Below the pieces are notes generated by a model. It worked only from the letters and a program-made list of their open reading frames with translations, did not search any database and had not been told where the DNA came from. From an uncultured bacterium (GTDB lineage Bacteria > Patescibacteriota > JACMRA01), in the NCBI GenBank assembly GCA_963704645.1, contig OY969926.1:224001-288000 (forward strand): 64,000 nt of DNA. The letters run 5' to 3'. The translations under genes and the position numbers were made by a program. This document shows, one piece after another, positions 1 through 64,000 of this stretch (positions within the stretch are counted from its first letter, which is position 1; every line of letters starts with the position of its first letter).

Positions 1-2
1 AA

Positions 3-773
3 ATTAATTATCTTTCCGAAGCCCACGATTTCCACAATTGTTTACTAACTATCCACGCTGGAACAGGTGGCATTGACGCCGAAGATTTTGCAGCTATGCT
101 GTGTGCAATGTATCAATCATTCTGTAAAAAACAAGGTTGGTATTCTCAAACTATTGCACTCTCAACTGGTCAAGAAGGAGGTCTAAAAACTATTACTTTA
201 GATATTCAGGGCGATTATGCTTATGGACTTTTGAAAGAAGAAGTTGGAGCGCACAGATTAGTTAGAATTTCTCCTTTTAATTCAGGTAAAACTAGAGAAA
301 CCAGTTTTGCTATGGTGGAAGTTTTACCTCAAGGGTTGGAAAAAGCTTCAAAAATTGAGCTTAAAGATGATGATTTGAAATGGGAATATACAACCGCAAG
401 TGGTCACGGTGGCCAAAGTGTTAATACTACCTATTCTGCTGTTAAATTAATTCACATACCAACTGGACTTACTGTTTCCTGCCAAAATGAACGTAGCCAA
501 GTTCAAAATAAACAACAAGCTTTAAAATATTTGAAAGACAAATTGGCAATTTTAGAGTGGGAAAGAGAACAAAAATTGAAACAGGAAATTAGAGGTGAAT
601 ACAATTCTGTAGAGTGGGGAAGTCAAATAAGAAATTATGTTTTACACCCTTACAAATTGGTTAAAGATGTTCGCAGTGGATGGGAAACTTCAGATGTTTT
701 AAAAGTTTTAGAAGAAGGTGAAATTTTGGATATAATTTGGTCGGTTAAAGCAGCCAAGTTTAGTGCCAAATAA
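3..773 (+). CDS. prfB: Peptide chain release factor 2 (5' part lies outside the window)
   Basis: Frame is open from position 3 (..IHAGTGGIDAEDFA..); RF2-specific SPF motif (RISPFNSG), GGQ, and WGSQIRNYVLHPY. Confidence 0.97.
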   Translation: MNYLSEAHDFHNCLLTIHAGTGGIDAEDFAAMLCAMYQSFCKKQGWYSQTIALSTGQEGGLKTITLDIQGDYAYGLLKEEVGAHRLVRISPFNSGKTRETSFAMVEVLPQGLEKASKIELKDDDLKWEYTTASGHGGQSVNTTYSAVKLIHIPTGLTVSCQNERSQVQNKQQALKYLKDKLAILEWEREQKLKQEIRGEYNSVEWGSQIRNYVLHPYKLVKDVRSGWETSDVLKVLEEGEILDIIWSVKAAKFSAK

Positions 774-3072
774 TTTCTAGATTTTCTAAATTGGAGTGCG
801 ACTTGTTAGACACTGACCTTTTATTATTTATACCCAATCTATTTATAATACTTTTTATATTTTGATTATCTCCAGTCAATTTCGTTGGGATAATAAACAA
901 ACGCCAACCGTGATACTCATCTTTATTAACCCATAAGTTTTGGTTATTTTTATGATTGTGTTTACAAATAATATCTAAACTTGGATTGGAAACATTCAAA
1001 CCAAACTTAAAGGCTTGAAATGCCAAGCAATTATCTATAGCAACTTGACCTAGGTTATAGTTTTTCGGAAAACACCAGTTTTTGTAATAACTAACCCAAA
1101 CATCTTGACTGGTAGAATACAATTGATTTAGCTTATTTATTCTACCCTCTGAATAAAGCTTACCATTTTGATACCTTGTAATTGCCCAAAAATCTTTCTC
1201 CTTTAAAACTTTTAGTTGGCTGCCAAAATCTTCATTAAACTGAATATCTGCGTTACTTAAAACTACAATATCTTTATTGTTAATTAGAGTAATATGATTA
1301 AACATTTCTTGAATATTCAAATTCTTTTCAGAGCTAATAAAGTGGATTTTACTTTTTAAAATTTCAACGCCAATGTGATTGTAATTAAAGCTATTTGGTG
1401 TGTCATTTTGGAGGTTGCTTTTTGAACTAAATTCAATATTAGCCTTATTCAAAGAATCTTTCAAAATATTCATCTTTAGCAAAGCAAATTTCACTTTTTC
1501 TAAAGTTTCTTGATCTTCTGAAAATAAATAAATTTCATCAAAAATGTTTAGTTTAATGTTATTTTGAATTGTGTGTAAAATTTCTTCAAATCGACTGTTA
1601 TCTTTATTCCTACCAAAGCTAGTTAGCCATATTATCTTATCCATACCTAATTGAGTTTCAATCTGAGTAACTCGATCAATTTCTTTTGGTGAATTTTTAG
1701 AGAATATATTAATCCAAAATAAGCCAAATCGGCCTCTTGAAATAAAATAAATAAATACTAGCATTATTGGTAAAATTCCTACTTCAACTATAATGTTAAT
1801 TAAACCAAAATGGGCTGGCTGAAAGGCCCAACTATATAATTCTGGTAAAGTATTTTTTAAAATAAAAGGTGAAGAACCCAATCCAGAACCAAACAAAATT
1901 TGCAAGGGTTGAATTTTAGTAAAAGCCTTACTCCACCAAAGAAATTCCTCAATTCTAAAAAAATCTGAAGAGCTTCTTCCCAACCAAATTATAGTAAAAA
2001 TAGATATAGTTAAGAAAAGCAAGATTATTTTAAGCCACATTTTTTTTACAGAAAGAAAAGCCCAATTCCAATTAAATTTAAGTGCATAAAGTAAGATTAG
2101 AAGAACTAAGCTAAGCCTGCTAAAACTTAAAAGTATTAAAGATGTTGAGACAACAATGAGCAGCTTGTTAAGAGTTTTATTCTTATTTAGATCTTCTTTC
2201 AAACTAAAAATACCGTTGCAGAATAAACCAATTAATCCCAGCATTCCTAAATTATTTGGATGAACCAGAAGGCCGTATCCTCGTAAAATTGCTGCCTTAA
2301 AATTTAAAAATTGAATATTTTGCCTAGCAAGTTCAGCTGTCTGGTAATTTTCACCTAACCAATTTAAACCTAGAAAGTGTGATGTAAAAACCTGGTATAT
2401 TGCTAAGCATAAATTGATAGTTAAGTATCCAATCAATATTTTATAAACCCAATTCCATGATTTGGTAGATTTTAACCACAACCAAAAAATTAGCAAAAAA
2501 AGTAAGGGAATTGGTAGCAAAAAATTCAAATAATCTAAACAAAAATACCCCAACAAAGCCAAACCACCAAATACCATCAGTCTGTAGCGGCGATGCCCCA
2601 TCGCCATTCCCGTTTTAAGAAACCCTTCATCAACACCATCCATAACTGACTTGAAGTTAGACACCCCCCTAGGATCCAAAAATAAAAAGTTTCCCTCATT
2701 CGAAACCAAAAAACCATAAATTTCAACAATTAAAAATATCCAAACCACTAAACTAGACCATACCAAAACAAAATGGAGCAATACTGAAATGTCTCTTAGG
2801 GGGTAAGCAAAAATTATGCTCTGAACAAATAATAATAAATTTAAAAACCAAATTTTTGAAGATGATTTTAAAACTATAATTAAGGCTGTGACAAAGATTA
2901 CTATTTGGGGCAGCGAAACATTTAAACCTAAAAAATAGCCAGTTGAAGAAATTCCAAAAAACTTATTCAAATTAAAACTGAAACTAAAAAATAATGCCAA
3001 AATTGAAAACAGCATTAACCCATAGTTTAAGCGTGTAGAATTTAGCCAGCCAGACCTTGAAATAAAATTCAT
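760..3072 (-). CDS. Polytopic O-antigen ligase/Wzy-like membrane protein fused to a C-terminal soluble glycosyltransferase-like domain
   Basis: Many TM segments; RGYGLLVHPNNLG, SFSR, FGSGLG and PAH motifs of the Wzy_C type; C-terminal VVLSNADIQF..SQDVW..DNCLA..NPSLDI. Confidence 0.6.
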   Translation of the reverse strand: MNFISRSGWLNSTRLNYGLMLFSILALFFSFSFNLNKFFGISSTGYFLGLNVSLPQIVIFVTALIIVLKSSSKIWFLNLLLFVQSIIFAYPLRDISVLLHFVLVWSSLVVWIFLIVEIYGFLVSNEGNFLFLDPRGVSNFKSVMDGVDEGFLKTGMAMGHRRYRLMVFGGLALLGYFCLDYLNFLLPIPLLFLLIFWLWLKSTKSWNWVYKILIGYLTINLCLAIYQVFTSHFLGLNWLGENYQTAELARQNIQFLNFKAAILRGYGLLVHPNNLGMLGLIGLFCNGIFSLKEDLNKNKTLNKLLIVVSTSLILLSFSRLSLVLLILLYALKFNWNWAFLSVKKMWLKIILLFLTISIFTIIWLGRSSSDFFRIEEFLWWSKAFTKIQPLQILFGSGLGSSPFILKNTLPELYSWAFQPAHFGLINIIVEVGILPIMLVFIYFISRGRFGLFWINIFSKNSPKEIDRVTQIETQLGMDKIIWLTSFGRNKDNSRFEEILHTIQNNIKLNIFDEIYLFSEDQETLEKVKFALLKMNILKDSLNKANIEFSSKSNLQNDTPNSFNYNHIGVEILKSKIHFISSEKNLNIQEMFNHITLINNKDIVVLSNADIQFNEDFGSQLKVLKEKDFWAITRYQNGKLYSEGRINKLNQLYSTSQDVWVSYYKNWCFPKNYNLGQVAIDNCLAFQAFKFGLNVSNPSLDIICKHNHKNNQNLWVNKDEYHGWRLFIIPTKLTGDNQNIKSIINRLGINNKRSVSNKSHSNLENLEIIWH
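2584..2605 (+). repeat. GTAG REP-like hairpin inside a CDS
   Basis: GTAGC-GGCGATG-CCC-CATCGCC, perfect 7-bp stem. Confidence 0.55.
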
Positions 3073-3174
3073 AAAATTTGAACTTGTATAAGTTGTTTAC
3101 TAATTTACAGGAAATTACAAGTTGCTGAAATTTACAATTGACAGGCAACCAAAAACTAACAAAATTGTATCATT

Positions 3175-4206
3175 ATGGCTTTAGGAAAAAGTTTAGGAAA
3201 TATATTAGGCGATTATTTTGGCCAAGAAACGGTAAATTTGCAAAATGTTGACGCAAATTTTGACCAAAACACTTCTATAGTTTTGCTTCCTATTAATAAA
3301 ATTCAATCCAGTCCTTACCAAACCAGATCAGTTTTTGAAGACAAGAAAATAAACAGTTTAGCAGAAAGTATTAAGGAGAGTGGTTTAATTCATCCAATTT
3401 TAGTTATAAAAAAAGATTTAGAGAGTACTGGGGAAGAAGTTAAACAGTTTGAATACATCTTGTTAGCCGGTGAACGTCGTTTAAGGGCTTGTAAAAGTTT
3501 AGGCTACACAAACATTCTAGCAATTGTAAAACCTTTTGAAAGTTTATCTAGCAAGCAACAGGCCATGTTAGCCGCTGTAGAAAACCTGCAACGGGAAGAT
3601 TTAAGCCCAATTGAAATGGCTGGAACTTTTCTAATGTTAATGCAAACCCAAAACTTTGATGAGCTTGAATTGGCCAATAATTTAGGGCACTCCTTGCAAT
3701 ACGTAAAAAATTACATTCGTTTGTTAACTTTAGATGGTAAAATTCAGCAAGCCCTTTTAGAAAGAAGTATTGGGGAAGGTCAAGCCAGGTTTTTAGTAGG
3801 CTTAGAACCAGAACTACAAAACAAAATTTTAGACTTTATTTTAGAACACAGCCTAACTGTTAAAGAAATTTCTGAATTAACTAGAAAAACCAAAGAAAAA
3901 ATTGGAGGATTGCAAGAAAAAATAAGCTTTATTGAATCAGAAAAAGCCAAATTAGATAATTTAAACAACCCAGCAGTTCAAGACGAGTCCAATAACAAGC
4001 CCGTAGGGGAGAATCTCGATTCTCCTATCTTAAACGAGGGTGAATTAAACAACACCAAAAAAGGCTCAAGTTCTTCTGTTCAACTAAGCCCTACAATAAT
4101 TATTAAAGCTCAAAAGCTAGCTGAAGCCTTTCCAAACGCAATTTTAAAATGCACTGGTTCAGATGAAGAAGGGAAAATTGTTATTTCTTGGAAGAAGGGC
4201 GAGTAG
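3175..4206 (+). CDS. parB: ParB/Spo0J chromosome partitioning protein
   Basis: N-terminal LGKSLG, PYQTR, AGERRLRA, ENLQREDLSPIE, HTH. Confidence 0.95.
   Translation: MALGKSLGNILGDYFGQETVNLQNVDANFDQNTSIVLLPINKIQSSPYQTRSVFEDKKINSLAESIKESGLIHPILVIKKDLESTGEEVKQFEYILLAGERRLRACKSLGYTNILAIVKPFESLSSKQQAMLAAVENLQREDLSPIEMAGTFLMLMQTQNFDELELANNLGHSLQYVKNYIRLLTLDGKIQQALLERSIGEGQARFLVGLEPELQNKILDFILEHSLTVKEISELTRKTKEKIGGLQEKISFIESEKAKLDNLNNPAVQDESNNKPVGENLDSPILNEGELNNTKKGSSSSVQLSPTIIIKAQKLAEAFPNAILKCTGSDEEGKIVISWKKGE
4003..4026 (+). repeat. GTAG REP-like hairpin inside parB
   Basis: GTAGG-GGAGAATC-TC-GATTCTCC inverted repeat. Confidence 0.55.
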
Positions 4207-4229
4207 TAGGGGAATGCTTGCCGTTCCTA
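4206..4229 (+). repeat. GTAG REP-like hairpin at the parB stop
   Basis: gtaggggaatgcttgccgttccta, 22/24 identical to the copy at 30523. Confidence 0.65.
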
Positions 4230-4324
4230 AAACACTTAACTTGATTTTAACACTTGCCTTACAGCAAAAAATGTGCACTTAGTTAGTTGCTGGTTTATTT
4301 ATACTATTTGGAGATTTACCTACT

Positions 4325-4567
4325 ATGGATGATATGGGAAGCGTTGCGAAGGAAGCAGAAGATCTGAAAAAGTTATCAGGTTTTGAAATTGACTATAGCT
4401 TGGAGGGTGAGTATTACTCTATTGTAAGAGTTTTTATTCCCGAAGGTAAAGAGAAAGATGTTCCTGTTAAAATCGATAGGCTCAAACCTGGCCCTATTGC
4501 TAAACATAGTTTCTTATCACTAAAACGAACTTTTGAACCATTCGGTGTAATCTTCGACAAAGTTTAA
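4325..4567 (+). CDS. Hypothetical small protein
   Basis: 80-aa ORF with GGAG at 4310-4313 and a downstream terminator. Confidence 0.6.
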   Translation: MDDMGSVAKEAEDLKKLSGFEIDYSLEGEYYSIVRVFIPEGKEKDVPVKIDRLKPGPIAKHSFLSLKRTFEPFGVIFDKV

Positions 4568-4602
4568 ACTACCTGATTAGAATAATTGGATATATATTTA
4601 TA

Positions 4603-4642
4603 TTACCCCCAAGCTAAACTAAAAGCAAGGGGGTATTTTTTT
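4603..4642 (+). terminator. Rho-independent terminator
   Basis: taccccc..gggggta stem followed by a T run. Confidence 0.65.
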
Positions 4643-4746
4643 GTTTTAAAAATTTTTATTTTAGAATAATCTTCGATGAGCTCTCTAAAGATTTAGGCTT
4701 TTCTTGTTTCATCCGTGAAGGTGACGTGGGAGTAGCCGGTACATGG

Positions 4747-5853
4747 TTACTCTACTTCCTCTGGTATAATTGCTTCTACTTCGGTTTTTTCTTCTATAGA
4801 ATTGATGCTAATTTCAATGTCTAGTAATTCTGAGGCTAAGCGTACGTTCACACCTCTTCTTCCTACTGCTAAAGATGCTTCTTCTGGGTAGCAGAAAATG
4901 TTAACCTTGTTTTCGTTTGTATCAAATTCAATTCTTTCAATTTCAGCTGGTTCCAAAGCATCCATAATCATTTCCTCTAATTCTTCTGGTCTGTTTTCTA
5001 CAACGTCAATTTTTTCAGACATAGTTACAGAAATTTCTCTCATAATGTTAATAATTCTAACATTCTTTCTGCCTAAAATTGTTCCAACTGGATCAACATT
5101 TTCATCTTCTGGAGCTGATACCAAAATTTTACTTCTTACACCTGCTTCACGGGCAATTTTGTCTATTACAACAATTCCTGCTTCAACTTCAGGAACTTCT
5201 TTAGCAATAATGGCTCTTATAAAATCTGGATGTGTTCTAGAAAGCTGCAATCTAGAGTTTCCACGTTCATCTTCACTAATATCTACTATTAGGGCTTTAA
5301 TGTTTTGACCTGGCTTAAACCTATCAGTAGGAAGTAAGTTTTCCTTGGCCATAAAACCACTGGTTTGAGCAAACTTAACAATGTAGCCACCTTTCCTAGA
5401 AAAATCTACTTCAACATTAATTACATCACCAATTTTGTCTTTGAACTGTTGTAAAATTTTTGTATGCTTAACATTGCTAATGCTTTGGCGCAAAACCTGC
5501 TTAGCTACTTGGGAAGCAATTCTACCAAAATTCATATCACTGTCATTAACAACGGGCTTTCTTAGGTTATCACCCATTTGGGCATTAGGATCTGAAAGTC
5601 TGGCTTCAACAAGGCTAATTTCACGAGCTGGATTTAAAACTTCCTCAACAACATGTGTAACTTCGTAAACGGTGTATTTTCCAGTTTGGCTGTTAAAGTC
5701 TCCTTCATAGGCTTTGTCTTTATCACCAAATTCTTTACGGTAAGCTCCGGCAAGCGAAGTTCCAATAGATTTAATAATTTCTTCTGGTTCCAAACCAATT
5801 TCAATTCCCAACAAGTCAATTTGTTCTTGTAGTTCAGCTAAGTTAAAGGGCAT
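4747..5853 (-). CDS. nusA: Transcription termination/antitermination factor NusA
   Basis: FGRIASQVAKQV, S1 domain, LSRTHPDF, AREAG, KH domains, AVGRRGVNVRLASEL; start moved to ATG at 5853. Confidence 0.96.
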   Translation of the reverse strand: MPFNLAELQEQIDLLGIEIGLEPEEIIKSIGTSLAGAYRKEFGDKDKAYEGDFNSQTGKYTVYEVTHVVEEVLNPAREISLVEARLSDPNAQMGDNLRKPVVNDSDMNFGRIASQVAKQVLRQSISNVKHTKILQQFKDKIGDVINVEVDFSRKGGYIVKFAQTSGFMAKENLLPTDRFKPGQNIKALIVDISEDERGNSRLQLSRTHPDFIRAIIAKEVPEVEAGIVVIDKIAREAGVRSKILVSAPEDENVDPVGTILGRKNVRIINIMREISVTMSEKIDVVENRPEELEEMIMDALEPAEIERIEFDTNENKVNIFCYPEEASLAVGRRGVNVRLASELLDIEISINSIEEKTEVEAIIPEEVE

Positions 5854-6022
5854 AGTAATGTGTAAATTTTTTAATGATGAAAAATGTCTAACTAATGTAC
5901 CCCTGGTAAGGGGTGAAACCAAAGGTTTCGGGGTAGTCAGCAAAATTTCCTAAATAAAAGAACCTCCAAATCGGGGTTCTATTTAATTTAAATCAATCCA
6001 ACAACTACGGAGTTGTCAAGGA

Positions 6023-6871
6023 TTAATGTGTTTTAATTTGGCATCTAATTCTACCATCAAATTTAGGTGCGGGGTGTTCATCACCAATTAACATAAATTG
6101 CCCAAAGGTTCTATTGTCACTTGAGGATATATTCCCAACATCCTCGCTAATTTTATCTTTTAGCAGTATTGTAGTTGGCCAACCATTATTCAAGTTAATA
6201 GCACTAGGGCTAATTTGGAATGCTAGCCCTGCACCCCAATCTTGTTTACCAATTGAATATTGTTTTGCTTGTCTAAATACATCTGGGCAAGATAATAATG
6301 CTTGTTTAAAAATAAGACCAGGCATTCTACTCTTAATTCTATTAAGGGCTGAATCAAATCCAATCGTGGAATCTTCTCCTGAAGTTCTTGCAATTTCTAC
6401 TTTAAAAGTTGGCACAAGTCCATCTTTATCTGATTTAACATTTTCAAAATCAAAAATGAATTTGGCTCTTATAACCGGGTTCTTAATATAATAAGAACTG
6501 GTTTCAGTGAAAAAAAGAAATTTTCCGATTGTGTATTTATATTCATCCTCATCAAGGCTGATTATTATTTCAGCAGGCGATACTTCTCGCAGTTGTTTAG
6601 CTTGAACAACCATTTTACTCCATTTACCTGATGACTGACCAGGCAAAAAACTAAAGTTAAAACATGATCCATCTAAGCAAACTGTTTTTTTAATAGAGTC
6701 CTTTATTTCCTCTACCTGAGCATTAACTTGTTTGTACAACTCATAGTTCAAGTCAGGAAGAAATTTGTGATACCCAAACCAAGCTAGAACTGGTAATAAA
6801 ATAAACATTACTCGTTTATATTTCCAAGGCTCATACCATTCTCTCATTTGTATCTCCAACTTGTTAATCAA
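6023..6871 (-). CDS. Hypothetical membrane-anchored exported protein
   Basis: 282-aa ORF, one N-terminal TM segment, several Cys. Confidence 0.6.
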   Translation of the reverse strand: MINKLEIQMREWYEPWKYKRVMFILLPVLAWFGYHKFLPDLNYELYKQVNAQVEEIKDSIKKTVCLDGSCFNFSFLPGQSSGKWSKMVVQAKQLREVSPAEIIISLDEDEYKYTIGKFLFFTETSSYYIKNPVIRAKFIFDFENVKSDKDGLVPTFKVEIARTSGEDSTIGFDSALNRIKSRMPGLIFKQALLSCPDVFRQAKQYSIGKQDWGAGLAFQISPSAINLNNGWPTTILLKDKISEDVGNISSSDNRTFGQFMLIGDEHPAPKFDGRIRCQIKTH

Positions 6872-6962
6872 ATACCCAGCACCTAATTATGAATCACATA
6901 AAAAGGGTATAGTCAAACTTTGGTTAGCAACAAAAAAAGGGCATAATTTGCCCCTTTATAAA

Positions 6963-7169
6963 TTAAAATTTACCAAAAATGTATCTAGCAAGTGTCACTT
7001 TACCAACTATATTTATCTCTTCAGATGGTCCAGGTCTCTTTTCCTCAGAAGGGGCCAAAACCATAGCAGCAATAATGACTGAAAGTAAAAAGATAGCTGA
7101 AATGATTACCAAAGCTTTTTGAAACCAATTAGCATTATCACTATGCATAAAACTGCACCAAATTAACAA
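6963..7169 (-). CDS. Small hypothetical membrane protein
   Basis: Single strong TM helix; terminator-like gggca..tgccc hairpin downstream near 6938-6954. Confidence 0.45.
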   Translation of the reverse strand: MLIWCSFMHSDNANWFQKALVIISAIFLLSVIIAAMVLAPSEEKRPGPSEEINIVGKVTLARYIFGKF

Positions 7170-7324
7170 ATCTTTTAATTTATAGCATATAATATTTGTT
7201 TTTGCAATTGATCATTGTTTACTAACAAAAAGTAATACTATAGCTTCTAAGCTGGTTATAAAATATTTAGATAAATAAAATGAGCAATTAACAAATAGTT
7301 GAACAGTAAGAATATTATAATTAT

Positions 7325-7585
7325 TTATTTTTTAACGAAATAATTCTTATGTAGGTAGTATATTAAAAATACAGACTGAAATACGAATGTACAAATAAGT
7401 AATGCGAAAACTAAATAATTCAAAAAGTAATAGTTCAGTTCAATACCCAAAAAATAACTTTTATAAAATTTTTCAAAATTTACATTCTCATCGGCCAGAA
7501 TTCCAAAAAATACTAGCGTTAGCAAACAAAGTAGTTCAACTAAAATTGTGTATGGTATAAAAGCTAGTTTAATTTATTTTTTCAT
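7325..7585 (-). pseudogene. Degraded small membrane protein gene
   Basis: ATG at 7585, in-frame TAA at codon 4, then a continuous hydrophobic frame to 7325. Confidence 0.4.
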
Positions 7586-7953
7586 ATAATTTCTTAATTA
7601 CATCCATGATGTCTTTAGTGCTAAATTTGTTTATTTGTAAATCTAGCTTGTCAATAGCTTACACATTGAAATTTAAAAAAGACAAACCAATAAAAAGCAG
7701 AATTGTTAATGAAATCACATTAATTTTGAAAAGTTTTATGAACATATTATATTATATTTTGTAACGAATATTACCCCAATAGCACCATATCAGCTATCTA
7801 GGGTCAAACAAAAACAATGTTCATATGTTGGACTGTATTGAAAACAAGCGAACAATCTTATGATAGTGTTATAACTCTTAGGTAAAGTTTATTACACCAA
7901 ATAGTTTGAAATTTTGATATAAAATATAAAAATGAGCAATTATCAATTAACGG

Positions 7954-8274
7954 CTATCTAGTAATATCAAAAAATCTAAAATTCATGTTCATTATTCCAA
8001 ACAAAGTAAATAAAATAAGTAATATTGCCAACACTAAATGAGCTAAAGCTAGCTTATTGTGAGTTTTTCTTAAATACAAATAATATGACAAATTTAAACC
8101 AAATCCAACAATGGCCGCAGCTCCTAAATTGTAATATTAACTAATAATATGCAAAGGCTGGTTTATTATTTCAGCAGTTTCTTTTGAAGTTACAGAATAC
8201 AAATACAAAACAATAATTGCTGCACAGTTGGCAAGATAAATTAAATATGTTTTCAGGGTTGTAGTTTGCTTCAT
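7954..8274 (-). pseudogene. Degraded small membrane protein gene
   Basis: MKQTTTLKTYLIYLANC.. frame of 107 codons broken by one TAA at 8137-8139. Confidence 0.5.
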
Positions 8275-8332
8275 ATATTAGTACTAAAAGTAAAATCGAA
8301 ATTAATCAATTCCATTTACAATGCATTTCACC

Positions 8333-8363
8333 AAAAAATAAATCCCCAACCGTTGCTGGGGAA
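8333..8363 (-). terminator. Terminator shared by the two receiver-like paralogs (copy 1)
   Basis: aaaaaataaatccccaaccgttgctgggga, near-identical to 8914-8946. Confidence 0.65.
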
Positions 8364-8382
8364 ATTAAAGAGTGAAATATTT

Positions 8383-8790
8383 CTAAAGATCTAAAACAAA
8401 TTGAACTACGTCTTCCAAATCTTCATGTGATAAACTTTCACAACCACTTTCGGGACAAGACAAGAATTTGGCATGATTATTTTGAGCTATCATATAAGAA
8501 ACCTTATCAAAAAATGCTTGATCTTTGCCAAGTCGAAATAAACAACGATCTAGTAAAATACTATTAGGGTCAAACCCAATCTTTTCTTTCATCCAAGAAA
8601 GAGTTTGGTTAAGGTCATTTGAAACCATAATACCAGGAATAGAATAAATTACCTGTTCATTTGATTGAGTAAAAATACATGCAGGATTAGAAAATAAGAA
8701 AGGAAATACTTCAAAATTATTGGTTCTAAGCAATTCAGCAATTATACTCAAATTATCAATTTCACTATCAACAACAGCAATTATCTTCAA
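8383..8790 (-). CDS. Divergent response-regulator receiver-like protein
   Basis: IIAVVDSE beta1, ILLDRCL beta3 with Asp; TTG start with GGAGG. Confidence 0.55.
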   Translation of the reverse strand: MKIIAVVDSEIDNLSIIAELLRTNNFEVFPFLFSNPACIFTQSNEQVIYSIPGIMVSNDLNQTLSWMKEKIGFDPNSILLDRCLFRLGKDQAFFDKVSYMIAQNNHAKFLSCPESGCESLSHEDLEDVVQFVLDL

Positions 8791-8913
8791 AATTAACCTC
8801 CATAAAACTTAGCAAAAATAATAAACCTTCTCAAGTTTGAATGATTAATTATAATTTAGTCAATTATGTTGGTTGTAATTCCATGGCGAAGCATAAATAT
8901 TAAATTTTAAACA

Positions 8914-8946
8914 AAAAAATAAATCCCCAACCGATGTTGGGGGGGT
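8914..8946 (-). terminator. Terminator shared by the two receiver-like paralogs (copy 2)
   Basis: aaaaaataaatccccaaccgatgttggggg. Confidence 0.65.
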
Positions 8947-8964
8947 GATAACCTCAAAAATATT

Positions 8965-9420
8965 TTAAGAAAAAAATGATTCTACTAGACTTAATAGATT
9001 CTGCTCTGCTTCCAACTTCATATCTTCATCATTAGAACGCAAATCATCTTTATCCTGGAATCTCGGGAATTTCCAACTTGCTGGTGGTGTTGATGAAGTG
9101 GACAAAAAATTGGCCTGGCATCCTCTTATTCTTTGATAAACATCATCGCCAGAAAATGGCTCTGACATTGATCCAAATAGAAAATAGTCTAGCAAAATTA
9201 GATTAGGCTGAACCTCATGGAATTTAGAAATAATTTCTGAAAAATTAACTGTGATTAACAGATTTGGTAGAGAGTCAACCCACTCCTGAGAGGAAATAAC
9301 AGAAGAAGAATTTGATTTTGTGACCCATATAGGATAAACCTCATAGCCTGCATTTTGTAATACTGCAACAATTGCAGCTAAGATACCTTTAACATCTTCA
9401 ATGACGAAAATTTTAACCAA
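8965..9420 (-). CDS. Single-domain response-regulator receiver-like protein
   Basis: KIFVIED, PNLILLDYFL, FSGDDV, FLSTSS, late Lys; TTG start with GGAG. Confidence 0.7.
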   Translation of the reverse strand: MVKIFVIEDVKGILAAIVAVLQNAGYEVYPIWVTKSNSSSVISSQEWVDSLPNLLITVNFSEIISKFHEVQPNLILLDYFLFGSMSEPFSGDDVYQRIRGCQANFLSTSSTPPASWKFPRFQDKDDLRSNDEDMKLEAEQNLLSLVESFFS

Positions 9421-10026
9421 AGTCCTAACTCCGTGAATTTCAAATTTAGAAAAGAAATATCTAAATCTCTTCCAGTGTATGCACTTATTTATGCTTTAGT
9501 CAATTGTATAAAAGGTTTCTTGAGAATTAAATATTTGATTTATGGATACATATAAAACTATATTTTTATGAAACAGCATTCGATATATTTAAGTAGAATA
9601 TTAATTTATTGCTAGAAACAATTGGTATTGGATCATAATTCGAAGAAAGCATCTTAAATTGTTTATGTTTAAATTTCAAGAATAGACTTAATTAATAATA
9701 AACTTAGTACAGTGTAAAATGACTTCATATAAGTTAAAATAAAAGCATTGATAGAGATAAATAATACACTTTTATATTTCGTAGATTCAATGAGCAAATT
9801 AGTACTATTATTAAAGAAAGCTTAAAAATTTATGAAAATTTAGTGCGGTGGTACATCCCATCAACCTACGATTGGTACCTCTCTATTTAGGGAAATGATT
9901 ATTTTTAGGAAAAAGTGTAAAATTAGTTTTCAAATTATTCATAGTATACCTGATCTCCAATATCGTAATTTAGAAATAAATAAAACCCGATTACGGGGAA
10001 ATATTTAAAAACTGTAGTTTTTCAAC

Positions 10027-10043
10027 TTACAGCTGGATTTTAG
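10027..10043 (-). promoter_or_regulatory. 3' arm of the 23S precursor processing stem
   Basis: ttacagctggattttag is the exact reverse complement of 13195-13211. Confidence 0.8.
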
Positions 10044-10074
10044 CGTTCTTGTTTTAAATTAAAAAACTAGAAAA

Positions 10075-13111
<3,037 letters not shown>

Positions 13112-13194
13112 TTTTATAGATCTTTAATTTTTTTCGAACTTACACGGTTATTAAGATTTAGTATTGCTACTACTCTTACTACCGCGATTTCTTA

Positions 13195-13211
13195 CTAAAA
13201 TCCAGCTGTAA
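13195..13211 (-). promoter_or_regulatory. 5' arm of the 23S precursor processing stem
   Basis: ctaaaatccagctgtaa pairs with 10027-10043. Confidence 0.8.
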
Positions 13212-13275
13212 ATTGACTATCTAAAGTGCTGAATATTAGCATATTAGTAGCTCTTTAAAAGAGACAAAAAATTCT

Positions 13276-14025
13276 TCACTTGTCAAGTAATATTTTGAAT
13301 TGAGTGTTAAACTTGTCTTTTAAACTTTGTAAATGTGTCTTTAAATACACATCTTTTGTCATTCCTTGACTAGCATTTTTTGTGTGAAACCTGTGAATAT
13401 GACTTACAAAATTTACATAAATTGGCATTTCTTTATGTAATAAAAACCTTGTATATAAATCTATATCCTCGGATCCAGCAAAATTTTCGTCCATACAACC
13501 TACTTTATTAAACAATTCCTTTTTAAAAATAGTGTTAAACTGTATAAAGTGATCACCCTTAAAAATTGATTTAAGCATATCTTCAGCACTATTAAAATTC
13601 CAGCTATAGTAATCTTGGCCAATTAAATACCTTCTATTTTCATCCATTCTCAAAAAATCTGCTACAAACCAATTTGTATTTTGATTTGCTTGAATTGCTG
13701 TTGCAAAATTATACAATGTTCTTTGTAGAATTATATCGTCGTCGTCTAAAACAAAAATCCATTCGTATTTTGCTTTTTCTATTGCTATATTTAAGGCTTT
13801 TTTTCTTCCAAAATTTTGCCCAAAGTCTAGATATGTACAGTCTATATCTTTAGGAACGTATTTATTCCAGACATCATATATCTCTTGTTTTCCGCTATCG
13901 TTTAAAAAAACTAATTCAAATTTAATATTTAACGGCTCATTTATAATTGCTTCAATGCTAGATAAAGTATCTTTTAAAAATTCTGGCTTAAAAGCTGTTG
14001 TTATAATTGAAATATTTGTACTCAT
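13276..14025 (-). CDS. Glycosyltransferase family 2
   Basis: ISIITTAF, FLNDSG, FVLDDDD (DxD), GSEDIDL. Confidence 0.92.
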   Translation of the reverse strand: MSTNISIITTAFKPEFLKDTLSSIEAIINEPLNIKFELVFLNDSGKQEIYDVWNKYVPKDIDCTYLDFGQNFGRKKALNIAIEKAKYEWIFVLDDDDIILQRTLYNFATAIQANQNTNWFVADFLRMDENRRYLIGQDYYSWNFNSAEDMLKSIFKGDHFIQFNTIFKKELFNKVGCMDENFAGSEDIDLYTRFLLHKEMPIYVNFVSHIHRFHTKNASQGMTKDVYLKTHLQSLKDKFNTQFKILLDK

Positions 14026-14148
14026 TATTTGTTTATATCATAAATGCAGGGTGGGGTCAAAAAATTGCTATATCTTGAAATTTGTGCTTCATAATGAGTA
14101 TTCTTTTGAAATATAGAGATGTATTTTAGTTTAGTTGGAGAATTTTAG

Positions 14149-14508
14149 ATGAATACTAACACTTCCTTAGAAAAACATAAAGTTTTGCTAGTTGAGGGTT
14201 ATTTACAGCGAATGTATATTGTACCACCTCGCCAAGAGCAAGCTTTTAGCCAAATTTTAATAGATGCAAAGTATGAACTTGTCTATATTAACTCTTGGGA
14301 TGTAAACCACAAAGCTTTGAATTTTTATAATCCCTACTTTAGGCTTATTCTTCAGTTGTTTTATACTATACTAACTGGAGAATCTAGTACAGATAATGCA
14401 CTTTCAGTCTCAATTCCAATTTTTATTGTATTGCATGCAGAAATGGTAGACGAACCAACCTTTGCTTTAATTTCACACCAATTTCAGGTGCTTTATTATA
14501 CTTTGTAG
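14149..14508 (+). CDS. Hypothetical protein (possibly a degenerate receiver-like fold)
   Basis: GGAG 8 nt before the ATG; KVLLVEG start. Confidence 0.45.
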   Translation: MNTNTSLEKHKVLLVEGYLQRMYIVPPRQEQAFSQILIDAKYELVYINSWDVNHKALNFYNPYFRLILQLFYTILTGESSTDNALSVSIPIFIVLHAEMVDEPTFALISHQFQVLYYTL

Positions 14509-14749
14509 ACAATAACTGAAGCCACTTACCCCTCCCTTGAGGCGGTATTTCTTTTTGGGGATATTTTGAAGGTTTATTGGTTTTAGATCCTGAAATAATT
14601 TCAGAATACAGCTCAACAAGTTTAGCATGAAAAATAAATTAATTTTGAAACAAAACAACACCCCAAAGGGTGCTTACACAAGTTTCTTTTAAAAATATAA
14701 GGATAATAATTGTATTTCTACGCTTGTACCTCGCAAGCTTCGCCGATAC

Positions 14750-14806
14750 GGGAGGACAAATCCTTCCCCTGCATAATTATTATGGCGACGCGGGGATCGC
14801 CCCTAC
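14750..14806 (-). repeat. Two tandem REP-like hairpins after the helicase gene
   Basis: Minus strand GTAGG-GGCGAT-CCCCGC-GTCGCC (14806-14784) and GCAGG-GGAAGGA-TTTG-TCCTCCC (14772-14750). Confidence 0.6.
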
Positions 14807-14811
14807 TGTTT

Positions 14812-16080
14812 TTACCTGCTTACTAGGGTGAAGGCTTTTCCGAATTTACCGGCTCTGCCTGTTCTACCAATGCGGTGAATGTAATCTTCGTAGCTCATTG
14901 GTTCGTCGTAGTTAACAACGAAGTTAATATCGCTAACGTCAATTCCTCTGGCTGCAACGTCGGTAGCTACCAAAACGTCAATTTGAGTTTGTCTGAATTT
15001 CTTCAAAGCAATTTCGCGGTGCTTTTGGGTTTTTCCACCATGAATGAAATCTGTAACATAACCGTTTTGCCCTAAATTAGAAGCAATCTGTTCAGCCATA
15101 ATTTGTGTATTTACGAAAACTAGGGTTTTGTTCTTTCCTTCAGCTCTTAAAATATCGAATAAGGCTTCCATTTTTTGGTCATGTCTGTTAACCATAATTG
15201 CTTGCTGATGAACGAATTGACTTGGCTTAGGCTGGTTCAATTGAATATAGTGAGCGTCTGAGGTAAGTCTGTTAATAGTAGGTTGAACTTTCTTGTCTAA
15301 AGTAGCAGAGAAGAACAAGTTTTGATGCTTTTCAGGAATGTTACTAAACAACAAGTTAATGTCATCAGAAAAACCCATGTCTAACATTCTATCCATTTCG
15401 TCTAAAACTACTGCGTCAACGTATTCAAGCTTCAAACAGCCACGGTTAAACAAATCTACTAAACGTCCTGGGGTTCCAATAATAAAGTGATTTGCTCTAC
15501 TTAGACCACGCATTTGAGGACCCATTGAAGCTCCACCAATACAAGTTTGAACGAAAATTCTTAACTTTCTTAAATCGAAGGCCATTAATTCTTTTTCAAT
15601 TTGCAAAGCAAGTTCACGTGTTGGGGCAACTATTAAATTAACCTGAGTTTGGTTATTTTTAGCGTGAGCAATAGTTTGTTCCAATAATGGAATTAAAAAT
15701 GCACCTGTTTTACCAGAACCAGTCTGAGATACAGCTACAATATCCTTACCAGATAAAACCACTGGGATAGATAGTGCTTGAATTTCTGTTGGACTTTCAT
15801 AGCCTCTAGTAATTAAAGATTCTAAAATTTCTGGAGCAAGATTTAAATCTTTGAAACTACCAAAGTCTTTTTTGTCTTCAATTATTGTAAGCTCAGCTTC
15901 ATTAACTGTTTGAGAGTATAAAGAAATATCTAATGTATCTCCTCTTCGTCCTCTACCTCTTCCGCCGCCACCACGACCAGAGTTAAAACCTGAACGGCCT
16001 CCACCAAAACTTCTTCCACCACCTCTATTAAAATTGGAGCGACCACCAAAGCCTCCTCCTGATTGAGAATTATAATTCAT
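14812..16080 (-). CDS. DEAD-box RNA helicase with an RGG-rich N-terminus
   Basis: Q motif, QTGSGKT, PTRELA, TPGRL, DEMD, SAT, HRIGRTGRAG; start moved to ATG at 16080. Confidence 0.95.
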   Translation of the reverse strand: MNYNSQSGGGFGGRSNFNRGGGRSFGGGRSGFNSGRGGGGRGRGRRGDTLDISLYSQTVNEAELTIIEDKKDFGSFKDLNLAPEILESLITRGYESPTEIQALSIPVVLSGKDIVAVSQTGSGKTGAFLIPLLEQTIAHAKNNQTQVNLIVAPTRELALQIEKELMAFDLRKLRIFVQTCIGGASMGPQMRGLSRANHFIIGTPGRLVDLFNRGCLKLEYVDAVVLDEMDRMLDMGFSDDINLLFSNIPEKHQNLFFSATLDKKVQPTINRLTSDAHYIQLNQPKPSQFVHQQAIMVNRHDQKMEALFDILRAEGKNKTLVFVNTQIMAEQIASNLGQNGYVTDFIHGGKTQKHREIALKKFRQTQIDVLVATDVAARGIDVSDINFVVNYDEPMSYEDYIHRIGRTGRAGKFGKAFTLVSR

Positions 16081-16319
16081 ATAAGTAAATAACGTTATTG
16101 CAGAACTAACCAAAGCAAAACAATAAGTTACTACTTCAATTTGTGCAATTGATTTAATTTAAATGAAGCTTTCAATTTTTGTAAAGGTAATTTGTGTAAC
16201 AACTAAATAATGCTAGTGATAATAAAGAAAATATTCTTCACCATGATACTTGCAATTATTAAAAAAATATGCATATATTAAAAAGATTTGGTAAAATAAA
16301 ACAATTATTTGGAGATAAA

Positions 16320-16649
16320 ATGATTAGAACAAAGCTAAATTCAGTTTTGATTCCGTTTTTTTTAGCTATCACTGCTTCTTTGCAAACCCCATTTATTGCA
16401 GATGCAGCTTCAAAGGCTGACCTAGAAGCTGGGAAAGCATTTATAGAAACTCTTGGGTTCTATTTCCTAACCTGCTGGGGTTTATCAAGTTTGATAATCT
16501 TAGGCTTGAGGACAATAGGCAAACAAAAAGAGTTTATACCATCTATTTTTTTTGCCCTTTTCTTTGGTCTTTTTGCAGGGTATGGCCTTGCTGCAAAAGG
16601 AATGATTTGGCTTTCTTTCATCATTGGAATCTTAGCATTAATGTTGTAA
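16320..16649 (+). CDS. Hypothetical membrane protein
   Basis: GGAG before ATG at 16320, signal peptide plus about 3 TM segments; shares a bidirectional terminator near 16655-16684. Confidence 0.6.
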   Translation: MIRTKLNSVLIPFFLAITASLQTPFIADAASKADLEAGKAFIETLGFYFLTCWGLSSLIILGLRTIGKQKEFIPSIFFALFFGLFAGYGLAAKGMIWLSFIIGILALML

Positions 16650-16683
16650 CACAAATAGCTCTCTTAAAATGGGAGCTATTTTT

Positions 16684-17052
16684 TTACAAAATTGTAACCA
16701 GCTTAACGGTAAAAACCAATGTTGAATTAGCAGGAATTAAACCTGGAATTTCACGTTCGCCATAGGCTAAATTAGAAGGAATAGTTAATTTTCTTTCACC
16801 TCCAACTTGTAAACCTTTTACATTTTCCAACCCAGTTCCTGTAATTCCCATATCCCACCCTTTAATTACTTGACCAACACCAATAGTAATATCTAACGGC
16901 TGATTTCTAGAATAAGAGCTATCAAATTCTGAACCATCTACTAAAGTTCCAACGTAATGAATTAAAATATCATCTCCAACTTTAACTTCCGGACCGGTTC
17001 CAACAATAATATCTTCTATAATTAAATCTGAGTTTGGGTTTGAATTAGGCAT
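16684..17052 (-). CDS. FKBP-type peptidyl-prolyl cis-trans isomerase
   Basis: HYVGTL..FDSS, GQVIKGWD, IPSNLAYG, IPANSTLVF. Confidence 0.95.
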   Translation of the reverse strand: MPNSNPNSDLIIEDIIVGTGPEVKVGDDILIHYVGTLVDGSEFDSSYSRNQPLDITIGVGQVIKGWDMGITGTGLENVKGLQVGGERKLTIPSNLAYGEREIPGLIPANSTLVFTVKLVTIL

Positions 17053-17176
17053 AAAAATTATTTATATAAAAGTTAAAACAGTCACAGCAATTTTGGCAAG
17101 AAGCTAAGGCAGTAAATTGGACATAAAAACTAAGCTTAGCTGTAATAAGAGTGTAATGTAGTGTGAGTGAGTTTTG

Positions 17177-17308
17177 ATGTTCAACTGGGGTTTGCTGCTA
17201 AGAGCCATCATAATTACTATATCAATAGTAGCTTATTCTCAAAATTCCAATGTTAATGCAGGTGATAGTAGCATTAAAGACAATTCAAGTTTAGTTAAAG
17301 ATAATTGA
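17177..17308 (+). CDS. Putative 43-aa exported peptide (not in the ORF track)
   Basis: MFNWGLLLRAIIITISIVAYSQNSNVNA.., followed by a hairpin near 17314-17341. Confidence 0.3.
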   Translation: MFNWGLLLRAIIITISIVAYSQNSNVNAGDSSIKDNSSLVKDN

Positions 17309-17395
17309 AACTTATAGGACTTCTTATTGAAGTCTTATTTTATTTCCCTAAACTCTCTTAAACTATTGTGAAAGAAAAATTTTGTAATTTAACTT

Positions 17396-18826
17396 TTAGC
17401 TCTCCCAACCACCGCTAAAACTGCCTGCCTTATCTGTTCTTTCATAACCGTGCTGACCAAAGTAATCACGCTGGGCTTGAATTAAATTGTGTCCACTTTT
17501 ACTGTATAATAAAGCTTTTAGGTAATTAATACTTGATGTAAATACAGGATTGCTTACAAAAATATTTTGCTGATTAAACATTTTTTCTAAGTTAATACTT
17601 GCAAGTAAATTTGAGTGTAGAGCGTCTTGTAAAAGCTGTTTATTATTAAGAAGATTGGGAATTTCCTGCAGCCATTTGCTTCTAATTATGCATCCACCCT
17701 GCCAAATTCTAAGTACTTCTTCAATATTAATTCCCCAAGAATATTCTTTTTCTGCAGCTATAATTAAGTCTATACCTTGCAAATAGCTTGTTAAGAAAAT
17801 GGTTTCCAAGTAAACTTTCAATTCATCAACTTCCAAGTTAAAAGCTGTTTCTGCCACATCTTCCTGTATTATTTCCACATCAAAATTATACGGGTGATTG
17901 CTTTGAATTCTAGCATTTAAAGCTTCAAAAATATTTGGTACAGCCACGCCAAGTTCCAAAGCTGCTTCTACAGTCCATTTCCCTGTTCCCTTAGCTCCAC
18001 TTTTAGGAATTATAAGATCAACTAAACTTGTTTTTGAGTGATATTTGGCTTTAAGAACTTCGGTAGAAATTTCCAAAAGAAAACTAGAGTTAAAACCAGT
18101 GTTTAATTGATTAAAAATACCAGATATTTCTTCATTTGGTAATTGTGTTTGTTTTAAAATAGAATAAACTTCAGCAATTCCTTGCATTATTGCGTATTCA
18201 ATACCATTATGAACCATTTTTACAAAGTGTCCTGCTGGGTTTTTACCCAAATAAGCAACGCAGGGATTTCCGTCAAAATCTTTAGCTGCAATTTTTTCAA
18301 GTATTGGAAGAATTAAATTTGCACTTTCTTCGTTACCACCAAGCATTATACTTGGCCCAGTTAAAGCACCTTCAGCCCCTCCGCTTATACCACAACCTAG
18401 GAAGTGAATAATTTTTTCAGAAATAATTGGCTCGTCACCGTCTGCAAAATCTAGGGAATCTTCTAAAATAATTTCTCTTGTAATTGTATCTTGCCAGTTT
18501 GAATTACCCGCATCTATAACAATGTCGTTATTTGATAGAAGTGGATTTAGTTCAGCTAAAAGTTCGTCTACAGGGTCACCGCTTTTTACTAAAAGAATAA
18601 TTTTTCTTGGCATTTCCAAACTTTCAACAAATTTTTCTAAGCTTTTAAACCCAATTAAATTTTTAGAATTTTCCAACCCATCTATTTTTTTAGATAAATT
18701 CAAAAGGTCTTGAGTACGCTGATAAGTTCTATTGAATACAGAAATTGTGAAGCCATTATTAGCTATGTTTCTTGCTAAATTACCACCCATTGTTGAAAGC
18801 CCAATTAAGCCAATATTGTTTAACAT
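17396..18826 (-). CDS. gndA: 6-phosphogluconate dehydrogenase, decarboxylating
   Basis: GLSTMGGNLA, IDAGNS, GISGG, GHFVKMVHNGIEY, KGTGKWT, QAQRDYFGQH. Confidence 0.96.
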   Translation of the reverse strand: MLNNIGLIGLSTMGGNLARNIANNGFTISVFNRTYQRTQDLLNLSKKIDGLENSKNLIGFKSLEKFVESLEMPRKIILLVKSGDPVDELLAELNPLLSNNDIVIDAGNSNWQDTITREIILEDSLDFADGDEPIISEKIIHFLGCGISGGAEGALTGPSIMLGGNEESANLILPILEKIAAKDFDGNPCVAYLGKNPAGHFVKMVHNGIEYAIMQGIAEVYSILKQTQLPNEEISGIFNQLNTGFNSSFLLEISTEVLKAKYHSKTSLVDLIIPKSGAKGTGKWTVEAALELGVAVPNIFEALNARIQSNHPYNFDVEIIQEDVAETAFNLEVDELKVYLETIFLTSYLQGIDLIIAAEKEYSWGINIEEVLRIWQGGCIIRSKWLQEIPNLLNNKQLLQDALHSNLLASINLEKMFNQQNIFVSNPVFTSSINYLKALLYSKSGHNLIQAQRDYFGQHGYERTDKAGSFSGGWES

Positions 18827-18920
18827 AGTATTATTTTATGATTTCAATTTGTAACTACATAGCTTATTTGTCAATGTTAATTGCGCATAAAAAAACTGAC
18901 CAATTTGGCCAGAATTAAGA

Positions 18921-19361
18921 TTATTCAAAATTGTTAGGATACACCTTTTTAAATTCCTCAAAAAGTTCCAATAGATTTTGGCTAGCAGAAAAATATACTA
19001 AAAACTGTGTTTTACCAACAATATCCACATACGAACTGTAGCATGGGTAGTTAGCAAGTAATTCATCTAATAAATTGTAAACAACAAACTGAATATTAAA
19101 GTATTCTGCAGCATTACTATTCGCCAAAATTATACCATGAGGAGAGGGCTCGCCCATAAAAAAATCTGACTTGGCAATTAATGCCTCTGTTAAAATATAA
19201 CTTGGAGACCTAACGGTGCCAGATGCGACAAGACTTAACTCATCCACTACTTGCTGAAAGGTTTGGAATATTATAACCTCGTAATTAGAGATCCCCAATT
19301 TACCAATCTCAATTCTAAGATCAGTTATAAGCTTGGAAGAAACAACCCAAATCATCTCCAT
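18921..19361 (-). CDS. Hypothetical protein (possibly a degenerate receiver-like fold)
   Basis: 146-aa ORF, beta/alpha pattern, own TTGACT promoter-like site. Confidence 0.5.
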   Translation of the reverse strand: MEMIWVVSSKLITDLRIEIGKLGISNYEVIIFQTFQQVVDELSLVASGTVRSPSYILTEALIAKSDFFMGEPSPHGIILANSNAAEYFNIQFVVYNLLDELLANYPCYSSYVDIVGKTQFLVYFSASQNLLELFEEFKKVYPNNFE

Positions 19362-19429
19362 AATTGCAACCTAAAGGAACAATTTACTCCATATATACCT
19401 AAATTCAACTTAAGTCAAGCTGCTTTATT

Positions 19430-19831
19430 CTACTGAATATTAGATGTATCCATCCAGAAGGCTTCCCATAAATGGCCGTCTAAATCTTGAAAAGATCTTG
19501 TGTACATAAAACCTTTGTCATCTGCAGGGTTATATTCGGTAGCACCTAAACTTACTGCCTTATTAACAATATCATCAACTTCATGCTTTAAATTAAAGGA
19601 AATGGCATTTATTACTTCAATTTTATTAGGTTCAGAAATATCTTTGTCTGCTATAAAAGTTTTAAAGAAAGGTTTAACCAGCAACATTACAAAAATGTTA
19701 GGCGCTACTATCATGCAAGTTGCATTTTCGTCTGTAAATTGTGGGTTAAAAGTAAAACCAAGTTCTGTAAAAAATTGAATAGTCTTTTGCAAATCTTGCA
19801 CGTGTAAGTTAACGAAAATGTTGGTAGGCAT
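19430..19831 (-). CDS. VOC/glyoxalase family protein
   Basis: IFVNLHV, FNPQFTDENATCM, FMYTRSFQDLDGHLWE. Confidence 0.9.
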   Translation of the reverse strand: MPTNIFVNLHVQDLQKTIQFFTELGFTFNPQFTDENATCMIVAPNIFVMLLVKPFFKTFIADKDISEPNKIEVINAISFNLKHEVDDIVNKAVSLGATEYNPADDKGFMYTRSFQDLDGHLWEAFWMDTSNIQ

Positions 19832-19943
19832 AATTTTTAATTAGAGTATAATTTGTTTATTTTATAATGTATATTGGAATAAAAACACGTGTTTTAAATT
19901 TTTTTTGTGGTTTATAATTAATTTATAGTAGCTGATTCAAAAC

Positions 19944-20387
19944 CTATTCAGCCGCTTTTTCTAAATCGGCAATGATAATTTTATGCATTTTAAGTAAAGC
20001 TTGCATTACTGCTGTAGATTTTGATGAATCTGGGTTAGACATTAGTTTGCCCAGCACATTTGGCACAATCTGCCATGAAAGCCCGTACTTGTCTTTTAAC
20101 CAACCGCATTGGCTTTCTTCACCTCCGTCTGCTGTAAAGCTTTCCCAATAATAATCTATTTCTTCCTGAGTTCCTACAGCCACAAAAAAGGATATTGCTT
20201 CCGTAAATTTGAATTGTGGCCCAGCGTTTAAAGCAAAAAACTGTTGACCCTCAAGCTCGAACACACTCATCATTGGGCCTGAATTAATAACCTTAGAATT
20301 TTTGAAAACTGTTGTGTAAAACTTAGTTGCTTCTTCGGCTTGATTGTTGAACCACAAAAATGGAGTGATAGTTGGAGATATAGTCAT
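19944..20387 (-). CDS. VOC family protein (PhnB/3-demethylubiquinone-9 3-methyltransferase-like)
   Basis: ITPFLWF, QCGWLKDKYGLSWQIVP. Confidence 0.92.
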   Translation of the reverse strand: MTISPTITPFLWFNNQAEEATKFYTTVFKNSKVINSGPMMSVFELEGQQFFALNAGPQFKFTEAISFFVAVGTQEEIDYYWESFTADGGEESQCGWLKDKYGLSWQIVPNVLGKLMSNPDSSKSTAVMQALLKMHKIIIADLEKAAE

Positions 20388-20439
20388 ATTTTCAAGTTGA
20401 TTAGGAAATCTAGAGTTTTGTGGTTTGTTATAAGAAAGT

Positions 20440-20856
20440 TTAAGTCTCGGTCTCTACGTAATTTTTAAAGTTATCTAAAATGCTTTGCCATCCAGATTGT
20501 TGTAGTTCTACAGAATTTTCATCTTCAGTTTCAAAAGTTTCAGCAACTTCAACTTGGCCATCAACTTCTTGAAAAGATACAGAAACTTTTCTACCATCTC
20601 CTAATTCATAACTAACTCTAGAAGGTTCATTTATTTCTAGGTATTTTCCCTCAAAATTGAAACCCGCAGAACCGTCTTTAGCCGCCATAGCATAAGTGAA
20701 TTTACCACCAACTTCTAAATTATTTTCTGCTGAGGTACATTCCCAATCTTGGGAAGCAAAATTCCAGTTTACAACATGCTTTGGATTGTTCCAGCATTCC
20801 CACACTTTAGAAATTGGAGTAGATATTTTGGTGTGTACAGTAATTGATGTAAGCAT
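20440..20856 (-). CDS. SRPBCC/AHSA1 family protein
   Basis: WNFASQDW, AKDGSAGFNFEG, QQSGWQSILDNFK. Confidence 0.9.
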   Translation of the reverse strand: MLTSITVHTKISTPISKVWECWNNPKHVVNWNFASQDWECTSAENNLEVGGKFTYAMAAKDGSAGFNFEGKYLEINEPSRVSYELGDGRKVSVSFQEVDGQVEVAETFETEDENSVELQQSGWQSILDNFKNYVETET

Positions 20857-20900
20857 AAATTGTATAAGTTTAGTGTTTTTATTTGCTTTAGTTTAGAATT

Positions 20901-21392
20901 TTACCTCCATGTTGCTAATATTATTCCACTAATTGTAAGAAATAGAATTTGATAGGAAGCGTCAATTAAAAATAACCTTAAGCTCTTTCTTTGATACAAA
21001 TAATTAATTCCAATAGAAGTAGCTGCGAAGAATATACCGTAGAATAAGCCTTTTGAAGCTCCTACTTGCCAGTTAAGTTCGTGATGAGCGGCATATTCCT
21101 GAAGTGTTAATGCCAAAGCGAAAGACATTAAAAGCATTAGAAATAAACTACCACCGTAAACAACAGCTGCATTATCATCTGCATTTTTGGAAGAAACAGC
21201 ATTATTATTACCCTTGTCTGAGTTGCTATTATTTGAAGACGGACGTCCATCATCACCTATGCCTGTATCTTCTTGCCATGGCTTTGCAAATAAAGCCGGA
21301 CTGTACCATAAAGCACCTATTGCGAAACTAACCAACCCTGCCAATATAATTGCTCCATAGTTTAATGTTGATAAATTAATGTCTGGAGTCAT
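20901..21392 (-). CDS. DUF1761-like membrane protein
   Basis: GALWYSPALFAKPW, LFLIDASY, 4 TM segments. Confidence 0.8.
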   Translation of the reverse strand: MTPDINLSTLNYGAIILAGLVSFAIGALWYSPALFAKPWQEDTGIGDDGRPSSNNSNSDKGNNNAVSSKNADDNAAVVYGGSLFLMLLMSFALALTLQEYAAHHELNWQVGASKGLFYGIFFAATSIGINYLYQRKSLRLFLIDASYQILFLTISGIILATWR

Positions 21393-21546
21393 ATGAAAAA
21401 AATATTAAAATTATTGAAATTGAAGCTAGTTACTGCCTAAGGAAAGCTTAAACTCATAAAAACCTGTTTTTGTCAATGCTAGAAGCTAAAAGAGCTTAAA
21501 TAAGTTTGCAGAAAGAAAAAATCTTTGGCAGCTTTCAAATACTATA

Positions 21547-23085
21547 ATGATAATTTATTGGCATAAGCACGATTTTAGATTGTTTGATAACCAGGCCTTA
21601 AACACTGCTATAGAACTTGCTAAAACTAACAACACTTTCTTTGTACCAATTTTAGGTATGGAAACCAATTTGGTCGAAAACCCAGAAACCGCTTACGAGC
21701 ATTCCTTGTTCCAACAGTTCGGATATTTCAGTAGTATTATTCCGCTGTATCAAAATTATATTCATCATGGGATTACTCCGGTTTTGTTTAATAATTCGGT
21801 TATAGAGTTACTGGAAAAAATGAAGGGTTTGTGGAAAATTACTCATTTAGTTTCATATCAAGAACACGGAACCAGCGGCACTTGGAAAAGAGACAAGCAA
21901 GTGGCCAAGTTCTGTAAAATAAATAACATTAAATGGGTTGAATTACCACCAAGCAGTATTAAAAGAGGAACTTTAAACCGAGACGAACGAGACAAAATAT
22001 TTAAAAGTTACGTTAATAGCAAAGTTTTGCCAGTTCCAAAGTTTGAGGCGGAGTCTCAAGTCAACACAAGCCCTATCGACGAAGCTTTTAGTGTTAGTAA
22101 TTCCATCATATTCGCTGAGTTTTCTAAGAAAAAGCTTGAAATTCAAAACCAATTTAGTCTGGCTGAAGTTTCGGAAAAAGAGGCATTACAAACATTGCAG
22201 AGCTTCACTAAAACTCGGTCAAAGTATTATAGGGGAGGTATTTCCAGCCCAAATTCTGCTTTAATTCACGGTTCAAGATTGTCTCAGTTTTTAACTTTCG
22301 GAAGTTTATCATTACGGTTTGTATACCATTATTTTTGGAAGGAAATTAAACAAAGTAACGATTCCAAAATTCGTTCTGGTATTTTAGCAGCTATTCAAAG
22401 ATTGCACTGGCGGGAGCATTTTATTCAAAGGCTGGAGACAGAAGCTAGCATGCCAGATAAAGCTATAAACAAAGATTTTAACGAAATTATTTATAGTAAT
22501 AGCCCAGAATTCTTTGAAAAATTTAAAACAGGAAACACAGGGGAAGTTTTAGTAGACGCTTGCATTAGATGTTTATTAAAAACAGGTTTTGTTAATTTCA
22601 GAATGAGAGCCATGTTAATTTCCTACGCCATTTTTGGCCTAGATTTAGACTGGAGACAAGTAGGGCGTTTTCTAGCCACAGTTTTTTTAGATTACGAACC
22701 AGGAATACACTGGAGCCAAGTTCAAATGCAATCGGGAATTACTGGAATTAATGTTATAAGGGTTTATTCTCCGCGCAAGCAACTTTTGGACCAAGACCCA
22801 GAATGTGTATTCGTAAAAAAATGGCTACCAGAACTAGCCGAAATTGACCCTGAAATAATAAAACAATACCCGAAGATTTCTTTATTTGATGTTACTGATG
22901 GGAAGTACCCAAACCCAGCTGTTGATTTTAAGCAAGCTTCTAAGGTTAATAAATTCAAGACTTTTGGGGTTAGGAAGGAATCGAGCAAGGATGTGGCCAA
23001 AGCTGTTTATTTGAAGCATGGCTCTAGGCGAAAGATGAGGAAGGCCAAGGTGGTGGAGAATGGTGAGACTGTGCCTTTGATGTAG
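21547..23085 (+). CDS. Cryptochrome/photolyase family protein (canonical domain order)
   Basis: YWHKHDFRLFDNQAL, SRLSQFL, NFRMRAML, FLDYEPGIHWSQ, DQDP, C-terminal KHGSRR. Confidence 0.9.
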   Translation: MIIYWHKHDFRLFDNQALNTAIELAKTNNTFFVPILGMETNLVENPETAYEHSLFQQFGYFSSIIPLYQNYIHHGITPVLFNNSVIELLEKMKGLWKITHLVSYQEHGTSGTWKRDKQVAKFCKINNIKWVELPPSSIKRGTLNRDERDKIFKSYVNSKVLPVPKFEAESQVNTSPIDEAFSVSNSIIFAEFSKKKLEIQNQFSLAEVSEKEALQTLQSFTKTRSKYYRGGISSPNSALIHGSRLSQFLTFGSLSLRFVYHYFWKEIKQSNDSKIRSGILAAIQRLHWREHFIQRLETEASMPDKAINKDFNEIIYSNSPEFFEKFKTGNTGEVLVDACIRCLLKTGFVNFRMRAMLISYAIFGLDLDWRQVGRFLATVFLDYEPGIHWSQVQMQSGITGINVIRVYSPRKQLLDQDPECVFVKKWLPELAEIDPEIIKQYPKISLFDVTDGKYPNPAVDFKQASKVNKFKTFGVRKESSKDVAKAVYLKHGSRRKMRKAKVVENGETVPLM

Positions 23086-23182
23086 TTAGCTTCTAGTTTT
23101 AATTAATCCAGAACATCAAAAGTTATAATTTAATGAAAAAGAACCTAACTATATTTCAAGTTAAGTTCTTTATATTTAGAAG

Positions 23183-23605
23183 TTACAGACTTGCAAACCA
23201 AGTCTCATCAAAACCAGTATGTCTCGTATCATCATAAAAGACTTGGTGACCATTTTCTTCGGCAAAATCAATTAGATCTGAAATTGAGACATCCATCACT
23301 GATGAGGCTCGAATAATTACCTTATCTTCGCCAACAATTTCCCTTAGATCCTGTAAAGTTCCATTCCAACGAAACATGTTTGAACTTTTTTCAGTGCTTC
23401 GATTCCAATATTTATCCCCATCATCTGGAGGGGTAAACAAAACGCCTTCACCAGTATCTAAAATAAGATTATTAGCAGCTAGCAACTTAAACACTTTAGT
23501 TCTATCAAAGTCGAGAGCACTATGAATAGAAACATAGTGTGGCGGGAAAAGAATTAACTTAACAACTTTTCCAGGGGAGTTTAAACCATTATTCATCGTC
23601 TTCAC
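23183..23605 (-). CDS. Hypothetical protein, paralog of 34335-34733
   Basis: Shared KVVKL.LFP, FRWNGT, KVIIR.SS, GHQVFYD, F...WF. Confidence 0.75.
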   Translation of the reverse strand: MKTMNNGLNSPGKVVKLILFPPHYVSIHSALDFDRTKVFKLLAANNLILDTGEGVLFTPPDDGDKYWNRSTEKSSNMFRWNGTLQDLREIVGEDKVIIRASSVMDVSISDLIDFAEENGHQVFYDDTRHTGFDETWFASL

Positions 23606-23739
23606 ATTAAATAAATTTACATCAGACTTTTTAAACTATGCATAATTCGTTGTAGTATGCAAGCCTGTGGTTTTGGCTCCCAAATTGAAGTGTTGCTTTA
23701 AATTTAAGATTGTTCCTTTGTGACTAAGGCGGGATGTAT

Positions 23740-24876
23740 TTACCCAGGCAAAATAAAACTACTAAAATTGTCAGCATTCACTACTTCAAAAGTGTGATTT
23801 GGATAACTGGCGGCAAAACTGGTTGGTATTTTGGCTCTTTTACTAGAATTGTATTTAAATTCGAAAGTTTTTAAATCTTCTCCACTTTCTTCTATATAAT
23901 CAACTTCTTGGCCGCTGTAACTCCTCCAAAAATATGTATTTACAAACTTTTGGCCATACTCATTGTTCTTCATTCTCTCTACAACACAAAAATTTTCCCA
24001 CAAAGCCCCAACATCGTTTCTGGTTTCTAAATTATTAAAAGATGATATTAAACTATTTCTAATTCCAAGATCATAAAAGTAAATTTTTCTAGTTTTACCA
24101 ATTTCTTTTCTAGGGTTTTTACTGAAAGCTGACAACCTAAAAATTACAAATGCTTTTTCTAATAACTGAATATATCTAGCTACTGTCTCTTCACTAATTT
24201 TCAGATTTACGGCTAATTCATGATAAGAAACTTCATTACCAACTTGAAAAGCTAACAATCTTAACAACTTTTCTAAAACTTCTGGGTTTCTAATATCCTG
24301 GTAAGTAAACACATCTTGAAATAAATAACTGCTGCTTAATTCGGTTAAAATGTCTTTTTTTTCTGAGTTGCTTTTATCAAATAAGCTGGGATATGTTCCA
24401 TAAACTAAAAATTCTTGAAGATTTTGCATTACGTAAATACTATTTTTGACTTGTTTAATTTCCTGAATAGATAAAGGAAAAAGTCTAAACTCCCATTTTC
24501 TGCCTGTTAGTGGCTCGTTAATTTTATTACTTAACTCAAAACTAGAAGAACCTGTAGCAATAACCTGCACACTTGGTAAATGGTCGTGAATAAGCTTAAG
24601 TGTTTGGCCTATGTTTAAAAACTTCTGAGCTTCGTCGAAAACCACCAATTTATAATCTTGCAAAAGTGATTTTAGTTTTTCTACGCCAGCATTTTCAAAA
24701 AGCAATCTATTTTGCGGATCTTCGAAATCGAAATAAAAACTATTTTCAGGATATTTTTGCAATATATTTTTAACTATGCTAGTTTTACCAGTTCTCCTTG
24801 CCCCATACAAAACCAAAATTCTTCCACCAAAAAGCTTTTCTTCAATATTTTTTTGTACTAAACGGTAAATATACAT
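23740..24876 (-). CDS. AAA_14-type ATPase with DUF4143-like C-terminus
   Basis: GARRTGKT, FDEAQ, ATGSS, LTGR, KIYFYDLGIRN, GALWEN, EVDYI..EFK. Confidence 0.9.
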   Translation of the reverse strand: MYIYRLVQKNIEEKLFGGRILVLYGARRTGKTSIVKNILQKYPENSFYFDFEDPQNRLLFENAGVEKLKSLLQDYKLVVFDEAQKFLNIGQTLKLIHDHLPSVQVIATGSSSFELSNKINEPLTGRKWEFRLFPLSIQEIKQVKNSIYVMQNLQEFLVYGTYPSLFDKSNSEKKDILTELSSSYLFQDVFTYQDIRNPEVLEKLLRLLAFQVGNEVSYHELAVNLKISEETVARYIQLLEKAFVIFRLSAFSKNPRKEIGKTRKIYFYDLGIRNSLISSFNNLETRNDVGALWENFCVVERMKNNEYGQKFVNTYFWRSYSGQEVDYIEESGEDLKTFEFKYNSSKRAKIPTSFAASYPNHTFEVVNADNFSSFILPG

Positions 24877-24989
24877 AAATTTTGCTAATATAATAGTAAT
24901 ATTATGCTTAATTTTGCTATTAGTGTCAATGCTTAGTGGGATTAAAACTATTTATTTCCCTAAATTTATATTAATTTGAGGATTTAGAA

Positions 24990-26651
24990 TTATTTTTCAC
25001 CAAAAATACTGGTGTGGAGTTCCTTAAATATAGTAGATTCTGGATTTGCAGAAATTAACTTACCAATATCACAAATAGATATTTTCTCTAAACTTAAACT
25101 TTTGAGCCATAATTCTCTGGGCTTTGTATGTGGATCTATATCTTTCGCAACAGAGCTTTGCTGTTTTTCAGCTGATTCTTGAATTTTAAGTAAAACCCCT
25201 TCCAACTCTGATTTAAATACATTATTAATCTGAACATTGTGCATAGAAGAATATAATAGCAGTGTTTCAATTGAGTAAATGTAACACTCTAAACATCTTC
25301 TATATAAATATTTAAGAGTAGGATTGATTGAAACTTTATTGTTTAATTCATCAATAGTTGAAAATTCGGCATCCCTGTCTTTTAATGAAAAAGTATTAAA
25401 GTTGCCACTAGTATTTTGTTTTAAGTTATAAAAATTCAAAAAGTTTGGTGTAATTTGAGTATGTCCTTGGCAAGAAATAAATAAGCAGCTTGGAGTTTCT
25501 AACCTAAAAACTTCATTATAAAAAATAGCGTCCTCTTGAGAATCTCTATCCGTTTTACCTTCACACAAAATAACAGTTGGAGAACTTACAAGCCTTGGCT
25601 CTTGAAAATTAAATAGATCTGAAAAACCAGCACCAAGCATTTTAGCCGAAGTGGAAATAGACTTGGCACCCCAAACACCTTCTTCAATGTTACATTGTCC
25701 GTCTTCAATTTGATAGACTTTTTGGCTGGGCTTAAACTTATTTTTTATTTCTTTTGCAGATAGACCTTTATTTTCCTCAAGGTTCTTAAAATCATCATAA
25801 TCATCTTCTACTAATTTGGCTGCTGCGCTAATAATAAACGGGCTATGGGTGGAAATAAAGAATTGTGTTTTAATTCCCTTTTTGTTGTATTCAATAGCTA
25901 TTCGCTTTATCATTTCAGGTATCAATTTCTGATACTCTGGGTGAAGACCTGTTTCAGGTTCTTCTATTAAGATAATTCGCTCAGTTTTCTGGCTTTGTAA
26001 GGGAGGATATAGTAAAGTTAAATAAATACTTACTAGAATTTTGACCCCGTTAGCTAAAGATTTAAGATTAATAACTTGAGTATTTGTTCTAAGCTGGATT
26101 ACTGAAGCTCTACCAAGAGACTTGTAAACATCGACAACTTTATCTGTTTTAAATATTGGCTCATATTCATTTAAAAAATCGATTAAATCATCCTTAATGT
26201 CTTCTTCAATAGAATCAAAATCTAAACTTAAAGTTTGAGTGAGGTGTTGCTGGTTACTTAAAGTGTATACGTGATAATACAAAAGTAATAAATGATAAGG
26301 TTCAGTGGAAATATCATGGTCTGTAGGTTTAATTGTAAAACCATTAGCACTTGTAGCGTCTTTAACGAATGATGTTTCAAACTTTTTTTTCTCAAGTATG
26401 TTGTTCCTGCTGTATTCTAAATCAAAAATAAATTTTGTATTACTACGAAAAATTGATCTAAAATCACCTAAAGATGTAAATATTTCAGATGTAGGCGTGT
26501 GAGTGGTTATACAAATTCTAAAACCTTCAAGCACACTACTTTTTCCACTTCCGTTCTTACCAACAAGGTAATTTACGTTGGTTAAACCTTTAAGTTCTAG
26601 TGGTTCATTTTGAATCGCTTTAAAATTTCTAATTTCAATCCTATCTAACAT
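24990..26651 (-). CDS. ABC-type ATPase with a TOPRIM-like C-terminus (OLD-family-like nuclease)
   Basis: IEIRNFKAI, GKNGSGKSS, IEEPETGLHP, STHSPFII, then ILCEG..D, DRD, LECY. Confidence 0.75.
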   Translation of the reverse strand: MLDRIEIRNFKAIQNEPLELKGLTNVNYLVGKNGSGKSSVLEGFRICITTHTPTSEIFTSLGDFRSIFRSNTKFIFDLEYSRNNILEKKKFETSFVKDATSANGFTIKPTDHDISTEPYHLLLLYYHVYTLSNQQHLTQTLSLDFDSIEEDIKDDLIDFLNEYEPIFKTDKVVDVYKSLGRASVIQLRTNTQVINLKSLANGVKILVSIYLTLLYPPLQSQKTERIILIEEPETGLHPEYQKLIPEMIKRIAIEYNKKGIKTQFFISTHSPFIISAAAKLVEDDYDDFKNLEENKGLSAKEIKNKFKPSQKVYQIEDGQCNIEEGVWGAKSISTSAKMLGAGFSDLFNFQEPRLVSSPTVILCEGKTDRDSQEDAIFYNEVFRLETPSCLFISCQGHTQITPNFLNFYNLKQNTSGNFNTFSLKDRDAEFSTIDELNNKVSINPTLKYLYRRCLECYIYSIETLLLYSSMHNVQINNVFKSELEGVLLKIQESAEKQQSSVAKDIDPHTKPRELWLKSLSLEKISICDIGKLISANPESTIFKELHTSIFGEK

Positions 26652-26851
26652 AATACACCCAAAAGTTAAGTTTTAGTTGGTTATTGGCAAGAAATAGTTT
26701 CATAGTGTATTCCAAATTATATCTTACAAAACCCCACTCACAATATACCACTCTGTTAACAAAGTAATATATCAACAGCACAGTTTTGTATAAAAACACT
26801 CAAAACCCAGCCCACCCTTGCCAAAAACACCAAACAAAAACTACTTGAATT

Positions 26852-27421
26852 ATGAACTCAACAACAAACAAAACCCTTTCCTCCACCGAAGCTATCGAAC
26901 TATTAGGAATTTTAAAAACCCGGTTTGAGGAAAATATGAATAGACATGAAGGTTTACTGTGGGAAGATGTTCAAGTTAAATTGCAAGCTAGCCCTGAAAA
27001 ATTGTGGTCTTTGAAACAAATGGAAGAAACCGGAGGCCAGCCAGATGTGGTTGATTTTGACGAAAAAACTGGTGAATATACTTTTTTCGATTGCAGCAAG
27101 CAAACGCCTATTGGCAGAAGAAGTATATGTTACGACCAAGCAGCTTGGGAATCTAGAAAGACTTTTAAACCAGCCAACAGCGCAATGAATATGGCAGCAG
27201 AGATGGGAATTGAGCTTTTGAACCAAGAGCAATATGAAAAACTACAATCTTTTGGAGAGTTTGATACTAAAACTTCTAGCTGGATTGTAGCCCCAGATAA
27301 AATTAGAAAATTGGGTGGTGGTTTGTTTGCTCATTTTAGGTATGGCCAAATTTTTGTGTACCACAACGGTGTTGAATCTTACTATGCTGAAAGAGGATTT
27401 CGTGGCTTTTTGAAAGTGTAA
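26852..27421 (+). CDS. DUF4256-like protein
   Basis: RFEENMNRH, MEETGGQPDVV, GRRSICYD, DTKTSSW, YHNGVESYY..RGFRG. Confidence 0.85.
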   Translation: MNSTTNKTLSSTEAIELLGILKTRFEENMNRHEGLLWEDVQVKLQASPEKLWSLKQMEETGGQPDVVDFDEKTGEYTFFDCSKQTPIGRRSICYDQAAWESRKTFKPANSAMNMAAEMGIELLNQEQYEKLQSFGEFDTKTSSWIVAPDKIRKLGGGLFAHFRYGQIFVYHNGVESYYAERGFRGFLKV

Positions 27422-27517
27422 AATTACGTTTGGAAGCTTTAATATTACCCGTTTTATTTTTTAGTAGTAAGTAATATTGCTTTTGACACAAAAGGTGTAA
27501 ATTACAATTTTAGAAAT

Positions 27518-28612
27518 ATGAATTTTAAGAAATTAGCTTCTTATTTTACCTTGGCAATTATTATCTTCACAACAGGCTACTTTCTATTTAAAAGCTTGGA
27601 TGGTAGGGAATTAAAAACCATTAACATTCAGGGTTCATGTTCTTCTGGTGGCAAAGTTGGTAATTTAACATTACTTGAAATTCAAAAAAACTTGAACAAA
27701 TATATTCCAATATCTAGCCAAATACCTAAGGAAATGGACGGTGCTTTGTCTGAAAATATTCCTAATTATATTAGTGTGCGATTTCAAAATGCAATTTACT
27801 ACTTAGTTGCAAGTGCAGTTGAAAATGAGGAAGTGGCCGCGTTAGACAAATTTTTTAAAGTGGCAGAATATAGTTTCTCATTTCAAGAAGAAGACGGTGG
27901 TTTTAATTTTATTCAACCAGATAATATTTCTAAAAAACCTACGAAGCAAGATTTACTAAGTGGTTCTATATTTTTCTTGTCTACATTTTCAATTTCACTG
28001 GTTTTACTGTCTCAAAGTGAATGGTTCAATACATTACCAGAAAATAGGCAATATACTGAAAGAATAGAAAGTTATAAAATCAAACTTTCCAAAGCTTTAA
28101 ATAAAATTATTTCTGATAAACAAGATTTAATTGATTACGATAAAATATATTCAAATAGGTTGTTTTTTGACGCTTTGGCCTTTATAGCTAGCTCTAAAAT
28201 TATTATTACAGATAGTTTAAATTATTTTAATATTGGGAAAGAATTTTTAGAAATGGGTCTTAAAAATCAGGAAAAAGATGGTTATTTTTTAGAAAAAGAT
28301 GGTTTTGATAGTAGCTACCAGGGTGTTTCTTTAAATTTATTGTATTTCATATATTCCTTAAATTCTACAGATTCACTTTGCCAAAACATACAGCTTGGGC
28401 AGAAATGGTTAGCCACACGAATTAACGAAACGGGAGAGGTTATTTTGGAAGGAAATTCAAGAGTTGGTGGAAATGCAAATGAAAGTTTTTTGGGAGAAAC
28501 TAAAACGGTAGCTGCCAAGGATGTAGGCTCAAGCTTCTTTACTTATGGCCTACTTACAGGAGACGAAAATAGTATAAACATAGCTAATTTAATTAAAAAT
28601 TTTTACAAATAG
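27518..28612 (+). CDS. Hypothetical exported protein, helical (possibly alpha/alpha barrel)
   Basis: N-terminal TM/signal; QEEDGGF and QEKDGYF motifs; EKDGFDSSYQG. Confidence 0.55.
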   Translation: MNFKKLASYFTLAIIIFTTGYFLFKSLDGRELKTINIQGSCSSGGKVGNLTLLEIQKNLNKYIPISSQIPKEMDGALSENIPNYISVRFQNAIYYLVASAVENEEVAALDKFFKVAEYSFSFQEEDGGFNFIQPDNISKKPTKQDLLSGSIFFLSTFSISLVLLSQSEWFNTLPENRQYTERIESYKIKLSKALNKIISDKQDLIDYDKIYSNRLFFDALAFIASSKIIITDSLNYFNIGKEFLEMGLKNQEKDGYFLEKDGFDSSYQGVSLNLLYFIYSLNSTDSLCQNIQLGQKWLATRINETGEVILEGNSRVGGNANESFLGETKTVAAKDVGSSFFTYGLLTGDENSINIANLIKNFYK

Positions 28613-28684
28613 GCAGTACTCAAATTGGAATTGTGAAAATAAAAACAGCTTGCTGAACTTGTAGCTTTGAATTTAAATAACTAT

Positions 28685-30526
28685 ATGGCCAATGAACTAC
28701 TAAGCAACCTTAAGCAATACTTTGGCTACGATCAACTTCGGCCTAGCCAGGTTCCGGTTATAGATTCAATTTTGGCTGGTAAAGATACTCTTGCAATAAT
28801 GCCTACTGGTGGCGGTAAATCTTTGTGTTATCAGCTGCCTGCGGTGAATAGCGATGGCTTAGTAATTGTAGTTTCACCCTTAATTGCTTTAATGCATGAC
28901 CAAGTACAAGGGCTTAAGAAAAATGGAATTAAAGCAGGAATTTTGAACAGTTCAATTTCTCCATACGAGCAAGATATGGTTCAAAGTGAAGCTGAAAACG
29001 GAATTTTAAAACTTTTGTATGTATCCCCAGAAAGATTATTTGCTAAAGGTGGTGAGTTTTTAAGTTGGATGAACGAATTAAATATTAGCCTTATAGCTAT
29101 TGATGAAGCTCATTGTGTGTCTCAGTGGGGGCATGATTTTCGGCCAGAATATTCTAAACTTTCTATAATAAAAGATACTTTTCCTAACATTCCTGTTATT
29201 GCACTTACAGCAACAGCCGACGAATTAACTCGGGGCGATATTATTCAACAATTAAAGTTGGATGAACCAAATGTTTTTATTAGCTCTTTTGATAGGCCTA
29301 ATATTACTTACACTGTTCAACCAAAGTTACAAGACAAAGAAGCTACCAAACAACTTACCAATTTTATTAATGGTTTTACAGGAGAATCTGGTATTGTTTA
29401 TTGTTTAAGCAGGAAATCTACTGAAGAAGTATCGGAAAGCTTGGTGAAATTAGGAATTAAATCTGCCCCATTTCATGCTGGACTAAGCCAGGAAGAGAAA
29501 GAGGAAACTTACAACCAATTCATGCAAGATAATTTGCAGGTAGTTTGTGCCACAATTGCTTTTGGAATGGGTGTAGATAAGCCAGATGTACGTTTTGTAG
29601 CCCATTGGAATATGCCTAAATCGATAGAGGGCTATTATCAAGAAACAGGGAGAGCTGGAAGAGACGGTTTGGCATCTGAAGCCTTGCTTTTGTATTCTCC
29701 AGTAGATAGTGGAGTTTACCGAAGATTTATTGACCTTTCAAAGCCAGCGGGAGACATTAACACCTTCAAAATATTCCAAAAACTTCAACACGACAAGTTA
29801 GACAGGTTAATTGATTTTTGCAGCACGGGACATTGTCGGCGAAGAATTTTACTTCAATATTTTAACCAAAAGTTAGAAAAAGACTGCGGAAACTGCGATG
29901 GTTGTTTAAACCCTGTAGAAAAAATTGACGGACAAGAAATTTCCCAAAAAATAATTTCGGCTATTTATAGAACTGGTCAGAAGTTTGGAATTGGTTATAT
30001 TGTAGATTTTTTGCTTGGAATTGGTAATGATAGAATGGAAAGTTATGGACACACAAAATTACCCACTTTTGCTATTTGCAGAGAAAATTCTAAAGAAGAA
30101 TTGATGTTTTATACCAACCAATTAATTAGTCTTGGGTATTTACAAGTAGATTATGATGGTTTTATTAAAACACTGTCACTAAATGAAGCGTCAATGAGTA
30201 TTGCTGCAGGTGAATTAATGGTAGAACTAACACCTTATATAGAAACAATTAAGCCAGTTTCTAAATCAAAATCTGGTAAGAAATTAGCAGGTAGTTTATC
30301 TGAGAAAGACCAGGAGTATTTTGAAACATTAAGACAATTAAGGCAGCACATTGCAATTCAAGATGATGTTCCCGCCTTTGTAGTTTTTGGAAACGCCAGC
30401 CTGTTAGACATGGTAGAAAAAAAGCCCAAAACAAAAGCAGAATTTAGTAAAATTAGCGGAGTAGGAGCCCATAAATTAGAAAAATACTGGCCAGAGTTCA
30501 AAGAAGTATTGGCGGGAATACTGTAG
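28685..30526 (+). CDS. recQ: ATP-dependent DNA helicase RecQ
   Basis: [39 protein letters not shown], Zn-binding CRR..CGNCD, RQC and HRDC. Confidence 0.97.
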
Positions 30527-30546
30527 TGGAATGCTTGCCATTCCTA
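30523..30546 (+). repeat. GTAG REP-like hairpin supplying the recQ stop codon
   Basis: gtagtggaatgcttgccattccta; its TAG is the recQ stop. Confidence 0.65.
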
Positions 30547-30641
30547 GTTCTAAATTAAACAAGTTTCGATTATTTGTGAGCCTCACTAGAGTTCAATAAT
30601 CCTTTATTGTTTTCAATTTATAGCGTTCTTTTACCTTCCCT

Positions 30642-31595
30642 CTATATTTTAATTACAACGTTGCCCACTTTATGGCCTTTATCAACATATTCGTGAGCTT
30701 GTGACATTTCTTCTAAACTATAAGTTTTATCAATAACTGGTTTCAAACTATTATTTTCAATTAACTCTTTTAAGAAACTCATGTCGTTAGAGGTTACTTC
30801 AGCGACACCAGCAATTAGTTTTAATTTAAGCATTTTAGAGGCAATTAAACCTTCCAAAGCTCCTTTAATTATTACGGCACCAAGTACTAATACTCCATTT
30901 GGTTTTACCAATTTTGCTATTTTTGAAACTTCAGTTTTATCTACTGTTTCAAATACAACATCAAATTGATCTGTAATTTCAGAAAGACTTTGCTTGGTGT
31001 AATCTATAACAACGTCGGCTCCTAATTTTTTTACAAGCTCTATGTTGCCAGTGCTACAAACCGCTGTTACTTCTGCTCCATAATATTTTGCTAATTGAAC
31101 CAGACAAGATCCAACAGCCCCAGAAGCACCATAAACAAGTACTTTTTGACCAGCTTTTACATTGGCTTTTTTAACGAAGTGTAAGGCAGTATGTCCACCA
31201 AAAACTGTAGCGGCAGCTTCTTCAAAACTTGTATTAGTAGGTTTTAACGATAGTGGGGTTGATTCAGGAACAACTAAATATTCAGCATAGGCTCCCATAG
31301 TCATGTCACACAATCCAAAAACTTCATCACCAGCTTTGTATGAAGTTACATCTTTACCAACTGCTTCAACAATTCCAGAAATTACATTTCCAAGCACTTT
31401 AATTTTAGGTGTAAATAATCCGAACATTAAACGCACCAAAAAAGGGTCAGCCCTTCTAAGACGAGTATCGCCAGAGTTAACTGTGGTAGCCATCATTTTA
31501 ATTAAAATTTGATTATCTGCTGGAATTGGTTTTTCTATTTCAGATAATTTTAAAACCTCAGGGGAACCGTATTTAGTACAAACAATGGCTTTCAT
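30642..31595 (-). CDS. NAD(P)-dependent alcohol dehydrogenase/quinone reductase (MDR family)
   Basis: MKAIV..YGSPEVL, VLVYGASGAVG, LGADVVIDYT, LKPVIDKTY. Confidence 0.9.
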   Translation of the reverse strand: MKAIVCTKYGSPEVLKLSEIEKPIPADNQILIKMMATTVNSGDTRLRRADPFLVRLMFGLFTPKIKVLGNVISGIVEAVGKDVTSYKAGDEVFGLCDMTMGAYAEYLVVPESTPLSLKPTNTSFEEAAATVFGGHTALHFVKKANVKAGQKVLVYGASGAVGSCLVQLAKYYGAEVTAVCSTGNIELVKKLGADVVIDYTKQSLSEITDQFDVVFETVDKTEVSKIAKLVKPNGVLVLGAVIIKGALEGLIASKMLKLKLIAGVAEVTSNDMSFLKELIENNSLKPVIDKTYSLEEMSQAHEYVDKGHKVGNVVIKI

Positions 31596-31697
31596 AATAT
31601 AGAATTTGATCAACCTATTGCGTCTGGTTGTCAAACCAGCTTTTTAAAACCAATCAAAGTAAAAGGTATAAATTGTTAGAACTTTGTTAGAATTCAG

Positions 31698-32369
31698 TTA
31701 ATCCCAAATTTTTTTATCTGTTATTATTCTTTCGTTATCTTCCAACTTAAATTTAACCCAAATTCTTTTATTTAATACCATGTCTTTAGTATCAGAAGTT
31801 TTAAATGCCAAAACTACCCCTCCATGATCTATACTAAGGCTGTTATTAGAAATGCCTACTATGTTACCATAGAATTGGTTTTTTTCTTCTAAATCTGTAA
31901 TATGCATATCTCTAAGCCAAATTCTGTAAGGTTGGTTTAAAACTGCTGTATGTGTAGATTTAATTATAGGAATAGCGTTTTCAGCATTTGCAGGAATTAA
32001 AAATGAAGTACTAACAATTAGTATTAGAACTGAAGCCGTAATTGCGTCAGCCCAAGTTACTCCAATCCAATCTGTTTGTCTGTATATGAAATAGAATAAA
32101 AACGAGAAAAATATTCCAAATAATGCAAATTCGGGAAGTAATACCCAAACCCAACCTGAAATACTATTATTTAAGTATGGCCAGAATACATTAAAAACCA
32201 TAGCTTGATCTATAAGCCATCTAAATGAAAAAAAAGTTACTATAAAGATTAACACAACGACAAAAGTAAGTATAATATTATTTAAAGTAAATATATACTT
32301 TGGTTTAGGTTGAATCTTTAATTCTTTTTTAATTCTTTCAATAATTTTGGGTGACGGTGTCTGGTTCAT
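31698..32369 (-). CDS. Membrane protein, probable anti-sigma factor
   Basis: Overlaps the 3' end of the ECF sigma gene; 3 TM segments and a small C-terminal beta domain. Confidence 0.55.
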   Translation of the reverse strand: MNQTPSPKIIERIKKELKIQPKPKYIFTLNNIILTFVVVLIFIVTFFSFRWLIDQAMVFNVFWPYLNNSISGWVWVLLPEFALFGIFFSFLFYFIYRQTDWIGVTWADAITASVLILIVSTSFLIPANAENAIPIIKSTHTAVLNQPYRIWLRDMHITDLEEKNQFYGNIVGISNNSLSIDHGGVVLAFKTSDTKDMVLNKRIWVKFKLEDNERIITDKKIWD

Positions 32370-32925
32370 AATTAAGTTTATGAAATTGATTTTTAATAAT
32401 TTTTTGGGCTCTTTGCCTAGCTCTATGTATAGAAACTGTAACAGTTTGAGGCCTTTCTTTAAGTATATCGGAAATTTCCTTAACACTTTTTTCTTCTAGA
32501 TAAAATAAAGTTAATAGGTTTCTATCTTTTTCTTTTAAAGTTTTTAGTAGTTTTTCAAGATCATCTTTTTGATGAAAAGTAAGATTTGGAGTAAAAATAA
32601 AATGATCTAAATTGTCTTCTAGCGGCACTATTTTATATTTTCTTTTTCGTAAAATATCTATAGCTTGATTATGGGCAATACGATATATCCAACTGGAAAA
32701 TTTAAGTTTAGGATTAAATCCATTTAAGCTTAGATAGGCTTTTAACATTGTTTCAGATAAGGCGTCTTCGGCGTCTTCCACATGAAAATACATTATTCTA
32801 AGTAAATAATTATAAAGCCGTTTACTGTACCGGTTTACTATTAGTTCAAATAATTCAAGGTTTTCACTAAGAATTTTTTCAACCAACTCTTCATCGCTTA
32901 TTGAATCATACATGTTTCCAGCCAA
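32338..32925 (-). CDS. ECF RNA polymerase sigma factor
   Basis: DAEDALSE, KFSSWIYRIAHN..IDILRKR, region 4 KSVKEISDIL..HRAR. Confidence 0.93.
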   Translation of the reverse strand: MAGNMYDSISDEELVEKILSENLELFELIVNRYSKRLYNYLLRIMYFHVEDAEDALSETMLKAYLSLNGFNPKLKFSSWIYRIAHNQAIDILRKRKYKIVPLEDNLDHFIFTPNLTFHQKDDLEKLLKTLKEKDRNLLTLFYLEEKSVKEISDILKERPQTVTVSIHRARQRAQKIIKNQFHKLNYEPDTVTQNY

Positions 32926-33039
32926 TTGTTTCTAAATAAACTTTGAATAATATTTTTTGTTGTGTTGGTCAATTTTAATTGGTATTATTAATAAACAAGG
33001 CGGGAATTCCACCCGCCAAGTTACTTGTTTGCGTATTAA

Positions 33040-34038
33040 TTAGCTAACAGGAATTAAAACAGTGTCAATTACATGGATAATTCCATTGGAGGCTTGAATG
33101 TCTGTAGTAACAACTTTTACATTGTCATTTAAGAATACTTCACCATTTTTAACAGTAATTTTTACATTACCACCTTGAACGGTTTTAGCATTAGTTAACT
33201 TTACAACTTCAGAAGCAGGAACTTTTCCAGCTACAACGTGGTAAGTCAAAATCTTAGCTAATTCAGCTTTTTGAGCAGGATCAGTAAGAAGAGCGTTTAC
33301 TGTAGCAGCAGGAAGTTTAGCGAAAGCAGCGTCAGTAGGAGCAAAAACTGTAAATGGTCCAGGACCTTTTAATGTAGTTACTAAATCGGCAGCTGTAAGT
33401 GCAGCAGCTAAAGATTTAAAGTTACCAGCAGCAACAGCTGTGTCAACAATGTCTTTAGGTGTAGCAGGAATTAAAACAGTGTCAATAACGTGAATAATTC
33501 CATTGGAGGCTTGAATATCTGTAGTAACAACTTTTACATTGTCGTTTAAGAATACTTCGCCATTTTTAACAGTAATTTTTACGTCAGTGCCTTGTACGGT
33601 CTTAGCTGAAGTTAATTTTACAACTTCAGAAGCAGGAACTTTTCCAGCTACAACGTGATAAGTTAAAATCTTTGTTAATTCAGCTTTTTGAGCAGGATCA
33701 GTAAGAAGAGCGTTTACGGTAGCAGCAGGAAGTTTAGCGAAAGCAGCGTCAGTAGGAGCAAAAACTGTAAACGGTCCAGGACCTTTTAATGTAGTTATTA
33801 AATCAGCAGATTTAAGTGCAGCAGCTAAAGATTTAAAGTTACCAGCAGCAACGGCTGTGTCAACAATGTCTTTAGTTTCTACTTTTTCTGCAGGCTTTGG
33901 CGTATTTGTAGTTGTTGTTGAAGAACTATTTTTATCGTTATTATTATTGTTACTAATAGCAGCGTTTATTGAAAAGCCTGCAATTAGAATAACAGCAACA
34001 GCAGCGATAGAAATACTTATTTTAGTTTGGTTTGTCAT
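33040..34038 (-). CDS. Exported fasciclin protein with two near-identical FAS1 domains
   Basis: [20 protein letters not shown] and [13 protein letters not shown] each occur twice; signal/anchor at the N-terminus. Confidence 0.95.
33048..33875. repeat. Intragenic tandem duplication, 417-bp period
   Basis: 33048-33458 and 33465-33875 are near-identical at DNA level. Confidence 0.9.
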
Positions 34039-34089
34039 AATTGTGAATAATGGGTTGTAGACAGTTTTCCGGAAGTGTCTATAAGGTAG

Positions 34090-34115
34090 TACGATAAAAA
34101 AACAAAAACATTACA
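34090..34115 (-). promoter_or_regulatory. Putative ECF sigma promoter for the fasciclin gene
   Basis: Minus strand TGTAAT-N16-CGTA, resembling SigW/SigX-type promoters. Confidence 0.55.
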
Positions 34116-34334
34116 CTTTTTAGTTTATACGTTATAAGTATTTAATATTTACTGATATATACGATAAATTTGAACGCTATAAAACTAACCAATAATTCAG
34201 AATTCTAGCATGGTTTTTAACGCGGTCAATAAAATTATTTCATAAGTACTTTCAAAATCTTAGATAAACAAAAAAGCTTAACCATTATAGTAGTTAAGCT
34301 AATTAATTATTTAATCTTGTGAATAATTGAAACC

Positions 34335-34733
34335 TTAAAGGTTATCAAACCATTCATTGCTAAAATCTGTGTACATTTTGCCATCATAAAAAACTTGATG
34401 ACCGTGTTTGTTGGCAAATTCAACCAACTCTTCAATTGTTATTAACAATTTAGATGAATAACGAATTATTACTTTTTCGCCATTTGCAATTTCTATAATT
34501 GAATCAATTGTTCCATTCCATCGAAAAGGTGGCAAGCAAATTTCTGCACTTTTTCTACTGTATCCATATTCAGGAAGACGCAAAACACCGTAACCAATAT
34601 ATAATGAAATATTGTTTCTTGCTAAAAGGCTAAATACACCAGCTGTATCTAGACGTAAACAACCAAGAAAGTCTATGTAATTCGGAAAAAGTAATAGTTT
34701 TACTACTTTTGGTGAAGAGTATAAATTACTCAA
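34335..34733 (-). CDS. Hypothetical protein, paralog of 23183-23605
   Basis: Shared motifs; TTG start with AGGGGG upstream. Confidence 0.75.
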   Translation of the reverse strand: MSNLYSSPKVVKLLLFPNYIDFLGCLRLDTAGVFSLLARNNISLYIGYGVLRLPEYGYSRKSAEICLPPFRWNGTIDSIIEIANGEKVIIRYSSKLLITIEELVEFANKHGHQVFYDGKMYTDFSNEWFDNL

Positions 34734-35003
34734 TATCTTACCCCCTTAAATATTCTACTAACCTTTAATTTAGTTATTATTTTATTAATTTGTACAAGGT
34801 TATTTTAAAAATTGCTGTTGAATATTAAAATTTTCCCCTATACAAATAATATCTAAATGTAAAATAAAGAGCTAACCTAATAAAACTATGGTCGCTTTAA
34901 CAAATGGAAGAAACAATAGGGTAAACCGGTGAAGCAGGTTTTAGAGGTGTTTTTAGGGCTTAATATAATTGACAATTATTCTAGTAAAAAGCAATACAAC
35001 ACT

Positions 35004-35357
35004 ATGATCACAGTCTACGGAATTACCAATTGCAGCACAGTGCAAAAAGCTAGGAATTGGCTTGAACAAAACAAAATTGAGTATAATTTCCATGATTATA
35101 AAAAAGTTGGAATAGATAGCCAACACTTACAAAAATGGATTAACAAATTTGGCTGGGACAAAGTTTTGAACATGCAAGGCATGATGTGGCGAAAAGCCAG
35201 CGACGAAGAAAAATCCAAGGTTGTAGATGAAAAATCTGCTATTGAGTTTATGATTAAAGTTCCAAATTCTATTAAGAGGCCGATTGTAGAGTTGGAGGGT
35301 GGGGAGGTTTTGAGGGGGTTTGATGAGTTGGAGTGGAAAAGAAGGCTAGAATTATAG
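35004..35357 (+). CDS. ArsC/Spx/YffB family protein
   Basis: MITVYGITNCSTVQKAR, HDYKK, IKRPIV, GFD; start moved to ATG at 35004. Confidence 0.9.
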   Translation: MITVYGITNCSTVQKARNWLEQNKIEYNFHDYKKVGIDSQHLQKWINKFGWDKVLNMQGMMWRKASDEEKSKVVDEKSAIEFMIKVPNSIKRPIVELEGGEVLRGFDELEWKRRLEL

Positions 35358-38300
35358 AATTCATAACACATAATGCCTGTATGAATTTATTTGATAGCGA
35401 ACAAGACCCTTCTAAAATATCTCCTTTAAAAAACAGGGCTGCAGAAAGTGAAATTAAAGGAATTATAAAAATACAAAACTATTTAGCTAACTTCCACCAA
35501 GATTCAAGAAGTAAAGGCTTACTGATTGAAGATAAAATTAATTACAAAGACACTGAGAGGACACACGATGGATTTATACAATTTCATTTTAATAACAACC
35601 AGTTTGATAACATTGTTCCTGTTTGGTCGCAAGTTAAATCACAAAAAAAATGGCAAGGGAGTTGGGAAATAACCGATAAAAATATTCTTGATTACAAAGC
35701 TAGAGGGATAGATACTAACACATTTGTTTGGTTAATGACTTTACGCAGTGAACAAAAAGTATATTATAGAATTTTAAACTACAACGATTATTACAAGCTA
35801 ATAAAATCAAAAGATGAAAAAAGGTATATAGAGTTTGATAGAAAGAAATTTTTTCAAAATGATTGGGAAACAGTTAATCAGTTTTTTACCGATTGGAAAA
35901 GGGAGTATTATAAAATAAGACAGATTGATTCAGATTTAGAAATCCCAAAAAAAGAGCTTTCAGATTATGATAAATCTCTTGATAAGATAAAGCCAATTTT
36001 AAAATCAACCATTATATCGCGTAAAGAAGTTTCTGAAAGTAATAGGGTAATAGATCTTTTAGATAAAATAATAAAAATTGGTAACAACCCTTGGACTGAA
36101 GATTTAACTGATACTTTGAAAGAAAATCCAACATTACAATCAAGGTTTTTCGAGATTTTAGAAAGTAAAGACATCAAAACAATTAATAGAGCATTTAAAT
36201 TTGTTATACCAAAATTAATACATATTATTACAGAAAAACCTAAAATTAATTTCCAGGATTGGAAAACTGCGAGGAGATTATTTTTATACATACTTAACAA
36301 ATACAATTGTGAGAACAAGAACGATAATAAGGTACAGGAGTATTATCAAAATATAATTTTAAACTTAGATATTAACCAATACGAAGACTTAGAGCAATTG
36401 AATTTAATATTTAATGGATTAAATGATGTTGATGAAATAACAAGTGAATTGAGGATAAAAATTTTAGAAATTATCGAAAATATTCAATCAACTAATTACC
36501 CAATATTCTTTAGCCTGTCCAGGTTTGTAAGTAAACACTTTTATAAATACCCCAGGGAATGTACCATAATTTTTTCTAAAATAATTCAAGATTCAAACAT
36601 GTCTAGTCATGGTTTTGATTCTGATGGACAACATATTATAAATGAGTTTTTTAGAAAATTTCCAAATGAGAAAAAAATAGAATATAAGCAATATTTAATT
36701 AAACTTGCCGTAGAGTCATTAGTAAAATCTGCAAATGAAGATAAAAGTTTAGATTTAAATGAACATTCAATATATAAATATGAAAGTTTTCCATTACATT
36801 ATTTACATTTTTCTAAAGAAGATGAAATTGAAAATGATAATATTTCATATTTTGACTTTTTATGGAAATTATTAAAGGAAAATTTTGCACCTGCTGAAAT
36901 AACTAATATTTTTGATACTTGGTTTGGCTCTAAAAATATCTATGAGTCTTTAGTGTTTTTTGCATTTAGGTATTCTAAAATGAATGATTTAGCTTATGAT
37001 AAAATAGATTTGTTACTTACAGAAATAAACAAATTAGATTTTGGAAAATGGGATAAACCTCCAAAACAAAGTTTTTGGCTTGAAGAAAAGGAACCTTATA
37101 TAACAACTATTCACTCTGGATACGTAACAGAAGAAATGATAGTCACTGAATGGCAACAAAAATTACCCAAAACTAGAGATTCATACTTAAATTGGGGCCA
37201 CCAAGATTGGCAAAAAGATGTAGAATTTGAAATTCAAAACAACCAAAATAGCTTTGATTTTTCATATAATATTGAAAAAGTGCTTAAATCATATCTCATT
37301 AAAAGCAAACTTGAAATAGAAGAATTAATAACTTTCTTTGCAAGTATCAATTATGCTAATAATATTGAATTAAAAAATTCTTACTTATTAGCTTGTGTAA
37401 AAATATTAGAAGAAAGTACAATCTTAAAAATTGAACAAGCTAAAATTTTAATTGATCAAATAAATAGTAAAAATATTGTTCTGTCTGGAGAATTGGGCAA
37501 AGTTATCCTGTGGTTTTTTGAGAAAAGTTTTGAAGATATAAAGATGGAAAGTACAGTAGTTGGAAACTTATATACAATAATAACTAGTTTTTTAAAAGAA
37601 TACGTGCTTGAAGACAAGTATCAAACCAATTTAAACCACCAAGATATAAGAATCAAAAAGGTGAAGGTTACAGCAGGAACAATTATTAACACTCCAACTG
37701 GAGTAGCTTTTGAAATACTAATCTTTAAATTATGGTATCATTATTTAAATACAGAAAAAGATATCGAAATTTTAGAATTTATTAAATCTCAATTTGAAAA
37801 CAATAAACCCCTGGTAAAAGATTCAATTTTATTTTGCCTTGGCCACTCATCAAAGGAAATTTTAGATAAATACTGGGTTAAATTCATTGATAACATAGTA
37901 AAAGAAAGCCTAAAAGAGGATTACGATTATGGTCGTTTTATATTTTTATTGTATATCATAAATAGATGGCTTATAAAATCGGTAGACTATAGAAACGACT
38001 TGCAAAAATGGGTAAAAGTATTTCTTGAAACATTTGGAGAAGATGAAAGAGATGAGTATTTATCAGCCTGTATTCACCAAATTTATGCAATTGAAATTTG
38101 GACAGGAATTTTTCAAAAACAGCTTGGCAGTTTCAAGGTATTGAATGATGAGGTAAAATATGAACTAAGTAGAACAATTTTGAGCACAGCCGAAAAATAT
38201 AGGACATTTTTTAAAGATAAAGAAAACAAAGTATTTCTTGAAAAAAGATTATTCAGTTATATTGACGCGGCTATAACCTTCTTAAATAAACATGATTTGA

Positions 38301-38747
38301 AAAAATACAAAACAGATAATTTCTTTAGATCAATAGTTTACGATTATGAAGAAACTTCTAAACTAGAAGAATATTTTGAATATTGGCTTAGCGAAGATAG
38401 GAAACCTTATTTTATAAAAATATTAGATATGAAAGAAGCATATTCGTATTTATATGATCCTGAATTTTTAAAGGAGAGGTATATTGTTGAAAGCAAAAAA
38501 CTAAGAAATTTTGCCATAGAATTTTTAGAAATATATTTAGAATCTAAAAGAAAATTAGAAGACATTGATTTATTAGCTAAAAAAATCATTTTCATAGTTA
38601 AAACAGATAACTTGTACCTAGATCCAAGAGTAAAAAACATCAGTGAAATGCTTATATCAATTAGTAGTTTGGAAAAAGTAATAGAATTAAGCCAAATTTT
38701 AACTGAAAACAGTTAAGTTCGTTTATGATTAAAGTTCCAAATTCTAT
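35246..38747 (+). mobile_element. Single-gene insertion bounded by a 27-bp direct repeat inside the ArsC-family gene
   Basis: gtttatgattaaagttccaaattctat at 35246-35272 and 38721-38747; no integrase inside. Confidence 0.75.
35381..38716 (+). CDS. Large protein with an N-terminal PD-(D/E)xK-like nuclease motif and a long helical region; candidate anti-phage gene
   Basis: E..G, HDGFIQF, SQVKS at the N-terminus; very low GC; likely start ATG 35381. Confidence 0.6.
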   Translation: MNLFDSEQDPSKISPLKNRAAESEIKGIIKIQNYLANFHQDSRSKGLLIEDKINYKDTERTHDGFIQFHFNNNQFDNIVPVWSQVKSQKKWQGSWEITDKNILDYKARGIDTNTFVWLMTLRSEQKVYYRILNYNDYYKLIKSKDEKRYIEFDRKKFFQNDWETVNQFFTDWKREYYKIRQIDSDLEIPKKELSDYDKSLDKIKPILKSTIISRKEVSESNRVIDLLDKIIKIGNNPWTEDLTDTLKENPTLQSRFFEILESKDIKTINRAFKFVIPKLIHIITEKPKINFQDWKTARRLFLYILNKYNCENKNDNKVQEYYQNIILNLDINQYEDLEQLNLIFNGLNDVDEITSELRIKILEIIENIQSTNYPIFFSLSRFVSKHFYKYPRECTIIFSKIIQDSNMSSHGFDSDGQHIINEFFRKFPNEKKIEYKQYLIKLAVESLVKSANEDKSLDLNEHSIYKYESFPLHYLHFSKEDEIENDNISYFDFLWKLLKENFAPAEITNIFDTWFGSKNIYESLVFFAFRYSKMNDLAYDKIDLLLTEINKLDFGKWDKPPKQSFWLEEKEPYITTIHSGYVTEEMIVTEWQQKLPKTRDSYLNWGHQDWQKDVEFEIQNNQNSFDFSYNIEKVLKSYLIKSKLEIEELITFFASINYANNIELKNSYLLACVKILEESTILKIEQAKILIDQINSKNIVLSGELGKVILWFFEKSFEDIKMESTVVGNLYTIITSFLKEYVLEDKYQTNLNHQDIRIKKVKVTAGTIINTPTGVAFEILIFKLWYHYLNTEKDIEILEFIKSQFENNKPLVKDSILFCLGHSSKEILDKYWVKFIDNIVKESLKEDYDYGRFIFLLYIINRWLIKSVDYRNDLQKWVKVFLETFGEDERDEYLSACIHQIYAIEIWTGIFQKQLGSFKVLNDEVKYELSRTILSTAEKYRTFFKDKENKVFLEKRLFSYIDAAITFLNKHDLKKYKTDNFFRSIVYDYEETSKLEEYFEYWLSEDRKPYFIKILDMKEAYSYLYDPEFLKERYIVESKKLRNFAIEFLEIYLESKRKLEDIDLLAKKIIFIVKTDNLYLDPRVKNISEMLISISSLEKVIELSQILTENS

Positions 38748-38832
38748 AAAAAGACCAATTGTTGAGTTAGAAGGTGGGGAAATTTTAAAGGGGTTTGACG
38801 AGGCAGAGTGGAGAAAAAGTTTGAATGCTTGA
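38721..38832 (+). pseudogene. Displaced 3' end of the ArsC-family gene
   Basis: Translates FMIKVPNSIKRPIVELEGGEILKGFDEAEWRKSLNA*, matching the C-terminus at 35246-35357. Confidence 0.9.
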
Positions 38833-38960
38833 ACATAATTTAAATTTGTTTATTTAACAGAAATTTTTCAAAGCTTTAGCTGCGGAATATAGCGAAAAAA
38901 GCTTATAACAAGTCAAAAATAGTGTTTGACACTAAAGCAAATGTCTTGTGGTATTGAAGT

Positions 38961-39854
38961 ATGACCAAATCTAATTGGAGTGTTGAAAACATACCTAATC
39001 AAACTAATAAAATAATTATAATTACTGGGGCTACAAGCGGTCTTGGTAAGGAAGCCACTAAGGTTTTGGCAAAGAAAAATGCTACGGTAGTAATGGCAGT
39101 TCGCAATACTAAAAAAGCAGATATAGTGGCAAATGAAATTCGCTTAGATTACCCAGAAGCCAAATTAGATATACGCCAATTAGATTTAGGTAGTTTAAAG
39201 TCTATAAAAGCTTTTACTAGCAATTTCTTAAAAGACTATGACAAATTGGACATATTAATTAACAACGCCGGTGTAATGGCTTGTCCTTATTCTAAAACAG
39301 AGGATGGTTTTGAAATTCAGATGGGAACCAACCATTTTGGTCCTTTTGCTCTTACTGGTTTATTGTTTGATTTATTAAAGAAAACACCCAATTCAAGAAT
39401 TGTTTCCACTTCTAGTTTTGCACATTTACGAGGTAATATTAATTTTTCTGACATCAATTGGGAGACTAGGAAATATAATACCGCCAAAGCCTACGCTGAT
39501 AGTAAAATTGCCAACTTATATTTTACATATGAATTAGCAAAAAAATGCCAAGATGGTCACCCTTTGGTAACAGTGGCTCACCCTGGTTGGACTAAAACAG
39601 AGCTAGACAGACATTCTGGAATAGCAGCATTTTTAGGTAATATTTTGGCACAAAAAGTAGATATGGGAACATTACCAACTCTTCGCGCAGCATTTGATTC
39701 TGAAGCCAAATCTGGACATTTCTATGGACCGAACGGACTTTTTGGAATTAAAGGTTATCCTGTAAAAGTAAAATCTAATGAACTATCTCATAGTGAAACT
39801 ATAGCTAAAGAATTGTGGGAAGTCTCGCAGAAAGCGACTGGAGTTAATTATTAG
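38961..39854 (+). CDS. Short-chain dehydrogenase/reductase (retinol dehydrogenase-like subgroup)
   Basis: TGATSGLG, INNAG, TNHFG, YADSK, HPG. Confidence 0.93.
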   Translation: MTKSNWSVENIPNQTNKIIIITGATSGLGKEATKVLAKKNATVVMAVRNTKKADIVANEIRLDYPEAKLDIRQLDLGSLKSIKAFTSNFLKDYDKLDILINNAGVMACPYSKTEDGFEIQMGTNHFGPFALTGLLFDLLKKTPNSRIVSTSSFAHLRGNINFSDINWETRKYNTAKAYADSKIANLYFTYELAKKCQDGHPLVTVAHPGWTKTELDRHSGIAAFLGNILAQKVDMGTLPTLRAAFDSEAKSGHFYGPNGLFGIKGYPVKVKSNELSHSETIAKELWEVSQKATGVNY

Positions 39855-39867
39855 GAATTACTAAGTA

Positions 39868-40971
39868 ATGAAGGTTTTTAACTTTATGAACCCTCCAACC
39901 AACTTCACACCTAAAACCAATTCTGAGTTGTTGGCATATTGCTCGGCTATTAGACCTGTAGAATACGAAAGCAGCCGCAATAGTGTAAACGGTAAAGTTA
40001 CAATGCTTTCACCCTACATCACCGCTGGTATAATTTCCCTAGCTAAGATCAAATCGGTTATTCTTCAAAAGCACAGTCTACAGAATTCAATGAAGCTGAT
40101 TCAGGAACTGTCTTGGAGAGACTATTTTCAGTCTGTACATTTAAGCATGGGGGATGAAATATTTAAAAGTATAAAGAGAGAGCAAGAATTTGGACTTTTT
40201 GATGAAATACCAACTGCTATTTTAGAGGCAAAAACTGAGATTAAAGTTATAGATAATGCTGTTACAAAACTTTATGAAACAGGATATTTGCATAATCACG
40301 AGCGTATGTGGCTTGCAATGCTTATTTGCAATATTGCCGGAACAAAATGGCAGGTTGGGGCTAAATGGATGTATTATTATTTACTTGATGGAGATCTGGC
40401 ATCTAACACACTATCATGGCAATGGGTGGCGGGAACTTTTTCTTCTAAAAAATACTTTGCTAATCAAGAAAATCTTAATAAATACGGAAATAGCCAAGAT
40501 AGGCAATTTGGAACTATTTTAGATAAAAGCTACGAAGAGATAAGCCAAAACTCAGATGAAAAAATTGTACCAAGCTTGTTTAGTGATCGAAGTTCAATAA
40601 TTCTTGAAAATAACACAAATTATCTGGCTAGTTTTTTTGAAGAAGCCAACAAACTTGATGATCAAAACACGTGTTTTACAATAAATACAATTACACCTGA
40701 TTTGAGTGAAAAGCCCAATCCTGTTTTGGTTTTTATTGAAGATCCAGAATGGTTAATTTCCAAAAAAAGAATTGACTTTGTAGTTGCTCAAATAAAACTA
40801 ATTGCGCCAGATACAAAACTGCTGGTTGTACAAAAGAATGATGAAAATAACCAAGATTTAATTAAAAAATTACCAAAACAAGAACGACTACACCCCACTC
40901 TAACTGATTATTATCAATCTTTTTTCAAGTTTTGGAGTAAAGCCGAAAAGCTAATTATTGAGGGAAATTAA
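39868..40971 (+). CDS. Short photolyase with N-terminal FAD-binding domain (inverted-topology, NewPHL-like)
   Basis: SRN..G.VT.LSPYI at the start, GYLHNHERMW, LLDGDLASNTLSWQWVAG; no N-terminal antenna domain. Confidence 0.8.
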   Translation: MKVFNFMNPPTNFTPKTNSELLAYCSAIRPVEYESSRNSVNGKVTMLSPYITAGIISLAKIKSVILQKHSLQNSMKLIQELSWRDYFQSVHLSMGDEIFKSIKREQEFGLFDEIPTAILEAKTEIKVIDNAVTKLYETGYLHNHERMWLAMLICNIAGTKWQVGAKWMYYYLLDGDLASNTLSWQWVAGTFSSKKYFANQENLNKYGNSQDRQFGTILDKSYEEISQNSDEKIVPSLFSDRSSIILENNTNYLASFFEEANKLDDQNTCFTINTITPDLSEKPNPVLVFIEDPEWLISKKRIDFVVAQIKLIAPDTKLLVVQKNDENNQDLIKKLPKQERLHPTLTDYYQSFFKFWSKAEKLIIEGN

Positions 40972-42437
40972 GTTAAACCTATCATTTGAGATCTATTCAA
41001 CCTACCTTTTATTAACATTGCCATGCGTGGATTTTTAATAAATGTCTCTTGGTGACTTAATAGAAATTCCCAAAATTTATCTGTCCACATTTTTTCCCAA
41101 ATATAATTTTTACCGGTTGGATAATCTGACATTTTTTTAATGTAATTACCACCTGCAATGTAGGGTTTTGTTGCAAAAATTCCTCCATCAGCGTACAAGC
41201 CCATTCCCATTACATTGGCCACCATTACCCACTCGCTGGAATCTATGAACATTTCTACAAACCAAATATAGCATTGAGCTGGTTTATATTGGTTCAGGGT
41301 CATCCAATTAGCCAAAATCATTAGTCTTTCAATATGGTGACAATAGGCTAACCTATCTACTTTTTCCAAAGTGTATTTTAGTGGTAGGTTTTGGGAATAC
41401 TCGGAATCTTCAATAAAGTCACTTCTATAAAAATACTCTGGTAAATCTTTTTCTGCTTTAAAAAAATTAAGTTCTAAAAAGTTTTCGGAGTAAACATTAT
41501 CATATAAACCTTTTACCCATTCTCTCCAACCAATAATTTGCCTAACAAAACCCTCCAGGGAGTTCATTGGAATATTTTTTAAGCTGGTAACCTTATCTAA
41601 AACTTGATTTGGGGTTAGTAACCCATTGTTAAGCAAAGCTGATAGGCACGAGTGAAAAACAGTATCCGAGCTGGTGGTCATTGCATCTTCGTAATCACCA
41701 AACTTTTCTAAGTATAAATTACAAAATTGGCTTAAATATTCATCTGATTGCTTAAAGTTAACTGGCAGCCAAGAATTTTCTAGAATTTGACCGGGATTGT
41801 TTGGAAAATACTTTTTAACAACATTTACAACAATTTTATAGTGTTCAGATTCAAAAACTGTTTGTCTTTCTGGAATTAATTCATTTTTAGGTAGCTTCTT
41901 TCTATTTTCCTCATCAAAAGACCATTTCCCACCAACGGGAGTATTATCCCGCTCAACTAATATTCCTAACCTTTTACGTTGCTGAATATAAAAATCATTC
42001 ATTAGTAGTCTTTTCCCATTTTTACTAGAAACAAAGTCTGAAAACACGTGTTTTGGTGTTAAAAACATTGGACTCGGCAAAACTCTAAGCCTAATATTTA
42101 GTCTAGTACAAACATCATCTAAAAACTTGGCGAAATATTTATCGGCAATTTCACAAATTACTAATTCTTCATATTTATTAACTTGAAAAAGATGGATTAG
42201 AACCTCCTCAAAATCTCTTTTCTCCTCTAAATAATTATAAAATACCTTCTTTTTATTTTCCTCTAAATAATCTTTATATTCCCTCATTATAGTTAGAATA
42301 TAAGCTAGTTTAAACTTGTGATAATTGAATTTACTAGTTAAAAAACCAGATTCCACCATAACAAAATCTGCTTCCAAATTTAAGGATGGGTGATTCTTAA
42401 AAAGTTGATCGGCAACTATTAGGCAAAGTGAGGGCAT
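40968..42437 (-). CDS. Prokaryotic (6-4) photolyase-like protein (PhrB/CryB family), lacking the Fe-S cysteines
   Basis: DQLF, HKFK, GGKWSFDEENRK, FGDYEDAM, EGFVRQIIGWRE, HHIERLM, ATKPY..GNYIKKMSDY. Confidence 0.9.
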   Translation of the reverse strand: MPSLCLIVADQLFKNHPSLNLEADFVMVESGFLTSKFNYHKFKLAYILTIMREYKDYLEENKKKVFYNYLEEKRDFEEVLIHLFQVNKYEELVICEIADKYFAKFLDDVCTRLNIRLRVLPSPMFLTPKHVFSDFVSSKNGKRLLMNDFYIQQRKRLGILVERDNTPVGGKWSFDEENRKKLPKNELIPERQTVFESEHYKIVVNVVKKYFPNNPGQILENSWLPVNFKQSDEYLSQFCNLYLEKFGDYEDAMTTSSDTVFHSCLSALLNNGLLTPNQVLDKVTSLKNIPMNSLEGFVRQIIGWREWVKGLYDNVYSENFLELNFFKAEKDLPEYFYRSDFIEDSEYSQNLPLKYTLEKVDRLAYCHHIERLMILANWMTLNQYKPAQCYIWFVEMFIDSSEWVMVANVMGMGLYADGGIFATKPYIAGGNYIKKMSDYPTGKNYIWEKMWTDKFWEFLLSHQETFIKNPRMAMLIKGRLNRSQMIGLT

Positions 42438-42618
42438 GTTATTGCTATGTAATTAAAAAAATGTCTGTTAAGCTGATTGTGAAATTAAAAAGACATCTAA
42501 ATTCAAGGTTTATAGTATTTGTTATGGACTTGATGAACATCTAGAAATACAGCCTCTGCTCTCAACTCATATTTAGACCTATGTGAACCAATAATACGTT
42601 TATTGATTTAATATATTA

Positions 42619-42945
42619 TTACTTTCCTGAATAATTTATAAATTTAATTGTTTCCTTGGGCGGCGTTGGTGGCTTAGGTGGTAATTTATCTCCGTATTTC
42701 TTTAGTGTATAAACATATAAATCTTGCACTTTAACTCTGGCCCATTCAGTTTTACGCAGAAAAGTTAAACTAGAAGAAATACTTGGGTTCATTTTAAAAC
42801 ATTTAATATCTACCAATTCACCCAGCTTTTCCCAACCATATTTTTCATACAAAAATTCAACTATTACTTTCAAACTTTTCCCATGCAAAGGGTCATTGGC
42901 TTGAGTTTCGGCAAAATCTCTTTTTAGCTGCTCATTGTTTATCAT
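42619..42945 (-). CDS. DUF2132/VF530 family protein
   Basis: DPLHG.SL, YGWEKL, PSISSSLTFLRKTEWAR. Confidence 0.88.
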   Translation of the reverse strand: MINNEQLKRDFAETQANDPLHGKSLKVIVEFLYEKYGWEKLGELVDIKCFKMNPSISSSLTFLRKTEWARVKVQDLYVYTLKKYGDKLPPKPPTPPKETIKFINYSGK

Positions 42946-43055
42946 AATTGGTTATTATTTGGATTAATAATATTTGTAAACAGCGTCGTAACTATACTAT
43001 AACAAAAAAGCCGCCTAGAAGACGACCTTTTGAACTTAACTAAAAAATATTTAAC

Positions 43056-43505
43056 TTAAGCAGTTTTTTGGTTATCAGAAATTATTCTAATAAGTGTTAC
43101 AATACCCCAAGAAGCCAATGAGTAGATAATAATAGCAACTAATGCAGCTGTATCAAAGTAAGTGTTACCTTGACTTGGAGCTGGGAAAATTCCGTTGAAA
43201 GCCATAACAAAAGGACGAGTAATACTATAAAGTGCTCCTGTAAAACCACTTTGTTGAGCATTAAACAACAAGAAAACAATTCTTAAAGCTAAAACAACGT
43301 TAATAAAACCAACCACAAACCAAACTAATTGAATAATTTTTTCAACGCCTTTGCTTTTATCTGCAGTGTTTTGAGACATATTGTTTGCTGGTTCCATATT
43401 GCTTACTGGTGTAGTATTAATAAAGGTTTGGTTAGAAGGATTCATCTGAGGGTTTTGTGGATCTTGGTTACCAGGGTTTTGGTTGTAGTTCGGACTTTGT
43501 TGCAT
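43056..43505 (-). CDS. YggT-like membrane protein
   Basis: LALRIVF..A..F...Y.IT.PF..PF-like segment, GIF; Q/N-rich N-terminus. Confidence 0.7.
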   Translation of the reverse strand: MQQSPNYNQNPGNQDPQNPQMNPSNQTFINTTPVSNMEPANNMSQNTADKSKGVEKIIQLVWFVVGFINVVLALRIVFLLFNAQQSGFTGALYSITRPFVMAFNGIFPAPSQGNTYFDTAALVAIIIYSLASWGIVTLIRIISDNQKTA

Positions 43506-43655
43506 AATAAAATGTAAGACTTTAAATTTGTTTAATTTATTGTAGTACCTACCGCTAGGTGGTAAAGCTTAATCTGTCAATGTTATTAAAAATTTAACTT
43601 CCATCCAGTTTTACCACACTCATCGTAATTATATCCTTAATAGAATGTTCACATA

Positions 43656-44363
43656 CTAATTTGTAATTACATATTCAACATCAAACTTCTGCAAAAGCTC
43701 CATATTTTGTTTGTTAATACTACTAGCAGTTTGGAAATTACTTAAAAAATTATTAGAAAGAACAACACCCTTCCACGGCCGGAAAATAAATTTAGCCAAA
43801 CTTAGCTTTGCTGGTTCAAAAATACATACGGAAATTGTTAATTTGGGGTTTAAACTTATTATAAAATTTATTCCAGTAATAATTTTTTCTACATTATCGG
43901 TTATTTGTATATAAACTTTATTAACAACACCGCACTCTAATTTCTTAATTAGATGATTATTCTCTTTTATCTGATCGTGGGAATTACAATTATAAGCTAC
44001 AGAAATAATTAAACTAAAATCTCGATTGTCCTTGCTGTTCAAATATTCTAAAGCATTCAGAACATTAATTTTTCTGGAATTTGAACCCGATACAACCAGA
44101 AGTTCATAAATATTTGGCTGAGTTTTTATAATTTCTAAATATTCATTCAATTCACCAATTATCAAGCTTAGGTTACCGTTGTTATAATGGTTAGCAACAC
44201 TAAAAGTTATACCTAATTTATTACTAATGTGTTTTGCAAGTTCAATATTTGAGTAAGCATTCGGCTTATCGGGTAGATGAATGCTACACTCTTTAGGAAT
44301 TTTTTCTAGCTTGGTTGGTAATTCTTCAAGTTTTGATACAACTAATTCATACGTTAAAATCAT
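43656..44363 (-). CDS. Hypothetical TIM-barrel protein, possibly MTHFR-like flavoprotein
   Basis: LLVVSGS, VAYN, KKL..G.V..VYIQ, FRPWKGV. Confidence 0.45.
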   Translation of the reverse strand: MILTYELVVSKLEELPTKLEKIPKECSIHLPDKPNAYSNIELAKHISNKLGITFSVANHYNNGNLSLIIGELNEYLEIIKTQPNIYELLVVSGSNSRKINVLNALEYLNSKDNRDFSLIISVAYNCNSHDQIKENNHLIKKLECGVVNKVYIQITDNVEKIITGINFIISLNPKLTISVCIFEPAKLSLAKFIFRPWKGVVLSNNFLSNFQTASSINKQNMELLQKFDVEYVITN

Positions 44364-44371
44364 GCAAAACT

Positions 44372-44902
44372 TTAGTTATTTTTTCGGTATTTTAATTGCA
44401 CTAATCCAGTTTCAAATTGTTCAGTAGAAAGTAATTCTAGGTTCTGCGTTGGAATGATATCTTGAAAAAGTCTCTTTCCGTTTCCTAATAAAACTGGCAC
44501 TATTGAAATAACAAACTCATCAATTAAGCCCAATTTTAGTAGTTCATTTACAAGCTGTGCGCCTCCATCACAAAATATATCTTTACCATTTTGTAACTTA
44601 AGTTCTGTCACTAATTCTTCTAAATTTCCACTGTAGAATTCTATATCGCCCATATTTTCTTTTTGACTGCTAGTAATTACATAAACTTTGTGATTTGGGT
44701 AAGATAGTCCCCCAGCATTTTTAACTACCCAATCATAGGTTTTTCGGCCTAAAATAACTGTGTCCACAGAACTTATAAAATTGTTATAGCCATAGTCTAA
44801 TCCTTCTTTTTGAACCAAAGACAGAAAGTCTAAATTGTCTTCAGGCGCAGCAATGTAACCGTCTAAACTTGTGGCAATGTATAATATTAGTTTTCTTGGC
44901 AT
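44372..44902 (-). CDS. Dihydrofolate reductase/RibD C-terminal family protein
   Basis: YIATSLDGYIA, LGRKTY, DGGAQL, PVLLGNGKRLF. Confidence 0.92.
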   Translation of the reverse strand: MPRKLILYIATSLDGYIAAPEDNLDFLSLVQKEGLDYGYNNFISSVDTVILGRKTYDWVVKNAGGLSYPNHKVYVITSSQKENMGDIEFYSGNLEELVTELKLQNGKDIFCDGGAQLVNELLKLGLIDEFVISIVPVLLGNGKRLFQDIIPTQNLELLSTEQFETGLVQLKYRKNN

Positions 44903-44904
44903 AA

Positions 44905-45333
44905 TTAATATAAAACTTGGTTATTTTCTTTCATGTATTTAACACCTGTAGCTATAATTTCTTCCAACACATTTATATCAACGTCTTCCAACTTTTTTAT
45001 ATGTAAACAGCTGCCAGCAGAAATTTTATGTTTACCTAATTTTTCTAGTAAATTGGTCATTTTTTCGTAACCACCCATTGTATAAATAGTAACTCCAGCT
45101 TTACTTGGAGCAAAACCAGTTAAAAACCAATCTCCCTCAGAAGATTTAGATTTATAGTGGTATTTACCAAAACCAATTTTGTTAGTCCATAAAACTGGCT
45201 TATAGCCAGTAACTTTTGAAAAAATATCTAAAAGTTTAAGTGAGTCTGGAACTATAAATGTATTTGGGTAACTTTCAATAAAACTTTCTGGGGAAATATC
45301 TGTAGGTTGAGTTTTGTTAATGTATTTAGCCAT
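44905..45333 (-). CDS. DUF1801-like protein
   Basis: KTQPT, IGFGKYHY, GFAP.K, LGKHK..GSCLHIKKL. Confidence 0.85.
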   Translation of the reverse strand: MAKYINKTQPTDISPESFIESYPNTFIVPDSLKLLDIFSKVTGYKPVLWTNKIGFGKYHYKSKSSEGDWFLTGFAPSKAGVTIYTMGGYEKMTNLLEKLGKHKISAGSCLHIKKLEDVDINVLEEIIATGVKYMKENNQVLY

Positions 45334-45469
45334 AGAAAATTGTAAAATTAAATATTCAGTTTAAAGAATTGGAAAATTTTTCATAACCTTTATCATTTAA
45401 AATATTGGGAGATAGCTGATTCTCAGTTTCTATATTATACGTCCTGATTAAAGCTTGAATTTATTAATT

Positions 45470-45775
45470 CTATGTTACTACTTCAATCTTAATTTCCAAC
45501 TCATCGTCAACATTAATTTTTTCTTTTTTCCTTATTTCAGCTTTTATAGGAATAATATAGCAATTAGTTTTATTATTAGGGAAAAGTGAAGTTTTCCAAA
45601 CCCTTTCTTTTACAGTAAGTTTAACGGGTAACGAACCCCAACCAGCCTTAAGATAACCAAACATATATTTAATTTCTGCCGAAATTTCTTCTGGAACATT
45701 TACGAAATGCCAGCTTGCTGAGCCACTCCAAAGCCAAACTTTAGATTTAATTGTATAGGTTGGCGGTTTAAACAT
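45470..45775 (-). CDS. DUF1905-like protein
   Basis: WHFV..P, GWGSLPV, WKTSLFP, PIKAEIRKKE. Confidence 0.85.
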   Translation of the reverse strand: MFKPPTYTIKSKVWLWSGSASWHFVNVPEEISAEIKYMFGYLKAGWGSLPVKLTVKERVWKTSLFPNNKTNCYIIPIKAEIRKKEKINVDDELEIKIEVVT

Positions 45776-45893
45776 GAAAAAAACTTCTTATATCTGTATA
45801 AATATTTACAATATAGCTAAATTTCATCTGAATAAATTATTATTTAAATAGTTACAAATATAATATTCTGATTAAAAAATAAAACCCAAAAAT

Positions 45894-46376
45894 ATGTCAA
45901 TTTACAACAACACTATTAAGTCTTTGCAAGGCCAAGAAATTAACTTTGCAGAATTTAAAAACAAAGTAATTTTAATAGTTAACACTGCAAGTAAATGCGG
46001 TTTTACACCACAATATGCTGGTTTGGAAAAATTACACGAAATGTACAAAGAAAAAGGTTTGGTAGTGATTGGCTTTCCTTGTAATCAGTTTGGTGGGCAA
46101 GAACCTGGAAGTTCTAAAGACATTCAAGAAAACTGCTTAGTAAATTATGGAGTGACCTTTTTAATTACTGAAAAAGTAGAAGTTAATGGACCTAACACCA
46201 ATCCTGTTTTTAAATTATTAAAAGAATCTTTACCAGGAATGCTAGGTTTTGAAGAGATTAAATGGAACTTTACCAAGTTCTTAATAGATAAAAATGGAAA
46301 AGTAGTTAAGCGATATGCCCCAACCACAGAACCAATAGATATTGAAGGTGACATAATTGAACTATTGCAAAAATAA
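45894..46376 (+). CDS. Glutathione peroxidase
   Basis: VNTASKCGFTPQY, GFPCNQFGGQEPG, IKWNFTKFLI. Confidence 0.95.
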   Translation: MSIYNNTIKSLQGQEINFAEFKNKVILIVNTASKCGFTPQYAGLEKLHEMYKEKGLVVIGFPCNQFGGQEPGSSKDIQENCLVNYGVTFLITEKVEVNGPNTNPVFKLLKESLPGMLGFEEIKWNFTKFLIDKNGKVVKRYAPTTEPIDIEGDIIELLQK

Positions 46377-46641
46377 TTGGCAACTAAAATATAGCGGAAG
46401 ACTGGTAAAAACGATAAAAATTTTACTCTTCAAACCCTAAAGCTTAAAACAGTGGTTTGCTTTTTAAATTTTTTATAGCTTAATAAGCCTAATTTATTGT
46501 GGTAGGCAATTCTAGATTTTCCGTATTAACAAGTTTTGTAGATCTTTAATTTAATCTACTTTTAAAATAGACATAACCTTTATTAAGTTATATAATTAGA
46601 CATAAATTGGTTTGTAGAAAAACTGAAAAACAAAAACAAAT

Positions 46642-49600
46642 ATGAAAAAAGGTGGGTCAAAAACTAAACTATTACTTCAAATTAAAGATAACTTATCTAA
46701 ATTACATATATTTTCTCGAAAAGTAAGAAAGTATAATAGATTCTTTGTTCTATCAGCATTGGCATTTGCTGTGCTTTTATCAGGGGCCACCTTATTAAAT
46801 TATTTTAATGAGAATTCAATAAATAAACTTGCCAAAGCTAACAATTTACCTACTCTAAAATTAGATAGTTATGATGATTCTAACTGTTTTCTAAATAACG
46901 GAAAAGTTAAGTGTTGGGGTGAGGAGACTTTAGGTCAGCTTGGGTATGGAGCCACGTCTAATTTTAGCTTTTTTGACTACGTAAATGACCTATCAAAAGT
47001 TGGCTTTTTAAATTTAGGTGGTGATGCTACAGATATAAGTGTTGGAAGAGGTCATAGCTGTGCCCTACTTTCAAGCGGTGAAGTATCTTGTTGGGGTGAT
47101 AATAGCCTCGGTCAGCTTGGTTATGGAAGCACTTACAATATCGGCGACTCTGAAGTCCCTGGCAGCGTCAGCCCAGTAGCCTTAGGACAAAAAGCCATCA
47201 AGGTTACAGCTGGAGGCAGCCATAGTTGTGCACTTTTGACCACAGGAAATATCAAATGCTGGGGTGATAATAGTTTTGGCCAGCTTGGTTATGGTAATAT
47301 AAGTAATATTGGCGATGATGAAAGTTTAAATACCGTATCTGAAATTAATCTAGGAGAGCCGGTTTTGGATGTTACAACTGGAGAAAATCATACCTGTGCA
47401 CTTTTAACTTCTGGAAACATCAAATGTTGGGGGGATAATAGCAAAGGCCAGCTTGGTTATGGCAATCTTGATAATATTGGTGATAACGAGACTTTGAATA
47501 GTGCTGGTACAGTTAATATTGGAGAAACTGTAAAGAAAGTTGTTGTATCAGCAAGTAATACTTGTGTAATACTAGTTTCAGATAATTTAAAATGTTGGGG
47601 AGACAACACTAGCGGTCAATTACCATTTAGTGATACTCTGCTAGGTGATAATGAAATCCCATTAAACATAGCAAATATTAATATTGGGGAAACGGTTGTA
47701 GACGTTGATCTAGGAGACGGTCACACATGTGTAGTTTTAAGTTTAGGTAAAGTGAAATGTTGGGGTAGCAACTGGACAGGTCAGCTAGGATACCCAGGAC
47801 TTACAACAATTCCAAATTTTAATTCTAATTTAGAAATACCTAATCTCGGATATGTAGACGTAGGTGAGCAAGTAACTAGTATGGCTTTAGGAATAAATCA
47901 TACCTGTGCACTCTTAACTTCTGAAAATATTAGATGTTGGGGTGCTAATAACAAAGGACAGCTTGGTAAACCATCTACAGTGACCGACATCGGTCTAACT
48001 ACTACCCCAGCTTCTCAAATCAACATTGCAGATATTAATTCTTATGGCCCTATTTCAAATCCATATACAGAAATCTTAAATGATCCAAGTTACAACTGGA
48101 TTGAAGCTTCTGATGGAGTTCAGGTACCTTTAGATTATGGTTTTGCAGACTCAGAAGAAGTAGCACTACCATTTAATTTTAAGTTTTTTGAGAAAACATA
48201 TTCAAGAATGTTTGTAAGTAATTCTGGTTTGATTTCTTTTGATTATGCAGATACAAATTTGAGGCCAGGTAACCCAGCTTTTAATTTAAGTGTTTTGGAA
48301 GATGATAATTCAAATAACATTATTGCTCCGCTTTGGAGTCGGTTGACTGAATTTGGTTTCTCTGACGCCACCGTACACACTAAAGTAGTAGGTACATCAC
48401 CAAATCAATCAATGGTAGTTCAGTGGACAAATTTTAGAGCTAAATACAATTCTTCACAGTTTTCACCTACACCTATTTTAACTTTTCAAGTTATCCTGCG
48501 TTCAAACGGTGAAATAGAATTTCAATACAAAGAATTTGATGGCACAGATTTTGGAAGTGGTAGTAGTGTTATAGCTAGGATAGGATTGAAAAACTATTCG
48601 GGTACTGTTGGAAACTTTGTAAATACGTCTAACGGCAAGTTTACGCGTGAAATAAGTAATTACAAAATTTCATATAAGTTAGAGGATTTAAAATATAATG
48701 ATATTTCATACATAAATTGTTGGCCTTCTGTCCCAAGAATTACGTCAACACTAGATTGTGAAGTTGGATTAGTGAAAGACATTTCAGCTGTTCAGACCTC
48801 AAACAGCGGTCTCAAAGGCACAATCAGTCTAAGACTTGGAATTAACGGCACCCCTATTACTTGTCCTGTAAGTGGTATAGATAATAAATTTAGGTGTAAT
48901 GGATTGTTATCACCAGTATCAAGCCTGGAGAGCATAGATCTTTATTATTCCACAAGTGGAAGTATAGGTGGATTTATAGATGCTAAAAATGTAGCTACTA
49001 TTGTAACTAATACTGATCCTGAATTTGGCCCTGTCACTGGAGGTACCGCCGTGGGTATTGAGGGGTTGGGGATTAGAGAAACTGCTAAACCTGTTAGTAT
49101 TTCCTCTGGGTGGGATGGAGCATGCACTTTGTTTGATAATGATAAAGTAAAATGTTGGGGATCAACTGGTAATATGACTAGCGGTTACGAAATAGGAGAC
49201 TATATTGGGGATAATAATTCTCCCTCAGCAGTAGGATTTTTAGATACACCTGACGACGTAAGACAGATAAATACAAATGGTTACAAAAGCTGTGCGGTCT
49301 TAAAAAATGGTAATATTAGTTGTTGGGGTTTAGATTTAGGTGATGGTTTTGAGGGTTTAGGTTATGGAGACTACCATAGTAGAAACTCGCCAGGACCAGA
49401 AATCAATCTAGGTGAACCTGTTACTCAAATTCATAATTCTTACGATTCAGCATGTGCTTTGCTTCAAAGCGGTAAAGTTTCGTGTTGGGGAAAAAATACT
49501 GGGGGGAAATTAGGTTATGGAGACCTTGTTAATCGTCGTACTCCTGGTCCAGCCATAGACTTAGGTGTGCCAGCAACTCAGATTAGCATGGACAACCATA

Positions 49601-52600
49601 CATGTGCACTTTTAGCAAATGGTAATGTTAGTTGTTGGGGTAGAAACGATGATGGCCAGTTGGGATACGGTGATCTAACAAATAGAAACACTCCTGGTCC
49701 AGAAATTAGTTTTGGTCAACCTGTGTTGCAAGTTACAGCTGGAGAGGATAATACTTGTGTGCTACTAACTGATGGAGATATTTCATGTTGGGGAGATAAT
49801 AACTATGGACAATTAGGTTATGGAGATTATAATGATAGACTAGTTCCAGGTCCATCTATAAATCTGGGCGCTAAAGCTATTGAGATTGAGTCAAATACTT
49901 TAACTACATGTGCTGTATTAGAAAATGGTGATTTGAAATGTTGGGGTACAAATTGGGCTGGTCAAGTGGGTGATGAAACTCGCGGCGGTGAAAAACTTTC
50001 CCCAGGATCTAGAATTAATTTTGATACACCTGTAAAAGAAGTTTCCATTGGTGCTGGTCATGTATGTGCCTTGTTCATAAACGCTAAGATAAAGTGTTGG
50101 GGTGATAATTATCCAGGAGAATTGGGGACTCCAAATAAATCACCTAATTACATTTTCGACATTCCAAACCTAAAATACATAGACCTTATAAGACAATACG
50201 ACATCTCAGCTACATACGATAACCTTGCTCCACAATCTACCGTTATACCTAACACCAAAACTATAAATACTGTTACTCCTCCTCATGATCCTGGATTTGT
50301 AGATGTAAGAGTTAGAAATGGCGATGGTAGTTTAATAAATTTAGTTCAAGGCTATGAGTATAGAAGTTTAGCTGGTCCAATTCCTCCAATAGCAAATAAT
50401 GATACTATCACTACCATTGAGTCATCACCTGTAACAATAGATGTTTTAGCTAATGATTCAAATGCAGTTTCAATCTGTACTGGTTCAGTTTTGGGAGTAA
50501 GTAATGGTGCGGCGGTAATCTCGGGGACTCAAATAATTTATACTCCAAATAGTACTTATACAGGTACAGATAGTTTTACCTACAAAGCTTGTAATACAGC
50601 TGGGGAAAGTAATGCTGCTACAGTAGATATAACTGTAAACCCAAGACCTACTGCAACAATTGATCCTATTGTAGGCCCTACCGATGGAAATACTTTTGTG
50701 ACTGCTACTATTACGGGTATTGGTACAAATACTAGCACTATCACACCTCAAATAGCTACAAACGGAGCTAATACTTGTATGGTATCTGCCAAAGGACGAC
50801 TGAGATGCTGGGGATATGGAGGCTTTGGTCAAAATGGTTATGGTAATACTAATGATATTGGAACTACTGAGCTGCCCATAACAGCTGGCGATGTGAATGT
50901 GGGTGGTACTGTTAAACAAGTTGCAGTAGGTATATATCATACGTGCGCTTTACTTACTACAGGAAATGTTAGATGTTGGGGTAAAAATAATAATGGTCAA
51001 TTGGGGTACGGTAACACAACTCAAATTGGTGATAATGAATTACCTTTTACTGCTGGAGACGTGAATGTAGGCGGTACAGTAACTCAAATATCTGCTGGTG
51101 GTGAGTTTACCTGTGCTTTACTTACTACAGGAAATGTGAGGTGTTGGGGTATTAATAATTATGGCCAGCTAGGCTATGGAAACACAACTCAAATTGGGGA
51201 TGATGAGTTTCCATTTACCGCTGGAGACGTGAATGTAGGTGGTACAGTAACTCAAATATCTGCAGGTGATGCTCATGTATGTGCTTTGCTTGATACTGGA
51301 AATGTGAGGTGTTGGGGTTATAATTATTTGCAATATGGTACTATTAGCCTAGGGGCACTTGGCTATGGCAACACTAACAATATCGGTGACGACGAACTAC
51401 CGTTTACTGCTGGTGACGTAAACATTGGTGGCACAGTGACTCAGATATCTTCTCCTGGAGCTGGAAACTGTGCTCTACTTACTACAGGAAATGTGAGGTG
51501 TTGGGGTGGTAACTATTATGGACAGCTTGGATATGGAAATAATGATAACATTGGTGACAATGAATTACCATTTACAGCTGGTGATGTTAATGTAGGTGGT
51601 ACTGTGATTCAAGTATCAAAAGGTGAGTCTCATACTTGTGTTTTACTTGATACTGCAGAAGTTAAGTGTTGGGGTGATAGTTTTACCGGTCAATTAGGTT
51701 ATGGAAATTATACAAGAATTGGTGATAACGAGCTTCCATCTTCTGTTGGAGTTGTAAATGTAGGTGGGCCTGTGAGTCAAATTGCTGTAAGTTCTGCCCA
51801 TACTTGTGTAATACTTACAAACGGCAATGTAAGGTGTTGGGGAGCTGGAGGAAATATTGGATATGGTAATGGTAATGCCATTGGAGACAACGAGTTGCCG
51901 TTCACAGCAGGAGACGTGAGTGTTTTCGATGCTTCGTCTTCAAACTCAAATCCACCTACCATAACAACCCCCTCAATGACCTTCGACGGTCTACAAGCAA
52001 CTTCAGTAGTTCAAGTAGATCCTTCTACAATTACTGCATATACTCCTGCTCATCCTGCAGGCCCTGTGGATGTGGTTATTAACGATAGCTATGGTAATAC
52101 TTTTACTTTGGTTCAAGGTTATACTTATGAAGAAGAAGTACTTCAACCCGAAGCCAACCCAGACTCAATAACCACTCCAGAATCTACCCCAGTTACAATA
52201 GACATACTAGCAAATGACACTAACACAACTAATATCTGTGTAGGTTCAATTACTTTACTTCCAGGTTCTGTAAACAATGCAACAGCTACTATTGTACCAG
52301 CAGGTACAGACGGTAGCTTGGTAGACAAAGTACTATTCACTCCAACTGTAGGTTACTTTGGAACAGTTAGCTTTACCTACACTGCATGTAGCACAGAAAT
52401 AGGTACTAACCCTTCTTCTCCTGTTTCAGTAGTAGTAAACGTTACAGCAGTAAACCCAGTAGCCTTAAACGATACAGCAACAGTAAACCAAAATGAATTT
52501 GTAACAATAAACATTATAGCAAACGACACAGACCCAAGTGGACAAACTTTAACTATCTGTTCTCCTCTATCTACACTAAGTAATGGAAACATAGTAAAAA

Positions 52601-54609
52601 CTATTATCTCTGGTACAGAACAACTTGTATTTACACCAAACCCTACTTTCTCTGGTTCTACTAGCTTTACCTACACAGCTTGTGACCCTGCAGGTAATCC
52701 AAGTAACGTTGCCACTGTAAATGTAACAGTAAATCCAAACACAGCTCCAGTAGCAAACCCGGATACAGCCAATACAGTTTCTAATTCTCCAATAGCCATA
52801 AACTTACCAGCTAACGATACTGACACTGACGGCTCTTTAGACTTAACTAGTGTAACTGTTGTAACAACACCTACTAAAGGTAATGTAGTTATTAACCCAG
52901 TTACAGGTATTGGAATCTATACAGCCACTACAGCAAGCTTTACTACCAACCAAGCAGATACTTTCTCTTACACAATTAAAGATAATGATGGAACAGTATC
53001 TAACGCTGCCATAGTAACAGTAAATGTAATTGTAAACCCAATTGCTAACCCAGATATTGCAAGTACCTTGTCTGCCAATCCAGTTACCATAGATGTTAAA
53101 AACAACGATACAGCTACTTCAGCTGCTCTAGACCCTGCTTCAGTTGTTATTGTAACAACTCCTACCAAAGGAACAGTAACTGTTAACACAACCCTAGGCA
53201 GTCCTGATCTTGGAAAAGTTACCTATACTCCAGACCCAGCTCAGTTCACTACATCATCAACCGATACTTTTAGCTATACTATTAAAGACACTGAAAACCA
53301 TATTTCCAACATAGCCTTAGCAACCGTAAATGTAACAGTTCCTCCGGCTAATCAGCTTCCTCTTGCTAATAACGATACTGCGAGTGGGGGTAAAAACTCT
53401 GCTATCACAATTGATATACTATCTAACGACTCTGACCCGGATGGAACTATTAACCCAGCTTCGGTTGTTATTCTAACTAATCCAACTAAAGGAACAGTAA
53501 CTGTTGATACAACACCATCTAGCCCCAACTTTGGAAAAGCTATCTATACTCCAAGCCCAGCTCTATACACTACCACCTCAACCGATACTTTCACCTATAC
53601 AGTAAAAGATAATAATAACGGTACTTCTAATACAGCTACAGTAACACTAAACATAATCTTACTATTACCAACAGCCGTAAACGACACAGCAACTCTAAAC
53701 ATCAATACACCTACAACTATACAAGTATTGGGCAACGATACTTTAGCCACCAGTATCTGTACTGACTCTGTTTTCAGTATACCAAGCGGAGGAACAACAA
53801 CTCCTACAGCTTCACAATCTACAGCCGGAGGAAGTGTAGTTATTACCAATACAGCAATTGTCTACACTCCTGCTAACAACTTCACAGGTACAGACAGCTT
53901 TACCTACAAAGCCTGTAACGCCGATGGCCAAAGCAATGTAGCAATAGTTAGTATCACAGTTAATCCTATAGCAGTAGTTGTACCAGTAATACAAAACGTT
54001 CAATTAACACTATACAAAGAAAAACAAGATGTAGATATTCTTCTTAATCAACCCTTAAAGATTCAAGCAGATATTAGAAATCCTAATAACTTTGTAGTAC
54101 AGAAAATTGAAACAACAATTAACATAGATACAACTAAGTTAAACTTCATCACAGGTACTGCCAGAGAAGGAAGTATAGTGGGCAACAAGTATCTTAGTTT
54201 CTTAGAGCTAAATAGTCTTGTTTCTCTATTCTCTATTACAGCTAATGCTCAAACTCTACCAACTGCTACAACCGTAAGTTTCATAGTATTATCTGACTCT
54301 CAACTTAAAGTTACTATCCTTAACGCCCAGCCAAACCAAACTATTCCAATTGTCTTTGATGTAACCCCTAAAGCCAACTTACAAAATAGTATTCAAGGTA
54401 CAACTTCCATTATTGATACAACAACAAACCTAGCAGTTGCATCGGCTAATGCTGAGATAAAAATTACTCCAGCTCCAACCTTATTAACCCTTGTTAGAAC
54501 AGGAGGATATGCCTTACCAGCTATTATAATATCTCTTGGAACTATAGCGGTACTGTTCTTTGTAACTAGGAAGAGGAAATTAAATGTGAAAATTAGTAAT
54601 GATCAATAA
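46642..54609 (+). CDS. Giant surface protein: three RCC1 propellers, nidogen-like domain, IPT/TIG and tandem Ig-like repeats, sortase-like tail
   Basis: HTCALL..G.V.CWG.N..GQLG repeats; P.A..D..IDVLAND..DTFTY repeats; LVRTGG + TM + RKRK. Confidence 0.9.
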   Translation: MKKGGSKTKLLLQIKDNLSKLHIFSRKVRKYNRFFVLSALAFAVLLSGATLLNYFNENSINKLAKANNLPTLKLDSYDDSNCFLNNGKVKCWGEETLGQLGYGATSNFSFFDYVNDLSKVGFLNLGGDATDISVGRGHSCALLSSGEVSCWGDNSLGQLGYGSTYNIGDSEVPGSVSPVALGQKAIKVTAGGSHSCALLTTGNIKCWGDNSFGQLGYGNISNIGDDESLNTVSEINLGEPVLDVTTGENHTCALLTSGNIKCWGDNSKGQLGYGNLDNIGDNETLNSAGTVNIGETVKKVVVSASNTCVILVSDNLKCWGDNTSGQLPFSDTLLGDNEIPLNIANINIGETVVDVDLGDGHTCVVLSLGKVKCWGSNWTGQLGYPGLTTIPNFNSNLEIPNLGYVDVGEQVTSMALGINHTCALLTSENIRCWGANNKGQLGKPSTVTDIGLTTTPASQINIADINSYGPISNPYTEILNDPSYNWIEASDGVQVPLDYGFADSEEVALPFNFKFFEKTYSRMFVSNSGLISFDYADTNLRPGNPAFNLSVLEDDNSNNIIAPLWSRLTEFGFSDATVHTKVVGTSPNQSMVVQWTNFRAKYNSSQFSPTPILTFQVILRSNGEIEFQYKEFDGTDFGSGSSVIARIGLKNYSGTVGNFVNTSNGKFTREISNYKISYKLEDLKYNDISYINCWPSVPRITSTLDCEVGLVKDISAVQTSNSGLKGTISLRLGINGTPITCPVSGIDNKFRCNGLLSPVSSLESIDLYYSTSGSIGGFIDAKNVATIVTNTDPEFGPVTGGTAVGIEGLGIRETAKPVSISSGWDGACTLFDNDKVKCWGSTGNMTSGYEIGDYIGDNNSPSAVGFLDTPDDVRQINTNGYKSCAVLKNGNISCWGLDLGDGFEGLGYGDYHSRNSPGPEINLGEPVTQIHNSYDSACALLQSGKVSCWGKNTGGKLGYGDLVNRRTPGPAIDLGVPATQISMDNHTCALLANGNVSCWGRNDDGQLGYGDLTNRNTPGPEISFGQPVLQVTAGEDNTCVLLTDGDISCWGDNNYGQLGYGDYNDRLVPGPSINLGAKAIEIESNTLTTCAVLENGDLKCWGTNWAGQVGDETRGGEKLSPGSRINFDTPVKEVSIGAGHVCALFINAKIKCWGDNYPGELGTPNKSPNYIFDIPNLKYIDLIRQYDISATYDNLAPQSTVIPNTKTINTVTPPHDPGFVDVRVRNGDGSLINLVQGYEYRSLAGPIPPIANNDTITTIESSPVTIDVLANDSNAVSICTGSVLGVSNGAAVISGTQIIYTPNSTYTGTDSFTYKACNTAGESNAATVDITVNPRPTATIDPIVGPTDGNTFVTATITGIGTNTSTITPQIATNGANTCMVSAKGRLRCWGYGGFGQNGYGNTNDIGTTELPITAGDVNVGGTVKQVAVGIYHTCALLTTGNVRCWGKNNNGQLGYGNTTQIGDNELPFTAGDVNVGGTVTQISAGGEFTCALLTTGNVRCWGINNYGQLGYGNTTQIGDDEFPFTAGDVNVGGTVTQISAGDAHVCALLDTGNVRCWGYNYLQYGTISLGALGYGNTNNIGDDELPFTAGDVNIGGTVTQISSPGAGNCALLTTGNVRCWGGNYYGQLGYGNNDNIGDNELPFTAGDVNVGGTVIQVSKGESHTCVLLDTAEVKCWGDSFTGQLGYGNYTRIGDNELPSSVGVVNVGGPVSQIAVSSAHTCVILTNGNVRCWGAGGNIGYGNGNAIGDNELPFTAGDVSVFDASSSNSNPPTITTPSMTFDGLQATSVVQVDPSTITAYTPAHPAGPVDVVINDSYGNTFTLVQGYTYEEEVLQPEANPDSITTPESTPVTIDILANDTNTTNICVGSITLLPGSVNNATATIVPAGTDGSLVDKVLFTPTVGYFGTVSFTYTACSTEIGTNPSSPVSVVVNVTAVNPVALNDTATVNQNEFVTINIIANDTDPSGQTLTICSPLSTLSNGNIVKTIISGTEQLVFTPNPTFSGSTSFTYTACDPAGNPSNVATVNVTVNPNTAPVANPDTANTVSNSPIAINLPANDTDTDGSLDLTSVTVVTTPTKGNVVINPVTGIGIYTATTASFTTNQADTFSYTIKDNDGTVSNAAIVTVNVIVNPIANPDIASTLSANPVTIDVKNNDTATSAALDPASVVIVTTPTKGTVTVNTTLGSPDLGKVTYTPDPAQFTTSSTDTFSYTIKDTENHISNIALATVNVTVPPANQLPLANNDTASGGKNSAITIDILSNDSDPDGTINPASVVILTNPTKGTVTVDTTPSSPNFGKAIYTPSPALYTTTSTDTFTYTVKDNNNGTSNTATVTLNIILLLPTAVNDTATLNINTPTTIQVLGNDTLATSICTDSVFSIPSGGTTTPTASQSTAGGSVVITNTAIVYTPANNFTGTDSFTYKACNADGQSNVAIVSITVNPIAVVVPVIQNVQLTLYKEKQDVDILLNQPLKIQADIRNPNNFVVQKIETTINIDTTKLNFITGTAREGSIVGNKYLSFLELNSLVSLFSITANAQTLPTATTVSFIVLSDSQLKVTILNAQPNQTIPIVFDVTPKANLQNSIQGTTSIIDTTTNLAVASANAEIKITPAPTLLTLVRTGGYALPAIIISLGTIAVLFFVTRKRKLNVKISNDQ

Positions 54610-54628
54610 TTAACAATATTTATTGTTT

Positions 54629-54964
54629 TTACCTATTATCCCCAGAACCAACTAGGGTTTTAGATTGCTTTCTACTTAACAATTTTTCCTGATTAATATT
54701 TACAACTTCTTCTAAGGGAATGCCTAATTCGTTGCAAATACATGTTAAATAACCAAGCACATCACCTAGTTCTTTAGCAACTTCTTTTACATCAAAATTA
54801 CCTTCTCTATATCTACGTTTCATTTTTCCTGCAACCTCACCAGCTTCTTCCAGTAAACCAAAAGTTACCAATTCTAGTCTGTGGGCTGGGTCTGTAACAG
54901 CATAATGAGAAGAAATTTCTTTAATGAAATCATCGTATTCTTTGAAAGTGTTTATGTTGGACAT
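54629..54964 (-). CDS. MazG-like nucleotide pyrophosphohydrolase
   Basis: GLLEEAGEV, KELGDVLGY, N.EKL..R, GSGDNR. Confidence 0.9.
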   Translation of the reverse strand: MSNINTFKEYDDFIKEISSHYAVTDPAHRLELVTFGLLEEAGEVAGKMKRRYREGNFDVKEVAKELGDVLGYLTCICNELGIPLEEVVNINQEKLLSRKQSKTLVGSGDNR

Positions 54965-55056
54965 GTTTGAAATTGTTTTAAGCCTATAAAAAACATTGTT
55001 GACCTAAGTATATGATGTCAAACATAAAACAAATAGCAACAACTTTCTAGTTTGGA

Positions 55057-55413
55057 CTATTTTTCTAAAGTTTCAGCTACGCGGTACTGGACTATTTTTC
55101 TAATTAAATTATAGGGTATTTCTTTATCAAGCGGAAACTGAGCCGAGCCTTTGGCATGTTTATAAATCTCCAATTCTTTCTCAAAAGCAATTATCCCTGC
55201 AGGGAGAGGATAAAAACCAATATGCTTGGCGTAACCTGCAAAGTGAACTAAATTTTTGCCATTAAGCTTGAAACTTGGCATTTGATAGCTAATTAATTCA
55301 ATCGCTTCTGGTGATATTTCCTTAACAATTTCTCTAATTTTCTGTAGAATTTGTTCAGTTTGTTCTGGGAAGTCTTGAATATATTCATCAACATTTTGGA
55401 ATTTATATTTCAT
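55057..55413 (-). CDS. DUF1801/YdhG-like protein
   Basis: VDEYI, ISYQMP, HFAGYAKHIGFYP, KGSAQFP. Confidence 0.88.
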   Translation of the reverse strand: MKYKFQNVDEYIQDFPEQTEQILQKIREIVKEISPEAIELISYQMPSFKLNGKNLVHFAGYAKHIGFYPLPAGIIAFEKELEIYKHAKGSAQFPLDKEIPYNLIRKIVQYRVAETLEK

Positions 55414-55460
55414 AAGGTATTATAAGGTTATATCTGAGAACAGTCTAAATAATAGATTTA

Positions 55461-55943
55461 TTAAAAACTATTTTTGCTTACCTCGTCTGATTCACAAATT
55501 TCTTTTAATTTGTTAAGGGCTTTTGGCCATTGATCTTTCATAAAATCAATAAATTCATCTCTAACTTCAACAAAAATATCAACCCTTGTTGAATCTTCAG
55601 ATAAACTGCTAAAAGTATAGCTTTCAATTGCACCTTTAGAATTTAAAGAACCCTCCGATTCAGTATCAGCAACTCCGCCGGGAAGTAACCAGCTTTGGTA
55701 TGTAATTTCAATAAGTTTTAGATGCTCATTTTTAGATATTTTTCCGGCTATACCACGGCCATCTGCCGATTTAAACAGAATATTTTGGTCTTGCTCCCAG
55801 CTTCCTTCATAATAAGACGATTTATCAAACTCGGAGGTCCATATCTTATAGGTTTCTAGATCTAACATTTTGTGCCACACAGTTTCTACACTGGCATTTA
55901 TTATTACAGAAAAATTGTGTGGGATTAGTTTTGAATTTTGCAT
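55461..55943 (-). CDS. SRPBCC family protein
   Basis: VW..M....Y..WT..F..SYYEGSW, WPKALNKLKEICE. Confidence 0.85.
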   Translation of the reverse strand: MQNSKLIPHNFSVIINASVETVWHKMLDLETYKIWTSEFDKSSYYEGSWEQDQNILFKSADGRGIAGKISKNEHLKLIEITYQSWLLPGGVADTESEGSLNSKGAIESYTFSSLSEDSTRVDIFVEVRDEFIDFMKDQWPKALNKLKEICESDEVSKNSF

Positions 55944-56270
55944 AGCTTTATGGTCTAAAATTTTTCATTAAGTTTTAAACAATTACTAAAAATTATTATC
56001 ATTTAAACTGTTTAAATTTATAGCATGTCAAACTAATTTGAATTATTATAAAAGATTGTCTCCACTAGCTATCTTTTCCAAGCAACTCTTAATTATTGAT
56101 GGTAATTGAATATAAAGCAGCAGGAGATAATTACAATTGATCGCAAAATCTCATAAATATTGTTTATAAATGAAAAAGTCTCTCAAACTAATGAGAGACG
56201 AACAATGAAGATTATTAATCAGTACTATACCAAAAATCTACAGAGTTTAGCGGAGAATTAGAGTTATTAA

Positions 56271-56732
56271 CTATTTCCCACGTACATGAGCTATAAACCG
56301 AAGTATAGTGAAACCCTTCCTCAGTGCTTCTATGTTTTCAGACACATGCCCTATTCCTACTTTCAAGCAGTATTCCCTCTTCAAAAATAAAGTTGCCTGA
56401 GCATAACCCAGTCTATTTTCTAAGAAAAATGTTCCAATATGATTATCTTCCCAGGAATAGCCAGTATACAAAAAAACAATTAAGATTTCGTTGTTATCAA
56501 CTGTACATTTTATAACTAAGGTTGAAATTTCTAATGGTTTATACAACAATGTAACTTCACTACTTACAACAATGCCAGGGAAATATGGCCAGAGCAGTCT
56601 ATTTAAATTACCCTTGAACATTTTGTTTAGAGGAATCTTACTAGCTTCATCAATTAATAAAAAAGTTACTGCAATTAAGTTAATACTTAAGGGTAATATT
56701 GAGCTTAGGTCATCAATTCCAAAATAAATCAA
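56271..56732 (-). CDS. Hypothetical protein, paralog of 57150-57713
   Basis: Shared KC...N.EI...FLYTG.S.....GTF.LE; AGGAG before TTG. Confidence 0.65.
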   Translation of the reverse strand: MIYFGIDDLSSILPLSINLIAVTFLLIDEASKIPLNKMFKGNLNRLLWPYFPGIVVSSEVTLLYKPLEISTLVIKCTVDNNEILIVFLYTGYSWEDNHIGTFFLENRLGYAQATLFLKREYCLKVGIGHVSENIEALRKGFTILRFIAHVRGK

Positions 56733-56811
56733 AACAATAACTCCTACAATTCAAATCCATTTAATACAAATACTACATTAAACTTTTAGCAAGTTTACAT
56801 TTTTAAAGCGA

Positions 56812-57051
56812 TTAGTTGTTCAAACTTTTATCATCACCCTTCGCCCCTTTAAAAGTAGCGTAAATTGCCATTGCATGACCATGACCTAGCTGGAATTCTT
56901 CTTTAAGCCAATTAGTCACCTCTGTAGCTTTTACAGTTTTTACAAGCAAATTATTAGCAATAAAGCCTTTTTTTTCGGCAAGTTTTTTAAAATCTGCTGG
57001 AGTTTTACCTGTTTTAGCAAAAATGTTATCAATATAGGCTTGGAAAGACAT
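56812..57051 (-). CDS. DUF4287-like protein
   Basis: MSFQAYIDNI..KTGK, WLKEEFQLGHGHAMAI. Confidence 0.88.
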   Translation of the reverse strand: MSFQAYIDNIFAKTGKTPADFKKLAEKKGFIANNLLVKTVKATEVTNWLKEEFQLGHGHAMAIYATFKGAKGDDKSLNN

Positions 57052-57149
57052 AATTTAGAGTTTTATTTACACCACATTTAGAAATATAAACCAAAATTAT
57101 TGTAAAGAAAAAGAGGTTCACAGATAACTGAAAACCCCCTAAAAATAAA

Positions 57150-57713
57150 TTAATATTGACAGCCGAGAAAACTAACATCTGCGCTGCCCAACTGGCTATT
57201 CAGCCAATCAATTTTCCAATTTACAAAGTCATAAATTCTGAAACAGGAAGGGTAAGCTGGCTTCTGGATAATTGAATTATCAGACTTGTGAATTAGTCTA
57301 ATGTTCACGTCCAGATCAAGCCCATTTTTTACAAGAACGCTTGCTTCTGCACCTTCAGGGTTAATTTCCAAAACAAAAGTGCCAACACATTCTTCTTTGC
57401 TACTAATACCAGTATACAGAAAAGCTACAATAATTTCATGGTTATTATTCTTACTTATACACTTAGCCACAACAGAATATATTCCCTTGCTAGAAGCAAC
57501 ATTAGCAACTCTAGCAACTTCAACCGCTCCAAATAAATTAAATAGACTTTCTTTTAAAGATATAATCTCATCGGACTTTAAAAATATTTTAACCCGTTCA
57601 TTATCTTTCTCATCATTCTCATTCTCAATAATAATACCGAAAACTTCAATGAACAATTCAACAGAAAATGGAATTATAGTTTTAATCTGATCAGACTCTA
57701 ACATTTTCCCCAC
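57150..57713 (-). CDS. Hypothetical protein, paralog of 56271-56732
   Basis: Shared motifs and similar upstream ttttagcaagttt element. Confidence 0.65.
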   Translation of the reverse strand: MGKMLESDQIKTIIPFSVELFIEVFGIIIENENDEKDNERVKIFLKSDEIISLKESLFNLFGAVEVARVANVASSKGIYSVVAKCISKNNNHEIIVAFLYTGISSKEECVGTFVLEINPEGAEASVLVKNGLDLDVNIRLIHKSDNSIIQKPAYPSCFRIYDFVNWKIDWLNSQLGSADVSFLGCQY

Positions 57714-57822
57714 TAGTAATCAACTTCAACAATATAAATTAATAAACTGTTTACAATTTTTAGCAAGTTTAAACCCACACACAATTTTATCATAAACTGA
57801 AAGAAATATATAGATACCCTTA

Positions 57823-57857
57823 ATAATATTTATGAAAGATAATATTTATGAAAGATA
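57823..57857. repeat. 16-bp tandem duplication upstream of the bestrophin-like gene
   Basis: ataatatttatgaaag twice. Confidence 0.8.
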
Positions 57858-57896
57858 TATTTTACAATAAATTCTTATTTTGTATAAATTATATAG

Positions 57897-58706
57897 ATGT
57901 CCAAACTAATTCGAAGACTTCCCTTTAACAACAGGTGGTCTATTGCCTTAAAAATAACACCGTTAATTATTGTAATAGTTGTTGCAAAATATTTTACAAG
58001 TTTTTTTGGATACGATAGATTTGAATTAAATAACCTTTTCACGGCTTTAATTTCAGCAAATATATTTTTGTTTGGATTCTTAATTTCAGGCGTACTGGCC
58101 GATTATAAAGAAAGTGAAAAATTACCTGGTGATTTAGCCGCAAGCCTAGAAAGTTTAGCCGACGAGGGATGGATAATTTATAAAAACACAAAGTCTGAAA
58201 TTGCTTTAGAATATATATCTAAAATAGATCAACTTACAAAAAGTATTTTAAAATGGTTTAACAAACAAGAAAAAACAGAAGCCTTAAGGGACAGAATTTT
58301 TGATCTAAATAATTACTTTTCTAAATTTGAACCGTTAACCCAACCCAATTTTATTTTTAGGCTGAAGCAAGAACAAAATCAATTAAGAAGAATAACCAAT
58401 AGAATTCATACAATTCGTGAAACTTCCTTTTTGGGCGCTGGTTATGCAATTGCAGAAATTATAACTACCATAATTACACTGGGGATGTTGTTTATTAACA
58501 TTGGAAATTCAACCATAGAAGGGTTAATTTTTACAGGTTTCGTAAGCTTTGTTTTGGTATATATGATTTATTTAATAAAAGATTTAGACAATCCATTTGG
58601 TTATTATGCAGAAGATAGTTTGTCGGAAAATGTTTCACTTTTACCAGTTGAACAAACAAGTTATAGGCTTGAAAACGTAATTAAGAATATCGACTCTAAG
58701 ATATAG
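57897..58706 (+). CDS. Bestrophin-like (DUF4239-type) membrane protein
   Basis: 2 TM + helical cytoplasmic domain + 2 TM, GFL after TM2, IKDLDNPFG after the last TM. Confidence 0.65.
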   Translation: MSKLIRRLPFNNRWSIALKITPLIIVIVVAKYFTSFFGYDRFELNNLFTALISANIFLFGFLISGVLADYKESEKLPGDLAASLESLADEGWIIYKNTKSEIALEYISKIDQLTKSILKWFNKQEKTEALRDRIFDLNNYFSKFEPLTQPNFIFRLKQEQNQLRRITNRIHTIRETSFLGAGYAIAEIITTIITLGMLFINIGNSTIEGLIFTGFVSFVLVYMIYLIKDLDNPFGYYAEDSLSENVSLLPVEQTSYRLENVIKNIDSKI

Positions 58707-58799
58707 ATAAAATAACAATTAGTAAGCTAAAGTATAGTTTTACTTTTGACATGAGCTTTTTTGCAAGCTAAAATAAGTTTGTTTTAAACAAAAATACAA

Positions 58800-59375
58800 A
58801 TGTCTGCAATTTTAACTTCTGGAATAATTTTATTCATAATCTCTTCAATTTACTTTATTTTAAAGCCTAAAGAAGGTTTTAACTCGGCTTTTTTAGTTAG
58901 TTTTATAACCTTAACTTCTTATTTAATTATGCTTGAAGGAAATTATGTTACTAATGATTTATATTGGACAAGATGGATAGGATACGGCATTAGCTGCTCT
59001 TTATTGGTATATGAAATCTCCAAAAAGGTTGGTCTAGATCTTTCAAAACAAATTTCAAACATTTTTCTAACTGCAATTGTAATGTTCACAGGGGCTTTGT
59101 CTTCGGTAAGTGTTAATGAATATAAATGGGCATTCTTTGCTATAAGTTCAATTGCCTTTGCTAAGCTATTATATGAAATTTACAGCACAAAGTCTAAAAA
59201 CCTTTCATCTTTAAACCCATACATTTTATTCGGATGGTGTGTTTTCCCAATTGTATTTCTATTTTCAAACGAAGGTTTAAACTTAATAACCTTGGAAACA
59301 AGCGCAATAATATATTTATTTCTAGATTTATTTACTAAGATTGTTTTCTATATACAACAGAAAATGAACAAATAA
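58800..59375 (+). CDS. Microbial rhodopsin, schizorhodopsin-like
   Basis: 7 hydrophobic segments; helix C YWTRWIGYGISCSLLVYEI; helix F GWCVFPIVF; helix G LDLFTK with retinal Lys180. Confidence 0.9.
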   Translation: MSAILTSGIILFIISSIYFILKPKEGFNSAFLVSFITLTSYLIMLEGNYVTNDLYWTRWIGYGISCSLLVYEISKKVGLDLSKQISNIFLTAIVMFTGALSSVSVNEYKWAFFAISSIAFAKLLYEIYSTKSKNLSSLNPYILFGWCVFPIVFLFSNEGLNLITLETSAIIYLFLDLFTKIVFYIQQKMNK

Positions 59376-59729
59376 TATTACTAAGAATTAGTTTTAGCAC
59401 TGAAGAAAGACTTTACCGAGTTAAGAAACCTTGTAAAAGCAAACTTTTTATGAACCATCTTCATATTTCAAATATTAGCAATTTCAGACTTTTTTGCAGA
59501 ATCTAGTACAAGTTGTTTTTGTTCATCATTCAAACCTTCAAAACCACGCTTAAACGCAGCTTTATATTCTAAAACTGTTGGATTGTTTTGATTAATTTTT
59601 AATATTTTTTCAGACATATTAAATTTATTTTAAAGGGCTAACTATACCCAAAATCTCTTCTTCGCTAATTTGAATATTTATTATTGCTTCAATCATTTCT
59701 TGTCTGGGGTTTCCAGTTGCCAGTTTGGA

Positions 59730-60083
59730 CTAAATTTCTTCCAATTCCAACCAAAAATTATCACTTTCTGCATTTAATAAAATTAACTTTAAATTTTTAT
59801 ACTCAATCTGAGTTAAATCTTGTTTATCCCCTTTAAAATAAATATCTATAAGAACAATATCCACCAAAACATTATCAATTACAATAAGCCTAAATGCACC
59901 AAAAGGAGTTGTTAAATATAACTTAAATACATTATTTTTGCCCGAAGATGAAAGCAAACCATTCTTCCCTTGTTTGTTAATATGAAATTCAATCAACTTT
60001 TTAGATACTTGTTTTGAAAGCTTTGGTCTGTTTTTTTCTAACCTATCTAAAACTTTTTTACACGACCTAGTTATTTTAGGCAT
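59730..60083 (-). CDS. RelE/HigB-like toxin
   Basis: Basic 117 aa, GAFRLI, IYFKGDKQDLT; overlaps the upstream antitoxin. Confidence 0.65.
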   Translation of the reverse strand: MPKITRSCKKVLDRLEKNRPKLSKQVSKKLIEFHINKQGKNGLLSSSGKNNVFKLYLTTPFGAFRLIVIDNVLVDIVLIDIYFKGDKQDLTQIEYKNLKLILLNAESDNFWLELEEI

Positions 60084-60570
60084 CTAGTACTTTTTCAGTG
60101 ATATCTTCATCTTCAGTAATTTCACTTTCCCTCCATTTTACTAACTCGTAATCTATTTTATCATTAGCAGAAGTTAAATACCAAGGTGGATCATCATGAG
60201 ACAATGCAACCAGTTCTTTTCCAGATAAATTGCCATATTTACCAAGAATTAATTCAATAATAACATCTTCAATTTTACTAAAATTACTAGTTTCTAAACC
60301 ATCTTTCTGAAGCAAAATAATATTATGGTTTCCAAAAACCTCCCACAACCCTTCATCTTCACCTTTTTTAATTAAATCATTTTTATAATTATTAGGAACA
60401 GGGCCATAGGGTAAATGATAGTAAACATTTTCTGTAATTGGCTTACCTGTAACAAAATAGCTTTCAAAGTCTATAAAATACATTAATTTTAAAAGTTTCC
60501 AATAATCACAAACACCAACCTTAGAAAGGATTATTTGGGCTAACTTTAAAGATTTAGAGTTATTGGTCAT
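60076..60570 (-). CDS. SocA/Panacea (DUF4065) antitoxin
   Basis: KLLKLMYFID, PYGPVP, YG.LS..EL..LSH..PW. Confidence 0.85.
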   Translation of the reverse strand: MTNNSKSLKLAQIILSKVGVCDYWKLLKLMYFIDFESYFVTGKPITENVYYHLPYGPVPNNYKNDLIKKGEDEGLWEVFGNHNIILLQKDGLETSNFSKIEDVIIELILGKYGNLSGKELVALSHDDPPWYLTSANDKIDYELVKWRESEITEDEDITEKVLDA

Positions 60571-60765
60571 AAAAGATTTTATAATGCTTTAATTGTATCT
60601 TATTTTATGCAAAATGAAAATGTAATTTAGTTTACCCCATTATCAACTTTTGTCAAAGCTTTCTCTGGTTCATAGTTTGGACTAAATAACCTATTTATAC
60701 CTATCGTCCAACAATTGAACACAAAATTTGTTGACTCCGTTTTAGATGTCAGTTTGATTTTAAAA

Positions 60766-61188
60766 ATGTTACTTTCTTCAGAGTTACGAGCAATGGCAAT
60801 TTCTAGATTGAAAGATGCGGAGATATTGGTTAAAAATAAAAGGTATGACGGAGCTTATTATTTAGCTGGCTATGTCGTAGAATATTCTTTAAAAGCAGTA
60901 ATAGCCAAACTAATTCCACTAAAGGTATTCGGTTTCCCTTCGGTAAAGGAAGATTTTAACATCTTATCTAATTTAAGAGAGCATAATTTTGAAAAGCTTC
61001 TAGAAATTATAATGCCAATTAAAACTGATCAAACTAATTTTAAAGATAAGTTTAAAAAGGAATGGGGTGTAATTTTAGAATGGTCACCAGAGATCAGATA
61101 TAGTAAAGTAAATAAAATAACCTTGCAAGAAACTGAATTAATAATTGAAACTTGCAAAACTTTATACAATGAAATTAATACTTGGTAA
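60766..61188 (+). CDS. HEPN domain protein
   Basis: RLKDA..L, AYYLAGY.VE..LKA, HNF..L, W..E.RY. Confidence 0.8.
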   Translation: MLLSSELRAMAISRLKDAEILVKNKRYDGAYYLAGYVVEYSLKAVIAKLIPLKVFGFPSVKEDFNILSNLREHNFEKLLEIIMPIKTDQTNFKDKFKKEWGVILEWSPEIRYSKVNKITLQETELIIETCKTLYNEINTW

Positions 61189-61189
61189 T

Positions 61190-61612
61190 ATGCTTCTAAA
61201 CTTTGACTCAAAAAAATTCTTTTCCAAAGTGTTGGAAATTGAAAAATATCTTTCAAAAGAAAAGGGTGAATTTAGTTTGTTTGCTTTATTACAAAGAGAA
61301 GAAAATAAGCCTGAATGGGATTTAGTTGTTAGCTCTCGTTGGGCATATATGGATCAGTCTAAAACTTTAGATTATATAATTGGTATATTAAAGAAAAATT
61401 TAGAGCTAGAAGAAAGGTCTGCGATTAGTAGAATAGTTATTGTTGAACCTAACGACCCATTTATTAAAAATATTAATTCAGCTTTAGAAGTAAAACACAA
61501 TAAATTGTTCATAAACAGATCTGGTTTCAACGGGATAATGATAGATAATGGTGTAATCTTCACCTCTCAAAATTTAATCAAACCAAAAACCAGCAAAAAA
61601 GTTAAGGTGTAA
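61190..61612 (+). CDS. Hypothetical protein coupled to HEPN (possible degenerate nucleotidyltransferase)
   Basis: ATG 1 nt after the HEPN stop; LFAL..RE..WDLVVSS.W. Confidence 0.55.
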   Translation: MLLNFDSKKFFSKVLEIEKYLSKEKGEFSLFALLQREENKPEWDLVVSSRWAYMDQSKTLDYIIGILKKNLELEERSAISRIVIVEPNDPFIKNINSALEVKHNKLFINRSGFNGIMIDNGVIFTSQNLIKPKTSKKVKV

Positions 61613-61661
61613 AAAAGTGCCCTTGGCAATGGGTTAGAGTATGCAAAACTCTGAGGGCAGT

Positions 61662-62117
61662 TTACAGAACCAAAATTGAATAGTGATTATCTTCGTCCTC
61701 CTCAAAATTAAAACTATCAACTGCAAATTCTAAAAAATTACGAGATCCCTGTTCTGTATATACCGCGCTTAAAACTTTTCCAGTAATTAATACCATATCG
61801 TTCCTTTTTATTGAAATATAATCTTTTTTAAAGTCAACAACTTTTAGAATTATTGAATTTGATTCAAATATAAGTATAGGTATTTTCCATTTATCAGCCG
61901 AAGGAAAAATATCAACAAGCTTGGCAGTCCAGGCAATTTTTAAGCCTTTAAGAGTGGTAAGATATTCAGAACTTTTAAAACTTGATTCAGCATAGGCATT
62001 ATTATATTCATCAATAATTGTAATTTGTTTCTTTGAGCTAAAACACTGAAATTCGTTAGTAGGAAATTCTAACGTAACACCATTAATATTTATTTTACTT
62101 ATCTTTAAACTATCCAT
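61662..62117 (-). CDS. Hypothetical protein, possible OB-fold
   Basis: GLKIAW.A.LVDI..NDMVLITGKV beta-rich pattern. Confidence 0.5.
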   Translation of the reverse strand: MDSLKISKININGVTLEFPTNEFQCFSSKKQITIIDEYNNAYAESSFKSSEYLTTLKGLKIAWTAKLVDIFPSADKWKIPILIFESNSIILKVVDFKKDYISIKRNDMVLITGKVLSAVYTEQGSRNFLEFAVDSFNFEEDEDNHYSILVL

Positions 62118-62414
62118 ATTTAAATAACATTCATTTTAATAAATTAATGAGGATAAACAACTTTATTTTCTTTTATTCTTTCAAGCATTTTTACCGCTAA
62201 AATTTGATCACTAAATACAAACTTTTTATCTATAAAGTCATGGATTAGTGGTGAAGTCTGTTGAGCGCTACGAATTATTTCAACCTGATGACTATTTTCT
62301 ACCTCCAAAAGAATAAAACCTTCAAATAAAACTATATTTCCATAGTTATTTTTACCTATATAATAACAAACTTTCATTTCTTGATGAAACATAACTTTAA
62401 AAAATTCTTTTAAA

Positions 62415-62889
62415 TGGTGGAGATGGGGGGAGTCGCACCCCCGTCCAGCTGGAATATAATTAGCCAATTTTTTCAGACCGAAAACATAGTTATTTTAGTA
62501 ATTTTGTATCAAAGGAAGAAAAACAACAAACCCCGATCAATAGGCAAACAAAGTACAAGTAAACAGCGAGTGCCAAGCTGAAATACAGGGTGCATTTGGT
62601 TGTGGGTAAACTAAACAAACAGGCCTAACTATGCACAGCTAATGCTTATTTGGATATACCAAAGTAAAGTTCAACCGTTACATTATTTAATCATTGATTA
62701 AGCGTATACGGCGACTTTGTCTGGTACGCCTGAACGAACTGCAGCTAAAACTGAATCAGCATAGCTTTGTACGCGGTCCGCAAAGGAGTTAATGCTATTA
62801 TTTGCATTTATGGTTTTTTAGATGTATGGTATCACACCTCTCGGCATCAACTAATTGTCATCCAGCTGTCAATCTAAAACGGCATCCCC
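62415..62889 (-). ncRNA. ssrA: tmRNA
   Basis: 5' GGGGAUG pairs with 3' CAUCUCC-ACCA including G3-U; T-arm GGGGGUGCGACUCCCC; tag frame 62805-62698 starts ANN and ends VAVYA*. Confidence 0.95.
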
Positions 62890-62986
62890 GCCTATTCTAA
62901 AAGTTATTCAACTTAGGGCAATTGTCAAAGCAGTACAAGTTTTGAGCAAAAAACAAAGCCCGTGGGAAATAGGGCTTGTTGTATAT

Positions 62987-63289
62987 TTAATCAACCTCCT
63001 CTTTAGAAACAATTACTCTGGATATAGCTGGTATATCCTTACTATAATGGTTCAGCCATAATTTAGCTGAATATGCAGATTTAAATGAACTTGTTGACAC
63101 ATGAGACCTTCTAGTGTCTCTAAACTCAATATCAATTCTATACGTCCACCCATCCAAAATATAAGAATCAATGTATTCAAAGAATGTGGCTAAGTCGTTA
63201 GGAAGATAGATTTCAGAGTTTAAAAATCTACTTGAATCAAATTCAACAGGAATTCTGCCTGCTGCGTCACCATAAAGTCCCCTCGTCAT
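62987..63289 (-). CDS. Hypothetical protein
   Basis: 100-aa ORF, GGAG upstream, aagccc..gggctt terminator at 62955-62977. Confidence 0.6.
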   Translation of the reverse strand: MTRGLYGDAAGRIPVEFDSSRFLNSEIYLPNDLATFFEYIDSYILDGWTYRIDIEFRDTRRSHVSTSSFKSAYSAKLWLNHYSKDIPAISRVIVSKEEVD

Positions 63290-63539
63290 ATTAATATTCT
63301 CCGAAATAAATAAATTTAATTGAATTCAAAGTCATCAATTAATAATTTAACGCACAGAGTTTTTACTTTGTAAAGAGTTTTTATAAAGAATTTAGTTCTA
63401 TATAGTTATAATGATTAGGCCGTGGGAAAAACTTATGTTTACAGTTAATTCAAATTCAAAATATGTGTATTAAATTTATACAAGATTGGTATTTTAATTA
63501 GTTTTATCACTTTTTAATTCTTAATTTTAAATTTCACTT

Positions 63540-64000
63540 CTACTTCTTCGGTGTCACCCAATAGCCTAAATATTTCCCTCTAATTCCTTTAATTTGTGCG
63601 TCTAGCGCGGGGAAGCTCATTAAGCCAAATACTATTGGGAAGAACGACCATTGAATTACTAGCAACAAGGTTTCATAGAAACTAATTTTTCTTTTTCTTA
63701 GTGCTCTGTAACTAATATAACGGTAAGTAATGTAACCATAAATAATTGCGAAAATATAGCCAATCCATGCAAAATATTGTGCAAAAATTGATAGGTTTTG
63801 AGAAATTGGGGTTTGCCTAAAAACCTCTCCTCCAAGAAGTTGTGGCAAAGCAATTCCCGCCGAAAACAATAATGCTGTTGTAGCCCAATAAACATGGTTT
63901 GTAAATAATAAAAACACGTGTTTTATACGACCTCTTAGAGGTATATTGTGGCCAAATGGGCTGAAAAAGAAATGATAGGCCATGTATGGAAAGTTCTCCA
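63540..64000 (-). CDS. C-terminal membrane part of a probable glycosyltransferase (runs off the window)
   Basis: NHVYWAT, PALDAQ..G.YL..WVTPK, several TM segments. Confidence 0.6.
   Translation of the reverse strand, partial: ENFPYMAYHFFFSPFGHNIPLRGRIKHVFLLFTNHVYWATTALLFSAGIALPQLLGGEVFRQTPISQNLSIFAQYFAWIGYIFAIIYGYITYRYISYRALRKRKISFYETLLLVIQWSFFPIVFGLMSFPALDAQIKGIRGKYLGYWVTPKK

What the first reader, a model, noticed from the sequence alone, without database searches (positions are those of the whole stretch)
35246..38832. Integrase-free insert that swaps the 3' end of an ArsC/Spx gene
Seen: an exact 27-bp direct repeat (35246-35272, 38721-38747) bounds a 3475-bp unit. The left copy continues as the working gene end (..GGEVLRGFDELEWKRRLEL*); the right copy continues as an orphan end (..GGEILKGFDEAEWRKSLNA*) starting 4 nt after the cargo stop. 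The unit carries only the replacement gene end and one cargo gene. Known: integrative elements that target coding genes restore them this way. Inference: a minimal circular cassette integrated by single crossover, mobilised in trans or via natural transformation.
Basis: partly seen in the sequence, partly recalled or inferred. Interest (0 to 1): 0.72.

Follow-up and report, generated by a model that had tools for sequence, protein, structure and literature searches.

The report
Displaced gene end beside inserted gene
A large nuclease-like gene was spliced into the tail of a small redox gene of a tiny-genome bacterium, bringing a substitute tail and pushing the old tail downstream; three more genes in this genome carry the same scar, and none has a recombinase gene beside it.

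Summary
A 27-bp exact repeat (35246-35272, 38721-38747) opens a 99-112-nt diverged duplication of the ArsC/YffB 3' end. It brackets one 1111-aa gene and nothing else.

It is not a one-off. In this 1.27-Mb Patescibacteria genome, 4 of 1108 ORFs (ArsC, RsmE, HIT, UvrC-like) have displaced 3' ends downstream. That makes 7 orphans, some stacked two or three deep, and no 5' equivalents.

The sister species G001 has single ends at all four loci. At RsmE its gene end and flank are collinear with the outermost orphan.

Working ends and orphans differ mostly at third codon positions, so they look like alleles from related lineages. The four sites share no motif. The genome holds only one Xer-like tyrosine recombinase and one large serine recombinase, both far away.

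Best reading (0.6): homology-anchored, integrase-free additive recombination with DNA from a relative, probably a single crossover with a circular molecule. A dedicated mobile cassette is not shown.

The cargo is a very rare gene with a PD-(D/E)xK (DUF4365/DREN-like) nuclease-type N-terminus.

Closest known are "insertion with long target duplication" and rhs-type C-terminal displacement.

This scan has noted the same scar before on other DNA, including other CPR genomes.

The parts
35004..35357 (+). Working ArsC-family (YffB-like) gene, 117 aa. It is a chimera of a native body and a replacement 3' end.
   Evidence: Pfam PF03960 E 4.2e-14. NCBIfam PRK10853 128.8 bits, cut-off 121. The start at 35004 fits 11 orthologues.
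35246..35272 (+). Left copy of the 27-bp exact block. It is the likely crossover zone.
   Evidence: 2 matches in the window, 0 expected.
35273..35357 (+). Replacement 3' end, inferred to be donor-type. It has 44% G and 4% C, and G at 59% of third codon positions.
   Evidence: None of the 1108 ORF ends in the genome reaches this G3 value (mean 0.138, sd 0.083). It has 11 nonsynonymous codons against the G001 end, compared with 9 for the orphan.
35381..38716 (+). Cargo gene, 1111 aa, 26% GC. It has an N-terminal PD-(D/E)xK nuclease-like domain (about residues 20-160) followed by about 900 aa of helical repeats.
   Evidence: ORF; start fixed by the homologue alignment. There are 2 other family members among 1.84 billion representatives. 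Foldseek's best hits are SPARDA DREN-APAZ chains at E 1e-4, TMq 0.41. The Atlas lead is DUF4365 at 0.81. Mostly helical by DSSP on a low-confidence model.
38717..38720 (+). 4-nt joint (GTTC) between the cargo stop and the orphan end.
   Evidence: Read from the sequence.
38721..38747 (+). Right copy of the 27-bp exact block.
38721..38832 (+). Orphan (displaced) ArsC 3' end. It has 36 codons in frame from 38722 and stop TGA at 38830-38832. It has no stops or frameshifts and nothing upstream to be translated from.
   Evidence: (73% identity to residues 76-115). Pfam ArsC E 0.0036, 18 bits, below the cut-off.

Best explanation
This is the scar of an additive, homology-anchored recombination event that needed no integrase. 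DNA from a related lineage carried the last third of that lineage's ArsC allele followed by a 1111-aa nuclease-like gene. It recombined with the resident ArsC gene inside a stretch of perfect identity, the 27-bp block. The product keeps ArsC whole: native body plus donor tail. It adds the cargo and leaves the resident tail as an untranslated orphan just behind the cargo.

The simplest topology is one reciprocal (Campbell-type) crossover between the chromosome and a circularised donor fragment of about 3.5 kb, made by the cell's own RecA after DNA uptake. A one-sided homologous joint plus an illegitimate joint (HFIR-like) is the close alternative.

Shown: the anatomy, its recurrence at four genes, single ends in the sister species, the allele-like divergence of the ends, the lack of a shared site motif, and the lack of a nearby recombinase.

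Inferred: the polarity at the ArsC locus itself, the circular intermediate, and the roles of RecA and competence.
For: 1. Anatomy. An exact 27-bp block is followed by about 70% identity, and the unit holds only the replacement end and one gene.

2. Recurrence. The last 60 aa of each of 1108 ORFs were searched by tblastn within 15 kb. Four loci have 3'-end copies in intergenic DNA downstream, 7 orphans in all: ArsC 1, RsmE 3, HIT 2, UvrC-like 1. No 5'-end copy lies upstream of any gene.

3. Sister species G001 has one end at each of the four loci. At RsmE a single 2071-nt alignment runs from the G000 flank through the outermost orphan into G001's own gene end. Everything between that orphan and the gene body is therefore an insert. 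The RsmE orphans share the G001-type residues NLNLEK and WLAGY, and the working end does not.

4. Differences between working end and orphan fall at codon positions 1/2/3 as 23/15/44 over the four loci (binomial p 1.2e-4). For ArsC alone it is 5/5/15 (p 0.0056). Both ends therefore diverged under protein selection, in different lineages.

5. The four sites share no motif. The longest shared words are 7-10 nt, reached by 8 to 133 of 200 shuffles.

6. Recombinases. The genome has one tyrosine recombinase, which is Xer-like, and one large serine recombinase. Both are over 180 kb from the locus. RecA, ComEC and DprA are present.

7. HIT orphan 2 is a mosaic. Five of its first 7 diagnostic sites are orphan-1 type and 8 of its last 9 are working-end type, as a reciprocal crossover predicts.

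8. At HIT, the gene behind the working end is the native neighbour of HIT in G001 (47% protein identity, same terminator).
Against: - No donor genome, circular form or empty allele was seen. The one public run holds only short contigs that do not span a joint.
- Polarity at ArsC itself is weak. Working end, orphan and G001 end are all 83/108 identical to one another. The flank behind the orphan has no likeness to G001.
- Twenty-seven base pairs is at the lower limit for RecA-mediated exchange (recalled knowledge, not tested).
- The three RsmE orphans start at the same codon, and two of them are 75/81 identical while their cargo proteins are about 35% identical. That hints at site-specificity, unit duplication or gene conversion.
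- The replacement end (48% GC, very G-rich) and the cargo (26% GC) differ sharply in composition. This is odd for old neighbours in one donor.
- The pattern is not general. A closed genome of another family in the phylum has no such locus among 757 ORFs, and the sister species has one clear and one borderline locus among 899 ORFs.
Confidence: 0.6

Rival explanations
1. Site-specific integration. The unit, or a larger element since decayed, was inserted by an integrase acting on an att core within the 27-bp block. The integrase was either encoded elsewhere (in trans) or lost afterwards. The replacement end would be the usual attP-borne gene end.
For: - Integrative elements that target 3' ends of genes restore them in exactly this way (established knowledge).
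- The exact block sits at the very first base of the orphan in ArsC (27 nt) and in HIT orphan 2 (29 nt).
- The three RsmE orphans share one left boundary.
- The genome does hold one large serine recombinase.
- A tRNA-Arg hotspot with a duplicated tRNA tip plus terminator exists in both G000 and G001.
Against: - No integrase lies in or near any of the four loci.
- The genome has only one Xer-like tyrosine recombinase and one serine recombinase for four unrelated target sequences with no shared motif.
- Orphan lengths differ within one locus: HIT has 50 and 21 codons.
- The UvrC pair has no exact run longer than 11 nt.
Confidence: 0.17
2. Cargo-driven insertion. The nuclease-like cargo promotes its own capture by breaking DNA, as proposed for restriction-modification genes that insert 'with long target duplication'. 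The cassette would be a selfish unit that can excise through its flanking repeats and reinsert.
For: - The N-terminal domain looks like a PD-(D/E)xK nuclease of DUF4365/DREN type. E24, D63 and Q84-V-K86 are invariant between the two full-length homologues.
- Furuta et al. 2010 report integrase-free inserts of all RM types flanked by 30-420-bp direct repeats. They suggest double-strand breakage as the common factor (PMC2853133, passages read).
Against: - Cargos at the other three loci are unrelated small genes: a response-regulator-like gene, a GNAT gene and ORFans. A property of the cargo therefore cannot explain the pattern.
- No second copy of this cargo exists in the genome. It was not found in 26 other genomes of the order or in 400 other genomes of the phylum.
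- The nuclease assignment rests on a model with mean pLDDT 59, and Pfam gives no hit.
Confidence: 0.08
3. Local history only. An ancestral tandem duplication of ArsC or of its end occurred, the second copy then decayed and a gene landed between them. Alternatively, the repeat is an assembly artefact.
For: Tandem paralogues are common in this genome. Examples are the gene pairs at genome 130852/131589 and 809808/810391.
Against: - Each of the 14 other genomes with an ArsC match has a single match.
- The orphan has no stop or frameshift, and its differences are concentrated at third positions.
- An exact 27-nt block next to about 70% identity is not what uniform decay gives.
- The same scar occurs at three other genes, with single ends in G001.
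- An assembler does not create an 83%-identical copy. Contigs of an independent-looking run match the cargo at 100% in two places, but that run may be the source sample.
Confidence: 0.04

Closest known systems
Insertion with long target duplication (Nobusato et al. 2000, seen only as a cited reference; Furuta, Abe and Kobayashi 2010, PMC2853133, passages read)
   Same: - Small gene sets are inserted with no transposase or integrase.
- They are flanked by direct repeats far longer than transposon target duplications (30 to about 420 bp), of variable length.
- The repeat is present once in the empty-site genome and sometimes overlaps the 3' end of a gene.
- Most cases are in naturally competent species.
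- The mechanism is unresolved.
   Different: - There, the two repeats are nearly identical to each other and to the target (for example 44/46 and 417/423), so they are read as a duplicated target. Here they are 76-83% identical with mostly synonymous differences, so one copy came with the donor.
- There, the cargos are RM systems. Here they are a nuclease-like giant and assorted small genes.
- Stacked arrays are not described in the passages I read.
C-terminal displacement and orphan arrays at rhs, cdiA and T6SS effector-immunity loci (Kirchberger et al. 2017, PMC5361080, passages read; Jackson et al. 2009, seen only as a cited reference)
   Same: - The gene body is constant and a new 3' tip plus a following gene is added.
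- Old tips are pushed downstream, giving stacked orphans with the newest next to the gene.
- No integrase is involved.
- Homology-facilitated illegitimate recombination is proposed as the mechanism.
   Different: - Those tips are functionally different toxin domains with cognate immunity genes, kept by selection.
- Here the tips are interchangeable alleles of housekeeping gene ends (ArsC, RsmE, HIT, UvrC-like). The orphans have no evident function.
Integrase-driven islands, prophages and tycheposon-type elements that integrate into 3' ends of tRNA or protein genes (general knowledge; tycheposon preprint 10.1101/2020.12.28.424599 seen as a search listing only)
   Same: - The target gene is restored by an element-borne end.
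- The displaced end sits at the far side.
- Successive events give arrays of partial ends.
   Different: - No integrase is in or near any locus.
- There are four unrelated targets with no common core, and orphan lengths vary.
- Inserts are only 0.5-3.5 kb with one to three genes.
Integron gene cassettes
   Same: Single-gene units without their own mobility gene are stacked at one entry point, with the newest nearest the entry.
   Different: - No IntI-type integrase is adjacent.
- The only tyrosine recombinase scores best with Xer families.
- The recombination sites are copies of a gene end, not attC hairpins. attC structure was not tested.
DUF4365 / DREN nuclease domain of short-pAgo SPARDA systems (for the cargo only)
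   Same: - The N-terminal alpha/beta domain of the cargo gives SPARDA DREN-APAZ chains as the best Foldseek matches. Other PD-(D/E)xK nucleases follow: SwaI, RecU, Hjc.
- The Atlas feature search lists DUF4365 clusters first.
   Different: - No Pfam PF14280 hit, even at E up to 10.
- No APAZ domain or Argonaute partner was seen.
- The remaining roughly 900 residues are helical repeats of unknown kind.
- TM-score is only 0.41 on a model with pLDDT 59.

Membership tests
Integrase-mediated integrative element (island or prophage at a gene 3' end) | A tyrosine or serine recombinase gene inside or beside the element | tested here: not met
   The cargo has no Pfam, NCBIfam or PADLOC family. Whole-genome searches find one PF00589 gene (genome 883-884 kb, Xer-like) and one PF00239 gene (genome 73-75 kb). 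The locus lies at genome 259-263 kb.
Integrase-mediated integrative element (island or prophage at a gene 3' end) | Direct repeats (attL/attR) with a restored target gene and a displaced end | tested here: met
Integrase-mediated integrative element (island or prophage at a gene 3' end) | A common core sequence at independent insertion sites of the same system | tested here: not met
   The four loci share only 7-10-nt words, reached by 8 to 133 of 200 shuffles.
Insertion with long target duplication (Furuta/Kobayashi) | Insert under 20 kb, flanked by direct repeats over 30 bp, with no mobility gene | tested here: met
   3475-nt unit with 99-112-nt repeats. No mobility gene.
Insertion with long target duplication (Furuta/Kobayashi) | The repeat is present once in an empty-site genome | tested here: met
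   G001 has one ArsC end. At RsmE the empty site is collinear with the outermost orphan. The ArsC downstream flank is not alignable.
Insertion with long target duplication (Furuta/Kobayashi) | Both repeats are near-identical copies of the target (a true duplication) | tested here: not met
   83% identity overall and 57/81 after the block, with differences mostly at third positions.
C-terminal displacement arrays (rhs / cdiA / T6SS E-I) | Constant gene body with a swapped 3' tip, and the old tip orphaned downstream | tested here: met
   ArsC here. Stacked orphans occur at RsmE (3) and HIT (2).
C-terminal displacement arrays (rhs / cdiA / T6SS E-I) | Tips encode different toxin domains paired with immunity genes | tested here: not met
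   The tips are homologous ends of ArsC, RsmE, HIT and UvrC-like genes. The cargos have no toxin or immunity family.
Integron | An IntI integrase next to attI, and cassettes ending in attC | tested here: not met
   No recombinase lies at the locus. The single tyrosine recombinase scores 205 bits with XerA, 200 with XerC and 111 with the integron-integrase model, all under their cut-offs. attC folding was not tested.
DUF4365 / DREN PD-(D/E)xK nuclease (cargo N-terminus) | Significant match to the family profile | tested here: not met
   No PF14280 hit at E up to 0.1 for the whole protein or up to 10 for residues 1-212.
DUF4365 / DREN PD-(D/E)xK nuclease (cargo N-terminus) | Restriction-endonuclease-like fold with acidic and lysine catalytic residues | tested here: inconclusive
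   Foldseek's best hits are SPARDA chains (E 1.1e-4, TMq 0.41), then SwaI, RecU and Hjc. The model has pLDDT 58.9. E24, D63 and Q84-V-K86 are invariant in 2 of 2 homologues. Reading these as the catalytic motif is recalled knowledge, not a test.

The most novel reading that the evidence does not exclude
In this Patescibacteria lineage, the 3' ends of conserved genes may serve as portable recombination sites of an integron-like cassette system that has no integrase. In this reading, units of [gene end + cargo] loop out through their flanking repeats, travel as DNA taken up by competent cells, and re-enter any relative by RecA at a 25-30-bp identity block. Arrays would grow with the newest cassette next to the gene. 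This would be a main route of accessory and defence gene flux in genomes that lack conventional mobile elements.
Probability: 0.25. Interest if true: 0.75.

Novelty: new variant of a known kind. Interest (0 to 1): 0.52.

Why it matters
Ultra-small CPR/Patescibacteria genomes carry few plasmids, integrases or transposons, yet differ in gene content between close relatives. How they gain genes is an open question.

One closed genome here shows four such insertion scars at housekeeping gene ends. They record order (stacking), direction (single ends in the sister species) and donor type (allelic ends).

Natural competence has been reported for Saccharibacteria. I saw this only in the abstracts listed for PMC10187176 and PMC10633639. 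The proposed mechanism could therefore be tested directly by transformation.

The scars also flag recently gained genes. Here that is a very rare nuclease-like protein that is a reasonable candidate for a new phage-defence effector.

Tried and rejected
- **Public reads.** One run was offered, with a 0.09 share of words. When laid, 9 short contigs were placed, 8 of them at 99% or better. None spans either joint, and no joints or loose ends fall at the locus. This gives no information on a circle, an empty allele or an artefact.
- **Context of the cargo's homologues.** Two scans each of metagenome contigs and genome contigs, using the family alignment and then P0002, found no locus. P0002 was not found in the 26 other genomes of the class or in 400 other genomes sampled from the phylum. 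Whether the homologue also sits at a displaced gene end stays unknown. The tool for fetching encoding contigs is closed.
- **Word-index protein search.** It returned only the query itself, among 7999 candidates scored.
- **Whole-protein structure model.** It was too poor to search with: pLDDT 42.1.
- **PADLOC, Pfam and NCBIfam on the cargo.** No hits.
- **Promoter and terminator scan of 34600-39100.** 23 promoter-like sites against 25.5 expected, and 0 terminators. Uninformative.
- **G001 intergenic DNA behind ArsC.** It has no convincing likeness to the DNA behind the orphan or in front of the 108-aa gene.
- **Synteny in other family members.** It is too scrambled to help.
- **Xer/dif-type integration.** I considered it because the block is 27 bp. 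I dropped it because I could see no dif-like dyad by eye, and because the four loci have different sequences.
- **Homing-endonuclease-type copying.** I considered it and dropped it, because homing would not leave an orphan end.
- **Literature.** Searches for this pattern in Patescibacteria listed no paper describing it. This covers only the held library, and I read only titles and abstract starts.


Full report
**1. The observation**

None is expected in 100 shuffles, even with three mismatches allowed. The likeness continues for 99 nt at 83% with a period of 3475 nt, and for 85 of 112 nt through both stop codons.

The left copy closes an intact 117-aa gene, 35004-35357. It is an ArsC-family, YffB-like reductase: Pfam PF03960 at E 4.2e-14, and NCBIfam PRK10853 at 128.8 bits over a 121-bit cut-off. 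The right copy is a 36-codon open fragment with nothing upstream to translate it. It starts 4 nt after the stop of the only gene in between.

That gene most likely starts at ATG 35381 (1111 aa), where its one full-length homologue aligns.

The block is not mere conservation. The next 81 in-frame bases are 57/81 identical, and the sister species differs at 3 of the 27 positions.

**2. The organism and the neighbourhood**

The window is genome positions 224001-288000 of a single 1,272,640-bp contig with 33% GC. Earlier notes of this scan call the organism Patescibacteria. Its phylum-level relatives in the genome search have genomes of 0.7-1.2 Mb.

The one same-genus genome, G001, has a single ArsC end. 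It is followed about 130 nt later by the homologue of the 108-aa gene that lies at window 42619-42945. G001 therefore lacks the cargo, the orphan and also the SDR and photolyase-like genes at 38961-42437.

Each of the 14 other genomes with an ArsC match has one match.

**3. The pattern recurs**

I took the last and first 60 residues of 1108 non-overlapping ORFs and searched the genome by tblastn. Conditions were E up to 0.01, same strand, within 15 kb and at most six hits per query.

Copies of a 3' end lying in intergenic DNA downstream of the gene were found at four loci:

| Gene | Genome coordinates | Orphans | Cargo between |
|---|---|---|---|
| ArsC | 259004-259357 | 1 | one 1111-aa gene |
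| RsmE-like methyltransferase | 811408-812178 | 3 | 112-, 128- and 125-aa genes |
| HIT | 1070183-1070575 | 2 | 221- and 161-aa genes |
| UvrC-C-terminal-like | 1104251-1105270 | 1 | three genes, one a GNAT |

No copy of a 5' end lies upstream of its gene.

The same pipeline gave different counts in two control genomes:
- A closed 785,860-bp genome of another family (757 ORFs) gave no displaced 3' end.
- The 973,187 bases fetched from G001 (899 ORFs) gave one clear case and one borderline case. The clear case lies at a tRNA-Arg hotspot that G000 shares.

The scar is therefore real and enriched in this genome, but it is not universal in the phylum.

**4. Direction of the events**

At RsmE, one 2071-nt alignment (74.5%) runs from the G000 downstream flank through the outermost orphan into G001's own gene end. 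G001 is thus the empty site, the outermost orphan is the ancestral end, and the three cassettes are inserts. The orphans share NLNLEK and WLAGY with G001, and the working end does not.

At UvrC, G001 has other, unrelated DNA at the same place.

At HIT, G001 has HIT, then a 214-aa gene, a terminator and murC. G000 has HIT, the 221-aa homologue (47% identity), the same terminator, orphan 1, a 161-aa gene, orphan 2, a 98-aa ORF, a second copy of the terminator and then murC. There, the newest 'cargo' is simply what follows HIT in a relative.

At ArsC itself polarity is weak:
- All three ends (working, orphan, G001) are 83/108 identical to one another.
- The orphan has 9 nonsynonymous codons against G001 and the working end has 11.
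- The working end is a compositional outlier. G occupies 59% of its third positions, which none of the 1108 ORF ends reaches.

**5. The ends are alleles, not decay products**

Differences between working end and orphan fall at codon positions 1/2/3 as follows:

| Locus | Positions 1/2/3 |
|---|---|
| ArsC | 5/5/15 |
| UvrC | 2/1/6 |
| RsmE (outermost orphan) | 6/4/9 |
| HIT (orphan 1) | 10/5/14 |
| Total | 23/15/44 (p 1.2e-4 against one third) |

Both copies therefore diverged while they were translated, in separate lineages. The ArsC ends both belong to the genus-type pattern VELE.GE.L.GF...EW, which more distant relatives lack. The donor was therefore a fairly close relative.

**6. Which machinery**

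Recombinases are scarce:
- The genome holds one tyrosine recombinase, whose best models are XerA, XerC and XerD.
- It holds one large serine recombinase of XisF/CcrB type.
- Both lie far from all four loci.

The four duplicated segments share no word beyond chance, and orphan lengths differ within a locus. RecA, ComEC and DprA are present.

One orphan gives a hint about topology. HIT orphan 2 begins with orphan-1-type bases (5 of its first 7 diagnostic sites) and ends with working-end-type bases (8 of its last 9). A reciprocal single crossover with a circular donor predicts exactly such a chimera, and a simple one-sided insertion does not. Gene conversion between neighbouring orphans would also produce it.

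I therefore favour homology-anchored additive recombination at 0.6. Campbell-type insertion of a circularised fragment is the leading version. Site-specific integration in trans or with a lost integrase stands at 0.17, cargo-driven capture at 0.08, and local duplication or artefact at 0.04.

**7. The cargo**

No library names it. Among 1.84 billion representative proteins it has two relatives:
- a 1114-aa protein at 39% identity, from a MAG contig of 41 kb;
- a 132-aa fragment labelled as from a Flammeovirgaceae MAG.

It was not found in the order, in the class or in 400 other genomes sampled from the phylum.

The whole-protein model is poor but mostly helical. The N-terminal 212 residues were modelled with the one homologue (pLDDT 58.9). 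They give SPARDA DREN-APAZ chains as the best Foldseek hits (E 1.1e-4, TMq 0.41), followed by SwaI, RecU and Hjc. The Atlas feature search independently lists DUF4365 clusters first, at 0.81, which is only a lead. Pfam itself gives no hit.

A nuclease head on a long helical body suggests a defence-type effector. This is inference.

**8. Comparison with what is known**

Two published patterns are closest.

Furuta, Abe and Kobayashi (PMC2853133, passages read) describe 'insertion with long target duplication'. These are integrase-free inserts of restriction-modification genes flanked by 30-420-bp repeats, mostly in competent species, with the mechanism unknown. Their repeats are near-identical target copies. 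Ours are diverged alleles.

Kirchberger et al. (PMC5361080, passages read) describe stacked orphans behind T6SS genes. They cite rhs 'C-terminal displacement' and invoke homology-facilitated illegitimate recombination. Those tips are functionally distinct toxins. Ours are interchangeable housekeeping ends.

Integrase-borne replacement ends and integron arrays work alike in outcome, but they fail the recombinase and core-site tests.

This scan has reported the same scar before on other DNA, including two CPR genomes. I did not re-test those notes. One of them gave me the lead to the Kobayashi papers.

My literature searches listed no paper describing the pattern in Patescibacteria. Supplements were not available to me.

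**9. Verdict**

The claim of a mobile circular cassette is not shown.

I class it as a new variant of a known kind. It is of moderate interest because one closed CPR genome offers four dated, directional examples, and because the mechanism could be tested in transformable relatives.

Noticed in passing
genome 809649-811410 (outside the window; window = genome minus 224000): Behind the RsmE-like gene lies an array of three cassettes. Each holds a promoter-like motif (GTTTGCAAA), a small gene on the opposite strand, a shared hairpin terminator and an orphan RsmE end. Orphans 2 and 3 are 75/81 identical, yet their cargo proteins are only about 35% identical.
   Followed up: partly
genome 1071322-1071358 and about 1072580-1072616: At the HIT locus the terminator of the 221-aa gene is present twice. 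The insert therefore has likeness to the resident DNA at both of its ends.
   Followed up: partly
genome 720113-720155 / 720931-720973; G001 contig C33 18477-18524 / 19577-19696: A terminator plus the last 7 nt of tRNA-Arg(CCT) is duplicated around one small gene. The cargo differs between G000 and the sister species, so this is a shared hotspot. A 25-nt copy of the tRNA 3' part also lies 4.9 kb upstream, at 725917-725941.
   Followed up: partly
genome 818478/819157, 897344/898381, 1044809/1045469/1046856, 578646/580684: Intergenic direct repeats of 37-92 nt (promoter-like leaders, hairpin terminators, a G-rich element) bracket one to three small genes. They may be the same kind of scar with joints outside coding sequence.
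   Followed up: no
window 35273-35357: The working ArsC tail has 44% G and 4% C and contains several GGAGG-like runs. It sits directly in front of a 26%-GC cargo gene. The reason is unknown.
   Followed up: partly
genome 145319-146440 and about 8 further places: An IS-like element of about 1.1 kb occurs in about nine copies at 98.9-99.9% identity.
   Followed up: no
genome 130349-135574 and 584963-590172; genome 1265033-1272640: There is a 5.2-kb inverted duplicate at 95.8% identity. There is also a tandem array of 1218-bp units that runs to the contig end.
   Followed up: no
window 34335-34733 and 23183-23605: The 132-aa gene just upstream of ArsC has a paralogue 10.7 kb away, about 47% identical at both ends. 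Neither has a family.
   Followed up: no
window 38961-42437: An SDR oxidoreductase, a cryptochrome/photolyase C-terminal-like gene and a 489-aa gene sit between the orphan and the next gene shared with the sister species. G001 lacks them here. No repeat bounds them.
   Followed up: partly
G028 (closed control genome) 245158-245226 / 246213-247238: A 23-residue copy of a gene's N-terminus lies 987 bp upstream of the gene. It may be a 5'-end counterpart of the scar.
   Followed up: no

Follow-up and report, generated by a model that had tools for sequence, protein, structure and literature searches.

A patescibacterial schizorhodopsin with glycine at the usual phenylalanine site of the F-S-E motif

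The schizorhodopsins (SzRs) are commonly described by the motif F-S-E of helix C, and the numbering paper of November 2026 retains the formula "FSE in SzRs" (PMC13739731). The phenylalanine of this motif was called "completely conserved" in SzR and AntR, with the neutrality at the site proposed to be essential, in the work on the crystal structure of SzR4, where the side chain of F70 faces the membrane without contact to the Schiff base and three waters fill the space freed by its flip (Higuchi et al. 2021, PMC8040798). According to the same work, D184 of the homologous pair D184/K188 is the sole counterion, TM3 is the most mutation-sensitive helix, and the helix C residues homologous to S65, C66 and E72 of the protein considered here are needed for transport (PMC8040798). 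In SzR1, the replacement F70A was reported to cause no significant loss of inward H+ transport, and both F70D and F70E abolished it (Inoue et al. 2020, PMC7148096). Recently, the bacterial SzRs have been described as mostly one clade, which is chiefly patescibacterial and has in part reached cyanobacteria by transfer (Marin et al. 2025, preprint, 10.1101/2025.10.15.682728). The bacterial proteins tested according to this preprint, AntR, GSS_AntR, paSzR and psSzR, are inward H+ pumps, the latter two of the FSE type, and Phe is found "in most SzRs" (10.1101/2025.10.15.682728). The string "GSE" is absent from the main text of the preprint, and no description or tested example of a Gly-type SzR was found in the literature consulted, though the preprint's supplement may list such sequences.

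The gene studied here lies in a window of 64,000 nucleotides, the whole stretch of DNA that was analysed, and its features are collected in Table 1 together with those of the remaining genome. The start at 58800 is the earliest start codon 3' of the upstream in-frame stop in the open reading frame listing. The codons of helix C are aga for R58 (58971-73), gga for G61 (58980-82), agc for S65 (58992-94), tgc for C66 (58995-97) and gaa for E72 (59013-15), and those of helix G are gat for D176 (59325-27) and aag for K180 (59337-39). Thus, every residue named in the first-pass annotation of this 191-aa protein (R58, W59, I60, G61, Y62, G63, I64, S65, C66, E72 and D176-x3-K180) was recovered on re-reading of the DNA and its translation. 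The motif had been taken there as G-S-E with Cys at the T90 position of bacteriorhodopsin (BR), which was upheld by the HMMER alignment to bacteriorhodopsin chains, where R58/G61/S65/C66/E72 correspond to R82/D85/T89/T90/D96 and D176/K180 to D212/K216. The Pfam profile Bac_rhodopsin matched the open reading frame with an E-value of 1.6e-18 and 67.4 bits (cut-off 24.6), and the best sequence matches of solved structure were AntR (3e-45) and SzR4 (9.6e-28), with bacteriorhodopsin and other type-1 chains at about 1e-8; the E-values for Bac_rhodopsin and AntR place the rhodopsin identity far above chance. The heliorhodopsin profile PF18761 gave no match in the 191-aa protein, Bac_rhodopsin being the sole profile matched at E up to 0.1, and the protein carries no extra domain.

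Table 1. Coordinates of the features of the rhodopsin locus (positions in the window) and of related genes elsewhere in the genome (genome positions)
Feature	Position	Strand	Basis or remark
Schizorhodopsin-family rhodopsin gene	58800..59375	+	Single ORF, ATG, 191 aa, with seven helices predicted
Helix C motif codons R58, G61, S65, C66, E72	58971..59015	+	DNA reading; alignment to BR, AntR, SzR4
Helix G D176-L-F-T-K180, Schiff-base counterion Asp and retinal-binding Lys	59325..59339	+	DNA reading; SzR4 homology
Sigma-70-like promoter TTGACA-17-TAAAAT	58746..58774	+	11/12 consensus matches, best of 8 sites in region
Convergent ORF of 49 aa immediately beyond the rhodopsin gene	59468..59617	-	49% identical to L004/L033 across 45 aa (tblastn)
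SocA/Panacea domain	60076-60570		Toxin-antitoxin-type insert
HEPN domain	60715-61188		Toxin-antitoxin-type insert
tmRNA gene ssrA	62415..62889	-	ARAGORN, Rfam
Second heliorhodopsin gene, with insert	genome 359,725-360,564
Carotenoid cluster crtB-crtI-crtYcd-crtR-like	genome about 556.4-561.5 kb		~268 kb beyond the window
Full heliorhodopsin gene	genome 1,095,601-1,096,368		E 1.3e-74

The AlphaFold2 model, built on an alignment of 46 sequences (A1), has a mean pLDDT of 94.3, a pTM of 0.88 and seven helices (2-21, 29-46, 57-76, 81-103, 106-129, 135-155, split at 146/148 by DSSP, and 165-190). The Foldseek comparison with the PDB put three AntR entries on top (TM 0.95, rmsd 1.6-1.7 A, 44% identity), followed by SzR4 (TM 0.88-0.92), these two proteins filling the ranks 1-6, and the bacteriorhodopsins ranked below SzR4 with TM about 0.82-0.85. 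The model superposes on AntR across 196 alignment columns, and its 191 aa make a compact protein against the approximately 190-210 aa expected of an SzR. The features listed for SzRs include D-x3-K on helix G, present as D176/K180, and Arg, Ser, Cys and Glu on helix C, present as R58, S65, C66 and E72; the BR-D85 site is uncharged as in the list, however it is occupied by G61 instead of Phe. The Asp and Pro that xenorhodopsins have at the BR-D85 and BR-D212 sites, respectively, are absent, the corresponding residues being G61 and D176. R58, S65, C66, D176 and K180 are each invariant in 46/46 aligned relatives (alignment A1), and E72, at the BR D96 site, is common to 104 of the 147 rows aligned from the matches listed. 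The phylogeny that the first-pass annotation had proposed as a check nests the protein among the bacterial SzRs, within starred sets (59 and 70 rows) to which FSE rows also belong, in a tree of 147 rows built without a xenorhodopsin or heliorhodopsin outgroup. The closest organism-labelled genomes with respect to this SzR are those of Patescibacteria and cyanobacteria. The 6-phosphogluconate dehydrogenase of the window has, among its best 120 matches, four that carry an organism name, two of them "Patescibacteria group bacterium", one "candidate division SR1 bacterium" and one "bacterium". The host is itself a Patescibacteria (CPR) bacterium with a tiny genome, which fits the finding that the bacterial SzRs are mainly patescibacterial (preprint 10.1101/2025.10.15.682728). 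The protein is thus a new member of the known bacterial SzR/AntR clade, and its earlier assignment to this group, with G-S-E for F-S-E and the conserved Cys, is backed by the E-values, the motif alignment and Foldseek.

The variability of residue 61 was followed in two protein collections. Of 337 candidates from the search of 5.8 billion clustered proteins, 132 were relatives at E <= 1e-5, the best 120 of the 132 being used, and a further exhaustive search with HMMER, covering 1.84 billion representatives, yielded 125 relatives at E <= 0.001; the alignment comprised the query and 146 of the 164 proteins found, of 175-240 aa, with 18 shorter or longer rows dropped. Among these matches listed, the motif FSE was carried by 79 of the 147 rows, GSE by 12 (the query included), GSV by 11, VSE and GST by 7 each, FST by 6, FSS by 4, ISE by 3, and MSE and FSD by 2 each, the remaining 14 rows carrying fourteen singleton motifs, including GSS, GSH and GSI. 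Position 61 was occupied in the 147 listed rows by F (97), G (33), V (8), I (3), M (2), L (2), A (1) and C (1), so that Gly is its second commonest state, and a charged or strongly polar residue occurred in none of them. Since Phe is found in 97/147 listed rows, it is customary for the clade at the BR-D85 site but does not define it. The glycine, singled out for a survey of homologues in the first-pass annotation, is therefore recurrent, not unique; of the refuting condition set in the annotation, that G-S-E be already common and characterised, one half applies, as G-S-E is fairly common in metagenomes (12/147 listed rows GSE, 33/147 with Gly), and no characterised example was found. In the species-representative genomes, scanned with a pattern that admitted solely F or G, 28 loci comprised 23 FSE, 2 FSD, 1 FSG, 1 GSE and 1 GST, both Gly loci falling in the window's own family.

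The history of the site was reconstructed on trees computed with the columns 61 and 72 excluded. The query falls in a close cluster made up of five GSE rows and P0005 (83-92% identity), and its nearest Phe-type relatives among the matches listed are P0006 (71%) and P0008 (65%). A quick tree with all 147 rows, in which V, I, A and G are intermixed among near relatives, needs 25 changes at position 61; on a careful 75-row tree, made of 5 outgroup rows and 70 rows from the part of the tree around the query, 17 changes are needed, and the distinction of G from non-G alone needs 9. The GSE label requires 5 changes on the latter tree, and its single origin appeared in 0/200 bootstrap trees. The grouping of the 12 GSE rows as a single clade, a group defined by the motif but after the first tree had been viewed, was rejected by the AU test (delta lnL 139, p-AU 1.3e-6). 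G-S-E has thus originated more than once. The path from F (TTY) to G (GGN) consists of two nucleotide substitutions and can pass through V or C, each a single step away, and both V and C are seen at position 61. In the 147 listed rows I60 goes with G61, in 79% of the Gly rows vs 13% of the Phe rows, which hints from the alignment at a local re-packing. A coupling of G61 to the loss of the acidic residue 72 was suggested by the raw counts (non-acidic in 21/33 Gly-type rows vs 19/114 others among the 147 listed) and was rejected, the test on phylogenetically independent pairs being not significant (median p 0.5). Judging by these non-acidic residues, a functional drift may be under way in the Gly lineages; the query itself keeps E72.

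The gene most likely encodes a retinal-binding light-driven inward H+ pump in which G61 is a tolerated neutral residue, a reading to which we give reasonable, not high, confidence. The residues linked to pumping, R58, S65, C66, E72, D176 and K180, are all present, the retinal pocket is kept and the gene is under purifying selection, and for these reasons an inward-pumping retinal pigment is to be expected. The pocket residues of paSzR, T94, Y144, G148, W149, P153, F156, D179, F181 and F186, all recur in the query with the constant offset of 3, as T91, Y141, G145, W146, P150, F153, D176, F178 and F183. The dN/dS ratio is about 0.09, namely 0.094 at dS 0.63 against the orthologue L004, 0.094 at dS 0.54 against L035 and 0.086 at dS 1.03 against L036, with G61 kept in each. 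By homology to SzR1, SzR4, AntR, paSzR and psSzR, all-trans retinal would be bound to K180, with D176 as the sole counterion in a salt bridge to R58; after photoisomerisation the Schiff-base proton would exit toward the cytoplasm along helix C (S65, C66, E72), and the Schiff base would afterwards be reprotonated from outside. We infer pigment formation and the direction of transport from this likeness. G61 would serve as a tolerated uncharged stand-in for the usual Phe, the site requiring the lack of charge and not bulk. Glycine and the tested alanine differ in helix flexibility, which counts against the view of Gly as merely tolerated.

It is possible, though rather unlikely, that in this SzR-type protein G61 and I60 jointly widen the water-filled space beside the complex of the Schiff base with D176 and R58, with a measurable effect on colour, Schiff-base pKa, photocycle speed or ion handling. 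Deletion of the side chain altogether should widen that space, I60 co-varies with G61, and the recurrence of Gly (9 changes between G and non-G on the 75-row tree, with GSE monophyly rejected as given above) is compatible with selection for a property; the Gly rows are also more often non-acidic at 72, a trend not significant on independent pairs. The sensitivity of TM3 to mutation in SzR4 (PMC8040798) points the same way; however, SzR1 F70A pumps without significant loss (PMC7148096), the site drifts among F, V, I, M, L, A, C and G in close relatives in a manner resembling relaxed size constraint and not tuning, and the observed V and C intermediates of the two-step path from F to G fit a neutral walk. 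Because the F70 of SzR4 faces the membrane and SzR1 F70A still pumps, a large functional change from G61 is not expected. The first-pass annotation had supposed that the bulky Phe next to the Schiff base was replaced by Gly with a possible shift of colour or ion handling; the replacement itself stands, while the supposed shift is weakened by the position of F70 off the Schiff base and by the activity of the F70A mutant. The published data favour an ordinary inward H+ pump, and G61 probably leaves the basic function unchanged. A further elaboration, that G61 and I60, through loss of the side chain closing off the Schiff-base region on the membrane side, open a larger hydrated or lateral cavity which alters colour, Schiff-base pKa or ion handling and which enabled a patescibacterial radiation of Gly-type proteins (GSV, GST, GSS, GSH, GSI) without the Glu and with a non-classical function, the G-S-E protein being a transitional form, is doubtful.

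The promoter-like site upstream of the gene lies 25 nt before the ATG, inside the 93-nt gap after the upstream gene, and is called by its consensus match alone, the count of such sites in the region (8 vs 7.1 in shuffles) being not above chance; no terminator-like site was found in the rhodopsin gene region. The gene is probably monocistronic and would be transcribed alone from this site. As an operon partner, the 269-aa membrane protein at 57897-58706 (Bestrophin-like, E 0.046, below the cut-off) was considered and rejected, as it is absent beside the rhodopsin in 30 other loci (tblastn) and absent from L035 and L036 (blastn). The other flanking genes were likewise rejected as functional partners, not being found beside the rhodopsin in the 30 other loci nor in L035 and L036, with the exception of the 49-aa open reading frame: among 13 flanking proteins of the window compared by tblastn with the 30 other loci, it alone matches beside another rhodopsin locus, in the same-genus genome only, where its counterpart at L004/L033 has 71 aa. 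The rhodopsin gene lies upstream of ssrA in the window, in the same-genus L004 and in the syntenic metagenome contigs L035 and L036 (blastn), at a distance of 1.8 to 3 kb in the window, L004 and L035 and of less than 1 kb in L036, the two being separated by variable toxin-antitoxin-type genes. The rhodopsin, the tmRNA gene and the sequence beyond are common to L004, L035 and L036 (blastn); further, 41.0-42.4 kb of the window is common to L035 and L036, as is the part at about 54.6-55.4 kb (55.1-55.4 kb in L035 and 54.6-55.0 kb in L036; blastn), and different genes are inserted between these backbone blocks in the window, L004, L035 and L036. Since the backbone blocks are common and the inserts differ, the rhodopsin is seen as a stable chromosomal gene by a variable ssrA-linked patch.

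This neighbourhood bears on the improbable alternative that the protein is a photosensor or another non-pumping rhodopsin, which signals light instead of moving protons. Such a function could be seen in the Gly-type relatives without the cytoplasmic Glu (GSV 11, GST 7, and GSS, GSH and GSI 1 each among the 147 listed rows), in the two photolyase-family genes of the window, by which the light response matters to the cell, and in the two heliorhodopsins of the host, as the CPR heliorhodopsins have been suggested to be possibly sensory (PMC9166423). However, there is no transducer or signalling gene among the conserved neighbours, only the 49-aa open reading frame being common to the same-genus locus, and no extra domain within the 191 aa; the query retains E72, S65 and C66, whose equivalents are needed for transport in SzR4 (PMC8040798), and every SzR reported as tested to date in the sources cited pumps.

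Against the preferred reading, the inward pump, it counts that no retinal-forming enzyme was detected in the genome by the profile searches given below. The host genome consists of one contig of 1,272,640 bp with 33.4% G+C, 41 tRNAs and a marker completeness of 87%, and is one of the 27 species genomes of its class that were covered (0.8-1.6 Mb), the class being coextensive with the order in this set. The first-pass annotation had found no retinal or carotenoid genes in the window, which holds for the families searched, the genome's only SQS_PSY match lying outside it and BCD, TIGR03753 and RPE65 giving none. The genome search for blh and crt genes that it had proposed revealed the crt cluster beyond the window, and blh was not detected. 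The cluster holds crtB (SQS_PSY, E 1.4e-42), crtI (NCBIfam CrtID, 641 bits vs the cut-off of 640), two lycopene-cyclase-domain genes of a two-part cyclase and a divergent CrtR-like gene of the desaturase family (hydroxylase); it adjoins V/A-type ATPase genes, and the genome has one polyprenyl synthase. The profile PF15461 (Blh/Brp) had no match in the host, in 5 other SzR-bearing genomes and in the 27 class genomes, and none in the 14 control genomes either, so that its sensitivity is unproven; because it matched no control or other genome, this non-detection does not show absence. TIGR03753 and RPE65 had no match in the host genome, the control for the latter having matched in 2/14, and no BCD was found when 10 of 29 open reading frames with multiple helices and 200-450 aa (including 5/7 of those with four or more His) were compared with Pfam by hmmscan, which instead brought up the full heliorhodopsin gene of Table 1. 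A 334-aa open reading frame between crtI and the cyclase halves was considered as Blh and rejected, having no Pfam or NCBIfam match, low complexity and a single hydrophobic stretch. SQS_PSY was found in 11/27 class genomes, including all 3 with an SzR, namely the host's own (GSE), one of the same genus (GSE) and one of another genus (GST), and heliorhodopsin in 15/27.

As the carotenoid cluster is present and the cleavage enzyme was not detected, the retinal would be either scavenged from neighbouring organisms, as has been proposed for the rhodopsins of Saccharibacteria (PMC9296517), or cut from the apparently home-made carotenoids by an unrecognised oxygenase. The earlier suggestion of scavenged retinal is thus half right: the carotene-cleaving step was not detected, however the genome has crtB, crtI, the two-part cyclase and the CrtR-like gene. 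The SzR and the two heliorhodopsin genes make three retinal proteins in a small genome. The occurrence of two heliorhodopsin genes beside the SzR indicates that the host uses retinal proteins generally, and was counted for the functional reading. It is very improbable that the gene is idle, as an apoprotein without a chromophore here or decaying after a horizontal transfer into a variable island beside ssrA, for although blh/brp and an RPE65-type oxygenase were not detected, the flanks are variable toxin-antitoxin-type genes by a tmRNA gene, a classic integration site, and the gene has 28% G+C vs 33% of the genome, the frame is intact with dN/dS 0.09 across the orthologues at the same locus, the retinal-pocket residues are all retained, the two heliorhodopsins also require retinal, external retinal uptake is documented for CPR rhodopsins (PMC9296517), and low G+C should be expected of a membrane protein in which F, I, L, Y, K and N abound.

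This gene and its relatives show free variation of uncharged residues at the first motif position in the bacterial clade, contrary to the descriptions "F-S-E" and "completely conserved". The Gly-type relatives provide a natural test of the published idea that charge neutrality alone matters at this site, and those without the Glu acceptor may have other functions. The expected basic function would remain unchanged by these findings, and Gly departs from the textbook motif, yet it recurs in nature and is suggested by mutagenesis and structure to be tolerated. A Patescibacterium of 1.27 Mb that encodes three rhodopsins, and whose carotenoid pathway seemingly ends one step short of retinal, also bears on the chromophore supply in reduced, probably host-dependent cells.

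In comparison with the known systems, the query is closest to AntR (PDB 9or2, 9ork, 9ot0), its best match of solved structure by E-value and fold and an inward H+ pump by the literature, with which it shares the length class, R, S-C and E on helix C and D-x3-K on helix G; however, AntR has Phe at the site of G61 and is assigned to a cyanobacterium, while the query comes from a Patescibacterium. The proteins paSzR (Patescibacteria, class JACMRA01) and psSzR (cyanobacterium) belong to the bacterial SzR clade like the query, but carry F-S-E (10.1101/2025.10.15.682728); the named pocket residues of paSzR are all present in the query, including the TM6 Gly (G148 = G145) and F181 = F178, and its Pro70 is replaced by S67. 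The Asgard archaeal SzR1 and SzR4 (PDB 7e4g) have a similar fold and, in SzR4, the equivalents R67, S74, C75, E81, D184 and K188, in contrast to which stand the identity of 34-35%, the archaeal clade, the Phe at the motif site and the Phe153 in TM6, where the bacterial SzRs and the query have Gly. The SzR1 F70A mutant, which still pumps, mimics the natural small residue of the query (PMC7148096). The xenorhodopsins NsXeR and PoXeR share the proposed function, the inward pumping of H+ in light by means of a single counterion, but they are of an unrelated lineage in which the BR-D85 site has kept Asp and the BR-D212 site has Pro, and are functional analogues only (PMC13739731). The SacR proteins of Saccharibacteria (type-1; Jaffe et al. 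2022, PMC9296517) are likewise CPR rhodopsins without blh and bind external retinal, however they are outward pumps with the DTS motif from another rhodopsin family. Unlike their genomes, reported to be without the retinal-making machinery (PMC9296517), the genome considered here has crtB, crtI, crtYcd and a CrtR-like gene.

The genome from which the window was taken (a single contig of 1.27 Mb, C1) encodes two heliorhodopsins besides the G-S-E schizorhodopsin, and, since the profile match of the second one is split into two pieces within a single frame, this protein has an insert. Heliorhodopsins were found in 15 of the 27 species genomes of the class, and the crtB-type profile SQS_PSY was found in 11 of the 27. 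The carotenoid cluster of the host genome comprises crtB, crtI (CrtID-type), an ORF of 334 aa, both halves of a lycopene cyclase and a divergent hydroxylase resembling CrtR, and is directly adjoined by the genes of a V/A-type ATPase, namely subunit D, the c subunit and a weak match to the I subunit; to carry such a cluster is unusual in a Patescibacterium. The two photolyase-family genes of the window are compatible with a light-exposed lifestyle.

Features of the window and of its host genome (G000)
Feature	Position	Strand	Remarks
Heliorhodopsin, full length	G000 C1:1095601-1096368 (outside window)	+	PF18761, E 1.3e-74
Second heliorhodopsin	G000 C1:359725-360564 (outside window)	-	PF18761 in two pieces; single 309-aa frame
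Carotenoid cluster	G000 C1:556428-561534 = L003:9429-14535 (outside window)		
23S rRNA	window 10072-13112	-	3041 nt vs 2925 in model
DNA photolyase with FAD_binding_7	window 21547-23085	+	photolyase family
AAA_15/AAA_21 (AbiEii-like) ATPase	window 24990-26651	-	553 aa; further defence-type gene
DPRP photolyase-related protein	window 40968-42437	-	photolyase family
2655-aa ORF	window 46642-54609	+	
SocA/Panacea	window 60076-60570		overlaps 117-aa ORF with weak RnlA-toxin-N match
HEPN	window 60715-61188		overlaps 155-aa ORF
tmRNA	window 62415-62889	-	475 nt vs 374-position model; 49.4 bits (cut-off 47)

Genes of toxin-antitoxin or defence type lie at 59730-61612, after the rhodopsin and before the tmRNA gene; they are missing in the syntenic locus L004 of the same-genus genome G025 and in the syntenic metagenome contigs L035 and L036. 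The stretch of about 42.4-54.6 kb, which holds the 2655-aa ORF, is absent from L036 and mostly absent from L035; this ORF is a giant gene varying between strains. The tmRNA gene, long for its model and scoring just above the cut-off, encodes the tag peptide VPDKVAVYA (ARAGORN) and has about 90% identity in L004 and L035. G025 was deposited as 'Bdellovibrionales bacterium'; it is probably a mislabelled MAG, because its genus is that of the window's genome and its family includes a genome titled 'Candidatus Paceibacterota bacterium'. As neither 16S nor 5S genes were reported alongside the 23S gene across the 64-kb window, the rRNA genes of this genome appear to be unlinked.

Among the Gly-type schizorhodopsin relatives, there are also those without the cytoplasmic Glu of helix C, at the loci L037 (GSV), L006/L034 (GST) and L041-L046 (GSS), and in the proteins P0036-P0048 and P0074-P0076, in which position 72 is occupied by V, T, S, H or I. 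These Glu-less relatives are candidates for a role other than that of the classical inward pump.
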